The translations under genes and the position numbers were made by a program. Below the pieces are notes generated by a model. The model did not search any database. It saw nothing but the letters and a program-made list of their open reading frames with translations, and had not been told where the DNA came from. Positions 1-64,000 of a DNA stretch of 64,000 nt are shown piece by piece. The stretch lies in assembly GCA_964539905.1 (NCBI GenBank), contig CAZIJW010000016.1, positions 606 to 64,605 of the forward strand, written 5' to 3'. Source of the DNA: an uncultured Robiginitalea sp. (lineage in GTDB: Bacteria > Bacteroidota > Bacteroidia > Flavobacteriales > Flavobacteriaceae). Positions within the stretch are counted from its first letter, which is position 1. The number at the start of each line of letters is the position of its first letter.

Positions 1-660
1 TTCGGATGGGCCCGCCAGGACCGCAAAGACAAGCCAAGGGTCCCGATCGCCGGAAAACTGGTCGCGAAAATGCTGGAGGCTGCAGGGGCTACCCGCATCA
101 TTACCATGGACCTGCACGCCGACCAGATCCAGGGCTTTTTTGAAAAACCCGTCGACCATTTATTCGCTTCCACCCTCTTCCTGCCCTACCTTAAAAAAAT
201 GAACCTGGAGAACCTGACCATCGCTTCTCCCGACATGGGTGGATCCAAAAGGGCCTACGCCTATTCCAAGGCGCTGCAAAGCGACGTGGTGATTTGTTAC
301 AAACAGCGTGCGAAAGCCAACGTCATTGAGCACATGGAACTCATTGGCGAGGTGGAAGATAAAAACGTAGTGATGGTCGATGACATGGTCGATACGGCGG
401 GCACCCTGACCCGGGCGGCCGACCTGATGATGGAACGGGGCGCGCGCAGCGTCCGGGCCATTACGACCCATGGGCTGCTTTCGGGCAATGCCCTGGAGCG
501 CATCGAGAATTCAAAACTGGAGCAATTGATCGTCACCGATTCGATCCCTGTCAAAACGGGGAGCAAAAAAATCGAGGTCCTCAGTTGTGCGGACTTGTTC
601 GCCGATGTGATGCACCGGGTGCACCACAACACTTCCATCGCCTCCAAGTTTATTTTATAA
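1..660 (+). CDS. prs: Ribose-phosphate pyrophosphokinase (5' partial; frame open from base 1)
   Basis: Frame reads FGWARQDRKDKPR from base 1, then MDLHADQIQGFF, SPDMGG and the PRPP-binding VDDMVDTAGT motif. Confidence 0.97.
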   Translation, partial: FGWARQDRKDKPRVPIAGKLVAKMLEAAGATRIITMDLHADQIQGFFEKPVDHLFASTLFLPYLKKMNLENLTIASPDMGGSKRAYAYSKALQSDVVICYKQRAKANVIEHMELIGEVEDKNVVMVDDMVDTAGTLTRAADLMMERGARSVRAITTHGLLSGNALERIENSKLEQLIVTDSIPVKTGSKKIEVLSCADLFADVMHRVHHNTSIASKFIL

Positions 661-684
661 GTATTTATTAATTCAAACCAGATA

Positions 685-1332
685 ATGAAATCAATTACAA
701 TCAAAGGATCCCAAAGAGAAAGCGTGGGCAAGAAATCGAGTAAAGCCCTACGTAATGCTGGAAAGGTCCCTTGCGTAGTATACGGGGGGGAAGCACCATT
801 GCACTTTTCAGCAGAAGAACTGTCATTCAAAGACCTGGTGTATACGCCCAATGCACATACCGTGGTCATTGAACTCGACAACGGCACCCGCGTAAACGCC
901 GTAATGCAGGACATCCAGTTCCACCCGGTAACCGACAGCATCCTGCACGTGGATTTCTATCAACTGTTCGAAGACAAACCGGTGACCCTGAACATTCCGG
1001 TGCGCCTGGTGGGAAATTCCCCCGGGGTGCGCAACGGGGGGCGCCTGCTGTTCCGCTACCGCAAGTTGCTGATCAAAGCCCTGCCGGCCAAGCTGCCTGA
1101 TTTCTTCAATGTGGACATCTCCAAACTCAGGATTGGGGACCTCATTACCGTAGAATCCCTGAAAAGCGACGATTTCACCATCCTCCACCCCGACAGTACT
1201 GTTGTGGTACAGGTGAAAATGGCCCGTACTGCTGTACTGGTGGCCGATGAGGATGAAGAAGAGGCCGAAGGGGAAGAGACCGGGGCTGAGGCTCAGGTTG
1301 CCGAGGCTCCTGCAGAGGAAACCAACGAATAG
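685..1332 (+). CDS. rplY: 50S ribosomal protein L25 / general stress protein Ctc
   Basis: [36 protein letters not shown], acidic C-terminal tail; prs-rplY-pth synteny. Confidence 0.97.
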
Positions 1333-1355
1333 GGCAGTTCCCTTACGTTTTAAAG

Positions 1356-1390
1356 CATCCCCCCCGGTTTTCGGTGGGGATGTTTTTTTT
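1356..1390 (+). terminator. Intrinsic terminator after rplY
   Basis: CATCCCCCCCG-GTTTT-CGGTGGGGATG stem (1 mismatch) followed by T8. Confidence 0.85.
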
Positions 1391-1476
1391 ATCTTCAACC
1401 AAACCGAATTCCATTGAACCGTTGGTTGTCGCGGTGGTTCCCTCAGGGACCCACATTTTTGAAAGAAGAAGATGCC

Positions 1477-2043
1477 ATGAAAAAATACCTGATCGCCGGC
1501 CTGGGCAATATCGGGGAAGAATACCGGCATACCCGCCACAATATCGGGTTCCAGGTCCTGGACCTCCTTGCCGGGGAGGCCGGGTTTTCCTTTGAACCAG
1601 ACCGCCTTGGCGAAGTAGGCCAGTTTCGGCTCAAGGGGCGTTCAATCCTGTGCCTGAAACCTTCCACTTATATGAACCGCAGCGGGAAGGCCGTAAAATA
1701 CTGGCTGGAAAAGGAAAAAATCCCGCTGGAACATTTGCTTGTGGTCACCGATGACCTCAACCTCCCCTTCGGGACCCTGCGCCTGAAAACCCGGGGCAGC
1801 GACGGCGGGCACAACGGACTGAAGGACATCCAGCAGGTGCTCGGCACTACTGAATATTCAAGGTTCCGCTTCGGGATCGGGGCGGAGTACAACAAGGGAC
1901 AGCAGGTCGACTACGTGCTGGGCAACTGGAACGAAACCGAAAAGGAAACCCTCCCGGAAAGGCTCCGGCGCAGCTGCGAGCTGATCCGGTCTTTCGTTTT
2001 GGCAGGCCCGGGCCTGACCATGAATACCTTTAACGGTACCTGA
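1477..2043 (+). CDS. pth: Peptidyl-tRNA hydrolase
   Basis: LIAGLGNIGEEY..TRHNIGF, KPSTYMNRSG, GGHNGLKDI; start set at ATG 1477 (MKKYLIAG). Confidence 0.97.
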   Translation: MKKYLIAGLGNIGEEYRHTRHNIGFQVLDLLAGEAGFSFEPDRLGEVGQFRLKGRSILCLKPSTYMNRSGKAVKYWLEKEKIPLEHLLVVTDDLNLPFGTLRLKTRGSDGGHNGLKDIQQVLGTTEYSRFRFGIGAEYNKGQQVDYVLGNWNETEKETLPERLRRSCELIRSFVLAGPGLTMNTFNGT

Positions 2044-2727
2044 TCAGAGGGCGCGGAAGGAGTACAATCCCGACAGGGAAGTATTTCCCCGGGCATCCCG
2101 GGAAAGGACCTGCCAGTAATACACCCCGCCCGGGGTTACCGGCACCCTGAATTGGCTTGCCGGATGGTTCAGGGTCGTTATCAGGGTGAGGGCAGAAGGG
2201 TCTTCCCCCAGATACACCTCGCTTTCCCTCAGGTCATTGTCGACATCGGCCAACTCCCACCGCAACAGGACCTGCCCCTCGCTGTCGGGCAGCACGGAAG
2301 CCCCCGAGGCCGGTTCAAGTACCCGTGCCGGGAAGGGGGGATAGAATTGGGAAGCGCCCGCATTGAAAAACTGCCAGACCGGGCCGGGGGTTTCCTTCCC
2401 GCTTTCCTGGTTGATGGCCGTCACCTGCCAGGAATAGGGCGTCCCTTTCTGCAGGACCACCGCCAGGCTGAGCCCGGAGGTCACCTGCCGCTGGGTGTTT
2501 GACGTCCCCAGGTGGGTTACGACCACTTCATAACGGTCGGCATTGGAGGATGCCTGCCACCTGAAGGTTACCTCGCTGGTGGTCTCGCTAACGGAAACCC
2601 CGGTAACGCAAAGGGAGTTGTTGCCCGGGAAGACCGGGCTCACCGGACCCGGGGCTGCCGGCGGGTCATCCTTGCCACACCCCCACAAAAGGGCCAAGCA
2701 CAGGCCCATGTACAGGATATTTCTCAT
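2044..2727 (-). CDS. Lipoprotein with fibronectin-III/SusE-like beta-sandwich repeats
   Basis: Lipobox LLWGC; two FN3-like segments (TYSWQVTAIN, YYWQVLSRD); 4-nt overlap with upstream protease. Confidence 0.75.
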   Translation of the reverse strand: MRNILYMGLCLALLWGCGKDDPPAAPGPVSPVFPGNNSLCVTGVSVSETTSEVTFRWQASSNADRYEVVVTHLGTSNTQRQVTSGLSLAVVLQKGTPYSWQVTAINQESGKETPGPVWQFFNAGASQFYPPFPARVLEPASGASVLPDSEGQVLLRWELADVDNDLRESEVYLGEDPSALTLITTLNHPASQFRVPVTPGGVYYWQVLSRDARGNTSLSGLYSFRAL

Positions 2728-5700
2728 TCGCGGTAGACTTTATAGGTGGTTTCCCTGCCCTTCTGGGTGACCCGCAACAGGTACAGGCCTGTGGGTAATG
2801 CCCCAAGCTCCAGGCGTACCCTCGCGTCCGAGTCGGGCAGGCGTCGACCCTTCCAGACCAGTGCGCCGGCAGCGTTGAAAACCGCAATATCCACAGGTCC
2901 ATCGGGCCTGGGGACAATGAGTTCCAGGGCTTCGGTAAAAGGGTTGGGCGATAGCAGGGGTTGATCGGCCCGAAGGAATTCCGCTTCATAAGATCCCCTG
3001 CAGGCGGGAATACCTTCTACCCTTAGCTGGTTGAACCCCTTTTCCAGTTCCAGGGTAAACACCGGACCCTTAACCGTCCGGGAGTTGCCATTGAGGGTTA
3101 CTTCAAACAATTCCGCCCCGTCGAGCAGCAGTTCCACCGAGGAGTAGTCCGGGGCGGCAAAGGCCTGCACGCTCAACGGATCAGGGCTGCCGATGACTAC
3201 CTGGAAACACTGGGGCTCATATGCGTTGGCCCCGTCGCTGCCCCCGAGGCACACCTCGTAGGATCCCGGGCGCAGCCCCTCAACGTCGTAGGTGGTGGTG
3301 AAGCCCTCCGACAGGTTGGTGCCGTTGCCCGTTACCGCTATACTATAGTCAAAGGATTGAGAAGCGGTTACCGCTATAGAACCATCGCCTGCCCCGATAC
3401 AGCTTTCCGTCGACACCAAAATTTCAAACCGGTCCGATGGGAAGCGCAGTACCTCACAGCCATTGGCGTCCACCTCAGCCCCGGGGGGCGTGCCCGGGCA
3501 CAGGTCGTCGCCGTCATCGAAAACCCCATCGCCATCCTCGTCGGGCCTGAAGGCGCCTTCCACGCATAATTCAAGGGAAAAGCCCAGGAGTTGCCCCCCG
3601 TCATTGTCGGCCCCGTCTTCGATGGTGAGGACCCATTCCCCAAAACTGGATTCCCCCACAAAGGAATTCAGGGAACCCGAGGGCCTTACGGTCCCGGAAA
3701 TAGCGGGGTTGTTGGCACATACGAAAGGGGGTGCCTCTGAGTCGAAGGTGGCATTGATGTCGTTGGCCTCCCCACAGGCGTTCGAGACAAGGGTCACACG
3801 GGTCCCCTGGGGGGAGGTCAGGCTGATCACGAGGTCGGCCAGGTAGCTGTGGGTGAGTTCGAGGTTCACCTTCACCCCTAACAGGGGCCGGTTGTCGGGG
3901 ATGGTCAGGGAGGCGGTCACCGTTGGCGTACCCGTGGCCGGGATCGGTACCGGCAGGCCTGAGGCAGTGAGGGTTTTGCAATCGGACTGCAAGGTGCTGA
4001 AACTGAACGGGGTGCCGAAAACCCCTTCGCCGCAGGCGTTCAGGGGCCTGATCCTCCAGAAATACACCGTGTTTTCCTGCAGCCGTCCCGGCGCATAACT
4101 CGTAGTGTAAACGCGCTGGCTGGCGATCGGGCTGGCAAATGTAGGCTCTGTGGCCAGTTCCAGGTCATAGGCGGTATACTCCGTTGCCCCTTCCCACTCA
4201 AGCAGCGGAAAGAGCCCCACTTCCTCGGCCGCATCCGCCGGGGAAAGCAGCGTTGCCGGCCGGAAAGCCCCGCTGCCCAGGCGCACTTCCAAAGGGACCG
4301 ATACCGTTGTAACCCCGTCGATTCCGATAACTTCGAACGGATAGGTTCCCGCAGGCACGGAGTCGGTATTGCTCAGGGTGAGGCGTAACCGGGTGTCATC
4401 GACCTGCACGGTATCTACGGAAAAGGTTGCCTGAAGGCCTTCCGGAAGGCCGGTAACGCCGAGGGCCACAGGCTCCTCAAAGCCCCCGAAGGTCTGGTAG
4501 GTAAAATCGAAGACGGCATCTGAAGGCTGGCAGGCCTGGGCCTGCAGGGCATCGAAATACAGGAGGAACGGCCGTTCGGCGATTTCGAAATCCGTACTAT
4601 TCAGCGCAAAGAAAATATTATCCGCTGCCCGGACCACAAACCGCCCGGAGGGGGTGGGCACCCTGGGGATTTGCACGCGGGCCGATCCGGTATTCGGAAG
4701 GTTGGAAGCGATCTTCAGGGGGAAGCTCAGCCCTCCGTCAGCGGACAGGTAGAGGTCCACCAACTGGGCATTGATGGGGGCGCCACCGGTGCCGGCCACA
4801 TCCCAGGATACCTCCTGCACGCTCCCCATTTCGAATGTTTCCGCCTGCGATTGGGAGAGCACCCGGAACGGGCCCGCATCTTCCCTGACGGTAACGGTCG
4901 ACACTTCAGAGGTGACCTGCCCGCCCCCGGGGGCATTGTCGCGGACCGTCAGTGCAAAATTCAGCTCCCTCCCAATGGTGGCGACCGTTTCCCATGCCGT
5001 TCCCGGCAGGGGGTCGGTCTGGGTGAGGTTGCCCGAGGCCACCCGGCTGAGCAGGGGGAAAAACCGCCTGGGCTCCGTCACGGGCCTGCGCGAGCGAAAA
5101 TTTGCCCCCGCCGGATTCTCCGGGCCAAAAGAGTCCCGGGTGACGACGCCGTCATCGATCTGCTCCCAGGCATAGGTAAGGACGTCTGTCGGGTTGGCAT
5201 CCGTGGCGGCCCCTTCCAGGACGAAAGCCGTCCCCCGGGGGATCACAAAATCGGGGACCGGGGTGATCACCGGGGGGGTATTGGCCAGGGGGGTCAGGGC
5301 CGCACAACTGGTGCCCGAAACGTACTGGCTGATCTGCAAGATGCTGTAATAATGGAAATAATCATCGCCCACCGATTGCACATCGTCATTTTGGGTGATC
5401 CCGGCATACCCCATGATGGTGGACCCGCTGCCTGGCTCGGCCTGTACCCCCGTGCCCTCCGACTGAAACGACCAGGTGTGGTTCGCCCCCAGCTGGTGGC
5501 CCATTTCATGGGCGACAAAGTCGAGGTCGAACCGGTCCCCTTCGGGCGTTACGTTCCGGGCAAAGGCACTTCCCTTGCGGCCATCGACGCAGACCGATCC
5601 GATAAAGCCGGCATTCCCGGAGTCGCCCCCCTGGTCGAAGAGGTGGCCGAGGTCATACTCCGGGGCCCCGATGAGGGAGTCCAGTGCCTGTTGTACCTCG

Positions 5701-6512
5701 CTGTTGGGGCTGGATTCAAATGGGTCCGTTTCCGGGTCCGTAAAAATGACCCGGTCATTATCGGGGACGAGTTCCAGGGCTATGGCGAGGTCCCGCTCAA
5801 AGACTTCATTGACCCGGGTCAGGGTGGCATTGATGGCGGCAAGGGCATCTGCTACCGTACCCCCGTGGTATTGTGTGTACTCGCCGCTGGCGGCAATGGC
5901 CACGCGGTACCGCCTGAGCTGCTGGTCGTCCACCAGTTGCGCCGCAGTGGCCGGGGGGAGGTCCTTGCCGGTTTCTGAGGGCGTCTTGCACTTCCACCCC
6001 TGTTCTGTGGGTTGGAGGGCTGACCGGGCGAACAAGAGGTAGGTGCCCGGCCGGTCCGGGTCCTTTTCCAAATACAGGGTCTGGTTTTCGGAGGGGTCAG
6101 TTACGGTGGCCTGCAGCCCCTTGTGTGAGAAACTGAACCGGACCCGGGCCGGGTTGCCCTCCATCCCGTACCCGATAAAGGAACGGATGCCCGGGTACCG
6201 CCGCTGGAGCTCAGGGGCCATCACCGGGTTCTCCCGAACCCGATAGTTTTGCAGCCTTCCGGAGGCATCGGGGAAAGACAGGACCACTTCACCCATCCCA
6301 CCGGGTGGAAGGGCTTCGAGTTGTCTGCGGAAAGGCGTTTCACTGAGCACGAACGCCTGGGCCGACCGGGGCTTGAGGACCCGGCCGGAAAGGGTGGGAC
6401 GGGCCTGTACCTGGACACTGTTTTCCCAATAGATACCGGTCTGTTGGGCGCTCAAAGATAAACAGGCAAAAAGTAAGGGAATTGAAAGAACAAGACGTAA
6501 CTTTGTCTTCAT
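2724..6512 (-). CDS. Reprolysin-like (M12B) zinc metalloprotease with proprotein convertase P-domain, TSP3 Ca-binding repeat and T9SS C-terminal sorting domain
   Basis: Signal peptide MKTKLRLVLSIPLLFACLSLSA at ATG 6512; HEMGHQLGANH zincin motif with GSTIMGY Met-turn; P-domain (HSYLADLVISLTSPQGT); DEDGDGVFDDGDDLCPGTP; CTD (SPNPF...LPTGLYLLRV). Confidence 0.9.
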   Translation of the reverse strand: MKTKLRLVLSIPLLFACLSLSAQQTGIYWENSVQVQARPTLSGRVLKPRSAQAFVLSETPFRRQLEALPPGGMGEVVLSFPDASGRLQNYRVRENPVMAPELQRRYPGIRSFIGYGMEGNPARVRFSFSHKGLQATVTDPSENQTLYLEKDPDRPGTYLLFARSALQPTEQGWKCKTPSETGKDLPPATAAQLVDDQQLRRYRVAIAASGEYTQYHGGTVADALAAINATLTRVNEVFERDLAIALELVPDNDRVIFTDPETDPFESSPNSEVQQALDSLIGAPEYDLGHLFDQGGDSGNAGFIGSVCVDGRKGSAFARNVTPEGDRFDLDFVAHEMGHQLGANHTWSFQSEGTGVQAEPGSGSTIMGYAGITQNDDVQSVGDDYFHYYSILQISQYVSGTSCAALTPLANTPPVITPVPDFVIPRGTAFVLEGAATDANPTDVLTYAWEQIDDGVVTRDSFGPENPAGANFRSRRPVTEPRRFFPLLSRVASGNLTQTDPLPGTAWETVATIGRELNFALTVRDNAPGGGQVTSEVSTVTVREDAGPFRVLSQSQAETFEMGSVQEVSWDVAGTGGAPINAQLVDLYLSADGGLSFPLKIASNLPNTGSARVQIPRVPTPSGRFVVRAADNIFFALNSTDFEIAERPFLLYFDALQAQACQPSDAVFDFTYQTFGGFEEPVALGVTGLPEGLQATFSVDTVQVDDTRLRLTLSNTDSVPAGTYPFEVIGIDGVTTVSVPLEVRLGSGAFRPATLLSPADAAEEVGLFPLLEWEGATEYTAYDLELATEPTFASPIASQRVYTTSYAPGRLQENTVYFWRIRPLNACGEGVFGTPFSFSTLQSDCKTLTASGLPVPIPATGTPTVTASLTIPDNRPLLGVKVNLELTHSYLADLVISLTSPQGTRVTLVSNACGEANDINATFDSEAPPFVCANNPAISGTVRPSGSLNSFVGESSFGEWVLTIEDGADNDGGQLLGFSLELCVEGAFRPDEDGDGVFDDGDDLCPGTPPGAEVDANGCEVLRFPSDRFEILVSTESCIGAGDGSIAVTASQSFDYSIAVTGNGTNLSEGFTTTYDVEGLRPGSYEVCLGGSDGANAYEPQCFQVVIGSPDPLSVQAFAAPDYSSVELLLDGAELFEVTLNGNSRTVKGPVFTLELEKGFNQLRVEGIPACRGSYEAEFLRADQPLLSPNPFTEALELIVPRPDGPVDIAVFNAAGALVWKGRRLPDSDARVRLELGALPTGLYLLRVTQKGRETTYKVYRE

Positions 6513-6560
6513 TAACCGGCATTTGCTGCACAAAATACGCCTTTTTATTATTTTGTATAC

Positions 6561-7493
6561 GTGATCACCGTTCAAGGTCTTACCAACTACGACAACCCGC
6601 AGCCCAGTATCGTCACCATTGGAACATTCGATGGGGTACACATCGGGCACCGCAGGATCCTGGAACGGCTCATGGAGGAAGGACAGCGGCTGCACCTGCA
6701 GGCAACCCTGCTCACCTTTTTCCCCCACCCCAGGATGGTCCTCCAGAAAGACCGGCAGATCAAACTCCTGAACACCATTGAGGAGAAGTCCGACATCCTC
6801 GGCCAGCTCGGCCTTGACCGCCTGGTCATACATCCCTTCACCAGAAAATTTTCCCGCCTTACCGCCACGGAATTTGTTCGCGATATCCTGGTCGGCAGGC
6901 TGCAGGCCAAAAAGGTGATCATCGGCTACGACCATCGGTTCGGGAGGAACCGCAATGCGAGTATTGAAGATTTAAGGAGTTTCGGGAACCTCCTCGGGTT
7001 TGAAGTGGAAGAGATCCCGGCCCAGGAGGTCGACGAGGTCTCGGTAAGCTCCACCAAGATCCGAACCGCCCTGGAAGCCGGGGACCTTGAAACAGCCAAC
7101 GCCTACCTGGGTTATGCCTATATGCTCTCCGGCACCGTGGAGCGGGGCAAAGGCCTGGGGCGCGACCTGGGGTTCCCCACGGCCAACCTGAAGGTCGGGG
7201 CCGACTACAAGCTCATCCCCGCGGGGGGGGTATACCTCATCCGCTGTGACCTTGGCGGACGGGAGGTCTTCGGGATGATGAACATCGGCACCAACCCCAC
7301 CGTAGACGGCAGCCGCCAGCACATCGAGGTCCATTTTTTCGAGTACCGGGGCGACCTCTACGGCGCTTCCCTCAGGGTCCATTTGCTCAGCCGCCTGCGG
7401 GATGAACAAAAGTTCGCTTCCCTGGAGGCGCTGAAAGCCCAACTGGGCCGCGACCAGGCCCGGGCACGGGAGCTCATCGGAAAACGGCCATGA
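6561..7493 (+). CDS. ribF: Bifunctional riboflavin kinase / FAD synthetase
   Basis: TIGTFDGVHIGH, IGYDHRFG, VSSTKIR, LGFPTAN, NIGTNPT, IEVHFF. Confidence 0.97.
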   Translation: MITVQGLTNYDNPQPSIVTIGTFDGVHIGHRRILERLMEEGQRLHLQATLLTFFPHPRMVLQKDRQIKLLNTIEEKSDILGQLGLDRLVIHPFTRKFSRLTATEFVRDILVGRLQAKKVIIGYDHRFGRNRNASIEDLRSFGNLLGFEVEEIPAQEVDEVSVSSTKIRTALEAGDLETANAYLGYAYMLSGTVERGKGLGRDLGFPTANLKVGADYKLIPAGGVYLIRCDLGGREVFGMMNIGTNPTVDGSRQHIEVHFFEYRGDLYGASLRVHLLSRLRDEQKFASLEALKAQLGRDQARARELIGKRP

Positions 7494-8833
7494 CCCGCCT
7501 GCTTTTTTCGCGCATCGACAACACCCCGCTGATCCTTTTCCGGGTTTTTTTTGGCATCCTGATCAGCCTGGAATGTTTCGGGGCGCTGGCCACCGGCTGG
7601 GTGCGGACCAACCTGGCAGAACCCGAATACACCTTTCCCTTTATCGGGTTTGAATGGCTGCAAGCCCTTGCCGGGCCCGGGATGTACCTCTACTTTTTCC
7701 TGATGGGCTGCCTGGGCATCGCGGTCACCCTGGGGTACCGGTACCGCCTGAGCATGGCTGCCTTCACCCTGCTATGGACCGGGGCCTACCTGATGCAGAA
7801 AACCTCCTACAACAACCACTATTACCTTCTGGTCCTGGTAAGCGCCCTGATGTGTTTCTTCCCGGCCCACCGCGACTTCAGCCTCGACAGCCGCAGGAAC
7901 CCGGCCCTGAGGGAACACCATATGTACGCCCTGGTGAAATGGGTCGTCATCGGGCAGCTGTTGGTCGTCTACACCTATGCCGCCATCGCCAAGCTGTATG
8001 GCGACTGGTTCGATTTCAGCGTGATTGCCCGGCTCATGGAACCGAAAAAGGATTATGTCCTGATCGGGTCGCTGCTCCAGGACCCCCGGATCCACCAGGC
8101 CATCGGGTTTTTCGGGATTGCCTTCGATTTCCTCGTCATCCCCCTGTTGCTTTTTAAGCCCACCCGCAAAGCGGCTTTTGCCGCCTCCCTGTTTTTCCAT
8201 GGCTTCAATTCCATCGTCTTCCAAATCGGTATCTTCCCCTTCCTGTCCCTGGCCTTTACGGTCTTTTTCTTCGAGGGGGAAACCCTGCGCAGTATCTTTT
8301 TCCGCAGGAAACCAAACCCTGTTCCCCCACCCTTCAAAAAACCCCGCTGGGCCGGGGCTGCCACCCTAATCCTCAGCCTGTATTTTATCGTGCAGGTAGT
8401 CCTGCCCGTCAGGCACCACTTTATTGAGGGGAATGTGCTATGGACCGAAGAGGGGCACCGGCTCAGCTGGCGCATGATGCTGCGCGTGCGCAGCGGCAAC
8501 GTCCGGTTCAGGGTGGTTGACCGGGAGACCGGCGAATCCTGGCGGGTTTCCCCCGCAGACTGGGTGACCCCCAAACAGGTCCGGAAGGTCGCGGCTTACC
8601 CCGATTTCGCCTGGCAATTCGCCCAAATCCTCAAAGGACACTACGCCGCGAAGGGGCAAAAGGTGGCGGTGTATGCCGAGGGCCGGGTACAGGTCAACGA
8701 CCATGCCCCGGCCCCCCTTATCGACCCGGAAACGGACCTGGCTTCTGAACCCTGGGACCCCTGGAGGCACCACCCCTGGATCCTTCCCTCCCCTGCCCGC
8801 ATGCATGCTGGCAACCCGCCTTCCGGGGAATAA
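7490..8833 (+). CDS. HTTM-domain membrane protein (vitamin K-dependent gamma-carboxylase-like)
   Basis: Multiple TM helices; LFRVFFG, YNNHYYL, YTYAAIAKLYGDW, GHRLSWRMML motifs. Confidence 0.85.
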   Translation: MTRLLFSRIDNTPLILFRVFFGILISLECFGALATGWVRTNLAEPEYTFPFIGFEWLQALAGPGMYLYFFLMGCLGIAVTLGYRYRLSMAAFTLLWTGAYLMQKTSYNNHYYLLVLVSALMCFFPAHRDFSLDSRRNPALREHHMYALVKWVVIGQLLVVYTYAAIAKLYGDWFDFSVIARLMEPKKDYVLIGSLLQDPRIHQAIGFFGIAFDFLVIPLLLFKPTRKAAFAASLFFHGFNSIVFQIGIFPFLSLAFTVFFFEGETLRSIFFRRKPNPVPPPFKKPRWAGAATLILSLYFIVQVVLPVRHHFIEGNVLWTEEGHRLSWRMMLRVRSGNVRFRVVDRETGESWRVSPADWVTPKQVRKVAAYPDFAWQFAQILKGHYAAKGQKVAVYAEGRVQVNDHAPAPLIDPETDLASEPWDPWRHHPWILPSPARMHAGNPPSGE

Positions 8834-8891
8834 TCCCCCTTTAACAATTGGCGATTTGTCGCTACCTTTGGGGCCGAAACCGTTGAACACC

Positions 8892-10163
8892 ATGCTGCCA
8901 TTACAATCCATCCGCGAAGGAGCCGAAGCACTGGCCAACGCCCTTGACAAAAGGGGCCTTGATGCCCGCCCCCTGCTCTCCAAAGCCCTGGGACTGGACC
9001 AGGAGCGCCGGAACCTGCAAACCCGCCTGGACCAAACCCTGGCCGAGGCCAACCGGCTGTCGAAGGAGATCGGGGTGCTTTTCAAATCCGGAAAAGGGGA
9101 AGAAGCCCAGGCGCTCCGGGAAGAATCCACGCGCCTGAAGGAATTGGCAAAGGAGCTGCAGGACCAGTTGGGAACAGCGGCAGAAGCCCTGCAGGAAACC
9201 CTCTACCTGCTGCCCAACATCCCCCACGCTTCCGTTCGGCCGGGGCAAAGCGAGGCAGACAATGAAACCATTTTCGAGTCGGGGAAGATCCCCAGCCTGC
9301 CCGAAGGGGCCCTGCCCCATTGGGAACTCGCAAAAAAGTACGACCTGATCGATTTTGAACTCGGCGTAAAAATAACCGGGGCCGGCTTTCCGGTCTATAA
9401 GGGCAGGGGGGCCCGCCTGCAACGCGCCCTGATCTCCTATTTCCTCGACTGCAATACCGCGGCCGGGTACCAGGAACTCCAGGTGCCGCACCTCGTCAAC
9501 GAAGCATCGGGATATGGCACGGGCCAGCTCCCCGACAAGGAAGGGCAGATGTACCAGGTGCCGGAAGACGGCCTGTACCTGATCCCCACCGCTGAGGTCC
9601 CCGTGACCAACCTGTTGCGGGACGTCATCCTGGAACGGTCGGAACTCCCCGTAAAATACACCGCCTATTCCCCCTGTTTCCGGAGGGAAGCGGGAAGCTA
9701 CGGGGCCCACGTGCGCGGCCTCAACCGCCTGCACCAGTTTGACAAGGTGGAAATCGTGCGGGTGGAAGAACCGGAAAATTCCTATGCAGCCCTCGAGGCC
9801 ATGGTGGAACATGTAAAGGGCATCCTCGATGCCCTCGGGCTGCCGTACCGCATCCTCAGGCTCTGCGGGGGAGACCTTGGGTTCACCTCGGCCCTCACCT
9901 ACGATTTCGAGGTGTATTCCACCGCCCAGGAGCGCTGGCTGGAAGTCAGTTCGGTTTCCAATTTCGAAGCCTTCCAGGCCAACCGGCTGAAACTGCGCTA
10001 CCGCGATTCCGGGAACAAGCCGCAACTGGCCCATACCCTCAACGGCAGTGCCCTGGCCCTCCCCAGGATCCTGGCCGGGATCCTGGAAAACTACCAGGAT
10101 GCCGAAGGGATCCGCATCCCGGAAGTCCTGGTGCCGTACACGGGCTTCGACCGCATCGGGTAA
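8892..10163 (+). CDS. serS: Serine--tRNA ligase
   Basis: LPNIPH, LIPTAEVP, CFRREAGSYG, RGLNRLHQFDKVE, EVSSVSNF, HTLNGSALA; start set at ATG 8892. Confidence 0.97.
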   Translation: MLPLQSIREGAEALANALDKRGLDARPLLSKALGLDQERRNLQTRLDQTLAEANRLSKEIGVLFKSGKGEEAQALREESTRLKELAKELQDQLGTAAEALQETLYLLPNIPHASVRPGQSEADNETIFESGKIPSLPEGALPHWELAKKYDLIDFELGVKITGAGFPVYKGRGARLQRALISYFLDCNTAAGYQELQVPHLVNEASGYGTGQLPDKEGQMYQVPEDGLYLIPTAEVPVTNLLRDVILERSELPVKYTAYSPCFRREAGSYGAHVRGLNRLHQFDKVEIVRVEEPENSYAALEAMVEHVKGILDALGLPYRILRLCGGDLGFTSALTYDFEVYSTAQERWLEVSSVSNFEAFQANRLKLRYRDSGNKPQLAHTLNGSALALPRILAGILENYQDAEGIRIPEVLVPYTGFDRIG

Positions 10164-10215
10164 GGCAGGGGCCGCCCTTTTGAGAATCTTAACGCCGGGC
10201 AGGGCTTCAAGTTCG

Positions 10216-10223
10216 TATCTTTG
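10216..10223 (+). promoter_or_regulatory. Bacteroidota -7 promoter element (TATCTTTG)
   Basis: Exact TAnnTTTG 14 nt before the GTG start at 10238. Confidence 0.65.
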
Positions 10224-10237
10224 CGAAAAGCCCTGCT

Positions 10238-12025
10238 GTGAAGCGCGTCCTTACCTTACTGGTTTTCCTCCTGGCCCTGGCGCCCTTGCAGGGGCAGCAG
10301 GATTTTCTGGCCAAACAGTATTACGCCGACGGGGAATTCGACAAGGCGGTGGTTTTTTACGAAAAGCTGGTGAGCGCCAACCCCCGGCGGATGGAATACC
10401 TGGAGCAGCTGGTCAGTTGCTACCACCAGCTCGAGCAGTACGACAAGGCGATTTCCCTGCTCCGGGCCCGGATTGAAACCGGGTCGGCCCACCCCACCAC
10501 CTACATCGACCTGGGGTATACCCATTTCCTGAAAGGAGACCCGCAGGAAGCGGAACGGTGGTACGAAAGCGGCCTGGAACTCATAGAGGCCAACCCGGGC
10601 TACGGGTATATGCTGGGCTTTAAATTCCAGCGCTACACCCTGCTCGATTACGCCCTCCGGGCCTATCAGAGGGCCATGGAACTTAACCCCGAACTGGATT
10701 ACAATACCCAGGTAGCCCGCATTTATGGGGAACAGGGGAATATTGGGGCCATGTTCGGGGCCTACCTCGACCTGATGGCCGAACGGGAAGCCATCAAACC
10801 CAATGTGTTTCGCATCCTGGAAGATTTCGTCTCCACAGACCCCGGGGCAGAAAACAATGTGCTGTTAAAACAGGCCCTGTTGGGCAGGGCCCAGGAAAAC
10901 CCGGATCCGTTGTGGAATGAAATCCTCAGCTGGCTCTTCGTGCGCCAACAGCAATTTGGCAGTGCCCTGGTACAGGAAAAAGCGCTCTACCGGCGCCTGG
11001 AAGGAGGCGGCCTGGACCGGCTCTCCTCCCTGGGCCGGATGGCGGAAAGCGCCGGCGATTTTGGTGCGGCACGGGCTGCCTTCGATTTCGTGGTAAAGGA
11101 AAGTTCGGACCCCGTGGCCCGCCTCAACGCCCAACTCCACCTGCTCGACATCACCCTGGAGGAACGCCCGGACCCCAACCTGAAACAGGTGCAGAATACC
11201 TATGAAGACCTCATGGAGGCGTATGGGTACAACCCCGGCACCCTGCAACTGCAGATCAGCTACGCCAACTTCCTTACCTTCCGACTGGGGACGCCCGGGG
11301 AAGCCATTGCCATCCTAAAGAAAAGCCTGGAACTTCCCATCCCGAATTACACGGAGGGCTACCTGAAAACCACCCTGGGGGATGTGCTGGTGTACACGCA
11401 GGCGTTCAACGAGGCCCTGATCCTCTACTCCCAGGTACAGAAACTCCTGAAAAACGACGTGATGGGGCAACAGGCCCGCTTCAAGGTGGCCCAGACCAGC
11501 TTTTACAAAGGCGACTTCGAGTGGGCCCAGACCCAGTTGAAGGTGCTCAGGAATTCCACCTCCCAGCTCATCGCCAACGACGCCATGCAGCTGAGCCTGG
11601 TTATTTCCGACAATTCCCTGGAAGATTCCACCCGGGCAGCCCTGCGAAAATACGCCCGTGCCGACCTGCTGGCCTACCAGCAGAACCGCGGGGAAGCCCT
11701 GGCCCTGCTCGATGAGCTGCTGCAGCAGCACAAGGGAGAGCGCATCGAGGATGAAGCGCTGCTGATGCAGGGAAGGCTGCTGGAGGCCGAAGGGGACTAT
11801 TCCGGGGCCCGCTTAAGCTACCTTAAAATCATTGAATTCTACGGGCAGGACATCCTGGCCGACGATGCGCATTTTGCCCTGGGGGAACTCTACCGCACCC
11901 GCCTGGGGGAACCCGAAAAAGCCATGGAGCAGTACCAGGAAATCCTGTTTCGATACCAGGACAGCTATTATTTCCCCGAAGCCCGAAAACAATTCCGAAT
12001 CCTCCGGGGCGACCCGGTCCAGTAA
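10238..12025 (+). CDS. Secreted tetratricopeptide-repeat protein
   Basis: Signal peptide, repeated TPR helices (ADDAHFALGELY, AQQARFKVAQ-like). Confidence 0.8.
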   Translation: MKRVLTLLVFLLALAPLQGQQDFLAKQYYADGEFDKAVVFYEKLVSANPRRMEYLEQLVSCYHQLEQYDKAISLLRARIETGSAHPTTYIDLGYTHFLKGDPQEAERWYESGLELIEANPGYGYMLGFKFQRYTLLDYALRAYQRAMELNPELDYNTQVARIYGEQGNIGAMFGAYLDLMAEREAIKPNVFRILEDFVSTDPGAENNVLLKQALLGRAQENPDPLWNEILSWLFVRQQQFGSALVQEKALYRRLEGGGLDRLSSLGRMAESAGDFGAARAAFDFVVKESSDPVARLNAQLHLLDITLEERPDPNLKQVQNTYEDLMEAYGYNPGTLQLQISYANFLTFRLGTPGEAIAILKKSLELPIPNYTEGYLKTTLGDVLVYTQAFNEALILYSQVQKLLKNDVMGQQARFKVAQTSFYKGDFEWAQTQLKVLRNSTSQLIANDAMQLSLVISDNSLEDSTRAALRKYARADLLAYQQNRGEALALLDELLQQHKGERIEDEALLMQGRLLEAEGDYSGARLSYLKIIEFYGQDILADDAHFALGELYRTRLGEPEKAMEQYQEILFRYQDSYYFPEARKQFRILRGDPVQ

Positions 12026-12048
12026 CCCTTAAGTTTAATATCCCGACC

Positions 12049-12360
12049 ATGTATATCTACAATGTAACCGTCCATGTCGCTGACCCCATCCGGGATGCCT
12101 GGCTGGAATGGATGCAGCAAACCCACATCCCGCAAATGCTTGCCACCGGAAAATTCATTGAGGCCCGGCTTTGCCGGGTCCTTACGGAAGATCAGGCCGG
12201 GGGGGTTACCTACGCCGTCCAGTACCGGACGGAGCACCGGGAACTCCTCGACCGGTATTACCGGGAAGACGCCCCCCGCCTGAGGCGGGAAAGCGAAGAA
12301 CGCTTCGGCGACCAGTGCCTGGCCTTCCGCACCGAACTGGAACTCCTCAGCGAACACTGA
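12049..12360 (+). CDS. DUF4286 family protein
   Basis: MYIYNVTVHV...WLEWMQQTHIP...TYAVQY pattern; precedes rsmA as in Bacteroidota. Confidence 0.75.
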   Translation: MYIYNVTVHVADPIRDAWLEWMQQTHIPQMLATGKFIEARLCRVLTEDQAGGVTYAVQYRTEHRELLDRYYREDAPRLRRESEERFGDQCLAFRTELELLSEH

Positions 12361-12689
12361 TGGCGGAAGCGCGGGAACGGCTCTTTGCCTATGGCACCCT
12401 CCTGGAGGGCGGGGTGCAGCAGGCGGTTTTCGGCCGGCTGCCCCAAGGGGAATCCGATGTCCTCCCCGGGTATGAAAAGCACGAGGGCATGGTGGTGGGG
12501 ACCTATCCGGGCCTGCTGCCCGCCCGGGCCAAAAACGGTCAGGTCGCCGGCCGCCTATTGCTCCTCACGGAAGGGGAGCTCCGGAAGGCAGATGCCTACG
12601 AAGGGCCCCTGTACCGAAGGGCCCTCCTTGAACTGGCCTCAGGAAACCGGGCCTGGGTGTACCTCCCAACGGGAAATATTGCCTTATGA
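12360..12689 (+). CDS. Gamma-glutamylcyclotransferase (AIG2-like) family protein
   Basis: LFAYGTL and ADAYEG motifs; ATG overlaps the TGA of the upstream gene. Confidence 0.8.
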   Translation: MAEARERLFAYGTLLEGGVQQAVFGRLPQGESDVLPGYEKHEGMVVGTYPGLLPARAKNGQVAGRLLLLTEGELRKADAYEGPLYRRALLELASGNRAWVYLPTGNIAL

Positions 12690-13546
12690 GACATAAAAGC
12701 GACAGGTCGTCCGGGAGAAAACCCAAGGTGAACAAGGACCCTGCCGGGGTTCGCCCCAAAAAACAACTCGGCCAGCATTTCCTGACCGACCTTGGGATCG
12801 CCCGCAGGATTGCCGGCACCCTCACCCTGGAGGCTACTTCAAATGTCCTTGAAATCGGCCCGGGCACCGGGGTATTGACCCGCCTGTTGCTGGAACGCCC
12901 CGTGAACCTCCTGGCGGTGGAACTGGACCCGGAATCTGCGGCCTTCCTGCAGCATTCCTTCCTCCCCGGCCTTGCAGAGCAGGAGCTCGCCTACCGCAGG
13001 TTCGAAGTCCTGCAGGCCGATTTCCTCAAGATGGACCTGGAAGGCCTTTTCCAGGGGGAACCCTTCGCCATCACGGGGAATTTCCCCTATAATATTTCCA
13101 CCCAAATTGTCTTCCGGTTGCTGGAAGCCCGCGCCCGGGTCCCTGAATTCAGCGGGATGTTCCAGAAAGAGGTTGCCGAACGCATCTGTGCAGGACCCGG
13201 AAGCAAGGCCTACGGCATCCTTTCGGTCCTGGTACAGGCCTATTACGAGGCTACCTATTGCTTTTCCGTCCCCCCCCACGTATTCCACCCTCCCCCAAAA
13301 GTCGACTCGGGCGTCCTGCGCCTGAACCGGAAAGCCATTACGCTGCCGGGCCTGGATGAAGCCTTTTTTTTCCGCCTGGTGAAAACGGCCTTCAACCAGC
13401 GTCGTAAAACCCTCCGCAACAGCCTTAAGGGCCTTGGCCTCTCCGATATTCTAAAAGAAGATGCTATCTTTGACCGGCGCCCGGAACAACTGGGCGTTTC
13501 AGAATTCATCGCACTTTCAAAGAGAATCTCGGATGACACCGTTTAA
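12686..13546 (+). CDS. rsmA: 16S rRNA m6,2A dimethyltransferase
   Basis: KKQLGQHFL, LEIGPGTG, GNFPYNIS, MFQKEVAER, FHPPPKVDS, AFNQRRKTLRN. Confidence 0.96.
   Translation: MRHKSDRSSGRKPKVNKDPAGVRPKKQLGQHFLTDLGIARRIAGTLTLEATSNVLEIGPGTGVLTRLLLERPVNLLAVELDPESAAFLQHSFLPGLAEQELAYRRFEVLQADFLKMDLEGLFQGEPFAITGNFPYNISTQIVFRLLEARARVPEFSGMFQKEVAERICAGPGSKAYGILSVLVQAYYEATYCFSVPPHVFHPPPKVDSGVLRLNRKAITLPGLDEAFFFRLVKTAFNQRRKTLRNSLKGLGLSDILKEDAIFDRRPEQLGVSEFIALSKRISDDTV
13465..13472 (+). promoter_or_regulatory. -7 promoter element inside the rsmA 3' end, probably driving mgtE
   Basis: Exact TATCTTTG 60 nt before the mgtE ATG. Confidence 0.45.
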
Positions 13547-14888
13547 ACTCACCGAGGAGCTGCTCAGTGAAATCGAACAGCTCATCGACAACCGCCAGGA
13601 AGACGCCCTCCACACCATGATGGAGGAGGTCCACTATGCGGATATCGCCGAGATCATCAATGAACTGAATGAGGACCAGGCCACCTACCTGATCAAACTC
13701 CTCGACAGCGGCAAAACTTCCGATGTCCTTACCGAACTGGATGAAGATGTGCGCGAAGCCATCCTGGGCAACCTCTCCTCAAAGGAAATCGCCGGGGAGC
13801 TGGAGGAACTCGATACGGACGACGCGGCCGACATCATTGCCGAACTCCCCAGGGAAATCGTGCAGGAGGTCATTTCGGAAATCACCGACCGGGAACATGC
13901 CCGCGACATCGTGGACCTGCTTCGCTACGATGAGAATTCGGCAGGGGGGCTTATGGCCAAGGAGCTGGTAAAGGTCAACGAGAACTGGACGGTACTGACC
14001 TGCGTGCGGGAAATGCGGCACCAGGCCGAAAACGTCACCCGGGTGCATTCCATTTACGTGGTGGACGACGAGGGCATCCTCAAAGGGCGCCTGTCTCTGA
14101 AAGACCTGCTCACCGCCTCTACCAAGGCGCCTATCAAGGAGGTCTACATCCCCAAAGTGGATTTTGTGAATGTGAACGAAAAACCGGAAGAGGTGGCCAA
14201 AATCATGTCGAAGTACGACCTGGAGGCCATCCCGGTGGTGGACGAGATCGGGCGCCTGGTGGGCCGCATTACCATTGACGATATCGTGGATGTGATCCGG
14301 GAGGAAGCCGACAAGGACTACCAGTTGGCGGCGGGGATTTCCCAGGACGTAGAAGCCGACGACAGTATCTGGGAGCTCACGCGGGCCCGGTTGCCCTGGT
14401 TGTTCCTGGGCCTGGTCGGCGGGGTCGGGGCGGCCGCCATTATGGGGGGGTTTGAGTCCCTGATCAGCCAGCATGCCATCCTCTTTTTCTTCACCCCTCT
14501 GATCGCTGCTATGGCGGGGAATGTGGGGGTGCAGTCGAGCGCCATTATCGTGCAGGGCCTGGCCAACGACGACCTCAAGGGGAGCATTGCCCACAGGCTG
14601 GTGAAGGAAATGATGCTGGCAGCCCTCAACGGGCTCATCCTGGCAGCCGTATTGCTGCTCTTTACCTGGTTCTGGAAGGGAAACCTCCCGACGGCGCTTG
14701 CCATTTCGATCTCGCTGATTGCCGTGATTGTCGTAGCGGGGATCGTGGGCACCTTTATCCCCCTTTTCCTGCACCGAAGGGGCATCGACCCGGCCATTGC
14801 CACCGGGCCGTTCATCACCACGAGTAATGATATTTTCGGCATCCTGATCTATTTCTGGATCGCCAAACTGCTGCTGGGCATCGGATAG
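13533..14888 (+). CDS. mgtE: Magnesium transporter MgtE
   Basis: Acidic N-domain, CBS pair (AGGLM, IPVVDEIGRLVGRITIDD), RARLPWL, AAMAGNVGVQS, IDPAIATGPFITTSND. Confidence 0.95.
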   Translation: MTPFKLTEELLSEIEQLIDNRQEDALHTMMEEVHYADIAEIINELNEDQATYLIKLLDSGKTSDVLTELDEDVREAILGNLSSKEIAGELEELDTDDAADIIAELPREIVQEVISEITDREHARDIVDLLRYDENSAGGLMAKELVKVNENWTVLTCVREMRHQAENVTRVHSIYVVDDEGILKGRLSLKDLLTASTKAPIKEVYIPKVDFVNVNEKPEEVAKIMSKYDLEAIPVVDEIGRLVGRITIDDIVDVIREEADKDYQLAAGISQDVEADDSIWELTRARLPWLFLGLVGGVGAAAIMGGFESLISQHAILFFFTPLIAAMAGNVGVQSSAIIVQGLANDDLKGSIAHRLVKEMMLAALNGLILAAVLLLFTWFWKGNLPTALAISISLIAVIVVAGIVGTFIPLFLHRRGIDPAIATGPFITTSNDIFGILIYFWIAKLLLGIG

Positions 14889-14917
14889 GGCCCGGCAGGC
14901 GTAAAACCCATACCGCT

Positions 14918-15880
14918 GTGTCAACCCCAAAAGTACTCCACCTCGACGAAAACCACCCCCTCCTGCTGCAGGGGCTGGAACAGCTCGGTTTCGAGAACCA
15001 CCTCGACTACACCGGCACCCGCGAAACCATCCTTGAGAAAATCGGGCACTACCAGGGACTGGTATTGCGCAGCCGGATGCCCGTGGACCGGGAGCTCCTC
15101 GACCGGGCGACCGATCTGAAATTCATCGGGCGGGTTGGGGCGGGCCTGGAAAACATCGATGTGGCCTACGCCCGCCAAAAAGGGATCTTCCTGGCGGCTG
15201 CCCCGGAAGGAAACAGGACCGCGGTGGGCGAACATACGCTCGGCATGCTGCTCGCCCTGTTCAACAAGCTGCATACCGCCGATGCCGAGGTGCGCAGGGG
15301 ACTCTGGCGAAGGGAGGAAAACCGCGGCTGCGAAATCGAGGGGAAAACGATCGGGATCATTGGGTATGGAAACATGGGGAAGGCTTTTGCCCGGCGCCTG
15401 CGGGGTTTTGATGCCGAGGTGATCTGCTACGATATTGTCGGGGGGGTCGGCAACGAGGATGCACGGCAGGTGGGCATCCTGGAACTGCGGAAAAAAGCCG
15501 ATGTGGTGAGCCTCCACGTCCCGGAAACCCCGGATACCCTCGGGATGGTCGATGAAGCCTTCATCAACGCCTTCCAAAAACCCTTCTGGCTCCTGAATAC
15601 CGCCCGGGGGAAATGCGTGCGCACCGAAGCCCTGGTAAAGGCGTTGCGCGAAGGGAAGGTCCTGGGGGCCGGGCTCGATGTGCTCGAGTACGAAAAAAGC
15701 TCCTTTGAATCGCTCTTTAAGGAAGGGGAAATGCCGGAGGCCTTCCGGTACCTTATCGAGGCCCCGAACGTCCTGTTGAGCCCGCACATCGCAGGGTGGA
15801 CCCTGGAAAGCAAGGAAAAACTGGCGCGCACCGTGGTAGCGAAGATTAAGGAGCACTTTTCCTATCTTTCAGGAAACTAA
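14918..15880 (+). CDS. D-isomer-specific 2-hydroxyacid dehydrogenase (SerA-like)
   Basis: RVGAGLENID, IGIIGYGNMG, LNTARG, GAGLDVLEYE, SPHIAG. Confidence 0.88.
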   Translation: MSTPKVLHLDENHPLLLQGLEQLGFENHLDYTGTRETILEKIGHYQGLVLRSRMPVDRELLDRATDLKFIGRVGAGLENIDVAYARQKGIFLAAAPEGNRTAVGEHTLGMLLALFNKLHTADAEVRRGLWRREENRGCEIEGKTIGIIGYGNMGKAFARRLRGFDAEVICYDIVGGVGNEDARQVGILELRKKADVVSLHVPETPDTLGMVDEAFINAFQKPFWLLNTARGKCVRTEALVKALREGKVLGAGLDVLEYEKSSFESLFKEGEMPEAFRYLIEAPNVLLSPHIAGWTLESKEKLARTVVAKIKEHFSYLSGN

Positions 15881-15916
15881 GCTGCCCGGCCAGGGCCGCA
15901 AGTGGTATCTGCCTTT

Positions 15917-16816
15917 ATGAAAAATATCCTGTTGATCCCTGCCCTGCTCCTCTGCGCAGGCAGCCTCGCCCAGGGCAAGTACGGACCCTTTTTTGGGAGG
16001 GACAGCCTCTTCCAAACCCTTTCGGAGCGTTGGGAAATCGATCCGGAACACTACCTCGGGAACTTCCGGATCACCCCGTACAAACCCACCTACATCATGT
16101 TCACCCGGTGGTCCTCCGATACCAACCGGCAGCCGGCGAGTTTTAACCCCGAGTATGTCTTAGAATCCCCCCTGGACCTCAATGCCACGGAACTGCGCTT
16201 CCAGATCAGCTTCAAGACCAAAATCGTCAGGAGCTTCTTCCTGAGGAACCTCGATTTATGGGTAGCCTATACCCAGAAGTCCCATTGGCAGGTGTACAAT
16301 GCGGAAACTTCCCGCCCTTTCCGGGAAACCAACTACGAACCGGAGTTGATCCTCAATTACGGCATGAGGGTCCCGTTACTGGGCTTTGACCTCAGGATGG
16401 CAGGCCTGTCTTTCAACCACCAGTCCAACGGCCGTTCCCTCCCCCTGTCCCGGAGCTGGAACCGCATCATCTTCCATATGGCTATGGAACGCGAAAACTG
16501 GCAGGTGACCCTCAGGCCCTGGATCCGTCTTGCGGATTCAGACGATGAAAACCCCCTGATCGGGGACTATTACGGCCGCATGGAAGGAATCGTGACCCGC
16601 CAGCTGGGAAGCCACCTGATCACCCTGGAGGGAACGCACTCCCTGAAGTTCGGTTCCGACAACCGGGGCAGCCTGCGCCTGGGCTGGGTATTCCCCATCG
16701 ATGGGTTCCTCCGGGGGCATCTCGAAATCTTCGAGGGATACGGGGAAACCCTGATCGATTATAACCACCGGCAATTTACCGTGGGGCTGGGGTTGTCCCT
16801 GGTGGAATGGCGGTAA
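15917..16816 (+). CDS. pldA: Outer-membrane phospholipase A1 (OMPLA)
   Basis: FQISFK, YTQKSHWQ, FRETNYEPE and catalytic HQSNG motif; signal peptide. Confidence 0.9.
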   Translation: MKNILLIPALLLCAGSLAQGKYGPFFGRDSLFQTLSERWEIDPEHYLGNFRITPYKPTYIMFTRWSSDTNRQPASFNPEYVLESPLDLNATELRFQISFKTKIVRSFFLRNLDLWVAYTQKSHWQVYNAETSRPFRETNYEPELILNYGMRVPLLGFDLRMAGLSFNHQSNGRSLPLSRSWNRIIFHMAMERENWQVTLRPWIRLADSDDENPLIGDYYGRMEGIVTRQLGSHLITLEGTHSLKFGSDNRGSLRLGWVFPIDGFLRGHLEIFEGYGETLIDYNHRQFTVGLGLSLVEWR

Positions 16817-16963
16817 CTTTAAGCTGGTCATTATCCCTCTCCTACCGACTTTTCCCGCTACACCTTCCCTGACAGGTTAAATAACGGTTAAGTACAAAAC
16901 GGGGTTTCAGAAATAGAAATATTTTTCTACATTGTTGGGGTAATCAACCAATCATTCACCACC

Positions 16964-17485
16964 ATGTCAGACGAAAAGAAAGACTTGGGCGATCAGGCCG
17001 AAGAAGCCTTCGACAAAGCCCGGGAAAAAGCCAAAGAATTCAAGGAAGAAGCCAAAGAAACAGCCGAGGAGCTCAAGGGGGAAGCCAGGGAGACCTTCGA
17101 AAAAGCAAAGGAAAAAGCCAAAGAATTCAAGGAGGAAGCCAAAGAAGCCGGAAGTGAATTCCGGGAGGAAACCAAAAAGACGGCCGAGGAGTTCCGGGAA
17201 GGCCTTCGCAGCGCCGGGGGCGACAACAAGAAAATATTGGCCGGCATCCTGGGCATCGTAGTCGGGTGGGCCGGGGTCCACAAGTTCGTCCTGGGGTACC
17301 AGAAGGAGGGAATCATCCTTTTGGTGATTTCCATTGTGGGCTTCGTGCTGAGCTGTATCGGCATCGGGGTTTTCCTGGTATGGGCCACCGCCCTGGTGGG
17401 CCTTATTGAAGGGATCATCTACCTGACCAAATCCGACGAGGAATTCTACAACACCTATCAGGCGGGCCGCAAACCCTGGTTCTGA
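16964..17485 (+). CDS. TM2-domain membrane protein with repetitive charged N-terminus
   Basis: KKILAGILGI..G..GVHKFVLG TM2 motif; GLIEGIIYLTKSDEEF; N-terminal KAKEFKEEAKE repeats. Confidence 0.85.
   Translation: MSDEKKDLGDQAEEAFDKAREKAKEFKEEAKETAEELKGEARETFEKAKEKAKEFKEEAKEAGSEFREETKKTAEEFREGLRSAGGDNKKILAGILGIVVGWAGVHKFVLGYQKEGIILLVISIVGFVLSCIGIGVFLVWATALVGLIEGIIYLTKSDEEFYNTYQAGRKPWF
17023..17146 (+). repeat. Intragenic direct repeat (24-nt exact core, 87-nt period)
   Basis: GGAAAAAGCCAAAGAATTCAAGGA at 17023 and 17110. Confidence 0.85.
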
Positions 17486-17560
17486 CCCGGGGCTGCGCAC
17501 CCTTTTACCTCAACCCGTACAGGGCTCAGGGGATTTTATGCCTGGAGGGGCCACACCCCT

Positions 17561-19372
17561 TCAGGCCCCTGCCTGCCCTTCGGCCACCTTGCGCTCCAGC
17601 TCGGCCTGGAATTCTTCCATCACCGGCTTAACCGTGCTCTCGGGGAGGTCCGAGATTTTTATATACATCAGGCCATCCACCGCATTGTTGAAAAGGGGGT
17701 CGACGTTGAAGGCCACCACCCGGGCATTCTGTTTGATGTATTTTTTGATCAGCACCGGAAGGCGGAGGTTCCCGGGCTCCACCTCTTCAATCAGCTTGTC
17801 GAACTTGTTCAGGTCGGCGCGGGCCTCATCGAACACGAACTCTTTGTCCGCATCCTTCAGCTTTACCTTGAACTCCTTCTTGGGCCGGATGTACTGTGCC
17901 ACATAGGGGTCCCAGTAATTCGACTTCATGAATTCGATCATCAGCGATTTGGAAAAGTTGGAGAACTGGTTGCTGATGCTCACCCCCCCAATGAGGTATT
18001 TGTGCTCCGGGAACCTCAGGGTGGTGTGCACAATGCCCTTCCACAACAGGAAGAGGGGCATGGGGCGTTGCTGGTATTCCGCGATGATATAGGCCCTCCC
18101 CATTTCAATGGAACGGCTCATCATGGGGTATAGCTCGGGTTCGAACCGGAACAGGTCCTGGAGGTAAAACCCGTCTATCCCAAACTTCTCGAAGATTTCG
18201 GCACCCAGGCCCATCCGGTAGGCCCCGACGATTTTTTTCTCGGCATCGTCCCAGAGGAACAAGTGGTGGTAATACTCATCGAAGCGGTCGAGGTCGACCG
18301 ATTTGTTCGTCCCCTCCCCGATGGCCCGGAAGGTCAGCTCCCGCTGCCTGCCGATTTCCTGCAGGATAAAGGGGATGTCTTTTTTCTGGGCAAGGAACAC
18401 TTCGTAATTGCGGCTTTGCAGCAACCGGCAGTCCTTCTCCCGGAGTTTTTCTATTTCACCTTCTATGACCTCCGTGCGCACCGCAGAAGCGATCCGCCTC
18501 GGGGTTTTGGGGATTTTAATCGTGCCGGGGAGCTGGTCGATCAGCCGTTCCTTTTCGTACGCATGCGACAGGATGTAGGTCTTGCGGCGGAGCAATTCGG
18601 CAAACTCTTCCAGGGTTTCCTGTTCCTCCTGCATCTCCACCGTAATGGGTTGCCCGATGCGTACCTTGATGCTGCGGTTGCGCTGGCTGGCAAGCTCTGA
18701 AGGGAGCTTTGCGGTACGGAAGATGTGGTGCACGCGCGAGAGGTAGTAAAACAACCTGCTGTTGCGCGCGTGGAAGTAGATGGGCACCACCGGCACGCCG
18801 GCACGCCGAATGAGCTTGAGGGCAGCCTCTTCCCAGGGTTTGTCGACAATCAGCCGTCCGTCCTTGTACGTGGAGACTTCCCCGGCAGGGAAAATCCCCA
18901 GGGGGTGCCCCTGGTGCAGGTGTTCCAGGGCGCGCTTGAACCCGGCCACGGAATTATTGGCGTCCTTCCGGCCTTCAAACGGGTTCACGGGAAGGATATA
19001 GGGCTTCAGGGGGACGATCCGGTGCAGCAGGAAATTCGCGATGATCTTGTAATCGGGCCGCTTCTCCAACAGCAGCTTCAGGAGCAACACCCCGTCAATG
19101 CCCCCCAGGGGGTGGTTGCTGATGGTAATGAACGGGCCTTCTTTAGGTAGCCTCTTAAAATCTTCCTCGGGGATTTCAAAATCGATTTCATAGTGTTCCA
19201 GGATCGCCTCCAGGAACTCCGGGCCGGGGAGGTCCCGGTGTTTGTTGTACACCCGGTTGATAGAGGTGATTCGGGTTAACCGCATCAAAACCCAGCCCAT
19301 AAACGTCCCCAGGGGTCCATATCGGTCCAGGTGGATGGCCCGCGCTACTTCCTTGGCAGTGACTAAACTCAT
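17561..19372 (-). CDS. Bifunctional lysophospholipid acyltransferase + GNAT-type N-acyltransferase (OlsF-like amino-acid lipid synthase)
   Basis: NHPLGGIDG and FPAGEV acyltransferase motifs; C-domain EIGRQRELTFR, DLDRFD, GAYR, EMGRAY, LLWKGI; start set at ATG 19372. Confidence 0.8.
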   Translation of the reverse strand: MSLVTAKEVARAIHLDRYGPLGTFMGWVLMRLTRITSINRVYNKHRDLPGPEFLEAILEHYEIDFEIPEEDFKRLPKEGPFITISNHPLGGIDGVLLLKLLLEKRPDYKIIANFLLHRIVPLKPYILPVNPFEGRKDANNSVAGFKRALEHLHQGHPLGIFPAGEVSTYKDGRLIVDKPWEEAALKLIRRAGVPVVPIYFHARNSRLFYYLSRVHHIFRTAKLPSELASQRNRSIKVRIGQPITVEMQEEQETLEEFAELLRRKTYILSHAYEKERLIDQLPGTIKIPKTPRRIASAVRTEVIEGEIEKLREKDCRLLQSRNYEVFLAQKKDIPFILQEIGRQRELTFRAIGEGTNKSVDLDRFDEYYHHLFLWDDAEKKIVGAYRMGLGAEIFEKFGIDGFYLQDLFRFEPELYPMMSRSIEMGRAYIIAEYQQRPMPLFLLWKGIVHTTLRFPEHKYLIGGVSISNQFSNFSKSLMIEFMKSNYWDPYVAQYIRPKKEFKVKLKDADKEFVFDEARADLNKFDKLIEEVEPGNLRLPVLIKKYIKQNARVVAFNVDPLFNNAVDGLMYIKISDLPESTVKPVMEEFQAELERKVAEGQAGA

Positions 19373-19454
19373 TGGGGATGTTTGTTGCAGGGGGTAAAGA
19401 TAGGAAAATTGGCCGCGGCTCGGAGGTATTTTCCCATCTGACGCGTTGCCTGAC

Positions 19455-20705
19455 TTAGCGGACCACCAGTTGTACAGTTTCCTTGCTGCGCTGTTCAAGC
19501 AGCACTTCCTTTCCATTCTGCAGGCTTTCAATGGCCCGGGAGTTGAAATGCCGGATGGTGTACAGGGAGACCCCCTCGTGGTGGACGACCTTATACTTGC
19601 CGCTGAGCTGTTGCAGCAATTCGGGAAGGCGGCCGAACCGGTTGTCGACGCAAACCGAAAAGCTGATCGCGGAATTCTGGATCAAATCCACCTTCATCCG
19701 GTAGTCGTGGAGGAGCCTGAACAATTCGCTGATGTTGTCTTCCACCATAAAGGAAAAATCGAGGGCGGAAAGCTTCATGAGTACCTGGTTTTTCTTTACG
19801 ATAAAACAGGGGGTATGGGGTTTGATCCCCTTCCCCTTGCCCACGGTGGTCCCCGGGTTTTCAGGGTTCATAAAGGACTTTACCTGTAGGGGGATTTCCT
19901 TTCGCTGCAGGGGCTGCAGCGTTTTGGGGTGGATCACGCTGGCCCCGTAAAAGGCGAGTTCGATAGCCTCCTGGTAGGAGATCTGGTGAAGGAGTTGCGC
20001 CTCCTTGAAATACCGCGGGTCTGCGCTGAGCACCCCCGGCACGTCCTTCCAGATGGTCACCGATTCCGCATTCAGGCAATAAGCGATGATCGCGGCGGTA
20101 TAGTCGGATCCCTCCCTTCCCAGGGTCGTGGTAAAATTGTTGTCATCGCTGCCCAAAAAGCCCTGGGTAATGAACAATTCGGGTCGGCCCGAAAGGGACG
20201 CCATGGCTTCCTGGGTCCGATCCCAGATGACCCGCACATCGCGGTAATTGTCATCCGTTTTGAGGTACTGCCGGATATCGAGCCAGGTATTCGCCATCCC
20301 GGCCTGTTGCAGGTAATGGCTTACCACGGTGGTGGAGAGCAGTTCCCCGTAACCCACCACCTGGTCGTAGACAAAGCTGTATTTCGGCGACTTGTTCCAG
20401 GCCAAAAACCCCCTTACCTCCTCGAACAGGGCCCGGGTCCGTGCATACACGGGATGCGCGGGGGAGGGAAAAAGGTCCCCGATGATTTTAAAGTGGTATG
20501 CTTCCACTTCCTGCAGGTACCCCGGGTAGCTGGCCCTGTCACCAAAGTAGGCGTCTACCACCGCTTCCATGGCATTGGTGGTTTTTCCCATGGCGGAAAC
20601 CACCAGAAACGTTTGGTCGGTACCGGTATGCTCCAGCACCCGTACCAGGTTCCGCACCCCCTCGGCGTCCTTTACCGAGGCACCCCCAAATTTAAAGATC
20701 CGCAT
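19455..20705 (-). CDS. lysC: Aspartate kinase
   Basis: IFKFGGASV, VVSAMGKTTN, TTLGREGSDYTA, ADPR, VIHPKT; C-terminal ACT domains. Confidence 0.93.
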   Translation of the reverse strand: MRIFKFGGASVKDAEGVRNLVRVLEHTGTDQTFLVVSAMGKTTNAMEAVVDAYFGDRASYPGYLQEVEAYHFKIIGDLFPSPAHPVYARTRALFEEVRGFLAWNKSPKYSFVYDQVVGYGELLSTTVVSHYLQQAGMANTWLDIRQYLKTDDNYRDVRVIWDRTQEAMASLSGRPELFITQGFLGSDDNNFTTTLGREGSDYTAAIIAYCLNAESVTIWKDVPGVLSADPRYFKEAQLLHQISYQEAIELAFYGASVIHPKTLQPLQRKEIPLQVKSFMNPENPGTTVGKGKGIKPHTPCFIVKKNQVLMKLSALDFSFMVEDNISELFRLLHDYRMKVDLIQNSAISFSVCVDNRFGRLPELLQQLSGKYKVVHHEGVSLYTIRHFNSRAIESLQNGKEVLLEQRSKETVQLVVR

Positions 20706-21183
20706 AGCGTTCCAGATACGATTTCATCCCCCGGGCATCCAGTTGCACCACGTCCCAGTCGCGCAGCACCCGGGCGCCCCGGGACTCATAAAAATCGATC
20801 GCTGGCTCATTCCAGTCCAGGACCTCCCAACTCACCCTTTTTGCGCCCTGCTGATGGGCATACCGGACCACGGCGGTGAGCAGGTCGGAGCCCAGGCCCA
20901 GGCCCCGCAGGGCTTCGGTGACGATAAGGTCCTCGAGGTGGATGACCAACCCCTTCCATGTGGAATACCTGGGATAGCACAGGGCCATTCCCGCGATGTG
21001 CCCGTCTGACTCGGCAACAAAACACTGGAAGCGCGGGTTGGGCCCGAAGCCATCGCGTTCCAGGTCGGACTGCCCGACCTCCACGGCGTGGGGTTCCCTT
21101 TCGTATGCGGCCAGTTCCCGAATCAGCTCCAGGACTGCCCCCATGTCTTCCGGCCGGGCCGGGCGAATGTTGTAATTTTTCAT
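20692..21183 (-). CDS. GNAT N-acetyltransferase (SSAT/diamine acetyltransferase-like)
   Basis: IRELAAYE, YSTWKG..IHLEDLIV, LRGLGLG, VLDWNEPAIDFY. Confidence 0.88.
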   Translation of the reverse strand: MKNYNIRPARPEDMGAVLELIRELAAYEREPHAVEVGQSDLERDGFGPNPRFQCFVAESDGHIAGMALCYPRYSTWKGLVIHLEDLIVTEALRGLGLGSDLLTAVVRYAHQQGAKRVSWEVLDWNEPAIDFYESRGARVLRDWDVVQLDARGMKSYLERYADL

Positions 21184-21295
21184 TTGTTACAAATAAAACA
21201 TAAAGTTATATAACTAAAAAAGTGGTGGGGTTCGAAATCGATTTAGTTTCACAAAATAAGCGATATTTGTGGGGATATTAACGGATCCTGTTCCC

Positions 21296-22303
21296 ATGAC
21301 CAAAAAGAACAAAACCCTGGGGGAGTTCATTATCGAAAACCAGGCGGAATTCCAGTATTCCTCCGGGGAGCTTTCCAAACTCATCAACGCCATCCGCCTT
21401 GCCGCAAAAGTAGTGAACCACGAGGTGAACAAGGCCGGCCTGATCGACATCCTGGGTGCGGCCGGGGACACCAACGTACAGGGCGAAAGCCAGCAGAAAC
21501 TCGATGTGCTGGCCAATGAAAAATTTATACAAACCCTGAAAAACCGCGAGATCGTCTGTGGGATTGCCTCTGAGGAAGAAGAAGACTTCATCAGCATCAA
21601 CAGCCAGGACCACCAGCACCAGAACAAATACGTGGTGCTGATCGACCCCCTCGACGGGTCATCCAATATCGATGTAAATGTTTCTGTAGGCACCATTTTT
21701 TCGATTTACCGCCGGGTGACCCCCATCGGGACCCCGGTTACCCTGGAAGACTTCCTGCAACCCGGCATCAATCAGGTAGCCGCCGGGTACATTATATACG
21801 GTACCTCCACGATGTTGGTCTACACCACCGGCCACGGGGTGAACGGATTCACCCTGAACCCGGCCATCGGCACCTTCTACCTCTCCCACCCGAACATGAC
21901 CTTCCCGCAGACCGGCAAAATCTATTCCATCAATGAGGGGAATTACATCCATTTCCCCCAGGGGGTCAAAGATTACATCAAATACTGCCAGATGGAAGAA
22001 GGGGACCGGCCCTATACCTCCCGTTACATCGGTTCCCTGGTATCGGATTTCCACCGGAACATGATCAAAGGGGGCATCTACATCTACCCGAAGAGCAGCG
22101 TGAACTCCGACGGCAAGCTCCGGTTGTTATACGAATGCAACCCCATGGCCTTTTTGGCCGAACAGGCCGGGGGGAAAGCCTCGGACGGCTACGGCCGGAT
22201 CCTGGAAATTGAACCCGCTGAATTGCACCAGCGGGTACCCTTCTTCTGCGGAAGCCGGAAAATGGTGGAAAAAGCAGAGGAATTCATGGCGCGGTACGCC
22301 TGA
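21296..22303 (+). CDS. fbp: Class 1 fructose-1,6-bisphosphatase
   Basis: [47 protein letters not shown]. Confidence 0.96.
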
Positions 22304-22316
22304 AACCCCGAGGTAA

Positions 22317-22739
22317 CTACTTAGATATAAGGTACATGTAATCGTCAAAAGAGATCCTTCCGGTAAAGATGTCTACAGATTTGCGCACCACTTCCCTGGC
22401 CTTTGCCGGGGGAAACCCAAGGGCGATGGCATACGTTTCCACCATGGTGACCTGTTCCCCTTGTATATCCAGGTCTGAAGCCATCACGCGGAAGAAATCG
22501 AAGAGCCGCTCCAGGCGTTCTTCCCGGGTCAGGGGCGATTCTATGGGATACTGGTTTTCCTCCTTCATCACCTCCTTGTATTCGGCCTCGGTGATCCCGA
22601 GTTTTTCGGCGAAGTAATCAAGGATATTCTTCTCCTCCGGGGTAATGATCCCGTCCGAGGCAGCCAGGGAAGCCATGGCGGCAAAATGCGCCAGGTTGCT
22701 CCGACCCTGCCCGTGTTTATATAAATCGATAATCGGCAT
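22317..22739 (-). CDS. TerB family (tellurite-resistance/DjlA-like) protein
   Basis: HFAAMASLAASDGIITPEE TerB pattern; start set at ATG 22739. Confidence 0.8.
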   Translation of the reverse strand: MPIIDLYKHGQGRSNLAHFAAMASLAASDGIITPEEKNILDYFAEKLGITEAEYKEVMKEENQYPIESPLTREERLERLFDFFRVMASDLDIQGEQVTMVETYAIALGFPPAKAREVVRKSVDIFTGRISFDDYMYLISK

Positions 22740-22758
22740 CTTGGAACTATTTTGGGGG

Positions 22759-22766
22759 CAAATATA
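22759..22766 (-). promoter_or_regulatory. -7 promoter element (TATATTTG) for the TerB gene
   Basis: Reverse complement of CAAATATA, 19 nt before the ATG. Confidence 0.65.
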
Positions 22767-22871
22767 CCGCTTTCGGGGCGTATCCGCACAGGGAGGACAA
22801 CCATTTCTTTCCAGTACCCCCAGCGGGCACTGCTTCTGAGGCAGGAGAATATTGCGTAACTTTCCCCCGCT

Positions 22872-23897
22872 ATGAAAAGGCCCCTCCTGGAATTTACCGA
22901 CAAGGGGATCTATTGCCCCCCGGCCGATGTGTACCTCGACCCCTGGAAACCGGTGGCCCGGGCCCTGATAACCCATGGCCATGCCGACCACAGTCGCTGG
23001 GGCCATGGCCTGTATATCACCCACCAGAGCAATATCCCCATCCTCCGCCACCGCCTGGGCGAACTCCAGGCCCGGGGGGTCGAATGGGGGGAATCCCTCC
23101 GGATTCGCGGGGTGCGCTTCAGCTTCCACCCCGCTGGCCATATCGTGGGCTCCGCACAGATCCGGGTGGAATACCGGGGGGAAGTCTGGGTCTTCTCCGG
23201 GGATTACAAAACCGGTGGAGACGGGCTGTCCACCCCGTTTGAACCCCTTCCCTGCCACACCTTCATCACCGAGTGCACCTTTGGCCTCCCGGCCTTTTCG
23301 TGGCGCCCCCAGGCTGAAGTCATGGGGGAAATCAACACCTGGTGGGCCCGGGTGCAGGCAGAGGGAAAAACCGCCGTCCTCTTTGCCTATTCCCTTGGAA
23401 AGGCGCAACGCCTGCTGGCCCACCTGGATCCTTCCCTCGGGACCGTGTATACCCACGGGGCCATAGAAAACATGAACGAAGTCGTCAGGGGGCTGGTGCC
23501 CCTCCCGCCTACCCGGAGGATCACCCCGGAAACCGGGGCAGGGGAACTGGCCGGCGCCCTGGTGCTGGCGCCCCCCAGCGCCCACGGCAGCGCCTGGATC
23601 CGCCGGATGGCCCCTTTTGAAACCGGCATGGCCAGCGGCTGGATGGCCTTCCGGGGGGCCCGGCGCAGGCGGGCCGTCGACCGGGGTTTTGTGCTCAGCG
23701 ACCACTGCGACTGGAAGGGGTTGCTGGAGAGCATCGAGGCCACAGGGGCTGAGCGCATCATCTGCACCCACGGGTATTCCGACATCCTGGCCCGCTACCT
23801 CCGGGAACAGGGTTATGATGCCCGCACCGAAGCCACCCAGTACGGGGACGAAGACGGGGAGCCGGAAGGGGAGCAAAAACCCGCAGAGCCCTCATGA
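22872..23897 (+). CDS. Ligase-associated DNA damage response exonuclease (MBL/beta-CASP fold)
   Basis: ITHGHADH, AGHIVGSAQ, FSGDYK, ITECTFG, YSLGKAQR, LSDHCDW. Confidence 0.92.
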   Translation: MKRPLLEFTDKGIYCPPADVYLDPWKPVARALITHGHADHSRWGHGLYITHQSNIPILRHRLGELQARGVEWGESLRIRGVRFSFHPAGHIVGSAQIRVEYRGEVWVFSGDYKTGGDGLSTPFEPLPCHTFITECTFGLPAFSWRPQAEVMGEINTWWARVQAEGKTAVLFAYSLGKAQRLLAHLDPSLGTVYTHGAIENMNEVVRGLVPLPPTRRITPETGAGELAGALVLAPPSAHGSAWIRRMAPFETGMASGWMAFRGARRRRAVDRGFVLSDHCDWKGLLESIEATGAERIICTHGYSDILARYLREQGYDARTEATQYGDEDGEPEGEQKPAEPS

Positions 23898-25504
23898 AAG
23901 CCTTCGCACGCCTGGTAAAAACTCTCGACGGGACGAACAAAACCAACGCCCGGGTGGCCGCCCTGGCCGCGTACTTCCGGGAGGCGCCCGATGCGGACAA
24001 AGTGTGGGCCATCGCCCTGCTTGCCCACCGCCGGCCCCCGAGGCCCGTCAATACCCGCCTGCTCCGGGAATGGGCCGCCGAACTGGCTGGCATCCCCCTG
24101 TGGCTCTTTGAGGAAAGCTACCACATCGTGGGCGACCTGGCGGAGACCATCGCCCTGGTGGCCCCGTACAAACCCGGCCCTTCAGGGGGCGCCCCTTCCC
24201 TGGCCGCCTACCTCGAAGCCCTGATCGCCCTGAAAGGACAACCCGAAGAAGCCAAAAAAGCGTACCTGTGGCAGCACTGGTCCCGCCTGGATTATTACGA
24301 ACGCTTTGTGTTCACCAAACTCTTTACCGGGGGCTTCCGCATCGGCATCAGCCAGAAACTGATGACCCGGGCCCTTTCGCTGGCCACGGGCATCGACCCG
24401 GAAGTCCTGGCCTATCGCCTGATGGGCGGCTGGGACCCTTCGCAGACCTCCTTTCGGGCCCTGGTGCTGGAACCCCAGGCAGAGGAACAGGATTCCCGGC
24501 CCTATCCCTTTTACCTGGCCTATGCCCTGGAAGGGGGCCCGGAGGCCCTGGGCGACCCCGCGGCCTGGGTCATGGAACACAAATGGGATGGGATCCGGGC
24601 ACAGCTCATCTCCCGCAAGGGCAACCTGTACCTCTGGAGCCGGGGCGAGGAGCTGGTGACCGCTTCCTACCCGGAATTCGAGGCCCTGCGGGAAGTCCTC
24701 CCCGATGGGACGGTGCTCGACGGGGAAATCCTCCCCTATCCGCAAGGGCAGGTGGGCAGTTTCAATGACCTGCAGAAAAGGCTGGGGCGGAAACGCGTGG
24801 GCAAGGCCCTCCTGAAGAACATCCCTGTGATCCTCAGGGCCTACGACCTGCTCGAATGGCAGGGGAAGGACCTGCGGCAACAGCCCTTTTCAGACCGCAA
24901 CCGCCTGCTCGTTTCCCTGGTAGGCCCCATGGCCGACAACCCCACACTGCCCCTGGACCTCTCCCCTGCCCTGGAAATCCACGACTGGGATGCCGCCCAC
25001 AAGGAACGGGAGCGTTCCAGGGAATGGCGCTCAGAGGGGCTAATGCTCAAAAGGAAGGACGCCCCCTACCAGGTAGGGCGCAAAAAGGGGGACTGGTGGA
25101 AGTGGAAGGTGGCACCCCTGACCGTGGACGCGGTGCTCACCTATGCCATGCGCGGGCACGGGCGGCGGAGCAACCTCTTTACCGATTACACCTTTGCCGT
25201 CTGGGACGAAAAGGCCGAAGGGCAGCGCGAACTGGTCACCTTTGCCAAGGCCTATTCCGGGCTCACCGATGCGGAATTCCGGGAGGTGGATGCGTGGATC
25301 AAAAAAAACACCCTGGAGCGGTTCGGGCCGGTGCGCTCGGTGACGCCCACGCACGTATTTGAAATCGCCTTCGAGGGCATTGCCCGGTCGACCCGGCATA
25401 AGAGCGGCGTGGCTACCCGTTTTCCGCGCATTGTCCGCTGGCGGAAAGACAAACCGATCGAGGAAGCCAATACCCTGGCGGATGTGCTAAACCTTATCCC
25501 GTGA
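23894..25504 (+). CDS. ATP-dependent DNA ligase (ligase-associated DNA damage response)
   Basis: EHKWDGIR (motif I), LDGE, AYDLL, EGLMLK, WWKWK, RFPRIVRWR. Confidence 0.94.
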   Translation: MKAFARLVKTLDGTNKTNARVAALAAYFREAPDADKVWAIALLAHRRPPRPVNTRLLREWAAELAGIPLWLFEESYHIVGDLAETIALVAPYKPGPSGGAPSLAAYLEALIALKGQPEEAKKAYLWQHWSRLDYYERFVFTKLFTGGFRIGISQKLMTRALSLATGIDPEVLAYRLMGGWDPSQTSFRALVLEPQAEEQDSRPYPFYLAYALEGGPEALGDPAAWVMEHKWDGIRAQLISRKGNLYLWSRGEELVTASYPEFEALREVLPDGTVLDGEILPYPQGQVGSFNDLQKRLGRKRVGKALLKNIPVILRAYDLLEWQGKDLRQQPFSDRNRLLVSLVGPMADNPTLPLDLSPALEIHDWDAAHKERERSREWRSEGLMLKRKDAPYQVGRKKGDWWKWKVAPLTVDAVLTYAMRGHGRRSNLFTDYTFAVWDEKAEGQRELVTFAKAYSGLTDAEFREVDAWIKKNTLERFGPVRSVTPTHVFEIAFEGIARSTRHKSGVATRFPRIVRWRKDKPIEEANTLADVLNLIP

Positions 25505-27993
25505 AAGAAGGCGAAAAACCAACCCTGGAAGCCCTGGTAGGGCAGGCAAAACAGTGGTTCCGCAGCCAGGGGTGGGAACCCTTCCCCTTCCAGGAGCAAA
25601 CCTGGGAGGCCTTCCTTCAGGGGAAGCACGGGCTGCTCAATGCGCCTACGGGCAGCGGGAAGACCTATGCCCTGTGGTTTCCCATCCTGCTCCAACACCT
25701 CAGGGAACACCCCGATGCCAGGGAACGCCCCCGCCCGGGCCTGAAAGCCATCTGGGTGACGCCCCTCAGGGCTTTGAGCCAGGAAATCCGGCAGTCGGCG
25801 GAGCGGATCACGTCAGACCTGGAAATCCCCTTTTCCGTGGGAATCCGCACCGGGGACACCCCACAGGCGGAAAGGGCCCGGCAGCGCAAGGCCATGCCCG
25901 ACCTGCTGATCACCACCCCGGAAAGCCTGCAGCTGTTGCTGGCCACCCCGGGGTACGCCAAAATCTTCAAATCGTGTTACGCCGTGGTGGTCGATGAATG
26001 GCACGAACTGTTGGGCAGCAAGCGCGGGGTGCAGATGGAACTCGCCCTTTCCCGCCTTAAAAGCGTCTGCCCGGCCTTTCGGATCTGGGGGATTTCCGCT
26101 ACCATCGGCAACCTGGAGCAGGCCCGGGAGGTGCTCCTCGGGCCGGGTTCTGAAGCCCTTCAAAACTCCACCCTGATCCGGGCGCGGCTAAACAAGAAGA
26201 TCACCGTCAAAAGCCTGCTGCCCGAGCGGATGGAGACCTTCCCCTGGAGGGGGCACCTCGGGCTGCACCTGCTGGAAGCGGTAATGCCCATCCTCCGGGA
26301 AAGCAAAACCACCCTGATCTTTACCAATACCCGCAGCCAGTGCGAGATCTGGTTCCAGAAACTCCTGGAACACCACCCGGAACTGGCCGGGGAAATCGCC
26401 ATGCACCACGGGAGTATCGACAAAGACACCCGCCTGTGGGTGGAACAGGCCATCCGCCGCGAAAGCCTGAGGGCCGTGGTGTGCACCTCCAGCCTGGACC
26501 TGGGCGTTGACTTCGCCCCGGTGGAAACCGTCGTACAGATCGGCGGGCCCAAAGGGGTGGCCCGCTTCCTGCAACGGGCAGGCCGCAGCGGGCACCGACC
26601 CGGGAAGGAGAGCCGCATCTATTTCCTGCCCACCCACGCCATTGAACTGGTGGAGGCGGCCGCCCTGCAGCGCACCGTGGAGGGGGAAGGGGTGGAAGAC
26701 CGCATCCCCTACCTGAACAGTTTCGACGTCCTGGCCCAGTACCTGACCACCCTGGCCGTTTCCGACGGCTTCCGGCCCGAAGAAACCTATCGGGAAGTCA
26801 TACAGACCTTTTGCTTCCAGGCCATGACGCGGGACCAGTGGGAATGGCTGCTGAACTTCCTGGTCCTGGGCAGCCAAAGCCTGCAGACCTATGACGAATA
26901 CAAAAAGGTGGAACGCCTGGAGGACGGGCTTTTAAAGGTAACCGACCGGGGGGTGGCCATGCGGCACCGGTTCCAGATCGGCACCATTGTGGGCGATGCC
27001 GACCTGGTGGTGCGCTACCAGAAGGGCGGCTATATCGGCACCATCGAAGAGTGGTTCATCTCCCAACTGCAGCAGGGCGATGTCTTTACCTTTGCCGGGC
27101 GCAACCTGGAGTTCCTCCGCATCCGCGAAATGCAGGCGCTGGTGCGAAATACCTCGAAAAAGTCGGGGAAGGTACCCAGCTGGATGGGCGGAAGGCTCAC
27201 CCTTTCGGCCCAGATGTCGCAACTGTTGCGGGAGGAACTGTACTCGGCCTCCCTCCCCCCGGAGGAGCAGTCGGAGGAGATCCGGGCTTTGGCCCCTCTC
27301 TTTGCGCGGCAGCGCATGGAAAGCATCGTGCCGGGCCCCCGGGAATTCCTTATCGAAACCTTTAAGACGCGGGAAGGATGCCACCACCTTTTCTATCCGT
27401 TCGAAGGGCGCTTCGTGCACGAGGCCATGGCCAGTCTGTTAAGCTACCGCATCAGCCTGCTTTCGCCCATCACGTTTTCCCTGGCCTACAACGACTACGG
27501 GTTTGAACTGCTCTCCGACCAGGAAGTGGACATCGGCATGGTGCTGGACAATGACCTGCTGAGCCCCCAGTACCTGATGGACGACTTGCAGAAAAGCCTC
27601 AATGCCACTGAAATGGCCCGGAGGAAATTCCGCGATATCGCCGTGATCAGCGGGCTGGTCTTTACCGGATACCCCAATAAAGGCATCAAAATGAAGCACT
27701 TGCAAAGCAATTCCCAGCTGCTCTTTGAGGTTTTTCGCGACTGCGAACCCGACCACCTCCTTTTCCAGCAGGCCTTCCGGGAAACCTTCGAGCACCAGCT
27801 GGAAGAAGGCCGGCTCCGCCAGGCCCTGGAGCGCATCGCCACCCAGGAGGTGGTGTGGAAGGCCTGTGAAAGCCCCACCCCCTTCTCCTTCCCCATCATC
27901 ACCGACCGGCTTCGGGAGAAGCTTTCCAGCGAAAAACTGGCCGACCGCATCCGCCGGATGACCCGGGCCCTTACCCGCCCCAAAAAACGCTGA
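25501..27993 (+). CDS. Lhr-core DEXH-box helicase (ligase-associated)
   Basis: APTGSGKT, TTPESL, VVDEWH, SATIGN, HHGS, SSLDLGVD, QRAGRSGH. Confidence 0.93.
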   Translation: MKEGEKPTLEALVGQAKQWFRSQGWEPFPFQEQTWEAFLQGKHGLLNAPTGSGKTYALWFPILLQHLREHPDARERPRPGLKAIWVTPLRALSQEIRQSAERITSDLEIPFSVGIRTGDTPQAERARQRKAMPDLLITTPESLQLLLATPGYAKIFKSCYAVVVDEWHELLGSKRGVQMELALSRLKSVCPAFRIWGISATIGNLEQAREVLLGPGSEALQNSTLIRARLNKKITVKSLLPERMETFPWRGHLGLHLLEAVMPILRESKTTLIFTNTRSQCEIWFQKLLEHHPELAGEIAMHHGSIDKDTRLWVEQAIRRESLRAVVCTSSLDLGVDFAPVETVVQIGGPKGVARFLQRAGRSGHRPGKESRIYFLPTHAIELVEAAALQRTVEGEGVEDRIPYLNSFDVLAQYLTTLAVSDGFRPEETYREVIQTFCFQAMTRDQWEWLLNFLVLGSQSLQTYDEYKKVERLEDGLLKVTDRGVAMRHRFQIGTIVGDADLVVRYQKGGYIGTIEEWFISQLQQGDVFTFAGRNLEFLRIREMQALVRNTSKKSGKVPSWMGGRLTLSAQMSQLLREELYSASLPPEEQSEEIRALAPLFARQRMESIVPGPREFLIETFKTREGCHHLFYPFEGRFVHEAMASLLSYRISLLSPITFSLAYNDYGFELLSDQEVDIGMVLDNDLLSPQYLMDDLQKSLNATEMARRKFRDIAVISGLVFTGYPNKGIKMKHLQSNSQLLFEVFRDCEPDHLLFQQAFRETFEHQLEEGRLRQALERIATQEVVWKACESPTPFSFPIITDRLREKLSSEKLADRIRRMTRALTRPKKR

Positions 27994-28026
27994 TTCCCGG
28001 GGGCACTTGCCAACGCCCTATTTTGA

Positions 28027-28034
28027 TACCTTTG
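28027..28034 (+). promoter_or_regulatory. -7 element (TACCTTTG) immediately before the PdeM start codon
   Basis: Exact consensus 4 nt upstream of ATG 28039; TTG at 28007-28009. Confidence 0.55.
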
Positions 28035-28038
28035 CCCC

Positions 28039-28695
28039 ATGACCCATACCCTGGAATTCGGAGGGGAACTGCTGGAACTGCACCCCTGGGGGGCCCTGTA
28101 CTGGAAACGGGAATCCCTCCTGATCGTCAGCGATGTACACTTCGGAAAGGTAACCCACTTCCGGAAGCACGGCGCGGCCGTACCCCCAAAGGCCCTGGAG
28201 CGGAATTTCCTGCGGATGGATCGCCTGGTTGCGGTTTTCAAACCCGCACGGGTTTGTTTCCTCGGCGACCTGTTCCACTCGCACCTCAACCGGGAATGGG
28301 ACCTGTTCAGCCAATGGGCCGGCAGGTGCCCGGCTGCCCTGGAACTGGTTTTGGGGAACCACGACATCCTCTCCCCCACCCTGTATGAAGCCCTGGGGAT
28401 ACGTTGCGGGGAATCCTTCGAAGAAGGGCCGTTCCGCCTTACCCACCACCCGATGGACGCCTTTGAAGGCTTCAATATCGCCGGGCACGTGCACCCGGCC
28501 GTTCGCCTGAAAGGCCCCGGGCGGCAACAGCTGCGGCTACCCTGTTTCTTCGTCAGGGGGCGCCAGCTGATCCTGCCGGCCTTCGGGGCGTTTACGGGCA
28601 GCCATGTGCTGGAACCCCGAAAAGGCGACCGCGCCTTCGCCCTTGCGGGGGAAGCCGTGATCGCGCTGGAAGAAGCTGCGACGGGAACCCCCTGA
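28039..28695 (+). CDS. pdeM: Ligase-associated metallophosphoesterase/endonuclease (PdeM/MPE)
   Basis: SDVHFGK, LGDLFH, GNHD, THHP, GHVHP, LPAFG. Confidence 0.9.
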   Translation: MTHTLEFGGELLELHPWGALYWKRESLLIVSDVHFGKVTHFRKHGAAVPPKALERNFLRMDRLVAVFKPARVCFLGDLFHSHLNREWDLFSQWAGRCPAALELVLGNHDILSPTLYEALGIRCGESFEEGPFRLTHHPMDAFEGFNIAGHVHPAVRLKGPGRQQLRLPCFFVRGRQLILPAFGAFTGSHVLEPRKGDRAFALAGEAVIALEEAATGTP

Positions 28696-28738
28696 CCGGA
28701 AATTTGGGGCAGGTTTTGCCGGGGCGGGAAATGCCTTG

Positions 28739-28746
28739 TATTTTTG
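28739..28746 (+). promoter_or_regulatory. -7 element (TATTTTTG) for mfd
   Basis: Exact consensus; it implies the true start is the downstream TTG at 28765. Confidence 0.55.
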
Positions 28747-28764
28747 CACAAATTTTATGGCCTT

Positions 28765-31700
28765 TTGAGTCTGGAAAACATCCGGAAGCGTTTTACACAG
28801 GCCCCTGCTTTCAGGGATCTACAGGAGGCGCTTGCCCGGCCCCAATGCCTTATCAGGTTAACCGGCCCCAGCGGCTCCGCCCTTTCTTTCCTGGCGGCCG
28901 AATCGTTCCGGGAACAGCAACTCCCGTTTTTACTGGTGCTGGACGACAAGGAAGAAGCCGCGTACCACCTGAACGACCTCGAGCAACTCCTCGGGCCCCA
29001 GGAAGTGCTCTTCTACCCGGGGAGTTACCGCAGGCCCTACGAGATCGAAGAAACGGACAACGCCAACGTCCTGCTGCGGGCAGAAGTGCTCAACCGGATC
29101 AATTCCCGGAAGAAGCCTGCCCTGATCGTGAGCTACCCCGATGCCCTTTTTGAAAAGGTGGTCACCCGGAAACAACTCGACAAGAATACCCTCAAGGTCC
29201 ATACCGGCGATACGATCTCCCTCGATTTCCTCAATGAGGTACTCTTCGAATACCACTTCAAACGGGTGGATTTTGTGACGGAACCAGGGGAATTCTCCGT
29301 GCGCGGCGGCATCGTGGATGTGTTCTCCTTTTCCCACGACGAGCCCTATCGGATCGAGTTTTTCGGGGAAGAAGTAGACAGCATCCGCACCTTTGACGTG
29401 GAGAGCCAGCTCTCTACCGACCGGGTGAAGAAAATCTCCATTATCCCCAACCTGGCCGACAAGGTCTTCCTTGAGGTGCGGGAATCGTTCCTGGACTATA
29501 TTTCCCCTACCACCGTCCTCCTCCTGAAAAACCAGGCCCTGTGCGAAGGGCGCCTCGACCAGCTCTTCGCAAAAGCCCTGGAAGCCTACGAAAAAACCAG
29601 CGGGGAAGTCCGCCATGCCCAGCCGGAAACCCTTTTCCTGAGCGGGGCGCAACTGGGCGACGCCATCAGGAAGTTCCGACTGGTCGGCCTGGAAGGCCCG
29701 TTGCCGGAAGGTGCCGTGGAGGTCGCGCTGCCTACCCGCCCCCAACCCGCCTTCAACAAGCATTTTGAACTGTTGCTGGATACCCTGAAAAAAAACCACC
29801 GGGAAGGGATGGAAAACTACCTTTTCTGCGCCTCGGAGCAACAGGCCAGGAGGTTTCACGACATTTTCGGGGAAATCGGGCAGGAGGTGCCGTACACCAC
29901 GGTCGTGCAACCGCTGTACCAGGGGTTTGAAGCCCCGGGCCTCGGGCTCTGCTGCTACACCGACCACCAGATTTTCGAGCGGTACCACCGCTTCCACCTG
30001 CGCAACGGATACGCCAAAAAACAGGCGATCACCCTGAAAGACCTCAACAAGCTGGAGGTAGGGGATTACGTCACCCATATCGACCACGGGATCGGGAAAT
30101 TCGGGGGGTTGCAGAAAATCGAGGTGGAAGGCAGGAAACAGGAAGCCATCAAACTGGTGTACGGCGACCGCGATATCCTCTACGTGAGCATCCATTCCCT
30201 CCACAAGATCGCCAAATACAACGGCAAGGACGGCACCACCCCCAAAATCTACAAACTGGGCTCCGGGGCCTGGAAAAAACTCAAGCAAAAGACCAAAAGC
30301 CGGGTCCGGGAGATCGCCTTTGACCTGATACAGCTCTACGCCAAAAGGCGACTCGAAAAAGGTTTCGCGTACGGGCCCGACAGTTACCTCCAACACGAAC
30401 TGGAAGCTTCCTTCCTCTTTGAGGATACCCCAGACCAGAGCGCGGCCACGGCAGACATCAAAAAAGATATGGAAAGCCCGCAACCCATGGACCGCCTGGT
30501 TTGCGGCGATGTGGGGTTTGGGAAGACCGAAGTAGCCATAAGGGCCGCCTTCAAGGCCGTGGATAATGGAAAGCAGGTGGCCGTACTGGTCCCGACCACG
30601 ATCCTGGCCTTCCAGCATTTCCGGACCTTTTCGCAGCGCCTGGGCGACATGCCCGTTACGGTGGACTACCTCAACCGGTTTCGCACCGCCAGGGAACGCA
30701 AGGACCTGCTCGAGCGGCTGGCCTCCGGAACGCTCGATATCGTTATCGGGACCCACCAGCTGGTGGGCAAAAACGTCGCCTTCAAAGACCTTGGCCTGCT
30801 GATTGTGGACGAGGAACAAAAATTTGGCGTGGCGGTCAAGGACAAGCTCAAGTCCCTGAAAGAAAATGTAGACGTGCTGACCCTGACGGCCACCCCCATC
30901 CCGAGGACCCTGCAATTCAGCCTCATGGCCGCCCGGGACCTCTCCGTCATCAACACGCCCCCCCCCAACCGATACCCCATAGAAAGCCATGTCATCCGGT
31001 TTGACGAGGCGGCGATCCGCGATGCGATCTCCTATGAGATCCAACGGGGCGGGCAGGTGTTTTTCGTGCACAACCGGATCGAGAACATCCGCGAAGTCGC
31101 CGGGATGCTGCAGCGCCTGGTCCCGGATGCCAAAATCGGCATCGGGCACGGGCAAATGGAAGGGAAACGCCTGGAACAGCTCATGCTTTCCTTTATGAAC
31201 GGGGAGTTCGACGTGCTGGTGTCGACCACCATCGTCGAAAGCGGGCTCGACGTTACCAATGCCAATACGATCTTTATCAACAATGCCAACAATTTCGGCC
31301 TGAGCGACCTCCACCAGATGCGGGGCCGGGTAGGGCGGAGCAACAAAAAGGCGTTCTGCTATTTCATCACCCCGCCCTATGAAGTGATGACCCCGGAAGC
31401 GCGCAAGCGGATGCAGGCCCTGGAGCAATTCACCGAGCTGGGCAGCGGCTTCCATATTGCCATGAAGGATTTGGAAATCAGGGGGGCGGGTGACCTGCTG
31501 GGAGGGGAACAAAGCGGCTTTATCAACGAAATCGGCTTTGAAACCTACCAGAAAATCCTGGCAGAGGCCGTGGAGGAACTCAAGGAGAATGAATTCAAAG
31601 AGCTGTACCGCGGGGCATCTGAAGGCAAAAAGGAATATGTGAAGGACATTCAGGTCGACACCGATTTTGAACTCCTCTTCCCAGACGACTATATCAACAA

Positions 31701-32130
31701 CGTTTCGGAGCGGCTCAGCCTGTACACGGAACTGAATGAACTGAAGGACGATGCCGGGTTGGCCCTCTTCCGGGAACACCTTTCAGACCGTTTCGGGCCC
31801 CTTCCCGCACAGGCGGAGGACCTGCTCGATTCCGTCCGCCTGAAATGGATGGCCGCCGGCATGGGCCTTGAGAAACTGGTGTTGAAACAGGGGAAATTGC
31901 TGGGCTACTTCCTGGGGGAGCAGGATGCGCCATTCTACCAGTCAGAAGGCTTTTCCCGCCTGTTGCAAACCGTACAGCGCTACCCGGGGCAATTCCGGCT
32001 GAAGGAAAAACAAACCCGGCAGGGGTTGCGGCTGATGCTGGTCCTGGACCCGGTGAAATCGATCGGGCAGGCCCTGGAAAAAATCGCCCCCCTCCACGCG
32101 GCCTTTGAAGGCGTCCCCCAGACCGCCTAA
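28765..32130 (+). CDS. mfd: Transcription-repair coupling factor
   Basis: UvrB-like N-domain, GDYVTHIDHGIG RID, CGDVGFGKTEVA, IVDEEQKFG, TATPIPRT, QMRGRVGRS, DLEIRGAG; start uncertain (28744 or 28765). Confidence 0.96.
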   Translation: MSLENIRKRFTQAPAFRDLQEALARPQCLIRLTGPSGSALSFLAAESFREQQLPFLLVLDDKEEAAYHLNDLEQLLGPQEVLFYPGSYRRPYEIEETDNANVLLRAEVLNRINSRKKPALIVSYPDALFEKVVTRKQLDKNTLKVHTGDTISLDFLNEVLFEYHFKRVDFVTEPGEFSVRGGIVDVFSFSHDEPYRIEFFGEEVDSIRTFDVESQLSTDRVKKISIIPNLADKVFLEVRESFLDYISPTTVLLLKNQALCEGRLDQLFAKALEAYEKTSGEVRHAQPETLFLSGAQLGDAIRKFRLVGLEGPLPEGAVEVALPTRPQPAFNKHFELLLDTLKKNHREGMENYLFCASEQQARRFHDIFGEIGQEVPYTTVVQPLYQGFEAPGLGLCCYTDHQIFERYHRFHLRNGYAKKQAITLKDLNKLEVGDYVTHIDHGIGKFGGLQKIEVEGRKQEAIKLVYGDRDILYVSIHSLHKIAKYNGKDGTTPKIYKLGSGAWKKLKQKTKSRVREIAFDLIQLYAKRRLEKGFAYGPDSYLQHELEASFLFEDTPDQSAATADIKKDMESPQPMDRLVCGDVGFGKTEVAIRAAFKAVDNGKQVAVLVPTTILAFQHFRTFSQRLGDMPVTVDYLNRFRTARERKDLLERLASGTLDIVIGTHQLVGKNVAFKDLGLLIVDEEQKFGVAVKDKLKSLKENVDVLTLTATPIPRTLQFSLMAARDLSVINTPPPNRYPIESHVIRFDEAAIRDAISYEIQRGGQVFFVHNRIENIREVAGMLQRLVPDAKIGIGHGQMEGKRLEQLMLSFMNGEFDVLVSTTIVESGLDVTNANTIFINNANNFGLSDLHQMRGRVGRSNKKAFCYFITPPYEVMTPEARKRMQALEQFTELGSGFHIAMKDLEIRGAGDLLGGEQSGFINEIGFETYQKILAEAVEELKENEFKELYRGASEGKKEYVKDIQVDTDFELLFPDDYINNVSERLSLYTELNELKDDAGLALFREHLSDRFGPLPAQAEDLLDSVRLKWMAAGMGLEKLVLKQGKLLGYFLGEQDAPFYQSEGFSRLLQTVQRYPGQFRLKEKQTRQGLRLMLVLDPVKSIGQALEKIAPLHAAFEGVPQTA

Positions 32131-32786
32131 AGCGATTTGAGGTCCTTGATCACGGTAAAGGCGCGGTCTACCTGCTCCTCGTCGACCAGGATGGTGAACT
32201 CATTGGTCGTGGAAATCACTTCGTACAGGATGATCCCTTCCCAGGCCAGGCGCTGGAAGATAAAGTAGTAAATCCCGGGCACCGAGACGTTTTCGGCAGG
32301 CAACTTGACCGAGATGGAGGAAAGGTTTTCGGCCTTCTGGGTCAGCCGCTCCTGTTCAAAAAAGGCTTCCACCAGGGAATTCAGGCTGCTGCTGACCACA
32401 ATGTTCAATTCGTTGACCCCCCTGGAGGAGGTATAGAACGCATCTTTTTGCGGATGGATTTCCCTGAGCAGGCGCATCTGGTTCTGTAAAATGGACTCGG
32501 AGACCAGGAACGTGTAATCGGTAAGGGAAGACCTTACCGTAATTTCCCCAATGTCCTTCAACACCTTTATGATCCGGTGGGTGGCGCGGAATTCCAACTC
32601 GTCCGACAGGCGCTTGAGGGCCATCACCACAGCCCCGTTGCGGACCTCCTTCCCCAGCTGGGCCTCGATGTCGGGCTTCACCTGACGGGCCAGGGAAGTG
32701 AGGTTGATGATCCCCTGCGACAGGGCCGTCTGCAGGAAAGGTTTTCCTTTGATGTACTGCTCCACGGCCGACGAGATGGTTTTCAT
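32127..32786 (-). CDS. ACT-domain protein with N-terminal helical domain and no kinase domain (possible amino-acid-sensing regulator)
   Basis: KPFL..AL..GIINLTSLAR N-domain; C-terminal ACT-like PGIYYFIFQRLAWEGI...EVISTTNEFTILV; no KFGG or ATP motifs. Confidence 0.6.
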   Translation of the reverse strand: MKTISSAVEQYIKGKPFLQTALSQGIINLTSLARQVKPDIEAQLGKEVRNGAVVMALKRLSDELEFRATHRIIKVLKDIGEITVRSSLTDYTFLVSESILQNQMRLLREIHPQKDAFYTSSRGVNELNIVVSSSLNSLVEAFFEQERLTQKAENLSSISVKLPAENVSVPGIYYFIFQRLAWEGIILYEVISTTNEFTILVDEEQVDRAFTVIKDLKSL

Positions 32787-32801
32787 GCTCCTGATTTTGA
32801 G

Positions 32802-32820
32802 CAAAAATAACAATTTGTTA
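32802..32820 (-). promoter_or_regulatory. -7 element TATTTTTG overlapped by inverted repeat TAACAA-T-TTGTTA
   Basis: -7 at 32802-32809 on the minus strand; perfect 6-1-6 inverted repeat at 32808-32820. Confidence 0.55.
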
Positions 32821-32836
32821 CAGTTTGAACAATTTC

Positions 32837-33211
32837 TTAGAAAAAGTAGAAGGCATCCGGGATATGGACCAGGCAAAACCTCCCCGGGCTCCCCGTGATC
32901 TGGATAATATCGAAACGCACCTCCACGTCCAGGCCCGAATTCCTCACAAAATGGTCGGCTGCCATCACCAGCCGCCTGACCTTTGCCCGGGGCACGCTAT
33001 CCGCCAGGGATTCGTAAAAAGGCCCTTTACGGGTCTTCACCTCCACCACGGCAAGGCAATTGCCCTGCAATGCCAGGACATCGATTTCTGCCTTGCGGTA
33101 CCGGTAGTTGCGCCTCAGGATGCGGTACCCTTCCGAAAGCAGGTACCTTACCGCTTCCTCCTCCCCGGCCATTCCCCGCTCATAACTGGCCAAGAGGTCC
33201 TGTTCCGCCAT
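32837..33211 (-). CDS. yraN: YraN (UPF0102) family predicted nuclease
   Basis: G..GEE.A..YL..GY.IL.RNYR..KAEIDV, VEVKTR, VRFDII. Confidence 0.92.
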   Translation of the reverse strand: MAEQDLLASYERGMAGEEEAVRYLLSEGYRILRRNYRYRKAEIDVLALQGNCLAVVEVKTRKGPFYESLADSVPRAKVRRLVMAADHFVRNSGLDVEVRFDIIQITGSPGRFCLVHIPDAFYFF

Positions 33212-33389
33212 AGGCTTTGAATCATTAATGTATTTCATCGAAAAAAAGTGCATTTCACCGCAATTTTATAGCACAGCCAATATCTTTAGGTGGCATACAT
33301 CGAAAACCCGATAAAAAAAATACTAAGCCCCGAACACCTGGCGTTCCACTGTAGCCCCAATTACATGGACGCCGAGAAAGCCTACTACT

Positions 33390-34898
33390 ATGGAATACTT
33401 TGTGAATTGTAACACGGCCTCCCTGGCGCCGTATACAACTCCGCTGGACCGCTCCCGGGTACAGCACCTTTTCAGGCGGGTTGGATTCAGCGCCACGATC
33501 GCCCGCGTCAACCAGGCCATAGGCCAGGACGCCGGAACGCTGGTTGACCAAATCATCGGCGAGGCCCTGAACCTGCCCCCCCAGGCCGCCCCACCCTGGG
33601 CAGGCTGGAACCGCGACAACTACCCGGAAGATGACGACCTCGCCCGGCAGACCATCCGCACCCAGACATCCAGCTGGGCCCTGGACTATACCCGCGGCCT
33701 GCTGAACAACACCCTGCGCGACCGGTTGAGCTTTTTCTGGAGCAACCACTTTGTTACGGAGCTCGACTTTTACGAAAGTCCGGGATTTTTACATGAATAC
33801 ACCGAGTGCCTGCAGCGCAACGCCCTGGGTAACTTCAAGACCTTTGTTTCGGAAATCGGCCTCACCAATGCCATGCTGTTTTATCTGGACGGTGCCTTCA
33901 ACAATGGCAACAACCCCAATGAAAACTATGCCAGGGAGCTCTATGAACTCTTTACCCTCGGGGAGGGCAACGGGTATACCGAAGAAGACGTAATTGAAAC
34001 GTCCAGGGCCCTTTCCGGCTACACGGAGCGGGGGGAGGTCCGCTGGACCCCGGTCACCTTTGACCCGGACAGCTTCGATGCCGGCACCAAGACCATCCTG
34101 GGCCAGACCGGGAACTGGGGGTACGACGATGTAATCGACATCCTCTTTGAGCAACGCGCGAACGAAATTGCCCGGTTTATCTGCGGGAAGCTTTACGAAT
34201 TTTTTGTGCACCCCGATTCGGATGACCTCGAAGGCAATGCCCAGCAGATCATCTCAGGGATGGCCAGCACGTTTATCTCAAACAACTTTGAAATCGCCCC
34301 GGTACTGTCGCAGCTATTTAAAAGCCAGCATTTCTTCGACGAGAACGCCATTGGGGTCATCATCAAAAGCCCGTTTGACCTGTTCCTGAATTTTATCAAC
34401 GAAAGCGGCTTTGCCTATACCGACACCACCCTGTCCTTTGCGATGGAATCGTCGCGCCTGCTCGGGCAGGAAGTATTCGACCCCTATGACGTGGCTGGCT
34501 GGCAACGCGACCGCAGCTGGATCAATACCAATTTTATCATTGGGCGGTGGCTGACCAGCGAAGTGCTTATCCAGGGATTCTTCCAGGATAACCCCGAACA
34601 ATTCCGCAACCTGGCCATGGAAGCTGTTGGCCCGGCCGAGAGCAATACGAGCAACCCGGAAACGGTGGTGGCCGCCCTGGTCAACAAATTCCTGCCAAAA
34701 GGGTTGCTGACCCCCCAGGATTTTGAGAATGCCCTTTCTGTTTTTAAAATTGAAGATGTGCCTGGCAATTATTACGGCCCCGACTATGTGGATGGAGGCC
34801 TGGGCCTGTGGATGCTGGCCGTGAGCATGGAGGTACCCCAACAGGTATTCCTCCTGCTGATGCACCTTTCCCGCCAACCCGAATTCCAGTTAAAATAA
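33390..34898 (+). CDS. DUF1800 family protein
   Basis: HLFRRVGF, FFWSNHF, AMLFYLD, PNENYARELYELFTLG, YTEEDV..SRALSG; no signal peptide. Confidence 0.9.
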   Translation: MEYFVNCNTASLAPYTTPLDRSRVQHLFRRVGFSATIARVNQAIGQDAGTLVDQIIGEALNLPPQAAPPWAGWNRDNYPEDDDLARQTIRTQTSSWALDYTRGLLNNTLRDRLSFFWSNHFVTELDFYESPGFLHEYTECLQRNALGNFKTFVSEIGLTNAMLFYLDGAFNNGNNPNENYARELYELFTLGEGNGYTEEDVIETSRALSGYTERGEVRWTPVTFDPDSFDAGTKTILGQTGNWGYDDVIDILFEQRANEIARFICGKLYEFFVHPDSDDLEGNAQQIISGMASTFISNNFEIAPVLSQLFKSQHFFDENAIGVIIKSPFDLFLNFINESGFAYTDTTLSFAMESSRLLGQEVFDPYDVAGWQRDRSWINTNFIIGRWLTSEVLIQGFFQDNPEQFRNLAMEAVGPAESNTSNPETVVAALVNKFLPKGLLTPQDFENALSVFKIEDVPGNYYGPDYVDGGLGLWMLAVSMEVPQQVFLLLMHLSRQPEFQLK

Positions 34899-34908
34899 AC
34901 CTACTGCT

Positions 34909-36609
34909 ATGTGCAATACCCATGTAACACCGCCAAATCTCCGGCTCACTGCCCATGACCAGGAACACAAGTACTGGAGCCGCCGTTCCTTTTTACAGGC
35001 CCTGGGCATCGCGGGGTCCGGGTCCATGATGCTGGGCAGCAACGTGCTGACCGCTTCGGCCCCATCGCCCCTTACCGCGGCCATTGCCGGGGCGGAGGGA
35101 GACGGCATCCTGATCCTCATCCGCCTGTCAGGGGGGAATGACGGGTTGAGCACCGTGATCCCCATCGAGCAGTATGACGCCTATGCCAACGCCCGCCCGA
35201 ACATTTATATCCCTGAAAGCAAGGTGCTTAAACTCACAGACTCCTATGGGGTCCCCTCCTATATGCAGGCCCTGGAAGGCCTTTGGGGGGAAGGGCAGTT
35301 CAAGGCCGTCCATGGGGTCGGCTATGAAAACCAAAGCCTGTCGCATTTTACGGGGTCCGACATCTACGCCAATACGGACCTCACCACCACGGGGTTTTCC
35401 GGATTGAATACGGGGTGGATGGGGCGCCACTTCGAAAACCTGTACCCCGACTACCTGATCAACCCCCCGGCAGCCCCCGCCGCCATCCAGATCGGGAATT
35501 TCGGGAACCTGGTTTTCCAGGGAGAAGAAACCAACTACGCCTTTGTGACCTCCAACATCGACCAACTGGAGGAAATTGCGGAATCGGGGGTGCAGTACAG
35601 CCTCGATGCCCAGCTCTTCGGGGATTGCATGTACGGCGACCAGCTCCGCTTCCTCAGGGGGGTGGCGAACACCACCTACGAATATGCCGGCGTCATCCAC
35701 CAGGCCTATGAGCGCGGACAAAACCAGGTGGAATACCAGGACAACGGCTTCGCCCGCCAGCTGGCATTGCTCGCCCGGCTGATCAAGGGGAACCTGGGCA
35801 CCCGGGTCTATATGATCTCCATGGGGGGCTTCGACACCCACGGCAACCAGCCCCTGGCGCACGAGCGCCTGATGACCAACCTTTCGGTGGCGGTTAGGGA
35901 TTTCTACGAAGACCTGACCTTTACCCAGCAGGACGATAAGGTCCTCAGCATGACCTTTTCCGAATTCGGCCGCCGGATTTTCGAAAACGGGTCCAACGGC
36001 ACCGACCACGGGAAGGCGGCCCCCACCCTGTTTTTCGGTTCCGGGCTCAACGGCAGCGCTTTTGTGGGGGAACACCCCTCCCTGAGCGACCCGAACGGCC
36101 GGGGGAACCTGGAGTACACCATGGATTTCCGCGACCTGTACGCTACGGTCCTGGCCGAATGGCTTTGCGTACCCATCCCCCTGGTGGAACAACACCTGCT
36201 GGGGCACGCCTACAACCCCGTAAACCTCGGGTTCAATTGCAGTGGGGTGGAATTCCCCGACATCGCCTATAACGACGAGCCCTTTACGCCCCCGACCAGC
36301 CCGGGCGACAACCCGAATACCCCTCCCCCGGGGGACCCGTTGCTGGACGCCATCGTACACCGCCCGTTCTACCCGACCGATTCGAACCCGCATATCCACG
36401 TGGAACTGCCCTTTACGGCCCATGTCGACATCACCCTGTTCAACATCCTGGGCCAGAAAGTAGCCACCCTTTATAACGAGATGATGTTCGAGGGCCAAAT
36501 GGACCTCAACATCCGCGACCGGGTGCCGCACCACCTGGCTACCGGGAAATACATCTACCGCATTGAGGTACAGGACCGCCGCCTCGCCAAGTCGATTATG
36601 GTGGCCTGA
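34909..36609 (+). CDS. DUF1501 family protein with Tat signal and T9SS C-terminal sorting domain
   Basis: SRRSFLQALG twin-Arg; LSGGNDGL, SHF, GGFDTH, SEFGRR, GTDHG, DFRDLYAT; CTD ITLFNILGQKVATL...LATGKYIYRI. Confidence 0.88.
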   Translation: MCNTHVTPPNLRLTAHDQEHKYWSRRSFLQALGIAGSGSMMLGSNVLTASAPSPLTAAIAGAEGDGILILIRLSGGNDGLSTVIPIEQYDAYANARPNIYIPESKVLKLTDSYGVPSYMQALEGLWGEGQFKAVHGVGYENQSLSHFTGSDIYANTDLTTTGFSGLNTGWMGRHFENLYPDYLINPPAAPAAIQIGNFGNLVFQGEETNYAFVTSNIDQLEEIAESGVQYSLDAQLFGDCMYGDQLRFLRGVANTTYEYAGVIHQAYERGQNQVEYQDNGFARQLALLARLIKGNLGTRVYMISMGGFDTHGNQPLAHERLMTNLSVAVRDFYEDLTFTQQDDKVLSMTFSEFGRRIFENGSNGTDHGKAAPTLFFGSGLNGSAFVGEHPSLSDPNGRGNLEYTMDFRDLYATVLAEWLCVPIPLVEQHLLGHAYNPVNLGFNCSGVEFPDIAYNDEPFTPPTSPGDNPNTPPPGDPLLDAIVHRPFYPTDSNPHIHVELPFTAHVDITLFNILGQKVATLYNEMMFEGQMDLNIRDRVPHHLATGKYIYRIEVQDRRLAKSIMVA

Positions 36610-36634
36610 CCCTGACGTTGCCCTGACGCGAATT

Positions 36635-36693
36635 CCCCCGGACACCGGATGCCCCCTGATCATTAGATCAGTCCGGTGCTTCGGGGGTTTTTT
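36635..36693 (+). terminator. Long hairpin/intrinsic terminator after the DUF1800-DUF1501 operon
   Basis: CCCCCG..CACCGGA..CTGATC-ATTA-GATCAG-TCCGGTG..CGGGGG followed by a T-run. Confidence 0.75.
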
Positions 36694-36734
36694 CTTTCCC
36701 CCCGGCGGGTGCTGGGCCCCCGGCCAAATTTGGT

Positions 36735-36742
36735 TATTTTTG
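36735..36742 (+). promoter_or_regulatory. -7 element (TATTTTTG) for metG
   Basis: Exact consensus 20 nt before the ATG. Confidence 0.65.
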
Positions 36743-36762
36743 CAGAACCATAACCAAAGCAA

Positions 36763-38844
36763 ATGCCGACTCCTCCCGGTCCGTTTAAGCGGACCACCGT
36801 TACCGCCGCCCTTCCCTACACCAACGGGCCCATCCATATCGGCCACCTGGCCGGGGTGTATGTGCCTGCCGACATCTATTGCCGTTACCTTCGCCTCCGG
36901 GATGCCGACGTCCTGTTTGTCTGCGGGAGCGATGAGCACGGGGTGGCCATCCCCATGAAGGCGAAAAAGGAAGGAATCAGCCCCCGGGAACTGATCGATA
37001 AGTACCACCACATCATTAAGGATTCCTTTGCCCGCTTTGGTATTTCCTTCGACAACTATTCCCGTACCTCCGCGGGGATCCACCATGAAACCGCCTCGGA
37101 ATTCTTCAAAAAACTCTACAGGCAGGGCGATTTTATCGAGGAAACCGGCGAACAGCTGTACGACGCAGAGGCCGGGCAATTCCTGGCCGACCGTTTTGTG
37201 ACGGGTACCTGCCCGAAATGCGGGTACGAGCAGGCGTACGGCGACCAGTGCGAGCAATGCGGCACCTCCCTGAACGCCACCGACCTGATCGGGCCCCGCT
37301 CGGTCCTCACCGGGGCCACCCCTGTGCTGAAAAAGACCAAACACTGGTTCCTTCCCCTGGACCGTTATGAAGGGTTCCTGAAAGCATGGATCCTGGAAGG
37401 GCACCAGGCCGACTGGAAACCCAACGTATACGGGCAATGCAAATCCTGGATTGACGATGGCCTGAAACCCAGGGCCGTTACCCGCGACCTGGACTGGGGC
37501 ATCCCGGTACCCGTGGAAGGGGCAGAAGGCAAGGTGCTTTACGTGTGGTTTGACGCCCCCATCGGCTATATTTCCTCGACCCGGGAATGGGCCCAGCGGG
37601 AAGGCAAAGACTGGGAACCCTACTGGAAGGACCCGCAAACCCGGCTGCTGCACTTTATCGGGAAAGACAATATCGTATTCCACTGCATCATTTTCCCCAG
37701 CATGCTGAAGGCCCATGGCGGCTACATCCTCCCCGACAACGTGCCGGCCAATGAATTCCTGAACCTCGAGGGGCAAAAGCTTTCCACCTCGCGCAACTGG
37801 GCGGTGTGGCTTCATGAATACCTGGAAGATTTCCCCGACATGCAGGATGTGCTCCGGTACGTGCTGACGGCCAATGCCCCGGAAACCAAGGACAACGATT
37901 TTACCTGGAAGGATTTCCAGGCGCGCAACAACAATGAGCTGGTCGCCATTTTCGGGAACTTCATCAACCGGGTTGCCGTACTCACCCAGAACTATTTCGG
38001 AGGAAAAGTGCCCCCCGCCGGCCCGTTGCAGCAAACAGACCGCGATGCCCTGGGCCAGCTCAGGGAATATCCCGGGCGCATCGGCGATTGCCTGGAACGC
38101 TTCCGCTTTCGGGAGGGCCTGCAGGAAATGATGAACCTCGCCCGGTTGGGCAACAAATACCTGGCGGAAGAAGAGCCCTGGAAAGTCATCAAGGATGACC
38201 CGAAACGGGTAGGCACCATCCTGCATACTGCCCTGCAAATCGCCGGGGCGCTGGCGGTGCTCTCGGAGCCCTTCCTCCCTTTTACGGCCGCAAAACTCCG
38301 CGAAATACTGGGGTTTGAGGCCCTCGACACCCCACCCGACTGGGAATCCGTGGGGCGCGAAGCGGCCCCGGTGCTGCCGGAAGGGCATTCGCTCGCGGAA
38401 TCACGGCTCCTGTTCCGCAAAATAGAAGACGCCGAAATCGAGGCGCAACTGGAAAAACTGGAAAACACCAAAAAACAGAATGCCATGTCAGATACCCCCC
38501 TGCCGGCCCAAAAGGAAACCATCGTTTACGACGATTTTGCGAAAATGGACCTCCGGGTCGGCACCATCCTGAAAGCCGAAAAAATGCCCAAGGCCAACAA
38601 ACTCATGGTCATGCAGGTAGATACGGGCCTCGACACCCGCACCATCGTCTCGGGCATTGCCGAACACTTTACCCCGGAGCAACTGGTGGGCAAAAAAGTC
38701 ACCGTGCTGGTGAACCTGGCCCCACGGGCCCTGAGGGGGGTGGAAAGCCAGGGGATGATCCTGCTGGCGGAAAGGGCGGACGGAAAACTGGTCTTCGTGG
38801 GCCCTGAAGACCCCGATACGGGTAGCGGGTCGCCCATAACCTGA
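36763..38844 (+). CDS. metG: Methionine--tRNA ligase
   Basis: [19 protein letters not shown], Zn knuckle CPKC..CEQC, RDLDWG, KLSTS, C-terminal tRNA-binding domain. Confidence 0.97.
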
Positions 38845-38963
38845 ACCCCCCGGGTCGGCATCCCGTTTTGGGGGTGACCCGGTCGCACGATACATAGGCA
38901 TGGAGGCCAGGGGCTGACGCTTTTTTATATCGCATATAATTTATATCTTCAAGAAAAAAAGCT

Positions 38964-41339
38964 ATGACTGCGATAAAAGCCTGCCTGCGGTATTGGGCCC
39001 TCCTTGCCTTCATTCCCCATGCACTCGCCCAACCACAGGACGTGCTGGACCAGATTCTCGATGACTTCACCCTGTATAGCGAACTTCCCCGGGAAGTCGC
39101 CTATGTGCACCTGAACAAATCGATCTTTATCAAGGGGGAAAACCTCGGTTTCAAGGCGTATGTCCTCGACAAAGGAACCAAAAAGCCCTCCCAGGAAACC
39201 CGGAACCTCTACTGTGTGTTGGCCGACTCCAATGACCGCCTGATAAAGTCGCAGATGGTCCGCATTACCGGGGGGGTCGGGCAGGGCGTTTTTGAGCTGG
39301 ACAGCCTTTTCCATACCGGGAAATATACCTTCAAGGCCTACACGAACTGGATGCGCAATTTTTCGGAAGCAAACTATTTTCAACAGTCGATCGACGTCCT
39401 GGACCCGGAAACCCACCCCACCCTGCCCGTTACCCCCAGCCCCGGTGACCTGGAAGTCCAAATCCTCCCGGAGGGGGGCCATGCCCTGGCCGGGGTCCCC
39501 TCGGTATATGGCATCATCATCAAGGATACAGGGGGCTATGGGGTCCCCGGGGTGGAAGGGCGCATTACGGACGGGTCCGGGACAGAAATTACCCGATTTA
39601 AAGTGAACCCTTTGGGGATCGGGCGCATCGGGCTGACCCCCCTCAAAGGAACCTCGTATTTTGCCCACTTCCGCTATGGAAACCGCGAGCACCGCGTTCC
39701 CTTCCCCCCGGCAAAAACCGAAGGGGTGGGCCTCCGCCTGGCCGAACTCAATGACTGGGTTGCCCTGGAACTGAGCGCCCGTTTCGGGGATCCGGGCTGG
39801 GAGCAAGCCCCCTTTTTCCTGACCGTCCACAATGGGGACAACCTGAAGGGGGTCCAGGTTTCCTTCCGCGATAGCCTGTCCCAACTAAAGGTGTTCCCAA
39901 AAGGAGACCTCTACCCCGGCATGAATGTGTTTACCCTGTTCGACCCGACCGGAAAACCGCTGCTGGAGCGCCTTTTCTTCAACCCGACCGGGCTGGCCTT
40001 TCATGAAAATATCGTCGCGTACCCCAGCCGGGTGGGTGATTCCCTGAACATCCGCCTGGGAATCCCCGGCCTGCGGGCGGGCACCTTTAACAGCCTGAGC
40101 GTTTCCGTCCTTCCCGCAGGAAGCCAGTCAAACCCGGGCCACCACAGCCTGGGCTCCTACACCCTGTTGCAACCTTACGTGCGGGGCCCCGTCGAGAATG
40201 CCCGGTATTATTTTCAGGAGGGAAGTGCGGTAAAGCGCCGCGAACTGGATGACCTGCTGCTCACCCAGGGCTGGAGCAGTTACGACTGGAACACCGTTTT
40301 CAACCACCCGCCTCAATACCGCTTCGATTTTGAAAAAGGGGTTTCCTACACGGTCGGGTTCAATGCGCGCAAAAGCGATGCCTTTTACATCTTCCCGACC
40401 CTGAACAACCCCTCGCAGCTCCTGGAACTACAGCCCGGACAGGAGGAATTCACCGTCGAAAACTTCTATCCCCTGGAAGGGGAAAAACTGGCGCTTACCG
40501 AAATCCGTGGAACCATTAAGTCGAGCCCAGCCGGGGCCTATGTGCATTTCAAGCCCGTGGGGGTCCCCCGGATGGATTCCCATAAGGCCGCCCTTTTACC
40601 CAACCGGCTGGGACCCCGGTTCGCAGCAATAGAAGTGCCCCCCATCTCCTTCGAGAACCTGGAAAAACTGCAGATACTCGATGAAGTGGTAGTGTCTGAA
40701 CCAAGGAGGATCCAACGCCTTGAACGCTTGCGGGACCGTTCCCCGGGTCGGGTGGACATCTTCGCGAAAGACGACCCCAGGCGGATGATGTTCCTCGACG
40801 CCTACCTGAGCGGACGCGGGTATAGAGTCATAGAAGGGCCTGGAACCCTCGATATTCTGGCCGGAAACCCCAATTCCCCAAGTAACCCCCGCCCGATCGT
40901 CTACCTCGACGGGGTCCTGCTTACCGATTTTGACCTCCTTTGGCGGTTCCGCCTCGATATTGTGGATTATATAGAGATAAATCCCACAGGGATTGGCTCG
41001 GGGATTTATGGCGGGGGAGGCGTCATCCGCATCGTGACAGACCCGTCGATAAGCCTGGCCGGCCCGGCCCCGAAGGCATTCCAGTCTTATGAAATCCCCC
41101 TGGCCTTTGGGCAGGACAAAGAGTTTTACACCCCGGTGTATTCCTCTTACCAGAGCGATTTCTTCAGGGCTTTTGGCACCCTTGGCTGGGTGCCGGACCT
41201 TCAGGCAGACCCCGCGGGGGCCATTGCATTTAAGGCTAAGCCCCACGGCGTGGAGGCGCTGGAGCTTTATGTGGAAGGGATCATCAACGGGAATGAATTC
41301 GTCTCAAGCCGGGTTTTGCTCGAAGCGAAGGCCCCATAG
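38964..41339 (+). CDS. Large secreted protein with MG2-like N-terminus and TonB-plug-like C-terminal region
   Basis: Signal peptide; EVAYVHLNK..FIKGE.LGFKAYV; DDLLLTQGW..YDW; PIVYLDGV...VDYIEI plug-like; FYTPVY. Confidence 0.6.
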   Translation: MTAIKACLRYWALLAFIPHALAQPQDVLDQILDDFTLYSELPREVAYVHLNKSIFIKGENLGFKAYVLDKGTKKPSQETRNLYCVLADSNDRLIKSQMVRITGGVGQGVFELDSLFHTGKYTFKAYTNWMRNFSEANYFQQSIDVLDPETHPTLPVTPSPGDLEVQILPEGGHALAGVPSVYGIIIKDTGGYGVPGVEGRITDGSGTEITRFKVNPLGIGRIGLTPLKGTSYFAHFRYGNREHRVPFPPAKTEGVGLRLAELNDWVALELSARFGDPGWEQAPFFLTVHNGDNLKGVQVSFRDSLSQLKVFPKGDLYPGMNVFTLFDPTGKPLLERLFFNPTGLAFHENIVAYPSRVGDSLNIRLGIPGLRAGTFNSLSVSVLPAGSQSNPGHHSLGSYTLLQPYVRGPVENARYYFQEGSAVKRRELDDLLLTQGWSSYDWNTVFNHPPQYRFDFEKGVSYTVGFNARKSDAFYIFPTLNNPSQLLELQPGQEEFTVENFYPLEGEKLALTEIRGTIKSSPAGAYVHFKPVGVPRMDSHKAALLPNRLGPRFAAIEVPPISFENLEKLQILDEVVVSEPRRIQRLERLRDRSPGRVDIFAKDDPRRMMFLDAYLSGRGYRVIEGPGTLDILAGNPNSPSNPRPIVYLDGVLLTDFDLLWRFRLDIVDYIEINPTGIGSGIYGGGGVIRIVTDPSISLAGPAPKAFQSYEIPLAFGQDKEFYTPVYSSYQSDFFRAFGTLGWVPDLQADPAGAIAFKAKPHGVEALELYVEGIINGNEFVSSRVLLEAKAP

Positions 41340-41354
41340 GTTCCCTCCGGTACC

Positions 41355-42257
41355 ATGCTGAAAATCGCCTTCCACCCGCTTTACACGCACCCCCTCCCGG
41401 ATGGGCACCGCTTCCCGATGCAGAAATACGACTTGCTTCCGCGGCAGTTGCTGCACGAGGGTACGTGCCGGGCCGAAAATTTTTTCGAGCCCGGCCTCCC
41501 GGCAACGGAAGACCTGTTGCGGGCGCACCGCCAGGAATATTACCAGGCCCTCTGCGAGGGGACGCTTTCGCCCCGTGAAATGCGGAAAGTAGGGTTCCCG
41601 TGGAGCCGGGAGTTGGTCCTGCGGGAGCGCACCATTGCCCAGGGGACCATCCGGGGATGCCAGTATGCCCTGGAGCACGGCGTGGCCATGAACATCGCCG
41701 GGGGCACCCACCACGCCTATTCCGACCGGGGCGAAGCCTTCTGTATGCTCAACGACCAGGCCATAGGCGCCCATTACCTGCTGGCCCATTCCCTGGCAAG
41801 CCGGATCCTGATCCTCGACCTGGACGTGCACCAGGGGAACGGGACGGCGGAAATCTTCACCGGGGTCCCAGAAGTGTTTACCTTTTCCATGCATGGGCGC
41901 GCCAATTATCCGTTTCGAAAGGAAGCCTCCGACCGCGATGTAGCCCTGGAGCCCGGGACCTCCGACAGGGAGTACCTGGAACTTTTGGAGGGCCACCTGG
42001 AGACGCTCAAAACCGAATGGAACCCTGATTTTGTCTTCTACCTCAGTGGCGTGGATGTCCTGAAAAGCGACAAACTGGGCACCCTTGGCCTGACCCTGGA
42101 AGGCTGCCGGCAACGAGACGAAATGGTTTTCCGGTGGTGCCGGAACCTGGGGGCGCCGGTGCAATGCAGTATGGGCGGGGGCTATTCCCCCCAGCTCAGG
42201 ACCATCGTGGAGGCCCATGCAGCCACCTTTCGCCTGGCCCGGGCGCTTTATTTCTAA
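41355..42257 (+). CDS. Histone deacetylase family protein (HDAC11/class IV-like)
   Basis: HRFPMQKY, GGTHHA, FCMLND, DLDVHQGNG, GVDVLKSD, GGGY. Confidence 0.92.
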   Translation: MLKIAFHPLYTHPLPDGHRFPMQKYDLLPRQLLHEGTCRAENFFEPGLPATEDLLRAHRQEYYQALCEGTLSPREMRKVGFPWSRELVLRERTIAQGTIRGCQYALEHGVAMNIAGGTHHAYSDRGEAFCMLNDQAIGAHYLLAHSLASRILILDLDVHQGNGTAEIFTGVPEVFTFSMHGRANYPFRKEASDRDVALEPGTSDREYLELLEGHLETLKTEWNPDFVFYLSGVDVLKSDKLGTLGLTLEGCRQRDEMVFRWCRNLGAPVQCSMGGGYSPQLRTIVEAHAATFRLARALYF

Positions 42258-42380
42258 AAGCGATCCCCCCAACACCCCCCATCGAAGCAAAATGCCCGGC
42301 CGCAAGAATATTCCTTACCGGCCTGGAAGCCACACGCAGATACGGCTGGTTTTTGTACCTTTATACAAACTTTATTCACG

Positions 42381-42899
42381 ATGTTAACCGAAAAAATGGA
42401 AAAGGCCCTGAATGCGCAAATCAGGGTAGAAGCAGAGTCGTCCCAGACCTACCTCTCAATGGCCTCTTACGCGGAAGTCAAAGGCCTGGAGGGGATTGCC
42501 TCCTTCATGTACAAGCACTCCGATGAGGAACGCATGCATATGCTGAAACTCATCAAATATGTGAACGAACGGGGCGGACACGCCGTGGTTTCGGAGCTTA
42601 AGGCCCCGAAATCGGATTTCGGCTCCTTCCAGGATATGTTCCGGGAGTTGCTGGAACACGAAATCTTTGTCTCCCAGAGCATCAATGAGCTGGTACACAT
42701 CACCCTTCAGGAGAAGGACTATGCCACCCACAACTTCCTGCAGTGGTACGTGGCCGAGCAGATCGAGGAAGAAGCCCTTGCCCGGAACATCCTCGACAAA
42801 ATCAACCTGATCGGCAATGACAAGGGGGGGCTGTACCTCTTCGACCGGGACGTGCAACAGATCACCGTGGAGAGTGCCGCCGGAGCCCCCGGGGCCTAG
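42381..42899 (+). CDS. ftnA: Non-heme ferritin
   Basis: ALNAQIRVE..SS..YLSMA, EERMH, EHEIFVSQSI, NFLQWYVAEQIEEE ferroxidase residues. Confidence 0.93.
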   Translation: MLTEKMEKALNAQIRVEAESSQTYLSMASYAEVKGLEGIASFMYKHSDEERMHMLKLIKYVNERGGHAVVSELKAPKSDFGSFQDMFRELLEHEIFVSQSINELVHITLQEKDYATHNFLQWYVAEQIEEEALARNILDKINLIGNDKGGLYLFDRDVQQITVESAAGAPGA

Positions 42900-42912
42900 A
42901 CTGTTAAATTTT

Positions 42913-42931
42913 ATTTAGATTTAATTTAAAT
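42913..42931. promoter_or_regulatory. Candidate Fur box (7-5-7 imperfect palindrome)
   Basis: ATTTAGA-TTTAA-TTTAAAT; 16/19 match to the ATTTAGAATTATTCTAAAT box I recall for Flavobacteriales Fur; 3 nt upstream of a -7 element. Confidence 0.6.
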
Positions 42932-42934
42932 TGA

Positions 42935-42942
42935 TAGCTTTG
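42935..42942 (+). promoter_or_regulatory. -7 element (TAGCTTTG) for the small Cys-rich gene
   Basis: Exact consensus 21 nt before ATG 42964. Confidence 0.65.
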
Positions 42943-42963
42943 TGGGAGTCTATCCGAACTCCC

Positions 42964-43182
42964 ATGGGCAAAAAGAAGGACAAAGCGCCGGAAAAACAGC
43001 AAAAGAAGCGGGAAAAAAGGCTTAAGGAGCTTGCCCAAACCCAGTGCCCGCCTCAGGGCTGCAAGAAGAACTGCTGCAAAAAATACAAGAAGTGTGAGAG
43101 CAAACGCTGTAAAAAGTGTCCCTGCCATGATTTGCTCAAACAACTCCGCAGCACTTCCCCCGGGCTTCAGCGGGTAGCCTGA
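42964..43182 (+). CDS. Small Cys/Lys-rich protein (72 aa, 8 Cys, 19 Lys), putative metal/Fe-S binder
   Basis: Own promoter and terminator; CPPQGCKKNCCKKYKKCESKRCKKCPCH cluster. Confidence 0.7.
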   Translation: MGKKKDKAPEKQQKKREKRLKELAQTQCPPQGCKKNCCKKYKKCESKRCKKCPCHDLLKQLRSTSPGLQRVA

Positions 43183-43199
43183 CCCTTTGACCCCACGAT

Positions 43200-43224
43200 A
43201 AAAAAAGGGCTTTGCAGCCCTTTT
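43200..43224. terminator. Bidirectional terminator between the Cys-rich gene and ssb
   Basis: A7-GGGC-TTTGCA-GCCC-T4. Confidence 0.75.
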
Positions 43225-43245
43225 AACCCCCCACGCCAGAAGCGT

Positions 43246-43578
43246 TCATTTGCCCAGCAGGAGCAATTCCATGCAGCGGACCTCCGTGACATACTTTTTT
43301 TCCCCTTCAGGGGTGTCATAGGCCCTGTGGATGAGCTTTCCCTCCACGGCCACCTCCTTACCCCGGGCCAGGTAATTCTCAACAATTTCAGCGGTTTTCC
43401 CCCAGGCGACCACCTGGTGCCACTGGGTGTCCGTGACTTTCTCCCCCTTGGCATTCCGGTAGGTCTCATTGGTGGCAATGGAAAATTTCGCCAGTTTGTT
43501 CCCGCTCTCCAGGACCAGGACCTCGGGATCCTTCCCCAAATTACCGATCAACAGGACTTTGTTTCTGAGTGCATTCAT
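43246..43578 (-). CDS. ssb: Single-stranded DNA-binding protein (short form without acidic tail)
   Basis: NKVLLIGNLGKDPE, FSIATNE, TQWHQVVAWGK, VAVEGKL. Confidence 0.92.
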   Translation of the reverse strand: MNALRNKVLLIGNLGKDPEVLVLESGNKLAKFSIATNETYRNAKGEKVTDTQWHQVVAWGKTAEIVENYLARGKEVAVEGKLIHRAYDTPEGEKKYVTEVRCMELLLLGK

Positions 43579-43699
43579 AACTTAAAGGTTTACGTTCCGG
43601 GCAAAAGTCGCAGCGTATCCTGCCAAGCCAAAGCAGGGAAAAACGGATTGTATTTCCCGAATGCGTATCTTTAAGAACGCCAAAACCAAACTGCCCGTT

Positions 43700-45262
43700 A
43701 TGAAAAACCAGATCCAGACCTTCCTGATCGCACTCGCCTTGCTGCTTCCAACCCTGCCCGGGGTCCGGGCACAGGACGCGGCATCCGTCGTATCGCAAAT
43801 TGAGGCCGAAGCCACGGAAAATTCACAGTTGCAGGCGCTTGCCCATGAGCTCATGGATGTTATCGGCCCGAGGCTGGTAGGCACCCCGCAAATGAAAAAA
43901 GCCCATGACTGGGCCGTCCAAACCTTTTCTGGCTGGGGGATTGAGGCCTCCAACGAACCCTGGGGCACCTGGCGGGGCTGGGAACGGGGGATATGCCACA
44001 TCGACCTGCTGGCCCCCCGGGTGGTGTCCCTGCACGGCAGGCAACTGGCCTGGAGCCCTTCCACCCCGCCCGGGGGAATCACCGCCGGGGTCATAACCCT
44101 GCCGATTGTTGCGGATTCCCTCGCCTTTGCGCGGTGGCTCCCCCAGGCCCGCGGGAAATGGGTTTGCGTGTCCATGCCCGAGCTTACGGGGCGGCCCGAT
44201 GAGAACTGGGAGGAATTTGCCACGAAGGAATCCTTTGAAAACATGAAAAAACGCAGGGAAGCGGAAACCGCCGCCTGGCGGCAAAACCTCAGCAATACCG
44301 GGTATACGGCCCCGACGCTGAATGAAGCCCTGGAAGCCGCGGGGGCCGCGGGCATCCTGCAATCGAGGTGGTCCAATGCCTTCGGGGCCAACAAAATATT
44401 CAGCGCCAACACCCAAAAAATCCCGGTGATAGACCTGTCTTTGGAAGACTATGGCATGGTGTACCGCATGGCGGAGAACGGGGACGACCCCAGGCTTCGC
44501 ATCGTAGCGGAATCCCGGGAACTGGGCAGGGTACCTGCCTTTAATACCATAGCGGTCCTGCCTGGAACGGAGCTTCCCGATGAATACGTGGTCCTGTCGG
44601 CCCATTTCGATTCCTGGGACGGGGGCACAGGCGCTACTGACAACGGCACCGGCACCCTGACCATGATGGAAGCGGCCCGGATCCTGAAAAAAGTATACCC
44701 CAACCCCAGGCGCACGATTGTGGTGGGGCTCTGGGGCAGTGAAGAACAGGGGTTGAACGGTTCCCGGGCGTATGTGGAAGACCATCCGGAAGTCGTCTCC
44801 GGGCTGCAGGCCCTCTTCAACCAGGACAACGGCACCGGGCGGGTGGTGCGCATTAACGGGCAGGGATTCCTCCATGCCTATGCCTACCTGGGGCGTTGGC
44901 TTGCAGCCGTGCCCGACTCCATTACCCGGCATATCGAAACCACCTTTCCCGGAAACCCGGGACGCGGGGGTTCCGATTACGCCTCCTTCGTCGCACGGGG
45001 GGCCCCGGCTTTTTCCCTGTCGTCCCTGAGCTGGAGCTACTGGAACTATACCTGGCACACCAACCTGGACACGTATGACAAGATCGTCTTTGACGACGTG
45101 CGGAACAATGTGATCCTTACCGCCATCCTCGCATACATGGCGAGCGAAGACCCGGAGCGCACCTCCCGGGAACAGGCCGAATTGCCCCTGGACCCCGAAA
45201 CGGGTAAGCCGCGCGATTGGCCGACCCCCAGGGCCCCAAACCGGGAAGGCGGGAGGGAATAA
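43700..45262 (+). CDS. M28 family secreted metallo-aminopeptidase/carboxypeptidase Q-like
   Basis: GPRLVG, SAHFDSWD, GATDNGTG, GSEEQGL, GGSD, WHTNLDT. Confidence 0.88.
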   Translation: MKNQIQTFLIALALLLPTLPGVRAQDAASVVSQIEAEATENSQLQALAHELMDVIGPRLVGTPQMKKAHDWAVQTFSGWGIEASNEPWGTWRGWERGICHIDLLAPRVVSLHGRQLAWSPSTPPGGITAGVITLPIVADSLAFARWLPQARGKWVCVSMPELTGRPDENWEEFATKESFENMKKRREAETAAWRQNLSNTGYTAPTLNEALEAAGAAGILQSRWSNAFGANKIFSANTQKIPVIDLSLEDYGMVYRMAENGDDPRLRIVAESRELGRVPAFNTIAVLPGTELPDEYVVLSAHFDSWDGGTGATDNGTGTLTMMEAARILKKVYPNPRRTIVVGLWGSEEQGLNGSRAYVEDHPEVVSGLQALFNQDNGTGRVVRINGQGFLHAYAYLGRWLAAVPDSITRHIETTFPGNPGRGGSDYASFVARGAPAFSLSSLSWSYWNYTWHTNLDTYDKIVFDDVRNNVILTAILAYMASEDPERTSREQAELPLDPETGKPRDWPTPRAPNREGGRE

Positions 45263-45341
45263 AACGCCCGTCAATTTTACACCATTACCCCGGTCCCGCC
45301 AGGGCATCCTTCAATGAACGAATAACCTTAAATTTTTGAGA

Positions 45342-48300
45342 ATGAGAAACCTTTTCCTCACGGCTTCGGCCCTCCTGATGGTCCTTGCTGTGGCCTATCC
45401 CCAGCGCAGAAAACAAACTCCCCCACAACCCGTGGTGGCAGACACCAGCTTCCATGGGCTGAAGTGGAGGAACATTGGCCCGTTCAGGGGGGGCAGGTCC
45501 GTGGCAGCCACCGGGGTTGCCAGCCAGCCCGGCACCTATTATATGGGTAGCACCGGGGGTGGCATCTGGAAAACCACCGATGACGGCCTGCACTGGAAAA
45601 ATATTTCCGACGGCTTTTTCAAAACCGGCACGGTTGGGGACATCGCCGTGAGCGAAAGCAACCCCAACCTCATCCTGGTAGGCATGGGGGAACACGCCGC
45701 CCGGGGGGTGATGACTTCCATGGGCGACGGGGTCTACCTGTCAAGGGATGCGGGACAAACCTGGACGCACCTTGGACTCGGCAAAAGCCGGCACATCTCG
45801 GATGTGATCATACACCCCAGGGATGAAAATACCTTCTATGTCGCGGTGCAGGGGGCCCAGTACGGGCCCGGTGAGGAAAGGGGCGTATACCGGTCTACCG
45901 ACGGGGGGGCTACCTGGGAGCGCGTGCTCTATGTAAACCCGACCACGGGGGCCTCTTCCCTCAGCATGGACCCAAACAACCCCCTGGTCCTGTACGCCGC
46001 CCTGTGGGACCACCAGCGCTATCCATGGACCATGAAGTCCGGAGGGGAAGGATCCGGGCTGTACAAATCCACGGACGGGGGCACCCGGTGGGAAAAACTT
46101 AAGGAAGGGCTGCCTGAAGCCCTGGGGAAAGCCGGGATTTCCGCTTCGGGGGCCCAACCGGGCCTGGTTTACGCCGTAATTGAGGCGGAAGGGGAGAAAT
46201 CGGGGGTTTACCGCTCCGACGATTGGGGAAAGAAGTGGCGGCAGGTAAACCGCGACCGCATCAATGTGACCCGTTCCTGGTACTACATGGAAATCTTTGC
46301 AGACCCGCAACAGGCCGAAACGGTCTATGTCCTCAATGCGCCCATGACGCGATCCATTGACGGGGGGAAAACCTTCCAGCCCGTGCCCACCCCCCACGGC
46401 GACAACCACGACCTGTGGATCAACCCCACGGACAACCAAAAAATGATCAATGCCAATGACGGGGGGGCAAACATCTCGAACAACGGGGGCAAAAGCTGGA
46501 GTACCCAGGAGAACCAGCCTACCGCCCAGTTTTACCGGGTCATCACCGACAACCTGTTCCCGTACCAGGTATACGGCGGGCAACAGGACAATTCCGCCAT
46601 CGCTATTGTGAGCCGTACCAACGACGGGGGGATTGACTGGAAGGACTGGTATTCCGTGGCCGGTTGCGAAAGCGCCTACCTGGCCTTTGACCCCGACAAC
46701 CCGGAGGTGGTCTTTGGCGGGTGCTACCAGGGGATCATCGAAAAGTGGGTGAAGGCGATCCGGGAAGGCAAGCCCATCAAGGAGTATCCGGAACTTTCCC
46801 TGGGGAATGCCCCGGAAAATTTCAAATACCGGTATAACTGGAATGCCCCCATCGTGGCCGACCCGCATGACCCTTCGGTCATCTACCACGCCGGGAATGT
46901 GGTCTTCCGCTCCGCGGACGCCGGCCAGCACTGGACGGTGATCAGCCCAGACCTGACCCGGGACGATCCCGAAAAGCAGGGGCCCGGGGGAATCCCCTAC
47001 ACCAATGAGGCCGCCGGGGGCGAAAACTACAATACCATCATGTACCTGGCGGCATCGCCCCATGAAAAAGGGGTACTCTGGGCCGGCAGCGATGACGGGC
47101 TGGTACACCTGACCCGCAATGGTGGCACTTCCTGGGACAACGTCACCCCCGAAGGCATGGAAGAAGGCATCGTCAACAGCATAGAGGTATCCCCCCACGA
47201 CCCGGCCACGGCCTACCTCGTGCTGATGCGCTACAAGTTCATGGACCTTAAGCCCTACGTGTACAAAACCACGGATTACGGCCAAAGCTGGTCGTTGCAG
47301 GTCCGCGGGCTGGAGGACCCCAACGGCTTTGTGAGGGTGGTCCGCGAAGACCCCAAAAGGCCGGGCCTCCTCTATGCCGGGACAGAAACCGGGCTGTACC
47401 TTTCCTTCGACGGCGGGGGGTACTGGCAGCCCTTCCAGTTGAACCTGCCTGTGGTCCCCATTACGGACCTCACCTTTCGCCATAACGACCTGGTCGCGGC
47501 CACGGCAGGCCGTGCCTTCTGGATCCTGGACGACCTTTCTGCACTGCAGCAGGAAAGGGCCGAAGGTAACGCGGTATTCCTGGCGGCCCCAAGGGACACC
47601 TACCGCTTTGAAGGCGGATATTCCGAAAACCCGGTCCCGGGCCTCGGGCAGAACCCGAAATCGGGGGTGATCCTCGATTACTACCTACCCGAAGCCCCGG
47701 ATTCCACCGGGGTGACCCTGGAAATCCTGCAGGGCGACCAGGTGGTCCGGACCTATTCCAGCCTTCCTGAGAAGGACTTCAAAACCTGGCCCGGGGGCCC
47801 GCCAAAACCGGAAGTCCTCCCGGCCAAACCCGGATACAACCGGTTCGTATGGGATTTTCGAAGGGATGCCCTGCCGGCGGTCGAAAAGGTCTTTGTGATG
47901 GGCGATTACCGGGGTTCCCGCCTGGCTCCCGGGCGCTACACGGCCCGCCTGAGCTCAGGATCCGAAAAAATGGAGCGCGGATTTACCCTGTTGCCGCACC
48001 CCGGGGTGGAGGCCAGCCCCGCAGACTACCAGGAGCAACAGGAAACCCTGCTGGCCATCGAAGGGGCCATTGGGGAAATGCACCAGGGCGTGAACCGCCT
48101 GCGGTCGGTTAGCCAGCAGTTAAAGGCACAGGAGAAACTCCTGGAAGGGAACCCTGGTGCCGCAGCCCTTGTGGAAAAAGGAAAGGCCCTGCTGGAACGC
48201 ATCAAAACCTGGGAAGAATCCCTCATCCAACCCAGGCAGGAAACCTTCCAGGATGTCATCAATTTCAACAACCGCCTCAACGCGGAATTGATGGAACTAA

Positions 48301-48485
48301 AGGCTTTTGTGGATGTCGCCGAACCCCGGGTTACCCAGGGGGCAAAGGAACGCCTGGCCGACCTGCTGAAGGAGTGGGAAAGCCTCAAAACGGAACAACA
48401 GGGGATCGTCCGGGACGGGATGGCAGAATACAACGAGCTGTATCTCCAGCTGGGCCTTCCTGCCCTGATCCTGGAGGAAGAATAG
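45342..48485 (+). CDS. VPS10/sortilin-like BNR (Asp-box) repeat protein
   Basis: [12 protein letters not shown]; repeated SxDGGxTW Asp-boxes; GGQQDN; C-terminal coiled coil. Confidence 0.88.
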
Positions 48486-48499
48486 GCCGCAAGCCCTAA

Positions 48500-48542
48500 A
48501 AAAGCCCGGCCCCGGAAGTATTCCTTCCGGGGCCGGGCTTTT
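48500..48542. terminator. Bidirectional terminator with perfect 19-bp stem
   Basis: AAAAGCCCGGCCCCGGAAG-TATTC-CTTCCGGGGCCGGGCTTTT between convergent genes. Confidence 0.9.
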
Positions 48543-48557
48543 GGGTTTATCCCCTGG

Positions 48558-49028
48558 TTATTTCCAGTTCTGGGCGTTGAGCTTTAGGGCGGCCACAACG
48601 ATGTCCTTACGGCTGATCTGCCCAACCAGCAGGCCGTCCTTCATGACCGGCAACCTCCTGCGGTTGTTTTTGTGGAAAACCCCTGCGGCGTCGAATATGC
48701 TCATGTCATGGGGGATCGTATCCACATTCTTGGTCATAAAGGATTCCACGCTTTTATCGAGGATGGGCTGGTTGAAATAACGGCTCTCCGAAATCTGTTT
48801 CATGCAATCGGCCTCGGAAATGATCCCTACCAGAAACCCATTGTCATCCAAGACAGGCCCCCCGGAGATCCGGTGTTTGGTAAAAGCCTCCATCACCTCC
48901 AGGATCGACTGGTCGGGCCTGAAGGTCACGAGATTTCTGGACATATAGTCGGTAACCAGGATGGGGGCATCGTATTCCTTCTTCGACGCCTCCCTGGACC
49001 TGCGGCCCTGAAAACTTTTTATGCCCAT
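48558..49028 (-). CDS. CBS-domain protein
   Basis: Two CBS motifs (ISGGPVLD..LVGIISE; RRLPV..LVGQISRKD). Confidence 0.9.
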   Translation of the reverse strand: MGIKSFQGRRSREASKKEYDAPILVTDYMSRNLVTFRPDQSILEVMEAFTKHRISGGPVLDDNGFLVGIISEADCMKQISESRYFNQPILDKSVESFMTKNVDTIPHDMSIFDAAGVFHKNNRRRLPVMKDGLLVGQISRKDIVVAALKLNAQNWK

Positions 49029-49154
49029 AGTATTGCTTTTTAAAGGGTTAGGTAATTACTAAAGATACCAAATTCCCCAGTACTTCCTAAAATTAAGTCG
49101 ATAAAATACAACGGGCCTTGAGAATTTCATACTTTTAAAAGTCAAAGTACACCC

Positions 49155-51440
49155 ATGAAGCCAACTACTGCCGTCCTTACTTTTCTGGGGTTCCTCGGCC
49201 TCACCTACTGGGCCTTCCTGGCTGCCACGCCCCCCTATGCCCCCGATTCCGGCCTCCCGGAAACAGAATTTTCCACCGACCGGGCCATGGAGCACGTCAG
49301 GAGCATTTCCACCCGGCCCCATGGGGTCGGCTTCCCGGCCCACAGCGAGGTACGACGGTATCTGGTGGATGAATTGAAAGCCATGGGCCTGGAAGCCGAA
49401 ATCCAAAGCGGTTATACCGCGGGGGACTGGGGAAACCTCAGCAAGGCCGTGAACATTCTGGCGCGGATTCCCGGGACGCAAAAGGGCAAAGCCCTGGTCC
49501 TCCTCTCCCACTACGACAGCAGCCCGCATTCCTCCTTTGGGGCCAGCGACGCGGGCAGCGGGGTAGCGACCATCCTGGAAGGGGTACGGGCCTTTCTCGC
49601 CCGGGGCAATGCCCCCCGAAACGATATCATCATCCTCTTTACCGATGCGGAGGAACTGGGCCTGAACGGGGCCGACCTCTTCGTTAACCAACACCCCTGG
49701 ATCAGGGACGCGGGGCTGGTCCTGAACTTTGAAGCCCGCGGCAGCGGGGGTGCCTCCTACATGCTGATCGAAACCAACCGGGGCAATGCCAAACTGATCG
49801 AGGCCTTCTCCGAAGCCGACCCCCCCTATCCGGTGGCGAATTCCCTGGCCTACAGCATCTACAAAATGCTGCCCAACGACACCGACCTCACCGTTTTCCG
49901 CGAAGACGCCGATATCGAAGGCTTCAATTTTGCCTTTATCGACGACCATTACGACTACCACACCGCCCTGGACCGGGCCGACCGCCTCGACCCGGGCACC
50001 CTGGCCCACCAGGGATCGTACCTGATGCCGCTGCTGGCGTATTTCGCCGGGGCAGACCTGTCGGCCCTGAAAAGCCTGGACGACCGCATCTATTTCAATG
50101 TGCCCATGTTCGGGCTGGTTTCCTATCCCTTCGAATGGATCTGGCCCCTGATGGCCACTGCGGCACTCCTGTTCCTCTTCGTACTCGGGTATGGTTTCAG
50201 GAACGGTAAATTGCGCCTGAAAGGGGTCGCCGCGGGCTTTGCCCCCCTCGTGCTTATCCTGGCCCTGAACGGCCTGGCCGGATATTTCGCCTGGCCACTC
50301 CTGAAAACCCTTTACCCGGCCTATGCCGATATGCTCCACGGCTTCACCTACAACGGCCACCTTTATATCGCTGCCTGGAGCAGCCTGGCCCTGGCGGTTT
50401 GTTTCTGGGCCTATTCCCTGTTCCGGAAAATCCCGCTACGCGACCTCCTGGTCGCCCCCGTGCTGTTTACCCTGCTGCTGTGTGCAGGGCTGGGCGCATA
50501 TTTGCCCGGGGCTGCCTTTTTCCTTGTCCCGGCATTCGGCCTGCTGCTCGGGTGGATGATCCTGGTCTCACAGGACCGTCCCAACCCCTACCTGCTGGCC
50601 TTCCTGGGGATACCCGCCCTGTGGGTGTTCGCGCCCTTTGTAAAGATGCTGCCTGTGGGCCTGGGCCTGAAAATGATGGTAGGCGGTACGCTCATGTGCT
50701 CCCTGATTTTCTTCCTGTTGCTCCCGACCCTGGGGGCCTATCCGAAAAAAAGGAATTTTGCCATGGCCTGGGGCGCCGCCTTCCTGGCCCTGATGCTGGG
50801 AGCCCACCTAAAGAGCCGTTTCACGCCGGACACCCCCAAACCCTCCAGCCTGCTCTACGTCAAAGACCTCGACCAAAACAGGGCCCACTGGGCCACCTAT
50901 GAAAAGGTGCCTTCGGAATGGACCCGCGCCTACCTCGGGGCCACCCCCGGGCCACCAGATCCCCTGGAGGTGGGTACGCTGAGCAGCAAATACGGCACCG
51001 GGTTTTCCTTTGTGGGCCAGGCCCCTTTGAAACCGGTTCCGGCACCTGAGATTACGGTCCTTTCGGATACCCTCCTGGGCGACCAACGGGTCATTGACCT
51101 GCGGGTCGAACCCCGGAGGGATGTGAACCGGCTGGAGGTTTTTACGGGCAATACCCCCCTGACGGCCGCTGCGGTAAATGGGATTCCCCTTTCGGAATTC
51201 TACCTCAAAAACCGGCGCGGGGGGAAGCTGGTGACCCACTACATCAGCGAGAATGACCCTACGCAGCTCCGGTTGGAATTCCCCTCCCGGGAGCCCCTGG
51301 AGCTTACCTTGTATGAAGCTTCCAACGACTTGCTGGAAAACCCGCTTTTCAGCGTCCCTGCCCGACCGGCGGATAACCTCCCCATGCCCTTTGTGCTCAA
51401 TGATGCGGTCCTGCTGATCAAAAAAGTGCGGTTTGACTGA
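49155..51440 (+). CDS. Membrane-embedded M28 peptidase (ERMP1-like)
   Basis: LSHYDS, GASDAGSGV, DAEELGL, NFEARG, NDTD, DYHT, followed by multiple TM helices. Confidence 0.88.
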   Translation: MKPTTAVLTFLGFLGLTYWAFLAATPPYAPDSGLPETEFSTDRAMEHVRSISTRPHGVGFPAHSEVRRYLVDELKAMGLEAEIQSGYTAGDWGNLSKAVNILARIPGTQKGKALVLLSHYDSSPHSSFGASDAGSGVATILEGVRAFLARGNAPRNDIIILFTDAEELGLNGADLFVNQHPWIRDAGLVLNFEARGSGGASYMLIETNRGNAKLIEAFSEADPPYPVANSLAYSIYKMLPNDTDLTVFREDADIEGFNFAFIDDHYDYHTALDRADRLDPGTLAHQGSYLMPLLAYFAGADLSALKSLDDRIYFNVPMFGLVSYPFEWIWPLMATAALLFLFVLGYGFRNGKLRLKGVAAGFAPLVLILALNGLAGYFAWPLLKTLYPAYADMLHGFTYNGHLYIAAWSSLALAVCFWAYSLFRKIPLRDLLVAPVLFTLLLCAGLGAYLPGAAFFLVPAFGLLLGWMILVSQDRPNPYLLAFLGIPALWVFAPFVKMLPVGLGLKMMVGGTLMCSLIFFLLLPTLGAYPKKRNFAMAWGAAFLALMLGAHLKSRFTPDTPKPSSLLYVKDLDQNRAHWATYEKVPSEWTRAYLGATPGPPDPLEVGTLSSKYGTGFSFVGQAPLKPVPAPEITVLSDTLLGDQRVIDLRVEPRRDVNRLEVFTGNTPLTAAAVNGIPLSEFYLKNRRGGKLVTHYISENDPTQLRLEFPSREPLELTLYEASNDLLENPLFSVPARPADNLPMPFVLNDAVLLIKKVRFD

Positions 51441-52278
51441 GCCGGTAGGCATCCTGGGATGCGGCTGGCTGGGAACCCCGCTGGCGACAAGGCTTTTACG
51501 GCAGGGCTTCCCCGTGCGGGGCACGACCACCCAAGGGGAAAAAGTTCCTTCCCTTAAGGCGCTGGGTATAGAAGCGTATCGGCTGGTCGTCGGTGAAAAA
51601 GGGATTGAAGGCCCTGTAGAGGCCTTCCTGAAGGGGCTCCACTGCCTGGTCGTGGACATCCCGCCCGGCCTCAGGGCAGACCCGGGAAGCGATTTTACCT
51701 CCAGGGCGTCCGTGTTACAGCGGGCCCTGTCGGAATACGGGGTCCCGCACCTGGTCTTCGTGAGCAGCACCTCGGTCTTCGGGCAGGGGCAGGGGGAAGT
51801 CAGCGAAGCCGATGAAGCAATCCCCGACACGGAAAGCGGCCGCCAGTTGCTGGAAGCGGAACACCTGTTCCTGTCGGACCCCAACCGGCTGACCCAGGTG
51901 GTGCGACCGGGGGGGCTACTGGGACCGGACCGCCACCCGGTTCGGGTGCTGAGCGGCAGGGAATTCCAGGCGGGGGGCAACCAGCGGGTAAACCTCATCC
52001 GGCGCGAAGACCTCATTGAAGCCCTGACAGCCCTCATATCCGGCGCATTCCCTCCCGGAATCTACCATGCGGTATACCCCGAATACCCTGCCAAGAGGGT
52101 TTATTACACCCGGGAGGCGCATGCCCTGGGGGTGACGCCCCCCCTATATGCCGGGCCCCCCGGGCCTCCCACGGGCAAACAGGTGCTGAGCACCCGGTTT
52201 GCAGGGTACGGCATCCGCTTTACCCGTTCGATTTATTCAGAATTGCGGGACGCTCCACCCGCAGCGGTCGGCGATTAG
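51433..52278 (+). CDS. NAD(P)-dependent epimerase/atypical SDR (YeeZ-like)
   Basis: GILGCGWLG, FVSSTSVFG, RPGGL.GPDRHP. Confidence 0.82.
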   Translation: MTEPVGILGCGWLGTPLATRLLRQGFPVRGTTTQGEKVPSLKALGIEAYRLVVGEKGIEGPVEAFLKGLHCLVVDIPPGLRADPGSDFTSRASVLQRALSEYGVPHLVFVSSTSVFGQGQGEVSEADEAIPDTESGRQLLEAEHLFLSDPNRLTQVVRPGGLLGPDRHPVRVLSGREFQAGGNQRVNLIRREDLIEALTALISGAFPPGIYHAVYPEYPAKRVYYTREAHALGVTPPLYAGPPGPPTGKQVLSTRFAGYGIRFTRSIYSELRDAPPAAVGD

Positions 52279-52314
52279 CCCGGGGGCAGGGGCCCTGCCT
52301 GCCAAAAAAAAATG

Positions 52315-52322
52315 TAGCTTTG
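52315..52322 (+). promoter_or_regulatory. -7 element (TAGCTTTG)
   Basis: Exact consensus 21 nt before ATG 52344. Confidence 0.6.
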
Positions 52323-52343
52323 TCCTCCAAAAGCAAAATACCC

Positions 52344-53045
52344 ATGAAGAAGTTCCTCGTGATCCTTTTCGGCGCGCTAAGCCTTGGCGCCCAGGCCCAG
52401 AGCAAGGCAGACCTGCTCAGCCACTACCAGGACTATTACCGGCAAATGCGCCTTCAGGGCGATGTGCAGGGGGTCATCAACGCTTTGACCCACCTGAACC
52501 TTCTGGACCCCTCCCAGGCAAGGCTCGATACCCTCGCCTACGTCTATACGAACAACAACCAGCACATGCAGGCCCTCAATACAATCGGCATTGAGCGCAA
52601 CCCTGAAGATTCCGACCTGGCCCTGCAGGTCAAGGCGGTTTCCCTAAAGGCCCTCAACCAGCCCAGGCGTGCCCTGGAGCAGTTCCAGCTGATGTATGAA
52701 CGGGCCAGAAACCCCTATCTGGCCTATGAAATTGCCGACCTGAAAATACAGGTTGGGGATAGCCCCGGGTCGTTGTCGGAAATAGAATACGGGATTTCGA
52801 ATGCCACAGACGAGATGAAATACGCCTTTTACGAAAGGCAACAACCTTATGAAGTGCCCCTGAAAGCGGCCTTTGTGCACCTGAAGGGCCTGGCGCAGTT
52901 CAACATGGACAAAAACAACATCGACCAGGCCATTGCCAGTTTTGATGAGGCCCTGGCCATGGCGCCGAATTTCAACCTGGCCAGCCTCAGCAAACAGGCG
53001 CTGGAATCGCGCAGGGAAACCCCGGAAGAACCCAAACAGGAATAG
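52344..53045 (+). CDS. Secreted TPR-like hypothetical protein
   Basis: Signal peptide MKKFLVILFGALSLGAQA; helical TPR-like repeats. Confidence 0.7.
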   Translation: MKKFLVILFGALSLGAQAQSKADLLSHYQDYYRQMRLQGDVQGVINALTHLNLLDPSQARLDTLAYVYTNNNQHMQALNTIGIERNPEDSDLALQVKAVSLKALNQPRRALEQFQLMYERARNPYLAYEIADLKIQVGDSPGSLSEIEYGISNATDEMKYAFYERQQPYEVPLKAAFVHLKGLAQFNMDKNNIDQAIASFDEALAMAPNFNLASLSKQALESRRETPEEPKQE

Positions 53046-53074
53046 GTATAAATGGGCCTTCGCCCACGGTAACC

Positions 53075-54667
53075 CTATTGGGCCATCCGTTCCAGAAGGT
53101 CCCTGAACCCGAGGGCCACCCCGTTGGTCCAGCCAAATCCATCCTGGGTGGGATACTCCCCTCCCCCGGAAGCGAGGTTGATGTCTACCACGTTGTATTT
53201 TTCCATCATCTTGCCTTCCTCCAGGTAGACCCGTTCGTTTAAGGCCAGCCACCGCTGCATGATTTCACGGGCTTCCTCCTCAAACCCGTAGCGGAGCAGC
53301 CCCTGAACCCCCATCCATTGGAGCGGAGCCCACCCGTTGGGCGCGTCCCATTGTTGGCCCGTGACCCGTAGGGTGGTCACCAGGCCGCCGGGTTTCAGGA
53401 AATCCGCCATGAGGCGGTCCCGCACTTTTTGGGCCTGTTCTGTAGTGGCCAACCCAAAGGCCAGGGGAAATACCCCAGCCAGGGTAGCTTCCCCGCAGCG
53501 GCTGTTGCTGACAAAATTGAAATCCTTGTAAAACCCTTCCCCGGGGTCCCACATCAGGGTATTGATCGCTTTTTTGCGGCTGGCCGCCCGGTTTTGCATC
53601 CGGGTGGCTGCCTCCTGCTCCCCCTGACGGGAATACCCCGCTGCCAGCTGCATTTCCATAAAATACAGGAGGACGTTCAGGTCTAACGGCAATACATGGG
53701 TGGTCTGGGTAGAGGCAAATTCCCCTTCCCGCGCATACCACCGGCTGCTGAAATCCCAGCCGGAAGAGGCCGCTGCCCTGAGGTTTTTATACAACTCCCT
53801 TTTGCTTTCTTCACCTTCCAGGCCTTCCGCCAGGTGGATGTCTTCCCTGTATGACTCGGGCCTGGGGGTTTCGGCGCTGTCCCAGTACCGGTTCATGACC
53901 CAGTCCTCACCAATTTTTGCCACCCGCTTGGTTGCCCCCCCCGGCGCCAGGAGGTCCTCCCCTTCCATCCAGTACTGGTATTCCTTTTCGATCTGTGTGA
54001 AATACCGCGTCTGGAAGCTGCTGTCCCGCTCCGCCAACAGGGATACCATCATGGCGAAAAAGGGCGGCTGGGAACGGGTAAGGTAATAATCCCTGGTCCC
54101 GTTCGGAATAAAACCGAGGGAGTCGATCAGATGGCCAAAATTGGCCAGCATGTCCGAGGCAATATCCATACGGCCGTCGGCCAACAGGCCGATCATGGTA
54201 AAGTAGCTGTCCCAGTAATAGATTTCCTTGAACCTCCCCCCCGGCACAATATACGGGTAGGGCAGTGGGATCCTCGAAGAATGGGGGTTCAACGTATCCC
54301 GGACCCGCATGAGGACCGGCCAGGTAGCCCTGATATGGCTGTACATGTCGAGGCTTTGGTCGCTCACGTAGGCGGACGACCCCCCGAAGGGATCCGAAAA
54401 ATGTTCCGCCACGAATTCTTCCAGGTCAAAACCTGCCCTCCCCCGATCTTCCAGGTATTGCCGTTCCAATTCAGCGAAGGGGAGGTCCCGGTCCAGGTCG
54501 ACAAAGGTCTTGGAATCCGGGAACAGGCCTTCCATCTGAACGGCCTTGAAAAGCTCGGTCTCGTAAAAGGAATCGGCCGTCACCGCAACTTCCGGGGTCT
54601 TGCCGCACTGGCTGATCAGCAGGGCGCCGAACAGCAACATGAAGAGAATTCCCTTTCTGTTCATCAA
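53075..54667 (-). CDS. Trehalase (GH37), predicted lipoprotein
   Basis: DSKTFVD, VPGGRFKEIYYWDSYF, RSQPP, PRPESY, ASSGWDFSSRW, QWDAPNGWAP, GFGWTNG. Confidence 0.94.
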   Translation of the reverse strand: MMNRKGILFMLLFGALLISQCGKTPEVAVTADSFYETELFKAVQMEGLFPDSKTFVDLDRDLPFAELERQYLEDRGRAGFDLEEFVAEHFSDPFGGSSAYVSDQSLDMYSHIRATWPVLMRVRDTLNPHSSRIPLPYPYIVPGGRFKEIYYWDSYFTMIGLLADGRMDIASDMLANFGHLIDSLGFIPNGTRDYYLTRSQPPFFAMMVSLLAERDSSFQTRYFTQIEKEYQYWMEGEDLLAPGGATKRVAKIGEDWVMNRYWDSAETPRPESYREDIHLAEGLEGEESKRELYKNLRAAASSGWDFSSRWYAREGEFASTQTTHVLPLDLNVLLYFMEMQLAAGYSRQGEQEAATRMQNRAASRKKAINTLMWDPGEGFYKDFNFVSNSRCGEATLAGVFPLAFGLATTEQAQKVRDRLMADFLKPGGLVTTLRVTGQQWDAPNGWAPLQWMGVQGLLRYGFEEEAREIMQRWLALNERVYLEEGKMMEKYNVVDINLASGGGEYPTQDGFGWTNGVALGFRDLLERMAQ

Positions 54668-54686
54668 CTGTGGTATTTAGCTCAGG

Positions 54687-55196
54687 TTAATTCGGTCCCC
54701 CTAAAAGTAATGATCTTTTTAAAACACTGTCCTGTTCCTTCTTCAGGGCGATCACCCCCTGAACCGTCTCATTGGGGATGGCAATGGAAAGCACATAGTG
54801 CGCTATTTTCCACTCCCCCCCTTCCTGTACCAGCACCCCTGAACCGCGGCAAAGCTGCATCCACGTATCCAGGAGTTCATCGAACCAGGCCACCTGCCCC
54901 CCGGCGTCCACGAAGATGTGGCGCTGAACCGGGGTAAAGGACCAGGCCTTCCCCTGTTCAAAATACGGCCTGGAAAAGGCCATAAAGGCATCCTTCCCCC
55001 AATGTTCCGTGGCATCGGTGCCCACAAAAACGGCTGACGGGGCCATTTTTTCGAAGTAGGCATCAAAATCGGCACGTGCAGCCGCTTCATGCCAGCTATC
55101 CAAAAGGAGCCGGATGCGGTCTTCTTCGGTCTGCTGGGCCATCAGCAGGGCCCCCTGCAGCAGGCAAAGGGCAATAAGCCATCTATTCCGTTTCAA
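54687..55196 (-). CDS. NTF2/SnoaL-like domain protein
   Basis: LLDSWHEAAA.ADF..YF, FVGTDATEHW, AWFDELL, WKIAHYVLS. Confidence 0.82.
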   Translation of the reverse strand: MKRNRWLIALCLLQGALLMAQQTEEDRIRLLLDSWHEAAARADFDAYFEKMAPSAVFVGTDATEHWGKDAFMAFSRPYFEQGKAWSFTPVQRHIFVDAGGQVAWFDELLDTWMQLCRGSGVLVQEGGEWKIAHYVLSIAIPNETVQGVIALKKEQDSVLKRSLLLGGPN

Positions 55197-55677
55197 ATAA
55201 CTCTGGTTTTAGGGTACTGTTGACAATGAGGTTGAATTGTTCCCTGAGGGCATTGTAGGCCTCCATGAGTTCCAAAAGGGGTTCCCCGTAGTCCTCGCGA
55301 TACCCTAACGCCGCATCGGATTTGCCGATATAGGTGCGTACAACCTTGAGCCTGCTGCGGACCGAAGGCCGTTCAAATTCCGTGGGGATTGCATTTTCCT
55401 CCACCTGCTGGCAGATCTGGTTCAACTCTTCCAGCAACAGCTGCAGCTCTTCGCGGCTGCCGGTATCCGGGAGGGCGGCTATCCGCTCCTCCAGGGAAAG
55501 GAACTGGGGCCACGCTTCCAGGACCGCCCGGGCCCCGGCGTTAATGGGCGCCGGGGCGGGAAGCTCCGGAATGCCGGACCATGCCGCTGTTTCTGCCGGC
55601 TCCTTATCTTTGTTTTCCGGAGAACCACACCCCAGGGCCAGCATGGCAAGGCCCATTACCATAAAGAAATTCCGCAT
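55183..55677 (-). CDS. Hypothetical lipoprotein
   Basis: Lipobox LALGC after MRNFFMVMGLAML; helical body. Confidence 0.65.
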   Translation of the reverse strand: MRNFFMVMGLAMLALGCGSPENKDKEPAETAAWSGIPELPAPAPINAGARAVLEAWPQFLSLEERIAALPDTGSREELQLLLEELNQICQQVEENAIPTEFERPSVRSRLKVVRTYIGKSDAALGYREDYGEPLLELMEAYNALREQFNLIVNSTLKPELFETE

Positions 55678-55742
55678 AGGGCGAATGTACAAATTTTGAG
55701 AACAGCTATCTTTACCACCCCTGTCGTTAAAAGCGCTTTTGT

Positions 55743-56690
55743 ATGCCAAAAAAAATATTGATCCTGGGAGCCTGCGGGCAGATCGGGACCGAGTTGACGC
55801 TCGCCCTGCGCGCCCGCTACGGGGCGGAATCCGTTATCGCCACGGACCTCAGGGAAGGGCAGGGGGAATTAATGGCCTCCGGCCCGTTTTCGCTCCTGGA
55901 TGCCACGGATTTCAAGGCGGTGGAAAAAATCATTCAGGACCATAAGGTGGAGGAGGTTTACCTTATGGCCGCCATGCTGAGCGCCACAGCCGAGCAATCC
56001 CCCTCCAAAGCATGGGAACTCAACATGAATTCCCTCTTCCATGTGCTGGAACTCGCCAGGCAGCAGCAATTCGGAAAACTCTTCTGGCCTTCGAGCATTG
56101 CAGTCTTTGGCCCCACCACCCCTAAGGACAATACCCCCCAGCACACCATTGCCGAACCCACCACAGTTTACGGGATCAGCAAACTGGCGGGGGAAGGGTG
56201 GTGTTCCTACTACCACCGAAAACACGGCGTGGATGTGCGGAGCCTGCGCTATCCGGGGCTGATCAGCTGGAAGGCTGAACCGGGAGGGGGCACCACCGAC
56301 TACGCCGTCGAAATCTACCACGAGGCCCTCGCCAGGGGGCAATACGAATGTTTCCTCCGGGAGGATACCCGGCTGCCCATGATGTATATGGAGGATGCCA
56401 TCCGCGCCACGCTGGAACTGATGGAAGCCCCTTCTGATCAGGTAACCATCCGCAACTCCTACAACCTGGGGGCCATGAGCTTCACCCCGGCAGAGATGGC
56501 CGAAAGCATCAGGGAGCACCTTCCCGGTTTTCGCATCGGGTATAAGCCCGACTTCCGCCAGGAAATTGCAGCATCCTGGCCCGAGCGCATCGACGACAGC
56601 AAGGCCAGGGAAGACTGGGGCTGGGAACCCCGCTACACCCTGCAGGACACCACCCGTGAAATGCTCACCCGGCTACGGGATCGCCTCTAA
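55743..56690 (+). CDS. L-threonine 3-dehydrogenase (SDR/GalE-like type)
   Basis: [37 protein letters not shown]. Confidence 0.85.
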
Positions 56691-58075
56691 AGCTCGATCG
56701 CCTTTTTGGGGTGGTATTTCAGTTTTTTCTCGATGGTGGTAATCATGGTATTGGCGATATCCTTGCCGGTGGCATTCTCGATTCCCTCCAGGCCCGGTGA
56801 AGAATTGACCTCCAGCAGCAAGGGGCCCCTGTTGGAGCGGATGATATCGACCCCGGCCACGGAAAGGTTCAGCACCTTGGCCGCCTTGATGGCGAGCTTG
56901 CGCTCCTCTGAAGTAATCTTTACCATGGAGGCCCTGCCCCCCTGATGGATATTTGCCCTGAATTCGCCTTTTTCGGCCTGGCGCTGCATGCTGGCCACTA
57001 CCTTGCCGTCGATCACAAAGCAGCGGATATCCTGGCCGTTCGCCTCCTTGATGAACTCCTGGACCAGGATGTTGGTCTGCACACTTTTAAAGGCGTTGAT
57101 AACGCTCTCGGCTGCCTTGTTCGTCTCGGCGAGTACCACGCCTTTCCCCTGGGTACTCTCCAGCAATTTGATGATCAGGGGGGCCCCGTTCACCATTTTG
57201 ATCAGGTCCCTGGTATCGTTGGGCGATTTGGCAAACCCGGTAATGGGGATATGGATGTCGTGGCGGGCAAACAACTGGGAAGCGAAGAGCTTGTCGCGCG
57301 ACTGGGTGATGGCCTCCGCCGAATTAAGGCAATACACCCCAAGGTAGTCGAACTGCCGGATAAGGGCACAGCCGTAAAACGTCACCGAGGGCCGGATCCT
57401 GGGGATGATGGCGTCGAATTCATTGAGGATGTTCCCACCGCGGTAGCGGATTTCAGGGGAATTGGCATCCAGTTTCATATAGGCCAGTTCCACATTGAGG
57501 AAGACGATCTCGTGGCCCCGGTCCTGGGCGGCTTCCATAATCCGCCGGTTGCTGTACAGGTGGGGGTTGCTCGCCAGCAAGGCAATTTTCAACCCCGATT
57601 TCTTGTGGATGTAGGATGCATAAAGTTGCTCCAGCCTGTCGGCAGTGAAATCCCCGGCCAGCAGGTTTTGCCCGGGGTCGACCAGATAACGCCCCGAGAG
57701 GGCTTCCCGCCCCAGGAGCATGCGGAACTCCATGGTGTCGCGGCTGGCCAGGGTAAGTTCGATATCAAATTTGTCGGGCCCAAGCCTTACCGGGGTTTTG
57801 ACCACCAGCCGCTCTTCGGAGATCCCCGAGGAACTCTTTACGATCCGCCGGTCGATCAGCCGGGCTTCGCAATGGACGGTAATACTGCGGTTTTCCTGTA
57901 GGGGGTGGACGTCAAACTGCACCCATTCCTCCCCATGCCGCATCACGATCTTGGTGTTGGCCGCCTGGATGGAAGAGGTCTTGGCTCCGGAATCGACCCG
58001 CGCCTTGATGGCAGGGATACCCATTTCTTCGAACACGCACCATTCCTCGCTCCCAAGTAGTTTTTGTTCCTTCAT
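56687..58075 (-). CDS. rimK: RimK ATP-grasp glutamate ligase fused to an N-terminal retropepsin-like (RimB-like) protease domain
   Basis: N-terminal [24 protein letters not shown]; Rim[48 protein letters not shown]. Confidence 0.9.
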
Positions 58076-58123
58076 CTTCGGTTAATTTGGGGTTGTCAGG
58101 GGATCAGGCATGTTGTAAAAGGC

Positions 58124-58549
58124 TTATTCCTCAACGGCCCGAAACGTATCGCCGGGGTCCAGAAAGTGTTTGAACTCCACCATGTACCCGTTCGGGTCTT
58201 CCACAAAAAAGGAGCGATGGGCCCCGGGTTTTCCCGAAAGGAACAGGCTGTTTACAGGAAGTTCCAGGGAAAGGCCTTGCAGCCGGCCCAGGAGGGATTC
58301 CCAGTCGGTACTGCCTACCAGGACCCCGAAGTGGAACGCCGGCAAAACTGCCTCTTCAAACTTGTACGATTTGTACTGGAAGCTGAATACGCCGCTTTTG
58401 GTAAAGGTAATCTGGTTCCCATACAGGTTGATGTCCACCCATTGGGTGGTGCTCCTTCCCACCGAGGCCCCCAGGGTTCCCGTGTAGAAGGCGTGGGTGG
58501 CGGAAACGCTGATACAGGGCAGGGACAAATGAAAAGGGGCCTGTTGCAT
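58124..58549 (-). CDS. VOC/glyoxalase family protein
   Basis: FHLSLP, FYTGTLG, FHFG, FFVEDPNGYMVEFK. Confidence 0.85.
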   Translation of the reverse strand: MQQAPFHLSLPCISVSATHAFYTGTLGASVGRSTTQWVDINLYGNQITFTKSGVFSFQYKSYKFEEAVLPAFHFGVLVGSTDWESLLGRLQGLSLELPVNSLFLSGKPGAHRSFFVEDPNGYMVEFKHFLDPGDTFRAVEE

Positions 58550-58567
58550 GGCGAAAAGAATTAAAGG

Positions 58568-58867
58568 TTATTCTTCGTCCTCGTCCATCTCTATGTCGGG
58601 GATGGCGGTGGGGTCATCTGAGTCGTAATCTTCATAGTCCTCTTCATCGTAATTGGCCATGGTTTTTTCCAGTTTGGCACTGATTTTCACCAGGTATTTG
58701 GTGTCGTCGGTGGAAACCTCGACCGCCTCGATGAGTTCCCCCTGAGCATTCCTGAACGTAATGATGTGGCCATCGTCATAGCCGTCGGGATACCGCTCCA
58801 CGAGGAGCTTGAGCACCTCCGGGGTAAGTTTTCTAAAGTCCACGATAACGCGCCTCAGGTTGTCCAT
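58568..58867 (-). CDS. Small acidic hypothetical protein ending ...DEDEE
   Basis: RVIVDFRKLT..L.LL..RYPDGY globular part plus D/E-rich tail; starts 2 nt after the DHS stop. Confidence 0.75.
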   Translation of the reverse strand: MDNLRRVIVDFRKLTPEVLKLLVERYPDGYDDGHIITFRNAQGELIEAVEVSTDDTKYLVKISAKLEKTMANYDEEDYEDYDSDDPTAIPDIEMDEDEE

Positions 58868-58869
58868 GA

Positions 58870-59844
58870 TTACAGGTTTAAAAGATACGCAAAAATTAAT
58901 GGGGCAACAATGGTGGCATCGCTTTCAATGATGAACTTGGGCGTATCTATCCCCAGTTTGCCCCAGGTGATTTTTTCATTCGGAACGGCCCCCGAATAGG
59001 AACCAAAACTGGTGGTACTGTCGCTGATCTGGCAAAAATAGCTCCAGAAAGGGGTGTCGGTGCGTTCCAGGTCCTGATAGAGCATAGGCACCACGCAGAT
59101 GGGGAAATCGCCGGCAATGCCCCCGCCGATCTGGAAAAACCCGATGCCCTTGCCGGAATTTTCGGTATACCAGTCGGCCAGGTAGGTCATGTACTCAATC
59201 CCTGATTTCATCGTCTGGGCCGAGAGTTCCCCTTTGATGACGTAGGAGGCGAAGATGTTTCCCATGGTGCTGTCTTCCCAGCCCGGGCAAACCAGGGGCA
59301 GGTTTTTTTCGGCCGCAGCATACATCCAGGAATCCCGGATATCGATCTCGTAATACTCCTCCAGCACCCCGGAAAGCAGCATTTTGTACATGAATTCATG
59401 CGGGAAATAGCGCTCCCCGGCGGCTTCGGCCTCTTTCCAGAGCCGGAAGATATGTTTCTGCAGGCGACGGAAGGCCTCCTCCTCGGGGATGCAGGTGTCC
59501 GTCACACGGTTCAGGCCGCTTTCCAGCAGGTCCCACTCATCCTGGGGGGTGAGGTCCCGGTAGTTGGGCACCCGTTTGTAATGCGAGTGGGCGACCAGGT
59601 TCATGATATCTTCCTCCAGGTTCGCCCCCGTACAGGAAATGATATGCACCTTGTCTTGCCGGATGATCTCGGCAAAAATCTTCCCCAGCTCGGCAGTACT
59701 CATGGCCCCGGCAAGGCTCACCAGCATTTTGGAACCCTGCTCCAGCTGGGCTTCGTACCCCCTGGCTGCATCCACCAGGGCCGCTGCATTGAAGTGTTTG
59801 TAATACTTGGCAATAAAATTGGATATCGGTCCTTTAGAGCTCAT
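58870..59844 (-). CDS. Deoxyhypusine synthase-like protein (probable homospermidine synthase)
   Basis: LAGAMSTAELG, CTGANLEED, NRVTDT, GGGIAGDF, SYSGAVPNEKITWGK, SDAT. Confidence 0.88.
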   Translation of the reverse strand: MSSKGPISNFIAKYYKHFNAAALVDAARGYEAQLEQGSKMLVSLAGAMSTAELGKIFAEIIRQDKVHIISCTGANLEEDIMNLVAHSHYKRVPNYRDLTPQDEWDLLESGLNRVTDTCIPEEEAFRRLQKHIFRLWKEAEAAGERYFPHEFMYKMLLSGVLEEYYEIDIRDSWMYAAAEKNLPLVCPGWEDSTMGNIFASYVIKGELSAQTMKSGIEYMTYLADWYTENSGKGIGFFQIGGGIAGDFPICVVPMLYQDLERTDTPFWSYFCQISDSTTSFGSYSGAVPNEKITWGKLGIDTPKFIIESDATIVAPLIFAYLLNL

Positions 59845-60778
59845 CATCATCAAATTTTGAGGACAGGTTGTTTTTCCAGCCGCCTTCCTCATCAAAGGGT
59901 TCATCAAAATCGCCCTCCTGGGCGGTTTCCATAAATTTATACGTCAGCATTTTATAATACAGCTTGGCCGCCACGAAATCGGAGGCGCGGTTCTGTGGGT
60001 TCGGGCACAATTCCACCAGGTCAAAACCGACCACATTTTTCTCCTGGAAAACCTTGCGGAGGAATTCCAGGGTTTCGTACCAGAATAGCCCCCCCGGTTC
60101 CGGGGTGCCTGTGGAGGGCATGATGGACGGGTCGAGGGCATCCAGGTCGAAGGTAATAAAAACATGGTCAGTCATCAGGTCGATGACCTTATCCATCCAG
60201 AATTCATCGGCCGCCATCTCATGGGCAAAGAACACCCTTTCCGGATCCATATAGGTCTTTTCAATGGCATCCATGCTGCGGATGCCCACCTGGATCAGGT
60301 TGGTGGTCTGCGAAGCCTCGTGTACGGCGCAGGCGTGGTTATAGGGGGTGCCGAGGTACGACTTCCGCAAATCGGCATGGGCATCGATCTGCAATACGGT
60401 AAGGTTGTCGAAGCATTCGTTGAACGCCCGGATGGAACCAATGGAAATAGAATGTTCGCCCCCGAAAAGGGTTACAAACTTATTCCGTTTGATGTAGTCC
60501 TTGGTAATTTGATGGACCTCCTTCACCACCGCTTCAGGGCTGTCTTTTTCCGAAATGGCAGGCGCAAGGTAAATCCCCTGCCGGTAAACCTCCGTTCCGG
60601 TTTCAATGTCGTAAAGCTCCATGTTTTCCGACGCCGCGAGGAACGCCCCGGGGCCTTTGTCTGCACCTTTGCCCCAGGTGCTGGTACCGTCGTAGGGCAC
60701 GGGGATCAGGACTACCCGTGCTTTTTCCAGCTGCGCGAACTCCTCAGGGATTCCCGCATAGGTTGGCATACTTTTCAT
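59834..60778 (-). CDS. speB: Agmatinase
   Basis: PYDGTSTW..G..GP, GGEHSIS, DAHAD, DLDALDP, TGTPEPGG. Confidence 0.95.
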   Translation of the reverse strand: MKSMPTYAGIPEEFAQLEKARVVLIPVPYDGTSTWGKGADKGPGAFLAASENMELYDIETGTEVYRQGIYLAPAISEKDSPEAVVKEVHQITKDYIKRNKFVTLFGGEHSISIGSIRAFNECFDNLTVLQIDAHADLRKSYLGTPYNHACAVHEASQTTNLIQVGIRSMDAIEKTYMDPERVFFAHEMAADEFWMDKVIDLMTDHVFITFDLDALDPSIMPSTGTPEPGGLFWYETLEFLRKVFQEKNVVGFDLVELCPNPQNRASDFVAAKLYYKMLTYKFMETAQEGDFDEPFDEEGGWKNNLSSKFDDDEL

Positions 60779-62253
60779 TCTTTGTGGATTTCTTCTTTGG
60801 TTGCGTATTCGTGTTGGTGATCTCCTAATTCCTCCTGCGTGCCGGAATCCTGCCCTTCGGTTCCATAGCCCAGGATCCTCAGGTACTCCCCGGCCTCCTG
60901 CTGCTCCCGGAAAAGCGTAACCATCAGGTGGCCTTCCCCATCCCGGTCGATGAGCAGGTGCTTCGGATAGGGAATCAGGCAGTGCTGCAAGCCCCCATAT
61001 CCCCCAATGGTCTCCTGGTAGGCCCCGGTATTGAAAAACCCGATATAGAGCGGTTTTTCCGAATGGAATTTCGGCAGGTAAATGGCGTTCATGTCCTGCT
61101 GGCTGTTGTAATAATCGTCGCTGTCGCAGGTGAGCCCCCCCAGCAACACCCGTTCATAGGGGTCGTTCCAGCGGTTGATGGGCAGCATGATAAAACGTTT
61201 GTTGATGGCCCACGAGTCGGGCAGGGTGGTAATGAACGAGGAGTCGATCATATTCCATTTCTCCCGGTCGTTTTGTTGTTTCTGGTAGAGGACCTGATAG
61301 ATGGCCCCGCCGCTTTCCCCAACCGTGAAGCTCCCGAATTCTGTAAAAATATGGGGCACGGGCACATCGGCCTCCTTGCAGGCCAGGTTGATCTGGTTCA
61401 CGATCTCGTCGACCATGTATTCGTAATCGTATTCAAAGGCCAGGGAATTCTTCGTGGGAAAGCCCCCTCCTATGTTGAGGCTGTCGAGGGAAGGGCAAAT
61501 CTTTTTAAGCCGGACATAGACCTTGAGGCATTTTGACAATTCGTTCCAGTAATAGGCATTGTCCCGCATCCCGGTATTGATGAAGAAATGGAGCATGCGC
61601 AGCTCAACCTTGTCATTGTCCTTGATCTGGTTTTCGTAAAAGGGCACAATGTCCTTATACCCGATGCCAAGGCGCGAGGTGTAGAACTCGAATTTGGGTT
61701 CCTCTTCGGAGGCGATGCGGATGCCCACCTTGAAATTTTCCTCGATTTCTTCCGTGAGCAGCGACAACTCCTCGTAGTTGTCGATAATAGGGATGCAGTT
61801 GCGCTGCCCGTTATTGATCAGGCGGGCGATGTTCTCTATGTACGCAGCCCTTTTGAACCCATTGCAAATGACGTAGGTGTCGTCCTTGATCTTTCCTTCC
61901 TTTTTAAGGCGTTCCACGATGGGGATGTCGAAGGCCGAGGACGTTTCGATGTGGATGTCATTTTTCAGGGCCTCGTGCAGCACATACCGGAAATGGGAGC
62001 TTTTGGTACAATAGCAGTAGTAGTACTTCCCACTGTACTGGTGCTTTTCCATGGCCGCGGCGAACCACTTCTTGGCCAGGCCGATATTTTGGGAAATCTT
62101 CGGCAGGTAGGTGAATTTCAAAGGGCTCCCGTATTTTTCCACCAGTTCCATCAGGGGGATCCCATGGAAAAGGAGGTGGGAATTATCAAGGGTGAATTCC
62201 TCAGTGGGGAAATAATAAGTCTGATCGATCAGATCGCGGTAGGTAATGTTCAT
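60775..62253 (-). CDS. speA: Arginine decarboxylase (fold-type III PLP, Bacteroidota short form)
   Basis: YCTKSSHF PLP-Lys motif, SKFGL-equivalent SRLGI, NIGGGF, EFG..TVG, TCDSD, GAYQE. Confidence 0.9.
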   Translation of the reverse strand: MNITYRDLIDQTYYFPTEEFTLDNSHLLFHGIPLMELVEKYGSPLKFTYLPKISQNIGLAKKWFAAAMEKHQYSGKYYYCYCTKSSHFRYVLHEALKNDIHIETSSAFDIPIVERLKKEGKIKDDTYVICNGFKRAAYIENIARLINNGQRNCIPIIDNYEELSLLTEEIEENFKVGIRIASEEEPKFEFYTSRLGIGYKDIVPFYENQIKDNDKVELRMLHFFINTGMRDNAYYWNELSKCLKVYVRLKKICPSLDSLNIGGGFPTKNSLAFEYDYEYMVDEIVNQINLACKEADVPVPHIFTEFGSFTVGESGGAIYQVLYQKQQNDREKWNMIDSSFITTLPDSWAINKRFIMLPINRWNDPYERVLLGGLTCDSDDYYNSQQDMNAIYLPKFHSEKPLYIGFFNTGAYQETIGGYGGLQHCLIPYPKHLLIDRDGEGHLMVTLFREQQEAGEYLRILGYGTEGQDSGTQEELGDHQHEYATKEEIHKE

Positions 62254-62310
62254 CGAAATATTTTTTCAGAAATAGCGCCTGTGGCAAGCCCGGACAGGAA
62301 AACCCGGGGA

Positions 62311-62496
62311 CTACCTCATACTGCAAGATAAGAAACAAGAATTAGACGGGATGGGCGGTACTCCCTCATCCGCCCGGGAAACAGGCGGTTTGTGGAGGAT
62401 AGGAGCTAACGTTAATTTCCGGTTACCTGATCGAAAGGCCGCTGCCTGGCATAACTCCCTGTATCCCGGCAACCCGAACATAAAAACACTTTTCAT
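62311..62496 (-). CDS. Putative leader peptide (uORF) of the speA operon, 61 aa (79 aa from the alternative ATG at 62550)
   Basis: Open frame MKSVFMFGLPGY...LAPILHKPPV...VPPIPSNSCFLSCSMR ending 57 nt before the speA ATG; A-rich start context; atypical codons. Confidence 0.5.
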   Translation of the reverse strand: MKSVFMFGLPGYRELCQAAAFRSGNRKLTLAPILHKPPVSRADEGVPPIPSNSCFLSCSMR

Positions 62497-62709
62497 TATG
62501 TTCTTCAGGGAACCGTATACATCGCGGTTCACCGGTGTAAATGAAAACATTTTTTTTTAAAAAAATCCTATTTTGAAAAAAAAGTTGCCTATTTGCCGGA
62601 GTTCATAAAATTCGGGGCTTCCCGACCTCCTACCGCCGTTTTATCGTCGGTTTATCCGCCGAATTCCGTACCTTGTTTGCCGTTGTGAATCCCTTAGCCC
62701 AGAGAACGG

Positions 62710-63417
62710 ATGAAACGAATGTATCAAACCTTCCTTTTGCTGCTGCTCCCCTGCCTCCTCGGTGCCCAGATCGCCCCGGGGGTTTACCTGGCCACGGAAC
62801 CCCTCGATGGGGGAAAACGGAACTACCTGCTCCTGGTGGCCGATTCCTACCTGGTGCATACCGTATATGATTCCAGCCCGGCCCATTTTATCCGTACTAT
62901 GGGAGGCTTTTACCAGGTGGAGGAAGACTCCCTGAAGGTGCAGCTTGAATTTAATTCGGACTTTGAAAAAACCGGGGAAAAGTCGCACCATGCATCGGTG
63001 AGTTATGCTGAAGGAAGCCTGATCTTCAATGGCAACATGGACCGGCCCTACACCCGGGAGCCGTCCATGGAACAACCCCTTGACGGGCAATGGCTGTTTG
63101 CCGCCCGCGGGCCGGATACCGGCCAGGAGCGCCGGGGGGACGGACAACCCCGGAAAACCCTGAAATTTTTGAAGGACGGGTATTTCCAGTGGATCGCCTA
63201 TAACACCGATACGATGGAATTCTTCGGCAGCGGAGGCGGGCGGTATGCGGCCGAAAACGGCTCGTATATCGAAGCCATCCAGTTTTTTTCCAGGGATGAT
63301 TCGCGGGTTGGGGCCGAGCTGGGTTTCCAGTTCGAAAGGAAAGGGAATGACTGGCACCATACCGGTAATAACAGCCGTGGGGAACCGCTCTACGAAATCT
63401 GGTCGCTCAGGGAGTAA
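62710..63417 (+). CDS. Secreted hypothetical protein (two lipocalin-like beta domains)
   Basis: Signal peptide; GG.Y repeated in both halves; RKTLK..DGYFQWIAY. Confidence 0.7.
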   Translation: MKRMYQTFLLLLLPCLLGAQIAPGVYLATEPLDGGKRNYLLLVADSYLVHTVYDSSPAHFIRTMGGFYQVEEDSLKVQLEFNSDFEKTGEKSHHASVSYAEGSLIFNGNMDRPYTREPSMEQPLDGQWLFAARGPDTGQERRGDGQPRKTLKFLKDGYFQWIAYNTDTMEFFGSGGGRYAAENGSYIEAIQFFSRDDSRVGAELGFQFERKGNDWHHTGNNSRGEPLYEIWSLRE

Positions 63418-63418
63418 C

Positions 63419-63847
63419 TCAGCTCCGGAGGATATCCGATTTCCCCCCCCGTTTTTCCAGCAGGCGTATCAGGCGGATCTCAATCCCCTTGTCGAGGGGT
63501 TTCAGCATGTCATAGAGGTTCAGGGCCACCACGCTGGCCCCATGCATGGCCTCCACCTCCACCCCGGTTTTGTAATGGGTGCGCACGGTGACCCGGATAC
63601 GGATCTCCAGCCCGCTGAGGTCATATTCGATTTGGGTGCCCTCGATGGGGATGGGGTGGCAATCGGGTAACAGGTCAGGCGTTTTCTTCACCCCCAAAAG
63701 CCCCGCGGCTTTACTCATTTCAAAGACATCGCCTTTGGGGACCCGGCCCTCCCGGATGGCCGTTACCGTATCCAGGCTGCTGAGTACCACGGTGGCTTCG
63801 GCTGTGGCGATGCGCAGGGTGACTTCCTTATGGGTGATATCTACCAT
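63419..63847 (-). CDS. moaC: Cyclic pyranopterin monophosphate synthase
   Basis: MVDITHK..T.R.A.A, KGDV, LLPDCHP, TGVEVEAM, LYDMLK. Confidence 0.93.
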   Translation of the reverse strand: MVDITHKEVTLRIATAEATVVLSSLDTVTAIREGRVPKGDVFEMSKAAGLLGVKKTPDLLPDCHPIPIEGTQIEYDLSGLEIRIRVTVRTHYKTGVEVEAMHGASVVALNLYDMLKPLDKGIEIRLIRLLEKRGGKSDILRS

Positions 63848-63849
63848 GG

Positions 63850-63999
63850 CTAACGGTTTACTTTCCAGGAATAGCTGTCGTCCTGGAAACATTCCTTCCC
63901 AAAAACGGGAAGTTCCTTTTTGATGCGTTCCACCACCTGTTGCAGGGCCTGAAAAACGTCTTTCCGATGGGGGGAGGAAACAAATACAAAAAGGCAGAT
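63850..63999 (-). CDS. moaE: Molybdopterin synthase large subunit, 3' end only
   Basis: Manual translation ICLFVFVSSPHRKDVF..VVERIKKELPVFGKE...SWKVNR*. Confidence 0.85.
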   Translation of the reverse strand: MCLFVFVSSPHRKDVFQALQQVVERIKKELPVFGKECFQDDSYSWKVNR

Positions 64000-64000
64000 T

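Follow-up and report, generated by a model that had tools for sequence, protein, structure and literature searches.

A DUF1800-DUF1501 operon of a marine flavobacterium suggests a Tat-to-T9SS secretion route, possibly with a hitchhiking subunit

In DNA of a marine flavobacterium (a stretch of 64,000 nucleotides analysed as a whole, the 64-kb window below), a two-gene operon encodes a DUF1800 protein that lacks an export signal and a DUF1501 protein that carries a twin-arginine motif at one end and what appears to be a T9SS sorting domain at the other. This combination suggests a Tat-to-T9SS secretion route, possibly with a hitchhiking subunit. In the reading we prefer, the operon product would be a two-subunit enzyme acting outside the cytoplasm, with DUF1501 as the catalytic subunit, a putative metal-dependent hydrolase of the alkaline-phosphatase/sulfatase superfamily. 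The twin-arginine signal peptide implies that DUF1501 would fold in the cytoplasm and cross the inner membrane through Tat. DUF1800, an all-alpha protein without a signal of its own, would bind DUF1501 in the cytoplasm and cross with it as a hitchhiker. In the periplasm, T9SS would recognise the type-A sorting domain of DUF1501 and move this protein over the outer membrane; the sorting domain would then be cleaved and DUF1501 anchored on the surface or released. Type-A CTD cargo usually ends up either displayed on the surface or released to the medium. DUF1800 might accompany DUF1501 over the outer membrane, or might not. The prospects of this reading, with DUF1501 exported by Tat and then T9SS and DUF1800 hitchhiking on the Tat step, appear to us evenly balanced.

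The operon itself is a genuine feature of this DNA. All of its elements lie on the plus strand. The DUF1800 gene (502 aa, 33390..34898; Pfam PF08811, E=7.6e-95) ends with a TAA codon at 34896-34898, and the ATG of the DUF1501 gene (566 aa, 34909..36609; PF07394, E=4.3e-23) begins at 34909, which leaves a spacer of 10 nt (34899..34908). Such close spacing suggests that the two genes are co-transcribed. Downstream of DUF1501, an intrinsic-terminator-like hairpin with a T-run occupies 36635..36693; positions 36635-36687 plus the T-run fold with -37.5 kcal/mol (z = -4.5), and none of 200 shuffled sequences folded as well. A terminator scan also flagged a terminator-like site. The open reading frames, the 10-nt gap and the strong hairpin closing the operon are thus as the original prediction, made from the letters alone, had described them.

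Translation and codons likewise bear out the predicted His-containing n-region of DUF1501 and the SRRSFLQ that follows it. The n-region (residues 1-23, 34909..34977, MCNTHVTPPNLRLTAHDQEHKYW) holds three His and one Cys in a Cys/His-rich pattern, MCxxH ... HDxEHxxW, in which C2, H16, D17, E19, H20 and W23 are invariant among 35 orthologues; H-x-x-[DE]-H-x-x-W-x-RR is found likewise in DUF1501 proteins of Saprospiraceae and Rhodothermales. The twin-arginine motif S24-R-R-S-F-L-Q30 (34978..34998) agrees with the Tat consensus S/T-R-R-x-F-L-K; R25 and R26 (cgc cgt, 34981-34986) lie inside WSRRSFLQALG. Across 31 aligned DUF1501 proteins of diverse origin, R-R-x-F (R25, R26, F28) is invariant. When 77 DUF1501 genes from 80 loci fetched across phyla were scanned with a stricter expression, RR followed by any residue and two hydrophobic ones, 76 matched, and the exception (locus L038) retains RR-x-F.

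Tat h-regions comprise at least about 13 uncharged, moderately hydrophobic residues followed by a small-x-small site. In DUF1501, 36 uncharged residues follow the two arginines, and the h-region is weakly hydrophobic (mean Kyte-Doolittle 1.07). The h- and c-regions occupy residues 31-51 (34999..35061, ALGIAGSGSMMLGSNVLTASA). Cleavage probably occurs at TAS|A or ASA|P (residues 48-52), the exact site being uncertain because cleavage after ASA would place P52 at +1. With TIGR01409 the window protein reaches 14.2 bits, under the cut-off of 16.7, and the long n-region probably lowers this score; PF10518 (TAT_signal) matches 11 of 31 DUF1501 relatives (best E=1.5e-4). No TatA or TatC gene was found within the 64-kb window or the fetched loci. 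Elsewhere in the Flavobacteriaceae, Tat is reported for Tenacibaculum maritimum (PMC5561996). Taken together, sequence and family conservation support the assignment of DUF1501 as a Tat-type precursor.

At the other end of the protein, the predicted Pro-rich linker is present (residues 455-477, 36271..36339, NDEPFTPPTSPGDNPNTPPPGDP); its length and sequence differ between orthologues. It is followed by a domain (residues 478-566, 36340..36606) whose assignment as a T9SS type-A C-terminal sorting domain is supported by its orthologues, by a profile of the family and by the fold in the model. Type-A CTDs are beta-sandwiches of about 70-100 aa that end the protein chain, and in the AF2 model residues 470-566 of DUF1501 form a seven-strand beta-sandwich in that place (pLDDT 74-87). 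A Foldseek search with the modelled tail returned the T9SS substrate CTDs 8glk_D, 8gl8_D, 8gl6_D and 8qb1_A, of which 8glk_D is the NucA CTD in a T9SS complex (TMt 0.62). The same search also matched, with comparable E-values, generic Ig-like sandwiches from GH2 enzymes. The DUF1501 family profile matches the NucA CTD with E=0.0019. Against TIGR04183, which the original prediction had named as a check, the window protein remains under threshold (17.6 versus 23), as it does against PF18962 (14.6 versus 27), whereas TIGR04183 finds 32 of 35 orthologues at E<=0.01 (the best with E=1.4e-5), Por_Secre_tail (PF18962) matches 16 of 31 diverse relatives (best E=1.4e-10), and precomputed PF18962 matches exist on many orthologues of 81-83% identity. 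The tail is present on 48 loci, all of the FCB group (Bacteroidota/Ignavibacteria/Chlorobiota/Rhodothermales), several with the canonical QNYPNPFNP motif; the window CTD is divergent and has FYPTDSNP where a PNP motif is usual. The predicted CTD is therefore upheld through its relatives and its modelled fold, but "typical" overstates the case, because the window protein alone falls under both cut-offs. Elsewhere in the window, a reprolysin-like protease (2724-6935, minus strand) is a second CTD protein, with 26.8 bits against the PF18962 cut-off of 27, which hints indirectly at a T9SS in this organism. T9SS core genes were not seen within the 64-kb window.

The sub-threshold scores of the window protein (TIGR01409, TIGR04183 and PF18962) and the Ig-like sandwiches of GH2 enzymes among the structural matches would also fit a Sec-exported periplasmic DUF1501 enzyme with an Ig-like C-terminal domain, in which the twin arginines, the C-terminal domain or both do not function as targeting signals. 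We consider this improbable, since R-R-x-F is invariant across phyla, the weak hydrophobicity of the h-region is typical of Tat rather than Sec, and the C-terminal domain forms the very end of the protein, is confined to T9SS-bearing lineages, reaches E=1.4e-10 in relatives and has precomputed PF18962 matches in many orthologues of 81-83% identity.

In the body of DUF1501, the metal-type motifs GGFDTH and EFGR had been read from the sequence earlier, and the family alignment extends this observation: D309, T310 and H311 of GGFDTH (residues 306-311, 35824..35841) are invariant across phyla, as are E352, F353, G354, R355, N360, G364, T365, D366, H367 and G368 in the segment from EFGR (352-355) through GTDHG (364-368; 35962..36012) among 31 diverse DUF1501 sequences. 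A GGNDG motif (residues 75-79, 35131..35145) is invariant across phyla, and S145-H146-F147 (35341..35349) is invariant in the 31 sequences. Analogy to the alkaline-phosphatase superfamily predicts D78, after beta-strand 1, as first of the metal ligands; D309, H311, D366 and H367 are predicted further metal ligands, and S145-H146-F147 would contain a candidate nucleophile. The candidate residues D78, S145, H146, D309, H311, D366 and H367 are all invariant, in a catalytic domain whose AF2 pLDDT is only 35. Sulfatase (PF00884) matches three of 31 DUF1501 relatives (best E=3.4e-5) and DUF229 one of 31; PF07394 is a member of the alkaline-phosphatase/sulfatase Pfam clan. Sequence-profile searches turned up no homologue of the catalytic domain in the PDB. 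DUF1501 is probably a metallo-hydrolase of this superfamily.

DUF1800 was predicted to have no recognisable signal, and this holds for the window protein and for every scoreable relative in the FCB group. A missed N-terminal extension is not possible, as an in-frame stop lies at 33324-33326 and no ATG, GTG or TTG precedes 33390; the length is exactly 502 aa and the start MEYFVNCNT in 114 of 120 orthologues. Residues 1-80 contain no hydrophobic stretch (maximum 12-residue Kyte-Doolittle 1.0). In the AF2 model (pLDDT 95, pTM 0.93) the protein is mostly alpha-helical, and its N-terminus is folded, with pLDDT below 50 at residues 1-4 only and an average of 98 at residues 11-20. Foldseek found no solved relative of this fold in the PDB (best E=1.7, TM 0.13). 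The protein is strongly conserved and has the invariant enzyme-like motifs FWxNHF and PNENYARE.

The gene pair was compared across 80 loci from Bacteroidota, Ignavibacteria, Chlorobiota, Rhodothermales, Verrucomicrobia, Planctomycetes and Proteobacteria. DUF1501 lies directly downstream of DUF1800 in 76 of them. No DUF1800 h-region was present in any scoreable (non-truncated) FCB or PVC locus, and Sec-like DUF1800 signal peptides occurred in eight loci, all of Proteobacteria (for example Ralstonia, MRIRSTTIFLALAAASALSLQTAHA). Among 96 scoreable DUF1800 representatives, three had a full Tat-like signal, about 11 had RR without an h-region, four were Sec-like and 77 had nothing. Full or decayed RR motifs are thus found on DUF1800 in some lineages and no signal in the T9SS-bearing group, and the N-terminal features of DUF1800 and DUF1501 are distributed in complementary fashion. 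The proteobacterial Sec-like signals, the few full Tat signals and the RR remnants argue that the DUF1800 family works outside the cytoplasm. A signal-less DUF1800 therefore stands beside an RR-bearing DUF1501 in a family that appears to act extracytoplasmically, as hitchhiking would have it. This lineage pattern is compatible with Tat hitchhiking and does not prove it; together with the adjacency and the missing signal, it gives the hitchhiker part of the original prediction indirect support.

The same comparison bears on the possibility that the two proteins part ways: DUF1501 would be exported by Sec or Tat and then T9SS, while DUF1800 would serve another pathway step in the cytoplasm or leave by an unrecognised route, with no stable complex between them. 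In Proteobacteria the routes are indeed split, Sec for DUF1800 and Tat for DUF1501. Separate export of DUF1800 in that phylum implies that the family does not have to assemble in the cytoplasm and that co-translocation is not intrinsic to it. Total loss of the DUF1800 signal is, however, confined to lineages whose DUF1800 always has a Tat-bearing DUF1501 next to it, decayed RR motifs on DUF1800 speak of a Tat-linked history, and independent cytoplasmic re-purposing of an extracytoplasmic family in several phyla would be unlikely. We judge such separate fates to be quite unlikely.

Several of these observations could also be accommodated if DUF1800 were a cytoplasmic maturation or proofreading factor (like TorD, DmsD or NarJ) that binds the DUF1501 signal n-region and stays behind, DUF1501 alone being exported by Tat and T9SS. 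DUF1800 has no signal, its linkage to DUF1501 is tight, and its N-terminal features show a distribution complementary to those of DUF1501. In addition, the n-region of DUF1501 is unusually conserved for a cleaved segment (C2, H16, D17, E19, H20, W23), and its motif is common to several orders. Yet proteobacterial Sec-like and a few complete Tat signals place the DUF1800 family outside the cytoplasm, and DUF1800, at 502 aa, is large, highly conserved and equipped with enzyme-like motifs, whereas the signal-binding chaperones known so far are small helical proteins. We hold a role of this kind to be possible, if on the unlikely side.

In a bolder version of the hitchhiking model, the folded DUF1800-DUF1501 heterodimer would pass both membranes, by Tat hitchhiking and then by T9SS piggy-back on the DUF1501 CTD. 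The conserved MCxxH...HDxEHxxW-RR would then be the site in the cytoplasm where docking or metal-dependent proofreading links export to assembly. Passage of the intact heterodimer seems to us unlikely. If true, Tat-dependent T9SS cargo would have its first family in DUF1501, and DUF1800 would be the first protein carried through T9SS while lacking its own CTD.

Parts of this operon have been described before. The DUF1800-DUF1501 pair was reported in Proteobacteria, beside chitin synthase (Goncalves et al. 2016, PMC5122149), and a DUF1501 "module" with PSCyt/PSD partners in PVC bacteria (Kamneva et al. 2012, PMC3542564); both papers point out the twin-arginine motif of DUF1501. The two Pfam families, their order and the predicted single operon are the same as here, and no function was assigned in those studies. 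Their DUF1501 proteins are of about 400 aa and have no CTD, while the protein described here has 566 aa and a CTD; neither paper takes up the T9SS tail, the long n-region rich in His and Cys or the export of a signal-less DUF1800. Since the operon and the Tat motif are already published, only the T9SS layer and the argument about the signal-less partner are new.

The preferred reading, Tat export of DUF1501 with DUF1800 as hitchhiker followed by T9SS passage of DUF1501, can be compared with three known systems. Type-A CTD cargo of T9SS (TIGR04183/PF18962; F. johnsoniae NucA and RemA, gingipains, mirolase) likewise ends in a C-terminal beta-sandwich of about 85 residues after a flexible linker, and the DUF1501 tail matches, by profile and by fold, CTDs observed in complex with the SprA translocon. 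The N-terminal signal of such cargo is of the Sec type, whereas that of DUF1501 is of the Tat type. The statement, made at the outset, that T9SS cargo usually cross the inner membrane via Sec agrees with 102 experimentally identified cargo, which are Sec-dependent, and a current predictor of T9SS cargo, T9GPred, requires the absence of a Tat signal (PMC10515386). Because all 102 known cargo are Sec-dependent, a Tat-to-T9SS route would be without precedent; no paper on a combination of Tat and T9SS, or on Tat-dependent T9SS cargo, was found in the literature searched.

A two-step route that begins with Tat does exist in P. aeruginosa, where PlcH, PlcN, PA3910 and PA4140 use Tat and then T2SS (PMC4899797). 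There, enzymes of the phosphoesterase type pass the inner membrane in folded form through Tat and are handed to an outer-membrane system that takes folded cargo, much as proposed for DUF1501, for which the outer-membrane step would instead be T9SS, through the C-terminal sorting domain. For the inner-membrane step, the closest parallels are Tat hitchhiker pairs. In the small and large [NiFe] hydrogenase subunits HybO/HybC, in DmsA/DmsB and in the Streptomyces tyrosinase pair MelC1/MelC2, one subunit has an RR signal, the product of the adjacent gene has none, and assembly precedes export. The operon shares the RR motif on DUF1501 and the signal-less product of the adjacent DUF1800 gene, and a DUF1800-DUF1501 complex would form before export. 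DUF1800 and DUF1501 differ from those pairs in being unrelated to their proteins and in having no evident redox cofactor, and export, in their case, would go on across the outer membrane.

The DUF1800 gene (33390-34898, + strand, 502 aa; Pfam DUF1800 match end to end, E=7.6e-95) and the DUF1501 gene (34909-36609, + strand, 566 aa; Pfam DUF1501 match, E=4.3e-23) are co-oriented, with ten nucleotides separating the TAA of the former from the start of the latter. The strong hairpin predicted to end the operon was found at 36635-36687, followed by a T-run; its folding energy is -37.5 kcal/mol (z = -4.5), a value equalled by none of 200 shuffled sequences. The pair lies among housekeeping genes: mfd and the genes of an ACT-like protein and of a UPF0102 nuclease precede it and metG follows, an arrangement that is common to Flavobacteriaceae loci. 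Its nearest relatives are Robiginitalea proteins (97% identity for DUF1800 of R. marina), and identity across flavobacterial genera is 81-92% for DUF1501 and 73-97% for DUF1800. The window DNA was almost complete in microbial-mat DNA metagenome runs; these were the only matching runs, and no RNA run with the window sequence was found.

At E<=0.001, a search with DUF1800 returned 10,700 proteins, each representing a 50%-identity cluster. To survey gene context, 80 loci with DUF1800 relatives were fetched from species-representative genomes. DUF1501 was located directly downstream of DUF1800 in 76 of them, and 77 DUF1501 genes were scanned for a twin arginine. No recurrent functional partner was observed among the gene neighbours in the 80 loci, and gene context provides no clue to the substrate. 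In both Flavobacteriaceae (L001-L016) and Comamonadaceae (Polaromonas and relatives; L059, L074, L079), the mfd gene (28744-32130, + strand, in the window) is no more than about 5 kb away from the pair, and a divergently transcribed RisS/RisA-type (EnvZ/OmpR-like) two-component pair is found near the operon of Betaproteobacteria; either proximity may be coincidental. Two seeming clusters of neighbours were dropped as antisense ORFs of GC-rich genes. A 1086-aa ORF antisense to DUF1501 and metG (35128-38388, - strand) was likewise rejected as an artefact of base composition, as were comparable antisense ORFs in further GC-rich loci (L034, L053, L057, L058). Two ORFs flanking the housekeeping block (27495-28751, - strand, 418 aa, and 38964-41339, + strand, 791 aa) had no Pfam match at E<=0.001. 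In the Maribacter litopenaei chromosome (L009), frameshifts appear to disrupt DUF1800, the last part of DUF1501 and also metG, which is split into three ORFs; this looks like an assembly error rather than pseudogenes.

The twin arginine of DUF1501 (R25 and R26, encoded at 34981-34986) was located inside WSRRSFLQALG, as originally predicted, and the n-region in front of it, MCNTHVTPPNLRLTAHDQEHKYW, indeed bears histidines (three, together with one Cys). Behind the twin arginine comes a stretch of 36 residues that are uncharged and weakly hydrophobic (mean Kyte-Doolittle 1.07), ending in TASA|PSP. The TIGR01409 score of the window protein was below the curated cut-off (14.2 versus 16.7). An N-terminal pattern of RR-x-hydrophobic-hydrophobic was nevertheless present in 76 of the 77 scanned genes, and the remaining one (L038, MNRRDFAAM) keeps RR-x-F. 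In a 31-sequence alignment of DUF1501, which ranges over Flavobacteriaceae, Saprospiraceae, Chitinophagales, Rhodothermales, Ignavibacteria, Chlorobiota, Verrucomicrobia, Planctomycetes and Betaproteobacteria, R25, R26 and F28 are invariant, on par with the catalytic-looking motifs, and Pfam TAT_signal matched 11 of the 31 sequences. A Tat motif on this family was reported earlier (PMC3542564; PMC5122149). E. coli TatC and TatA queries had no match in the window or in the fetched loci; Tat is reported in another Flavobacteriaceae genome (PMC5561996).

The n-region itself (residues 1-23, encoded at 34909-34977) contains two motifs, M-C-x-x-H at the start of the protein and H-x-x-[DE]-H-x-x-W immediately ahead of the twin arginine. 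Six n-region residues (C2, H16, D17, E19, H20 and W23) do not vary among 35 orthologues, and the Cys/His motif is common to Flavobacteriaceae, Saprospiraceae and Rhodothermales (L001-L032, L034, L035, L040, L046, L061). Such conservation is unexpected for a region that is cleaved off, and the n-region may be a site for a chaperone, a partner or a metal. An intermolecular Cys/His metal site spanning this region and C7 of DUF1800 was also considered; it can be treated as speculation only, because C7 is missing from those DUF1800 proteins of Saprospiraceae and Rhodothermales that are still paired with a His-rich n-region.

The Pro-rich linker of DUF1501 was found at residues 455-477, before the last ~89 residues of the protein. 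These residues were originally predicted to form a typical T9SS C-terminal sorting domain (CTD). The assignment was upheld by orthologues, family profile and modelled fold, but "typical" overstates the case, since the window protein scores below the curated cut-offs of both TIGR04183 (17.6 versus 23) and PF18962 (14.6 versus 27). Among 35 orthologues, 32 matched TIGR04183 at E<=0.01; precomputed PF18962 matches exist for many orthologues with 81-83% identity, and 16 of the 31 diverse relatives matched PF18962 (best E=1.4e-10). Several sequences in the 31-sequence alignment contain the textbook motif set QNYPNPFNP...G.Y.YRL...K. The family profile matched the CTD of F. johnsoniae NucA (8glk_D, E=0.0019) and those of a GH167 enzyme, gingipains and mirolase. 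In an AF2 model built from an alignment of 35 close orthologues, the CTD alone was modelled with confidence, as a beta-sandwich (residues ~470-566, pLDDT 74-87). Foldseek aligned it with the CTDs of T9SS substrates seen inside the SprA translocon (8glk_D, 8gl8_D, 8gl6_D), with the mirolase CTD, and also with generic Ig-like domains.

A CTD-bearing DUF1501 is encoded at 48 loci, every one of them in the FCB group, and the combination of Tat signal and T9SS tail extends over Flavobacteriaceae, Saprospiraceae, Chitinophagales, Rhodothermales, Ignavibacteria and Chlorobiota. Because it recurs across these lineages, the architecture is old and conserved, and not an accident of the source genome. 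DUF1501 proteins of ~400 aa without a CTD are found in Proteobacteria, in PVC bacteria and in a second, paralogous Bacteroidota pair (Maribacter, Tenacibaculum, Pedobacter). In this second pair (L047, L055, L065, L068, L070, L072, L073, L075, L076, L078), DUF1501 has the Tat motif and DUF1800 (~460 aa) again lacks a signal; Maribacter sp. 2307ULW6-5 carries one pair of each kind (L018 and L047). Elsewhere in the window, a reprolysin-like (M12B) metalloprotease of 1403 aa (2724-6935, - strand) combines a proprotein-convertase P-domain with a Por_Secre_tail at its C-terminus (26.8 bits versus a cut-off of 27), and is probably another T9SS cargo of the source organism. We conclude that sequence comparison gives good support both to Tat targeting of DUF1501 and to its T9SS tail.

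The predicted catalytic part of DUF1501 contains several motifs that are invariant across phyla: GGNDG (75-79), S145-H146-F147, D309-T-H311, E352-F-G-R355 and G-T-D366-H367-G. A few relatives matched Pfam Sulfatase (E=3.4e-5) and DUF229. This pattern is consistent with membership of the alkaline-phosphatase/sulfatase superfamily and with a metal-dependent hydrolase in which Ser145 is a candidate nucleophile. We can only infer the roles of individual residues, because the mean pLDDT of the catalytic domain was 35 and sequence and profile searches of the PDB revealed no homologue of this domain. The same searches gave none for DUF1800 either, the CTD giving the only matches. DUF1800 was modelled by AF2 from 80 diverse sequences as a mostly helical single domain (model mcf97fc416100; pLDDT 95, pTM 0.93). 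Foldseek found no PDB neighbour of the model (best E=1.7, TM 0.13), and the predicted fold would thus be one without a solved relative and gives no pointer to function. Two near-invariant motifs, FWxNHF and PNENYARExxELFTLG, resemble a functional site more than a scaffold.

The prediction that DUF1800 has no signal was borne out. An in-frame stop at 33324 is followed by no ATG, GTG or TTG before 33390, which rules out a longer protein hiding a signal. Of 120 orthologues, 114 are exactly 502 aa long and start with MEYFVNCNT, a segment that is part of the predicted fold; for this reason, and for want of a positive n-region, an h-region or a lipobox, MEYFVNC was rejected as a very short lipoprotein-like signal. 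In the scoreable (non-truncated) FCB and PVC loci, no hydrophobic segment was found in any possible reading of the DUF1800 5' end. Canonical Sec-like signal peptides are present on DUF1800 in eight proteobacterial loci (for example, MRIRSTTIFLALAAASALSLQTAHA in Ralstonia). Among 96 scoreable cluster representatives, those nearest to the window DUF1800, 77 have no signal, three a complete Tat-like signal (P0351, P0363, P0346), four a Sec-like signal, and about 11 a twin arginine without an h-region. The last class starts with M-[DN]-R-R-x-F-[LF] (loci L033, L034, L036, L037, L043, L045, L052; representatives P0311, P0338, P0362, P0372 and others), which is suggestive of a Tat signal that has decayed or is only partial.

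Such signals on homologues argue for an extracytoplasmic role of the DUF1800 family and for a past link to Tat. Loss of the signal coincides exactly with lineages in which DUF1800 is always followed by a Tat-bearing DUF1501, as Tat hitchhiking predicts, and this pattern provides circumstantial support for a model in which DUF1800 would leave the cytoplasm as a passenger on DUF1501. In the chief alternative, DUF1800 would be a cytoplasmic maturation factor that binds the signal; while this would account for the conserved n-region of DUF1501, it is at odds with the presence of Sec and Tat signals on DUF1800 homologues. Among CTD-bearing pairs, a DUF1800 start with the twin arginine only was observed in 6 of 12 loci with a short DUF1501 n-region versus 0-1 of 29 with a long, His/Cys-rich one; the loci are phylogenetically non-independent, and the distribution hints that the two N-termini cooperate at a targeting step. 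Hitchhiking is the best available explanation, with roughly an even chance of being correct. The features named in the original prediction are real, and its interpretation is supported in part: comparative evidence is strong for the Tat signal and T9SS tail, and the two subunits may also pass through T9SS together and be displayed at the surface.

If DUF1501 does cross by Tat and then by T9SS, T9SS takes cargo folded in the cytoplasm, and real cargo is being thrown out by present T9SS predictors. Signal-less DUF1800 would be a clean test case for a passenger riding Tat and perhaps T9SS also. Since the pair is widespread and very conserved, and the DUF1800 fold has no solved relative, solving its function would annotate much "hypothetical" envelope biology of marine and soil bacteria.

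Earlier papers describe the gene pair and its Tat motif, and a proteobacterial pair has been linked by context to a horizontally transferred chitin synthase (PMC5122149); no characterised DUF1501 or DUF1800 was found in the literature searched. The Tat-to-T9SS architecture, its breadth in the FCB group, the pattern of DUF1800 signal loss, the conserved Cys/His n-region and the lack of a PDB neighbour for DUF1800 appear to be unpublished. The searched literature describes T9SS cargo as Sec-dependent, and no Tat-dependent substrate was found in it; T9GPred, built on 102 experimentally identified cargo proteins, requires that a Sec signal be present and a Tat signal absent (PMC10515386). The nearest precedent is the Tat-to-T2SS route taken in P. 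aeruginosa by PlcH, PlcN, PA3910 and PA4140, for the most part phosphoesterases that scavenge phosphate (PMC4899797), and Tat-to-T9SS export of DUF1501 would be the Bacteroidota counterpart of this route.

Follow-up and report, generated by a model that had tools for sequence, protein, structure and literature searches.

A ferritin-linked four-cysteine mini-protein behind a predicted Fur-type operator: a candidate iron-mobilisation partner in Flavobacteriaceae

Bacterioferritin-associated ferredoxin (Bfd, PF04324) is encoded as a pair with bfr in E. coli and Pseudomonas. It carries a [2Fe-2S] centre on C-x-C...C-x2-C, docks above the heme of Bfr, and is not polycationic. To our knowledge, Bfd is the only well-described dedicated partner for iron retrieval, acting via the bacterioferritin heme, and the retrieval of iron from heme-free ferritin is poorly understood. 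In B. subtilis, FbpA, FbpB, and FbpC are Fur-controlled small basic proteins that are induced by starvation and act with the sRNA FsrA; they have neither a Cys4 motif nor a linkage to ferritin. Bacterial metallothioneins (SmtA/BmtA, PF02069) hold a Zn4 cluster with about 9 Cys plus His, and the SEC-C motif (PF02810), C-P-C-x-S-G-K-K-Y-K-x-C-C/H, is found as a C-terminal tail in SecA and other proteins. Flavobacteriaceae, a family that includes fish pathogens, play a major part in marine and freshwater carbon turnover and are often iron-limited. Here, we analyzed a stretch of 64 kb (the window, GC content 58%) in which a short cysteine-rich open reading frame follows a non-heme ferritin gene. 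We consider the product of this locus a good candidate for an accessory factor of the iron-storage protein at times of iron shortage. The reading that we favor, and hold tentatively, is that the gene encodes a Fur-repressed, cationic (+17) mini-protein that would bind metal through four cysteines and act on the acidic ferritin shell, making it an analogue of Bfd and not a homologue; its regulation and its function are both predictions.

The mini-protein gene and its family

The local gene order is a deacetylase-family gene, ferritin, the mini-protein ORF, the convergent ssb gene, and an M28 peptidase gene. The features of this region are:

41355-42257, + strand: histone-deacetylase-family gene, 5' neighbor of ferritin
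42381-42899, + strand: non-heme ferritin gene, 172 aa (PF00210, E 3e-41; NF007638), pI 4.97, net charge -11
42913-42931, palindromic, no strand assigned: imperfect 19-bp palindrome resembling a Fur box, ATTTAGATTTAATTTAAAT, spanning about -34 to -16 relative to the predicted start
42935-42942, + strand: Bacteroidota sigma-A -7 box TAGCTTTG (consensus TAnnTTTG), at a fixed distance from the operator
42941-42967, + strand: hairpin in which the TTTG end of the -7 box plus GGGAGT pairs with ACTCCC plus the AUG, dG -12 kcal/mol, z -2.65
42947, + strand: predicted transcription start, 17-nt leader
42964-43182, + strand: mini-protein gene, with MGKKK N-terminus, basic helix, Cys core, and VA C-terminus; pI 9.98, net charge +17.5
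43072-43122, + strand: universal Cys core C37-C38-x10-C49-x2-C52-P53 (CCKKYKKCESKRCKKCP), invariant in its alignment columns, presumed metal-binding site
43203-43224, both strands: bidirectional intrinsic-terminator hairpin, 9-bp GC-rich stem, dG -15 kcal/mol, z -2.8
43246-43578, - strand: ssb, convergent with the mini-protein gene

A preliminary description of this DNA had claimed a separate small transcription unit for the mini-protein, and its own operator-like site, -7 box, ORF, and terminator are indeed all present. The ORF runs from the ATG at 42964 to the TGA at 43180-43182, and its translation, MGKKKDKAPEKQQKKREKRLKELAQTQCPPQGCKKNCCKKYKKCESKRCKKCPCHDLLKQLRSTSPGLQRVA, confirmed 72 residues with Cys at positions 28, 33, 37, 38, 44, 49, 52, and 54, His55, and 19 Lys, each at the place that had been claimed. 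The terminator that had been described behind the ORF is there as well and proved to be bidirectional: it ends the ferritin/mini-protein transcripts and the convergent ssb transcript, and its U tract on the + strand is only four residues long. The ferritin stop (42899) is separated from the ORF by a 64-nt spacer that holds the Fur-type site and the -7 box; a hairpin search found no terminator-like hairpin between that stop and the ORF, which bears out the earlier claim that ferritin and the mini-protein gene are not divided by one. An Rfam scan of 42200-43700 returned a single chance lncRNA match. When compared with R. marina (L001), the ferritin is 99% identical and the mini-protein 89%, which marks the window as part of a Robiginitalea genome.

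The search for homologs and their gene neighborhoods that the preliminary description had proposed was run, and relatives proved abundant. In a set of 5.8 billion proteins, we found 16 close relatives with the window protein as the query and 77 with a query from the Flavobacterium branch; all of these are unnamed or called 'hypothetical protein', and none carries a Pfam domain. When GTDB genomes were scanned with patterns and the matches confirmed by tblastn, the relatives numbered at least 116 in marine Flavobacteriaceae and at least 254 in the genus Flavobacterium, or at least 370 together. The marine carriers include Robiginitalea, Arenibacter, Muricauda/Flagellimonas, Algibacter, Winogradskyella, Formosa, and Galbibacter. 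We examined 159 loci in detail.

A short, Lys-rich ORF of low complexity that many annotations omit, and that begins with TTG or GTG in over half of its marine homologs, could have arisen by chance or could be part of the 3' region of the ferritin mRNA, conserved without being coding. We find this explanation hardly credible, given how the sequence varies. Across 148 distinct DNAs of the 20-codon core, the entropy at codon positions 1, 2, and 3 was 0.40, 0.42, and 1.16 bits, and both TGT and TGC are in use for each of the invariant Cys residues; variation that is biased to third positions, together with these mixed Cys codons, indicates that selection acts on the protein. The amino-acid motif is also kept from the 58% GC genomes of Robiginitalea to the AT-rich, low-GC genomes of Flavobacterium, and Rfam offered no match for a non-coding element. 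The mini-protein gene is therefore real and under protein-level purifying selection.

The gene is left out of many genome annotations. This is probably because TTG and GTG starts are common: in the marine set, ATG was the start codon in 34 of 80 sequences, TTG in 30, and GTG in 15.

The proteins share a layout of an MGKKK start, a long Lys/Arg-rich segment, the signature CC-x-K-[YF]-x-K-x3-KRC-x2-CP-x-[FY]-DL, and an end that is usually KVA. Three alignments agreed on K34, C37, C38, K40, R48, C49, C52, P53, and D56 (window numbering) as family-wide invariants, and an aromatic residue at position 41 (Y or F) is conserved. The cysteine pattern of the preliminary description held in part as a family trait. 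C37, C38, C49, and C52 are universal in the alignments, usually with C33 or C54 added and with exactly four Cys in one lineage, whereas C28, C44, and His55 are not conserved family-wide and are features of the Robiginitalea clade. Net charge is +14 to +17 and pI about 10 in all branches. Judged from its sequences, this is a family without a name, found mostly in Flavobacteriaceae, of polycationic proteins 45-80 residues long whose sole fixed feature is the Cys4 motif CC-x10-C-x2-C(P).

Profile searches placed the family in no described group. With E values up to 10 allowed, the sole Pfam-A match from hmmscan was DUF1168, by chance (E 1.8), an NCBIfam scan at the same cutoff returned nothing for the mini-protein, and PDB sequences searched with a profile yielded no match. 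Among 1.84 billion representative proteins, an HMM search had only 27 matches, of which 3 were spurious translations of a DNA repeat and the rest short relatives, and in this set we found no fusion or domain context from which a function could be transferred. AlphaFold2 models were of low confidence (pLDDT 57.6 with 16 sequences and 63.4 with 60); they contain helices at 9-27, 37-43, and 54-64 and do not place the Cys loop confidently, and a Foldseek search of the PDB with this weak model had 0 matches. With such models and no fold match, we draw nothing from the fold. The core peptide motifs of the family (CCKKYKK and variants) did not occur in a full-text literature search, and the Flavobacterium iron and transcriptome literature that was searched does not mention the gene. 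Since the core motifs are absent from the searched literature, we take the family to be unnamed and uncharacterized.

These alignments also bear on the metallothionein that the preliminary description had offered as an option. A metallothionein-like buffer or store of Zn, Cu, or Cd would use the Cys-Lys core, with the place beside ferritin explained as a grouping of metal-storage genes, and the Robiginitalea version looks the part, having 8 Cys in 27 residues, arranged as CxxxCC, CxxC, and CxC with Lys interleaved. However, the 8-Cys pattern with its His is limited to Robiginitalea. Family-wide there are only 4-5 Cys, with exactly 4 in some members, the conserved aromatic Y/F41 is unlike metallothioneins, and no bacterial metallothionein model matched (PF02069; Pfam-A, E up to 10). 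Moreover, the operator in front of the gene is of the iron-acquisition type and not a site for metal excess (ArsR/SmtB or MerR). The four-Cys signature and the Fur-type control thus argue against a metallothionein, which we regard as very improbable.

Operator, promoter, and hairpin in the spacer

The palindrome that had been described at 42913-42931 is present, and 8 of the 9 arm positions of ATTTAGATTTAATTTAAAT are complementary. The R. anatipestifer Fur-box consensus, ATTTAGAATTATTCTAAAT, was obtained with RegPredict and EMSA on promoter fragments (PMC5609570), and the spacer site agrees with it in 16 of 19 positions; the two share the left half ATTTAGA and the AAAT at the outer end of the right half. 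The 16/19 match given in the preliminary description is correct against this published consensus. No other site in the 64-kb window comes within three mismatches of the consensus, and none did in 100 dinucleotide shuffles. Like the R. anatipestifer box, the site lies less than 100 nt from the start codon and overlaps a promoter of the -33/-7 type.

We compared the operator in 80 sequences, made up of 79 marine loci and the window. The form ATTTAGATTnAaTwwAAAT was found in 77 of them, and none of these 77 sites departs from ATTTAGA, G included, in the left half. The operator is kept at 14 loci that have no ferritin upstream, which indicates that the site belongs to the mini-protein gene. From the start of the operator to the -7 box, the distance is 22-23 nt in 72 of the 80 sequences. 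The genus Flavobacterium has the variant ATTTAGAATAyTTAAAAAT in the same place. No box is present at three Flavobacteriaceae loci (L057, L065, and L070) or at a 'Chitinophagales' locus (L281), where the spacers are 35-54 nt long.

By its closeness to the consensus, the 19-bp palindrome overlapping the mini-protein promoter would be a member of the Flavobacteriales Fur-type operators (ATTTAGAATnATTCTAAAT), with a degenerate right half, and repression by Fur is predicted. The right half is degenerate in nearly all sites, where, unlike in the R. anatipestifer box, the C and T of TCTAAAT are missing (C14 occurs in 1 of 77), and in marine genera the inner core of the operator is ATTnAAT as opposed to AATnATT, the inner core typical of Fur-family boxes. 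Because of the degenerate right half and this core, the site may be bound by another regulator or only weakly by Fur. In a scan of genomes that served as an independent check, perfect copies of the consensus were located, in Flavobacteriales, just upstream of genes for TonB-dependent receptors, imelysin, an HmuY-like protein, IscA/SufA, NqrA, and AraC-type regulators. These boxes fit the picture of an iron regulon, and only one gene of the Fur family is present in F. psychrophilum (PMC9331221). Ferritin promoters have the -7 box and no such Fur-type box, their best matches showing 6-8 mismatches, so that ferritin and the mini-protein gene appear to be wired differently.

The -7 element at 42935-42942 is exactly where it had been reported. 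TAnnTTTG occurs 21 times in the window against 19 expected, that is, not above chance, and the box gains its weight not from rarity but from being kept at the same place across about 150 related loci. According to transcription start maps of F. psychrophilum, the -7 box spans -12 to -5 (PMC9723704). By this rule, transcription would start near 42947 and the operator would lie at -34 to -16, the classic position for a repressor. We also considered ATTTAGA as a promoter -33 element and rejected it: its G falls at about -29, ~4 nt off the expected TTG, and the heptamer is the half-site of the boxes of iron-uptake genes.

A hairpin that pairs the end of the -7 box with the start codon may add a second level of control. 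Its 5' arm lies upstream of the predicted transcription start; therefore, it should form only in transcripts that read through from the ferritin promoter. With the AUG buried in the read-through RNA, translation of the mini-protein would depend on the Fur-controlled promoter. Among 13 loci of the Robiginitalea clade, 3 of the 10 pairs show a compensatory change, a modest support by covariation. In this clade, the hairpin may serve to silence the read-through ORF.

The spacer also offers the evidence for a different view, in which the mini-protein is a constitutive accessory subunit or chaperone of ferritin (for assembly, iron loading, or core protection) and the AT-rich site is part of a promoter or the site of another regulator. 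The missing terminator between the two genes and the degenerate right half of the operator are in its favor, as are the four box-less lineages, whose 35-54-nt spacers are consistent with co-transcription; there, the missing box together with spacers of this length suggests co-expression with ferritin and not expression in starvation only. We nevertheless consider a constitutive accessory rather improbable. ATTTAGA with its G is invariant in 77 sites, 4 nt away from the position of a -33 element, and the same half-site defines the Fur boxes before iron-uptake genes, whereas the ferritin promoter has no box. In Robiginitalea, moreover, a hairpin that hides the AUG in read-through RNA speaks against simple co-translation.

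Linkage to ferritin and a possible role

In the neighborhoods of the 159 loci, ferritin lies directly upstream on the same strand in 144. A convergent ssb is found in 97 and the deacetylase (hdac) gene adjoining ferritin in 16, and the linkage to ferritin is far more stable than that to any other neighbor. A MAG assigned to 'Chitinophagales' (L281) has ferritin 35 nt upstream of the mini-protein gene, next to genes for an amidase, a PALP enzyme, and a saccharopine dehydrogenase, none of which is present in the window. Ferritin and the mini-protein gene are a stable unit. The pair is not obligatory, since the mini-protein gene stands apart from ferritin at 15 of the 159 loci, with its own promoter and operator kept at 14. 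Part of the linkage may also be inertia, because a spacer of 64 nt leaves little room for rearrangements to strike.

The two proteins are of opposed charge, with +17.5 (pI 9.98) for the mini-protein against -10.9 (pI 4.97) for the ferritin subunit. On the reading of a Fur-repressed helper of ferritin, Fe-Fur on the operator (about -34 to -16) would close the mini-protein promoter while iron is plentiful. Read-through transcripts from ferritin would still span the mini-protein ORF, and in the Robiginitalea clade the hairpin would hide the AUG in them. With a drop in iron, Fur would be released and an mRNA with a short leader would be made from about 42947. The four Cys of the +17 protein would then bind Zn, Fe, or a small Fe-S center, around which the protein would fold, and electrostatic attraction would dock it on the acidic shell of ferritin (-11 per subunit). 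Once docked, it could promote the release of stored iron or stop storage, by pore gating, Fe2+ hand-off, or electron delivery.

The extreme basicity of the mini-protein is explained equally well by binding to nucleic acid. Under this alternative, it would be a Fur-regulated, zinc-knuckle-like Cys4 RNA chaperone or co-regulator that takes part in iron sparing as FbpA/B/C do with FsrA, and the linkage to ferritin would be regulatory or historical only. A small protein with a pI of about 10 and a charge of +14 to +17 in all branches suits such a role, as do the Lys and Arg around the Cys4 motif, which are also seen in nucleic-acid-binding zinc knuckles, and the Fur-type operator, kept with the promoter at 14 loci away from ferritin. 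Still, a general RNA chaperone would not need ferritin, and the linkage to ferritin (144 of 159 loci) outlasts the loss of all other neighbors, as at L281. Pfam had no FbpA, FbpB, or zinc-knuckle match for the protein (Fur_reg_FbpA and Fur_reg_FbpB profiles included, E up to 10), and we know of no sRNA partner for it in these bacteria. We judge a nucleic-acid binder to be unlikely, though it is the rival that we take most seriously.

A more far-reaching form of the ferritin-helper reading is that this family is the missing iron-mobilization partner of heme-free Ftn, a Fur-derepressed, polycationic Cys4 metallopeptide that sits at the acidic pores and either sets off or gates release from the mineral core, that it evolved independently of Bfd, and that in Robiginitalea a hairpin in addition silences the read-through ORF. 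We regard this full version as doubtful. Even so, the mini-protein is a concrete and easily testable candidate for the step of iron retrieval from heme-free ferritin, and because many cultured Flavobacterium species have relatives of it, deletion should be feasible. The analysis further brings out a widespread small gene that had been missed or had gone nameless until now, and it suggests that the predicted Fur regulon of Flavobacteriales reaches beyond uptake genes.

Comparison with known systems

The resemblance to SEC-C and to Lys-rich Cys4 zinc knuckles lies in the four Cys and a central KKYKK, with CCKKYKK...CxxCPC similar to CPCGSGKKYKKCC reversed. We rejected membership in SEC-C, as PF02810 gave no match, the setting of the motif differs, and a likeness that appears only on backward reading is a coincidence. 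The Robiginitalea version shares with metallothioneins (SmtA/BmtA; MT1/2) a short, Cys/Lys-rich sequence with CC, CxC, and CxxC. The family differs from them in its long basic helices, its conserved aromatic residue, and a control signal of the iron-starvation type. With the Fbp proteins, the mini-protein has in common a small size (72 aa), a basic character (pI 9.98, +17.5), and a Fur-type box in front of its gene, a resemblance that would be functional only.

The closest parallel is Bfd, and the suggestion of the preliminary description that the mini-protein may be a Bfd-analogous partner is supported in part. As with Bfd, a small Cys protein (about 65-75 aa) is encoded beside a ferritin-family gene. 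As with bfd-bfr, the small gene would be under Fur-type control, predicted from its operator, and the storage gene is wired differently, and by analogy the proposed role would be the mobilization of iron in starvation. At the protein level, the parallel did not hold: the Pfam-A hmmscan at E up to 10 gave no PF04324 (Fer2_BFD) match, and the Cys spacing differs. Unlike Bfd, the family has CC-x10-C-x2-C, is polycationic, and is paired with a heme-free Ftn (PF00210/NF007638). If the proposed role is true, an iron-repressed small Cys protein would here be coupled to ferritin, as in the bfd-bfr pair, but would be built from a protein unrelated to Bfd and would serve a heme-free ferritin.

Start codons and transcript ends of the mini gene

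Among the 80 marine homologs of the mini gene, which encodes a 72-aa basic Cys protein 3' of the ferritin gene, translation starts at TTG in 30 and at GTG in 15, together more than half of the set. Non-ATG starts of these two kinds have probably led to the family being systematically under-annotated. The source label "altronate dehydratase" on one member, P0096, is wrong. Three longer "proteins" of 150-220 aa (P0036, P0037, and P0041) matched the mini-protein profile weakly and are built of tandem NRCTDCPCFDLLAASIRKSGLEIK units; they look more like a translated DNA repeat than like relatives.

In the window, the mini gene (42964-43182, + strand) is bounded by two structured elements:

42941-42967: hairpin with a dG of -12 kcal/mol (z -2.65), in which TTTG, the end of the mini gene's -7 box, pairs with the start codon
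43203-43224, bidirectional: terminator, one A-tract/hairpin/T-tract element that ends both the ferritin/mini-gene unit and the convergent ssb

The start-codon hairpin would be confined to read-through transcripts that come from ferritin. Three Robiginitalea-clade loci (L002, L005, and L080) also have hairpins of differing sequence directly next to the ATG, and no obvious hairpin of this kind was found at the mini gene in the AT-rich genera.

Further palindromes and sites near the mini gene and ferritin

In five loci of Flavivirga/Algibacter type (L034, L055, L059, L060, and L062), the mini-gene 5' leader contains a second palindrome, ATCTAAATTTTAGAT, about 20-35 nt before the start. It has the half-sites of the first palindrome in reversed order and could act either as another operator or, in the RNA, as a hairpin. 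Near ferritin, Galbibacter and Joostella (L061, L066, L068, and L077) carry a AATTAGACTAtTTATAAAT-type site about 85-125 nt 5' of the gene, with 5-6 mismatches to the Fur consensus; this type of site was absent 5' of ferritin from the other genera. The 35-nt ferritin-mini gene spacer of a "Chitinophagales" MAG locus (L281, 3933-3967) contains no ATTTAGA. In its place stands an inverted repeat, ATATCATT-N8-AATGATAT, with arms similar to the half-sites found in Fur boxes of the classical GATAAT type.

Perfect consensus copies at nqrA and in other bacteria

A genome scan located perfect ATTTAGAATnATTCTAAAT palindromes in the divergent region between nqrA and an apaG-like gene at seven loci (L103, L108, L149, L156, L165, L175, and L193), the first four of which are labeled Flavobacteriales among the matches listed. 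These copies suggest that the same iron regulon includes the operon for the Na+-translocating NADH:quinone reductase.

Outside Flavobacteriales (L086, L097, L125, L128, L134, L144, L148, and others), the same scan detected the ATTTAGAATnATTCTAAAT 19-mer in Paenibacillus, Streptococcus, and Allofustis, at times as tandem pairs, and in Rhizobium, Bradyrhizobium, Nitrobacter, Ancylobacter, and Agrobacterium. The "iron control element" of Irr is TTTAGAA-N3-TTCTAAA, and the 19-mer in the latter five genera resembles it. Together, this likeness and the occurrence of the 19-mer across these bacteria point to a 7-1-7 architecture common to Fur-family operators.

Follow-up and report, generated by a model that had tools for sequence, protein, structure and literature searches.

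A conserved open reading frame superimposed on a structured RNA domain upstream of speA: a candidate composite cis-regulatory leader of the homospermidine operon in Flavobacteriaceae

The window analyzed here is a stretch of 64,000 nucleotides of DNA from an uncultured Robiginitalea sp. It encodes, on the minus strand at 58870..62253, an operon of three genes identified through their Pfam domains: the arginine decarboxylase gene speA (60775-62253, Orn_Arg_deC_N), the arginase-family gene speB, or G44G ureohydrolase (59834-60778, Arginase), and the gene for SpeY, a deoxyhypusine-synthase homologue (58870-59907, DS). In Winogradskyella algicola and other bacteria, the same cluster makes homospermidine from two molecules of agmatine by way of G44G, which is N1,N9-bis(guanidino)homospermidine, and its arginase-family enzyme is a G44G-specific ureohydrolase (PMC13625781). 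Since the cluster makes homospermidine via agmatine and G44G, the candidate signals for control of the operon are arginine, agmatine, G44G and homospermidine. Regulation of the SpeY route is a topic absent from PMC13625781, and no description of it was found in the literature searched.

Between speA and a divergent gene at 62710 lies an intergenic region of 456 nt, and within it, on the minus strand, a leader ORF of 61 codons plus stop (62311..62496), running from an ATG at 62496 to a TAG at 62313-62311 and separated by 57 nt from the ATG of speA (62253). Its peptide is MKSVFMFGLPGYRELCQAAAFRSGNRKLTLAPILHKPPVSRADEGVPPIPSNSCFLSCSMR, and an alternative 79-aa form begins at ATG 62550 and uses the same stop. 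The initial annotation had singled out this ORF as a ribosome-stalling leader peptide on account of its two Pro-Pro motifs (KPPV and VPPIP), its TTA and arginine codons and its AGG-stop ending; the coordinates, both lengths, the spacing and the composition were all correctly described. TTA supplies four of the six Leu codons, vs. 3 of 140 in speA, speB, speY and rimK. The Arg codons are AGG (two), CGG (two) and CGA (one), with no CGC or CGT, and the ORF closes on AGG-TAG. The GC content of the window's leader is 47%, vs. 58% for the window. Taken alone, the ORF is not beyond chance. ORFs of 30-120 aa are abundant in all frames of the window, and an antisense mirror ORF of 69 aa (62351..62560) lies opposite the leader ORF itself. 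Folded as a whole, the intergenic region is no more stable than its shuffles (z = +0.45), and a scan of it for sigma-70 promoters and intrinsic terminators returns counts no higher than in shuffles. The ORF gains its significance through comparison with relatives only.

A search with the SpeA protein gathered 80 Flavobacteriaceae-like loci from species-representative genomes, with speA 75-83% identical to the query. Searches by blastn and tblastn, using the intergenic region and the peptide, give matches about 250 nt 5' of speA in many genera, and alignment of these relatives reveals a conserved block of about 130 nt upstream of speA. An HMM of the block detects it in 45 of the 80 loci and in the window, whose own block matches the family with an nhmmer E-value of 3e-22. 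Scanning 185,579 species genomes with a degenerate DNA pattern yielded 120 further stretches, and the block is present in 97 of them. Counting the window with the 80 loci, 46 of these first 81 sequences have the element 125-280 nt 5' of speA and in the same orientation, as do about 95 of the 97 further matches; among the latter, this placement holds wherever the flank is available. The element is linked only to the speA (Orn_Arg_deC_N) operon. The exceptions are one locus (L137) in which the operon is deleted and the leader has decayed, and Kordia (L095), where a second, divergent copy has the opposite orientation. A covariance model built for the element finds a single copy in the 64-kb window (62393-62522, 91.8 bits) and no copy in speA loci that lack the block. 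Every locus with a named family belongs to Flavobacteriaceae, bar one contig that is probably mis-binned. Four metagenome contigs with identical speA carry leaders differing by at most one substitution; apart from these, the genome and metagenome scans show no relative above 83% speA identity. The leader is widespread in Flavobacteriaceae and unannotated there; the matches define it in about 100 genomes, metagenome-assembled ones included, at the level of species.

A homologous reading frame occupies the same place 5' of speA in 99 unique sequences, which bears out the expectation of the initial annotation that relatives would share the frame. Among the first 46 aligned sequences, the frame from the aligned NTG stays open for 55-57 codons with three exceptions (61 in the window, 60 in L042, 79 in L002), and across the 99 unique leaders the length is 55-57 aa in 89. 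The start codon is TTG, a weak one, in 52 (about half), ATG in 40 and GTG in 7. The stop is TGA in 82 of the 99, the final residue is Ile or Val in 90, and the spacer between leader ORF and speA has no fixed length (-4 to 176 nt). The C-terminal half of the peptide differs between clades, with length and ending kept: the main clade (67 of 99) ends in ..SQHxY[FG]F[IV]PTTxxQIx[IV]-stop, Ulvibacter and Altibacter in ..QRxAYWLNPIRI-stop, and Aquimarina, Kordia and Flagellimonas in ..F[VI]PxT[VI]xx[FI]RI-stop. Before the start codon, A stands at -3 in 81 of the 99 leaders and at -6 in 82. In F. johnsoniae, from a phylum without Shine-Dalgarno sequences, A at -3 and -6 acts as a Kozak-like positive determinant of initiation, and mRNA structure tunes initiation (PMC6847099).

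Further upstream, on the minus strand at 62538..62545, stands a Bacteroidetes-type -7 promoter-like box, TTCATTTA, found at a fixed distance in relatives. Its family consensus is TTCATTTG or TAnnTTTG, and in 43 of the 99 sequences it ends 20-22 nt 5' of the leader start. We infer from sequence that the box serves as a promoter, and likewise the transcription start site. The 79-aa version is unlikely, since ATG 62550 lies upstream of the box and since the frame of relatives is interrupted by an in-frame TAG shortly 5' of the homologous start.

The conserved block contains a structured RNA domain of about 110 nt, represented in the window by the covariance-model match at 62393..62522 on the minus strand and overlapping the first 33 or so codons of the leader ORF. 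(The initial annotation had missed this domain, with which the ORF shares its first half.) Five helices and a pseudoknot emerge from RNAalifold together with inspection by hand. P1 (A2 columns 15-20 with 117-122) encloses P2 (21-25 with 45-49); P2a (50-51 with 106-107), P3 (52-60 with 76-84) and P4 (86-90 with 99-103) form a three-way junction, and the pseudoknot joins the P3 loop (GGAAG) to the 3' tail (CTTCC). On the window's minus strand, the P2 hairpin (62476..62503) pairs GAACA at 62503-62499 with TGTTC at 62480-62476 and holds the leader start codon in its loop; the window's own minimum free energy fold extends P2 to 8 bp. The P3 hairpin (62441..62473) pairs 62473-62465 with 62449-62441, and the P4 hairpin (62425..62439) pairs 62439-62435 with 62429-62425. 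The 5' pseudoknot strand, GGGAG (62459-62455), lies in the P3 loop and pairs with the 3' strand CTCCT (62401..62405). In the register of the family, the 3' strand of P1 (62406..62411; partner at 62509-62504) finds little pairing in the window.

Covariation was assessed in a model-based alignment of 70 distinct sequences. Compensatory changes appear in 26 of 32 base pairs (9/9 in P3, 5/5 in P4 and 5/6 in P1) and 86.5% of cells pair, counts that lean towards structure because the alignment was fitted to the model; an independent MAFFT alignment gives the same covariation picture. None of 500 shuffles reached the observed values, and pairing falls to 28-48% once the partners are shifted by one to three columns. 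The outermost pseudoknot pair (A4 columns 116:218), joining the first G of GGAAG to the last C of CTTCC, is GC in 45 sequences and AU in 9 across the family. Many unpaired nucleotides of the domain are conserved as well. The generic definition of a riboswitch asks for a conserved, covarying structure in the 5' leaders of genes related in function, and the element shows one. Nothing in Rfam 15 matches the element above noise, either in the window (E<=10) or in eight relatives (E<=1).

The window's copy keeps P2, P2a, P3 (8 of 9 pairs), P4 (4 of 5 pairs) and the pseudoknot, which in the window and in its relative L219 reads GGGAG/CTCC[TC], vs. the consensus GGAAG/CTTCC, and so represents a compensatory change. 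P1 has diverged in both; in the window it is out of the family register, and a shifted pairing is possible there. The family motif is missing from the C-terminal half of the window's peptide. Closest to the window's copy are L219, L085 (a Robiginitalea metagenome-assembled genome) and L002 (R. sediminis), whose C-termini are long, for peptides of about 71-79 aa; the 79-aa leader of L002 runs into speA. Within this group of four, the C-termini diverge from each other as well as from the family motif, with some resemblance between those of L219 and L085 (..SF[VI].EE[IV].RL[LI][FY][RK]S[LF]LFS....[IV]RL-stop). In L085 the start codon is gone, as are the 5' strands of P1 and P2. Given the differing C-termini of this clade and the losses in L085, the window's copy may have another mode of action or be in decay. 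A decaying relic, its nucleotides still recognizable and its regulation lost, would account for the displaced P1, the missing motif, the length of 61 rather than 55-57 aa, and the deviations of L002 and L085. We nevertheless consider it unlikely, given that P2, P3, P4 and the pseudoknot are intact, the last with its compensatory GGGAG/CTCCT, that the covariance model scores the copy at 91.8 bits, that the frame aligns with those of L219 and L085 through the C-terminal half, and that four independent metagenome contigs carry the leader with no more than one substitution. On the sequence, the window's copy is a divergent member of the family, with RNA core and frame kept, and we have moderate confidence that it still works by the mechanism proposed below.

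Translation of the frame can be judged from how the family varies. Across the C-terminal motif S-Q-H-x-Y-[FG]-F-[IV]-P-T-T, entropy is 0-0.4 bits at codon positions 1 and 2 and 0.75-1.96 bits at position 3, and this variation mainly at third positions argues that the leader ORF is translated; the RNA-domain half of the ORF is without codon periodicity. In 64 of 65 sequences, a frame-blind nucleotide search puts F-[IV]-P-T-T at a distance of 132, 135 or 138 nt from the start, so indels come in threes. Within the RNA core, none of 67 unique sequences has an in-frame stop, where a pair-preserving permutation of columns predicts 28 +/- 3.4 of 66 (the lowest of 1000 permutations gave 19), a large difference even though the permutation ignores phylogeny; in the remaining two frames, 67/67 and 60/67 sequences contain stops. 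By this pattern, only the last 15-20 or so residues are under amino-acid selection and the first 33 are dictated by RNA pairing. Even at the 3' end, some constraint may lie in the RNA. The last five codons plus stop could form a small hairpin, CARAT-N4-ATYTG(A), in which 78% of pairs form, vs. 32-45% with slid partners, and G at position 3 is met by C at position 12 in 7 of 18 sequences, vs. 7 of 64 for A. Since this hairpin can form, part of the conservation of Q-I-x-[IV]-TGA may be at the level of RNA.

Other leader ORFs occur at speA loci without the RNA domain. The Flavobacterium type (20 loci) has a leader ORF of about 58 aa ending ..EKLQIIYANIRV-stop, with clear codon periodicity; the Aequorivita type (13 loci) has one of 29 aa, MNNTFLLPTA..LPIRI-stop, whose periodicity is unclear. 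A general theme of this operon is therefore the presence of a leader peptide. Peptides ending [IL]-R-[IV]-stop recur 5' of it, which argues that the peptide is a working part rather than a passenger of the RNA. The converse reading is that of a pure structured RNA, a riboswitch or protein-binding leader whose open frame is an untranslated by-product of nucleotide conservation. The strong covariation, conserved unpaired nucleotides and pseudoknot would be expected of such an RNA, as would the absence of codon periodicity in the N-terminal half and the use of TTG for half of the starts. It is quite improbable, however, for it leaves unexplained the third-position-only variation of the C-terminal motif, length changes only in multiples of 3, the lack of in-frame stops (0/67, vs. 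about 28/66 expected) together with a valid start in 99/99, and the leader ORFs of relatives without the RNA domain.

A regulatory leader peptide, as the initial annotation had proposed for speA, is the best reading of the ORF, because the frame is conserved, bears a translation signature and sits only 5' of speA-speB-DHS(speY); the Pro-Pro/EF-P and rare-codon mechanisms attached to it are not supported. Pro-Pro occurs in 4 of the 99 unique leaders, two of these being the window's own variants. Conservation of Pro-Pro and of a C-terminal motif in relatives had been named as a check; the family has a C-terminal motif, and the Pro-Pro pairs do not align between leaders. An EF-P-dependent stall is therefore no property of the family, Pro-Pro being rare and absent from the conserved motif. 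Even close to the window, the nearest relatives have QRLIY and CRLLF opposite its VPPIP, and GPPY (L219) and SAPV opposite its KPPV. The four TTA codons lie in stretches conserved for RNA structure, in the P3 loop, in the J/P1 3' strand and in the T-rich 3' part, so neither they nor the low GC content need a codon-based explanation. Nor is the arginine-codon argument supported, as there is no run of Arg codons: in a check for a trp/his-type attenuator, the 99 leaders show no RRR, RR in only four, and a mean of 3.1 Arg per peptide, scattered and at positions dictated by the RNA. A peptide that stalls by Pro-Pro and EF-P (or by rare or arginine codons), with no role for RNA structure, could point to KPPV, VPPIP, the four TTA codons and the AGG before the stop in the window, and to GPPY of L219 at the first Pro-Pro position. 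Set against Pro-Pro in 4/99 and never in the motif, a second Pro-Pro without counterpart in the nearest relatives, TTA codons in RNA-conserved stretches and no tandem Arg codons, it is very unlikely.

Least probable of all is an independent small protein gene (about 56 aa) co-transcribed with speA and acting in trans, e.g. as an enzyme modulator, which would suit the translation signature, the conserved length and the five clusters, all named "hypothetical protein," that hold the leader peptide among 5.8 billion clustered proteins, but not selection confined to the last 15-20 or so residues beside 33 RNA-dictated ones, the absence of any Pfam-A or NCBIfam family at E<=1 for five representative peptides, the wholesale swapping of C-termini between clades with position and length kept, or the decay of the ORF where the operon is deleted (L137).

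We propose that the element acts in cis as a composite regulatory leader for the homospermidine operon (speA, speB/duh, speY), with two conserved layers superimposed, and put the probability of this reading at about 0.6. The first layer is a translated upstream ORF, of about 56 codons in the family and 61 in the window, whose C-terminal selection would fit a nascent peptide acting inside the ribosome exit tunnel. The second is the RNA domain of about 110 nt, which would lie at the extreme 5' end of the transcript and contains the start codon of the ORF and its first 33 or so codons. The fold, possibly stabilized by a metabolite of the pathway, would limit initiation on the leader ORF, a step suggested because Bacteroidetes lack Shine-Dalgarno sequences and structure affects how readily they initiate. 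Those ribosomes that translate the leader would be slowed or arrested near the stop, mostly UGA, by the conserved C-terminal peptide, and their occupancy of the C-rich, G-poor 3' part of the leader would decide transcription or translation into speA. Confidence is high that the family is a translated, structured cis-regulatory leader, and moderate to low for the specific mechanism, in which the fold gates initiation and C-terminal arrest controls read-through. A bolder version, in which a new class of riboswitch (for a metabolite of the agmatine to G44G to homospermidine path, or for arginine) gates a new ligand-sensing arrest peptide, is tentative and on balance doubtful. If true, riboswitch and arrest peptide together would make a two-sensor leader setting homospermidine synthesis in marine Flavobacteriaceae.

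To our knowledge, polyamine sensing by bacteria is largely unknown, the main cases being SpeFL, which responds to ornithine, and a rare spermidine riboswitch derived from SAM-I. SpeFL (orf34) is the leader of speF in gamma-proteobacteria, a peptide of about 34 aa with the sensor motif HIRRXXH (10.1101/604074). Like the leader described here, it is a short ORF directly 5' of a decarboxylase operon for polyamine biosynthesis, with a conserved C-terminal part rich in aromatic residues and with action proposed at the stop codon. The small hairpin including the 3' end of our ORF, followed by a C-rich region, likewise recalls the speFL pause hairpin (10.1101/604074). As for the ligand-dependent arrest at the stop codon by which SpeFL blocks Rho, the TGA stop of 82 of the 99 leaders and the downstream C/G ratio of 1.5 are indirect hints. 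The two share no sequence similarity, and a regular expression for the SpeFL motif, H[IVL]RR..H, matches 0 of the 99 unique leaders. Our ORF has about 56 codons vs. 34, precedes speA and not speF (an inducible ornithine decarboxylase), belongs to a different phylum, and is for half its length also a pseudoknotted RNA. TnaC has conserved residues that act in the exit tunnel and arrests at a UGA stop (PMC8450073), and in this respect the TGA stop of 82 of the 99 leaders is similar. The TnaC peptide is unrelated, the tna operon is catabolic whereas this one is biosynthetic, and the RNA domain is additional here.

The proposed control by RNA and peptide together has a parallel in the mgtA leader. 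There a Mg2+ riboswitch contains the mgtL ORF, RNA folding and ribosome position are read together, and the proline codons of the ORF are the signal. That leader, too, joins a structured RNA and a translated ORF in one 5' leader; there is no homology, and prolines are unconserved in the speA leader. Eukaryotic uORFs such as the MAGDIS peptide of AdoMetDC, the uCC of AZIN1 and the fungal arginine attenuator peptide act through scanning and reinitiation. They share with the mechanism proposed for our leader nascent-peptide control of polyamine or arginine genes and stalling at or near termination, without any sequence relationship, and because Pro-Pro is not conserved the PPW/eIF5A logic does not carry over. 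The spermidine riboswitch is a close variant of the SAM-I aptamer (PMC10853860). It resembles the present element as a cis-regulatory RNA tied to polyamine metabolism, and differs in that the speA-leader RNA matches no Rfam family, SAM included, and overlaps an ORF. In its proposed function the element is closest to SpeFL, TnaC and the mgtA/mgtL arrangement, and it belongs to none of their families. Literature searches, incomplete in coverage, for this speA leader, for a Bacteroidota polyamine riboswitch and for the peptide motifs found no description. The element can be stated as sequence rules (a start codon inside a pseudoknotted fold, a frame of about 56 codons, the C-terminal motif and a UGA stop), its carriers belong to an ecologically dominant marine family, and it offers a rare case of one sequence selected at once for RNA pairing and for an open frame.

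The output of the proposed leader might be attenuation of a Rho-type or hairpin-dependent kind, as with SpeFL and TnaC. This step is a guess, because no conserved terminator/antiterminator alternative was found and the hairpin following the ORF is only weakly enriched. That hairpin usually begins about 23 nt (roughly 20-30 nt) after the stop, and reaches p<=0.2 in 40% of leaders vs. 20% expected by chance. In the window, within 62267..62310 on the minus strand, it pairs CCCGG (62308-62304) with CCGGG (62293-62289) and is accompanied by a terminator-like GCTTGCCACAGGC at 62289-62277, then GCTATTTCTG. Canonical terminators occur in some genomes only, L063, L064 and L032 each having a textbook example. 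Over the 3' part of the ORF plus the spacer, the C/G ratio is 1.5, with 8.8% G in the spacer, and this C-rich, G-poor composition is compatible with a Rho entry site. A general antiterminator/terminator model is not supported, upstream complementarity to the 5' arm of the hairpin being 10.3 vs. 9.9 in shuffles. In a few genomes (L047, L063), a 2:3 / 3:4 arrangement can be made out by eye.

Across the family, the leader ORF closes with a mini-hairpin of the form CARAT-N4-ATYTG(A) in its final 15 nt, TGA stop included, a pattern that the window sequence at 62311-62325 does not match. At the RNA level, this mini-hairpin could account for the preference for TGA as the stop codon (82 of the 99 unique leader sequences) and for the Q-I-x-[IV] ending of the encoded peptide. 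The 69-aa ORF that runs antisense to the leader (window 62351-62560, plus strand) mirrors the conserved element and shows no sign of being a gene.

Other speA loci carry leaders of different types. The RNA domain, the conserved pseudoknotted RNA upstream of speA, is absent from Flavobacterium-type loci (L051, L065, L074, L075, L078, L258-L283), where a leader ORF of about 58 aa at -235..-55 relative to speA shows codon periodicity and combines a hypervariable, K/N/S-rich N-terminus with a conserved ending, EKLQIIYANIRV, directly before the stop. Aequorivita-type loci (L027, L038, L046, L052, L056, L229-L280) have a 29-aa ORF at -180..-90 relative to speA, with the sequence MNNTFLLPTA..QQVSG....N.LPIRI and then a stop. 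None of the three positions varies in its P and I codons, so part of the conservation of this short ORF may lie in the nucleotide sequence.

Downstream of speY in the window, and also on the minus strand, lie genes for a conserved, very acidic 99-aa protein without a Pfam family (58568-58867; MDNLRRVIVDFRKLTPEVLKLLVERYPDGYDD..), a 141-aa protein without a family (58124-58549), and a fusion of a RimK-type ATP-grasp ligase with a Zn_protease domain (56687-58075), all three of which may share a transcription unit with speY. A Saonia MAG (L137) keeps the leader (6138-6394) and is missing speA-speB-speY; the next gene after its leader encodes the acidic protein of about 100 aa that is found after speY in the window, an arrangement that looks like a deletion of the operon. 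The retained leader ORF has a P to L replacement within the motif, and its frame extends to 76 aa.

Within the operon, speA and speB share the 4 nt ATGA (window 60775-60778), and speB in turn has 74 nt in common with the longest speY ORF (59834-59907). The true start of speY is probably downstream of that of the longest ORF, since gene callers place it later, to give a protein of 326 aa.

The contig of L094, labelled as a Campylobacterales MAG, has both the leader element and a speA that is typical of Flavobacteriaceae (76% identical), and so is probably mis-binned. In a Kordia sp. (L095), two copies of the RNA/ORF element are arranged back to back (5575-5686, minus strand, and 5917-6031, plus strand), one upstream of speA and the other, with a diverged C-terminus ending in ILKHIDTTVVVIYIRA before the stop, facing a 100-aa putative secreted protein.
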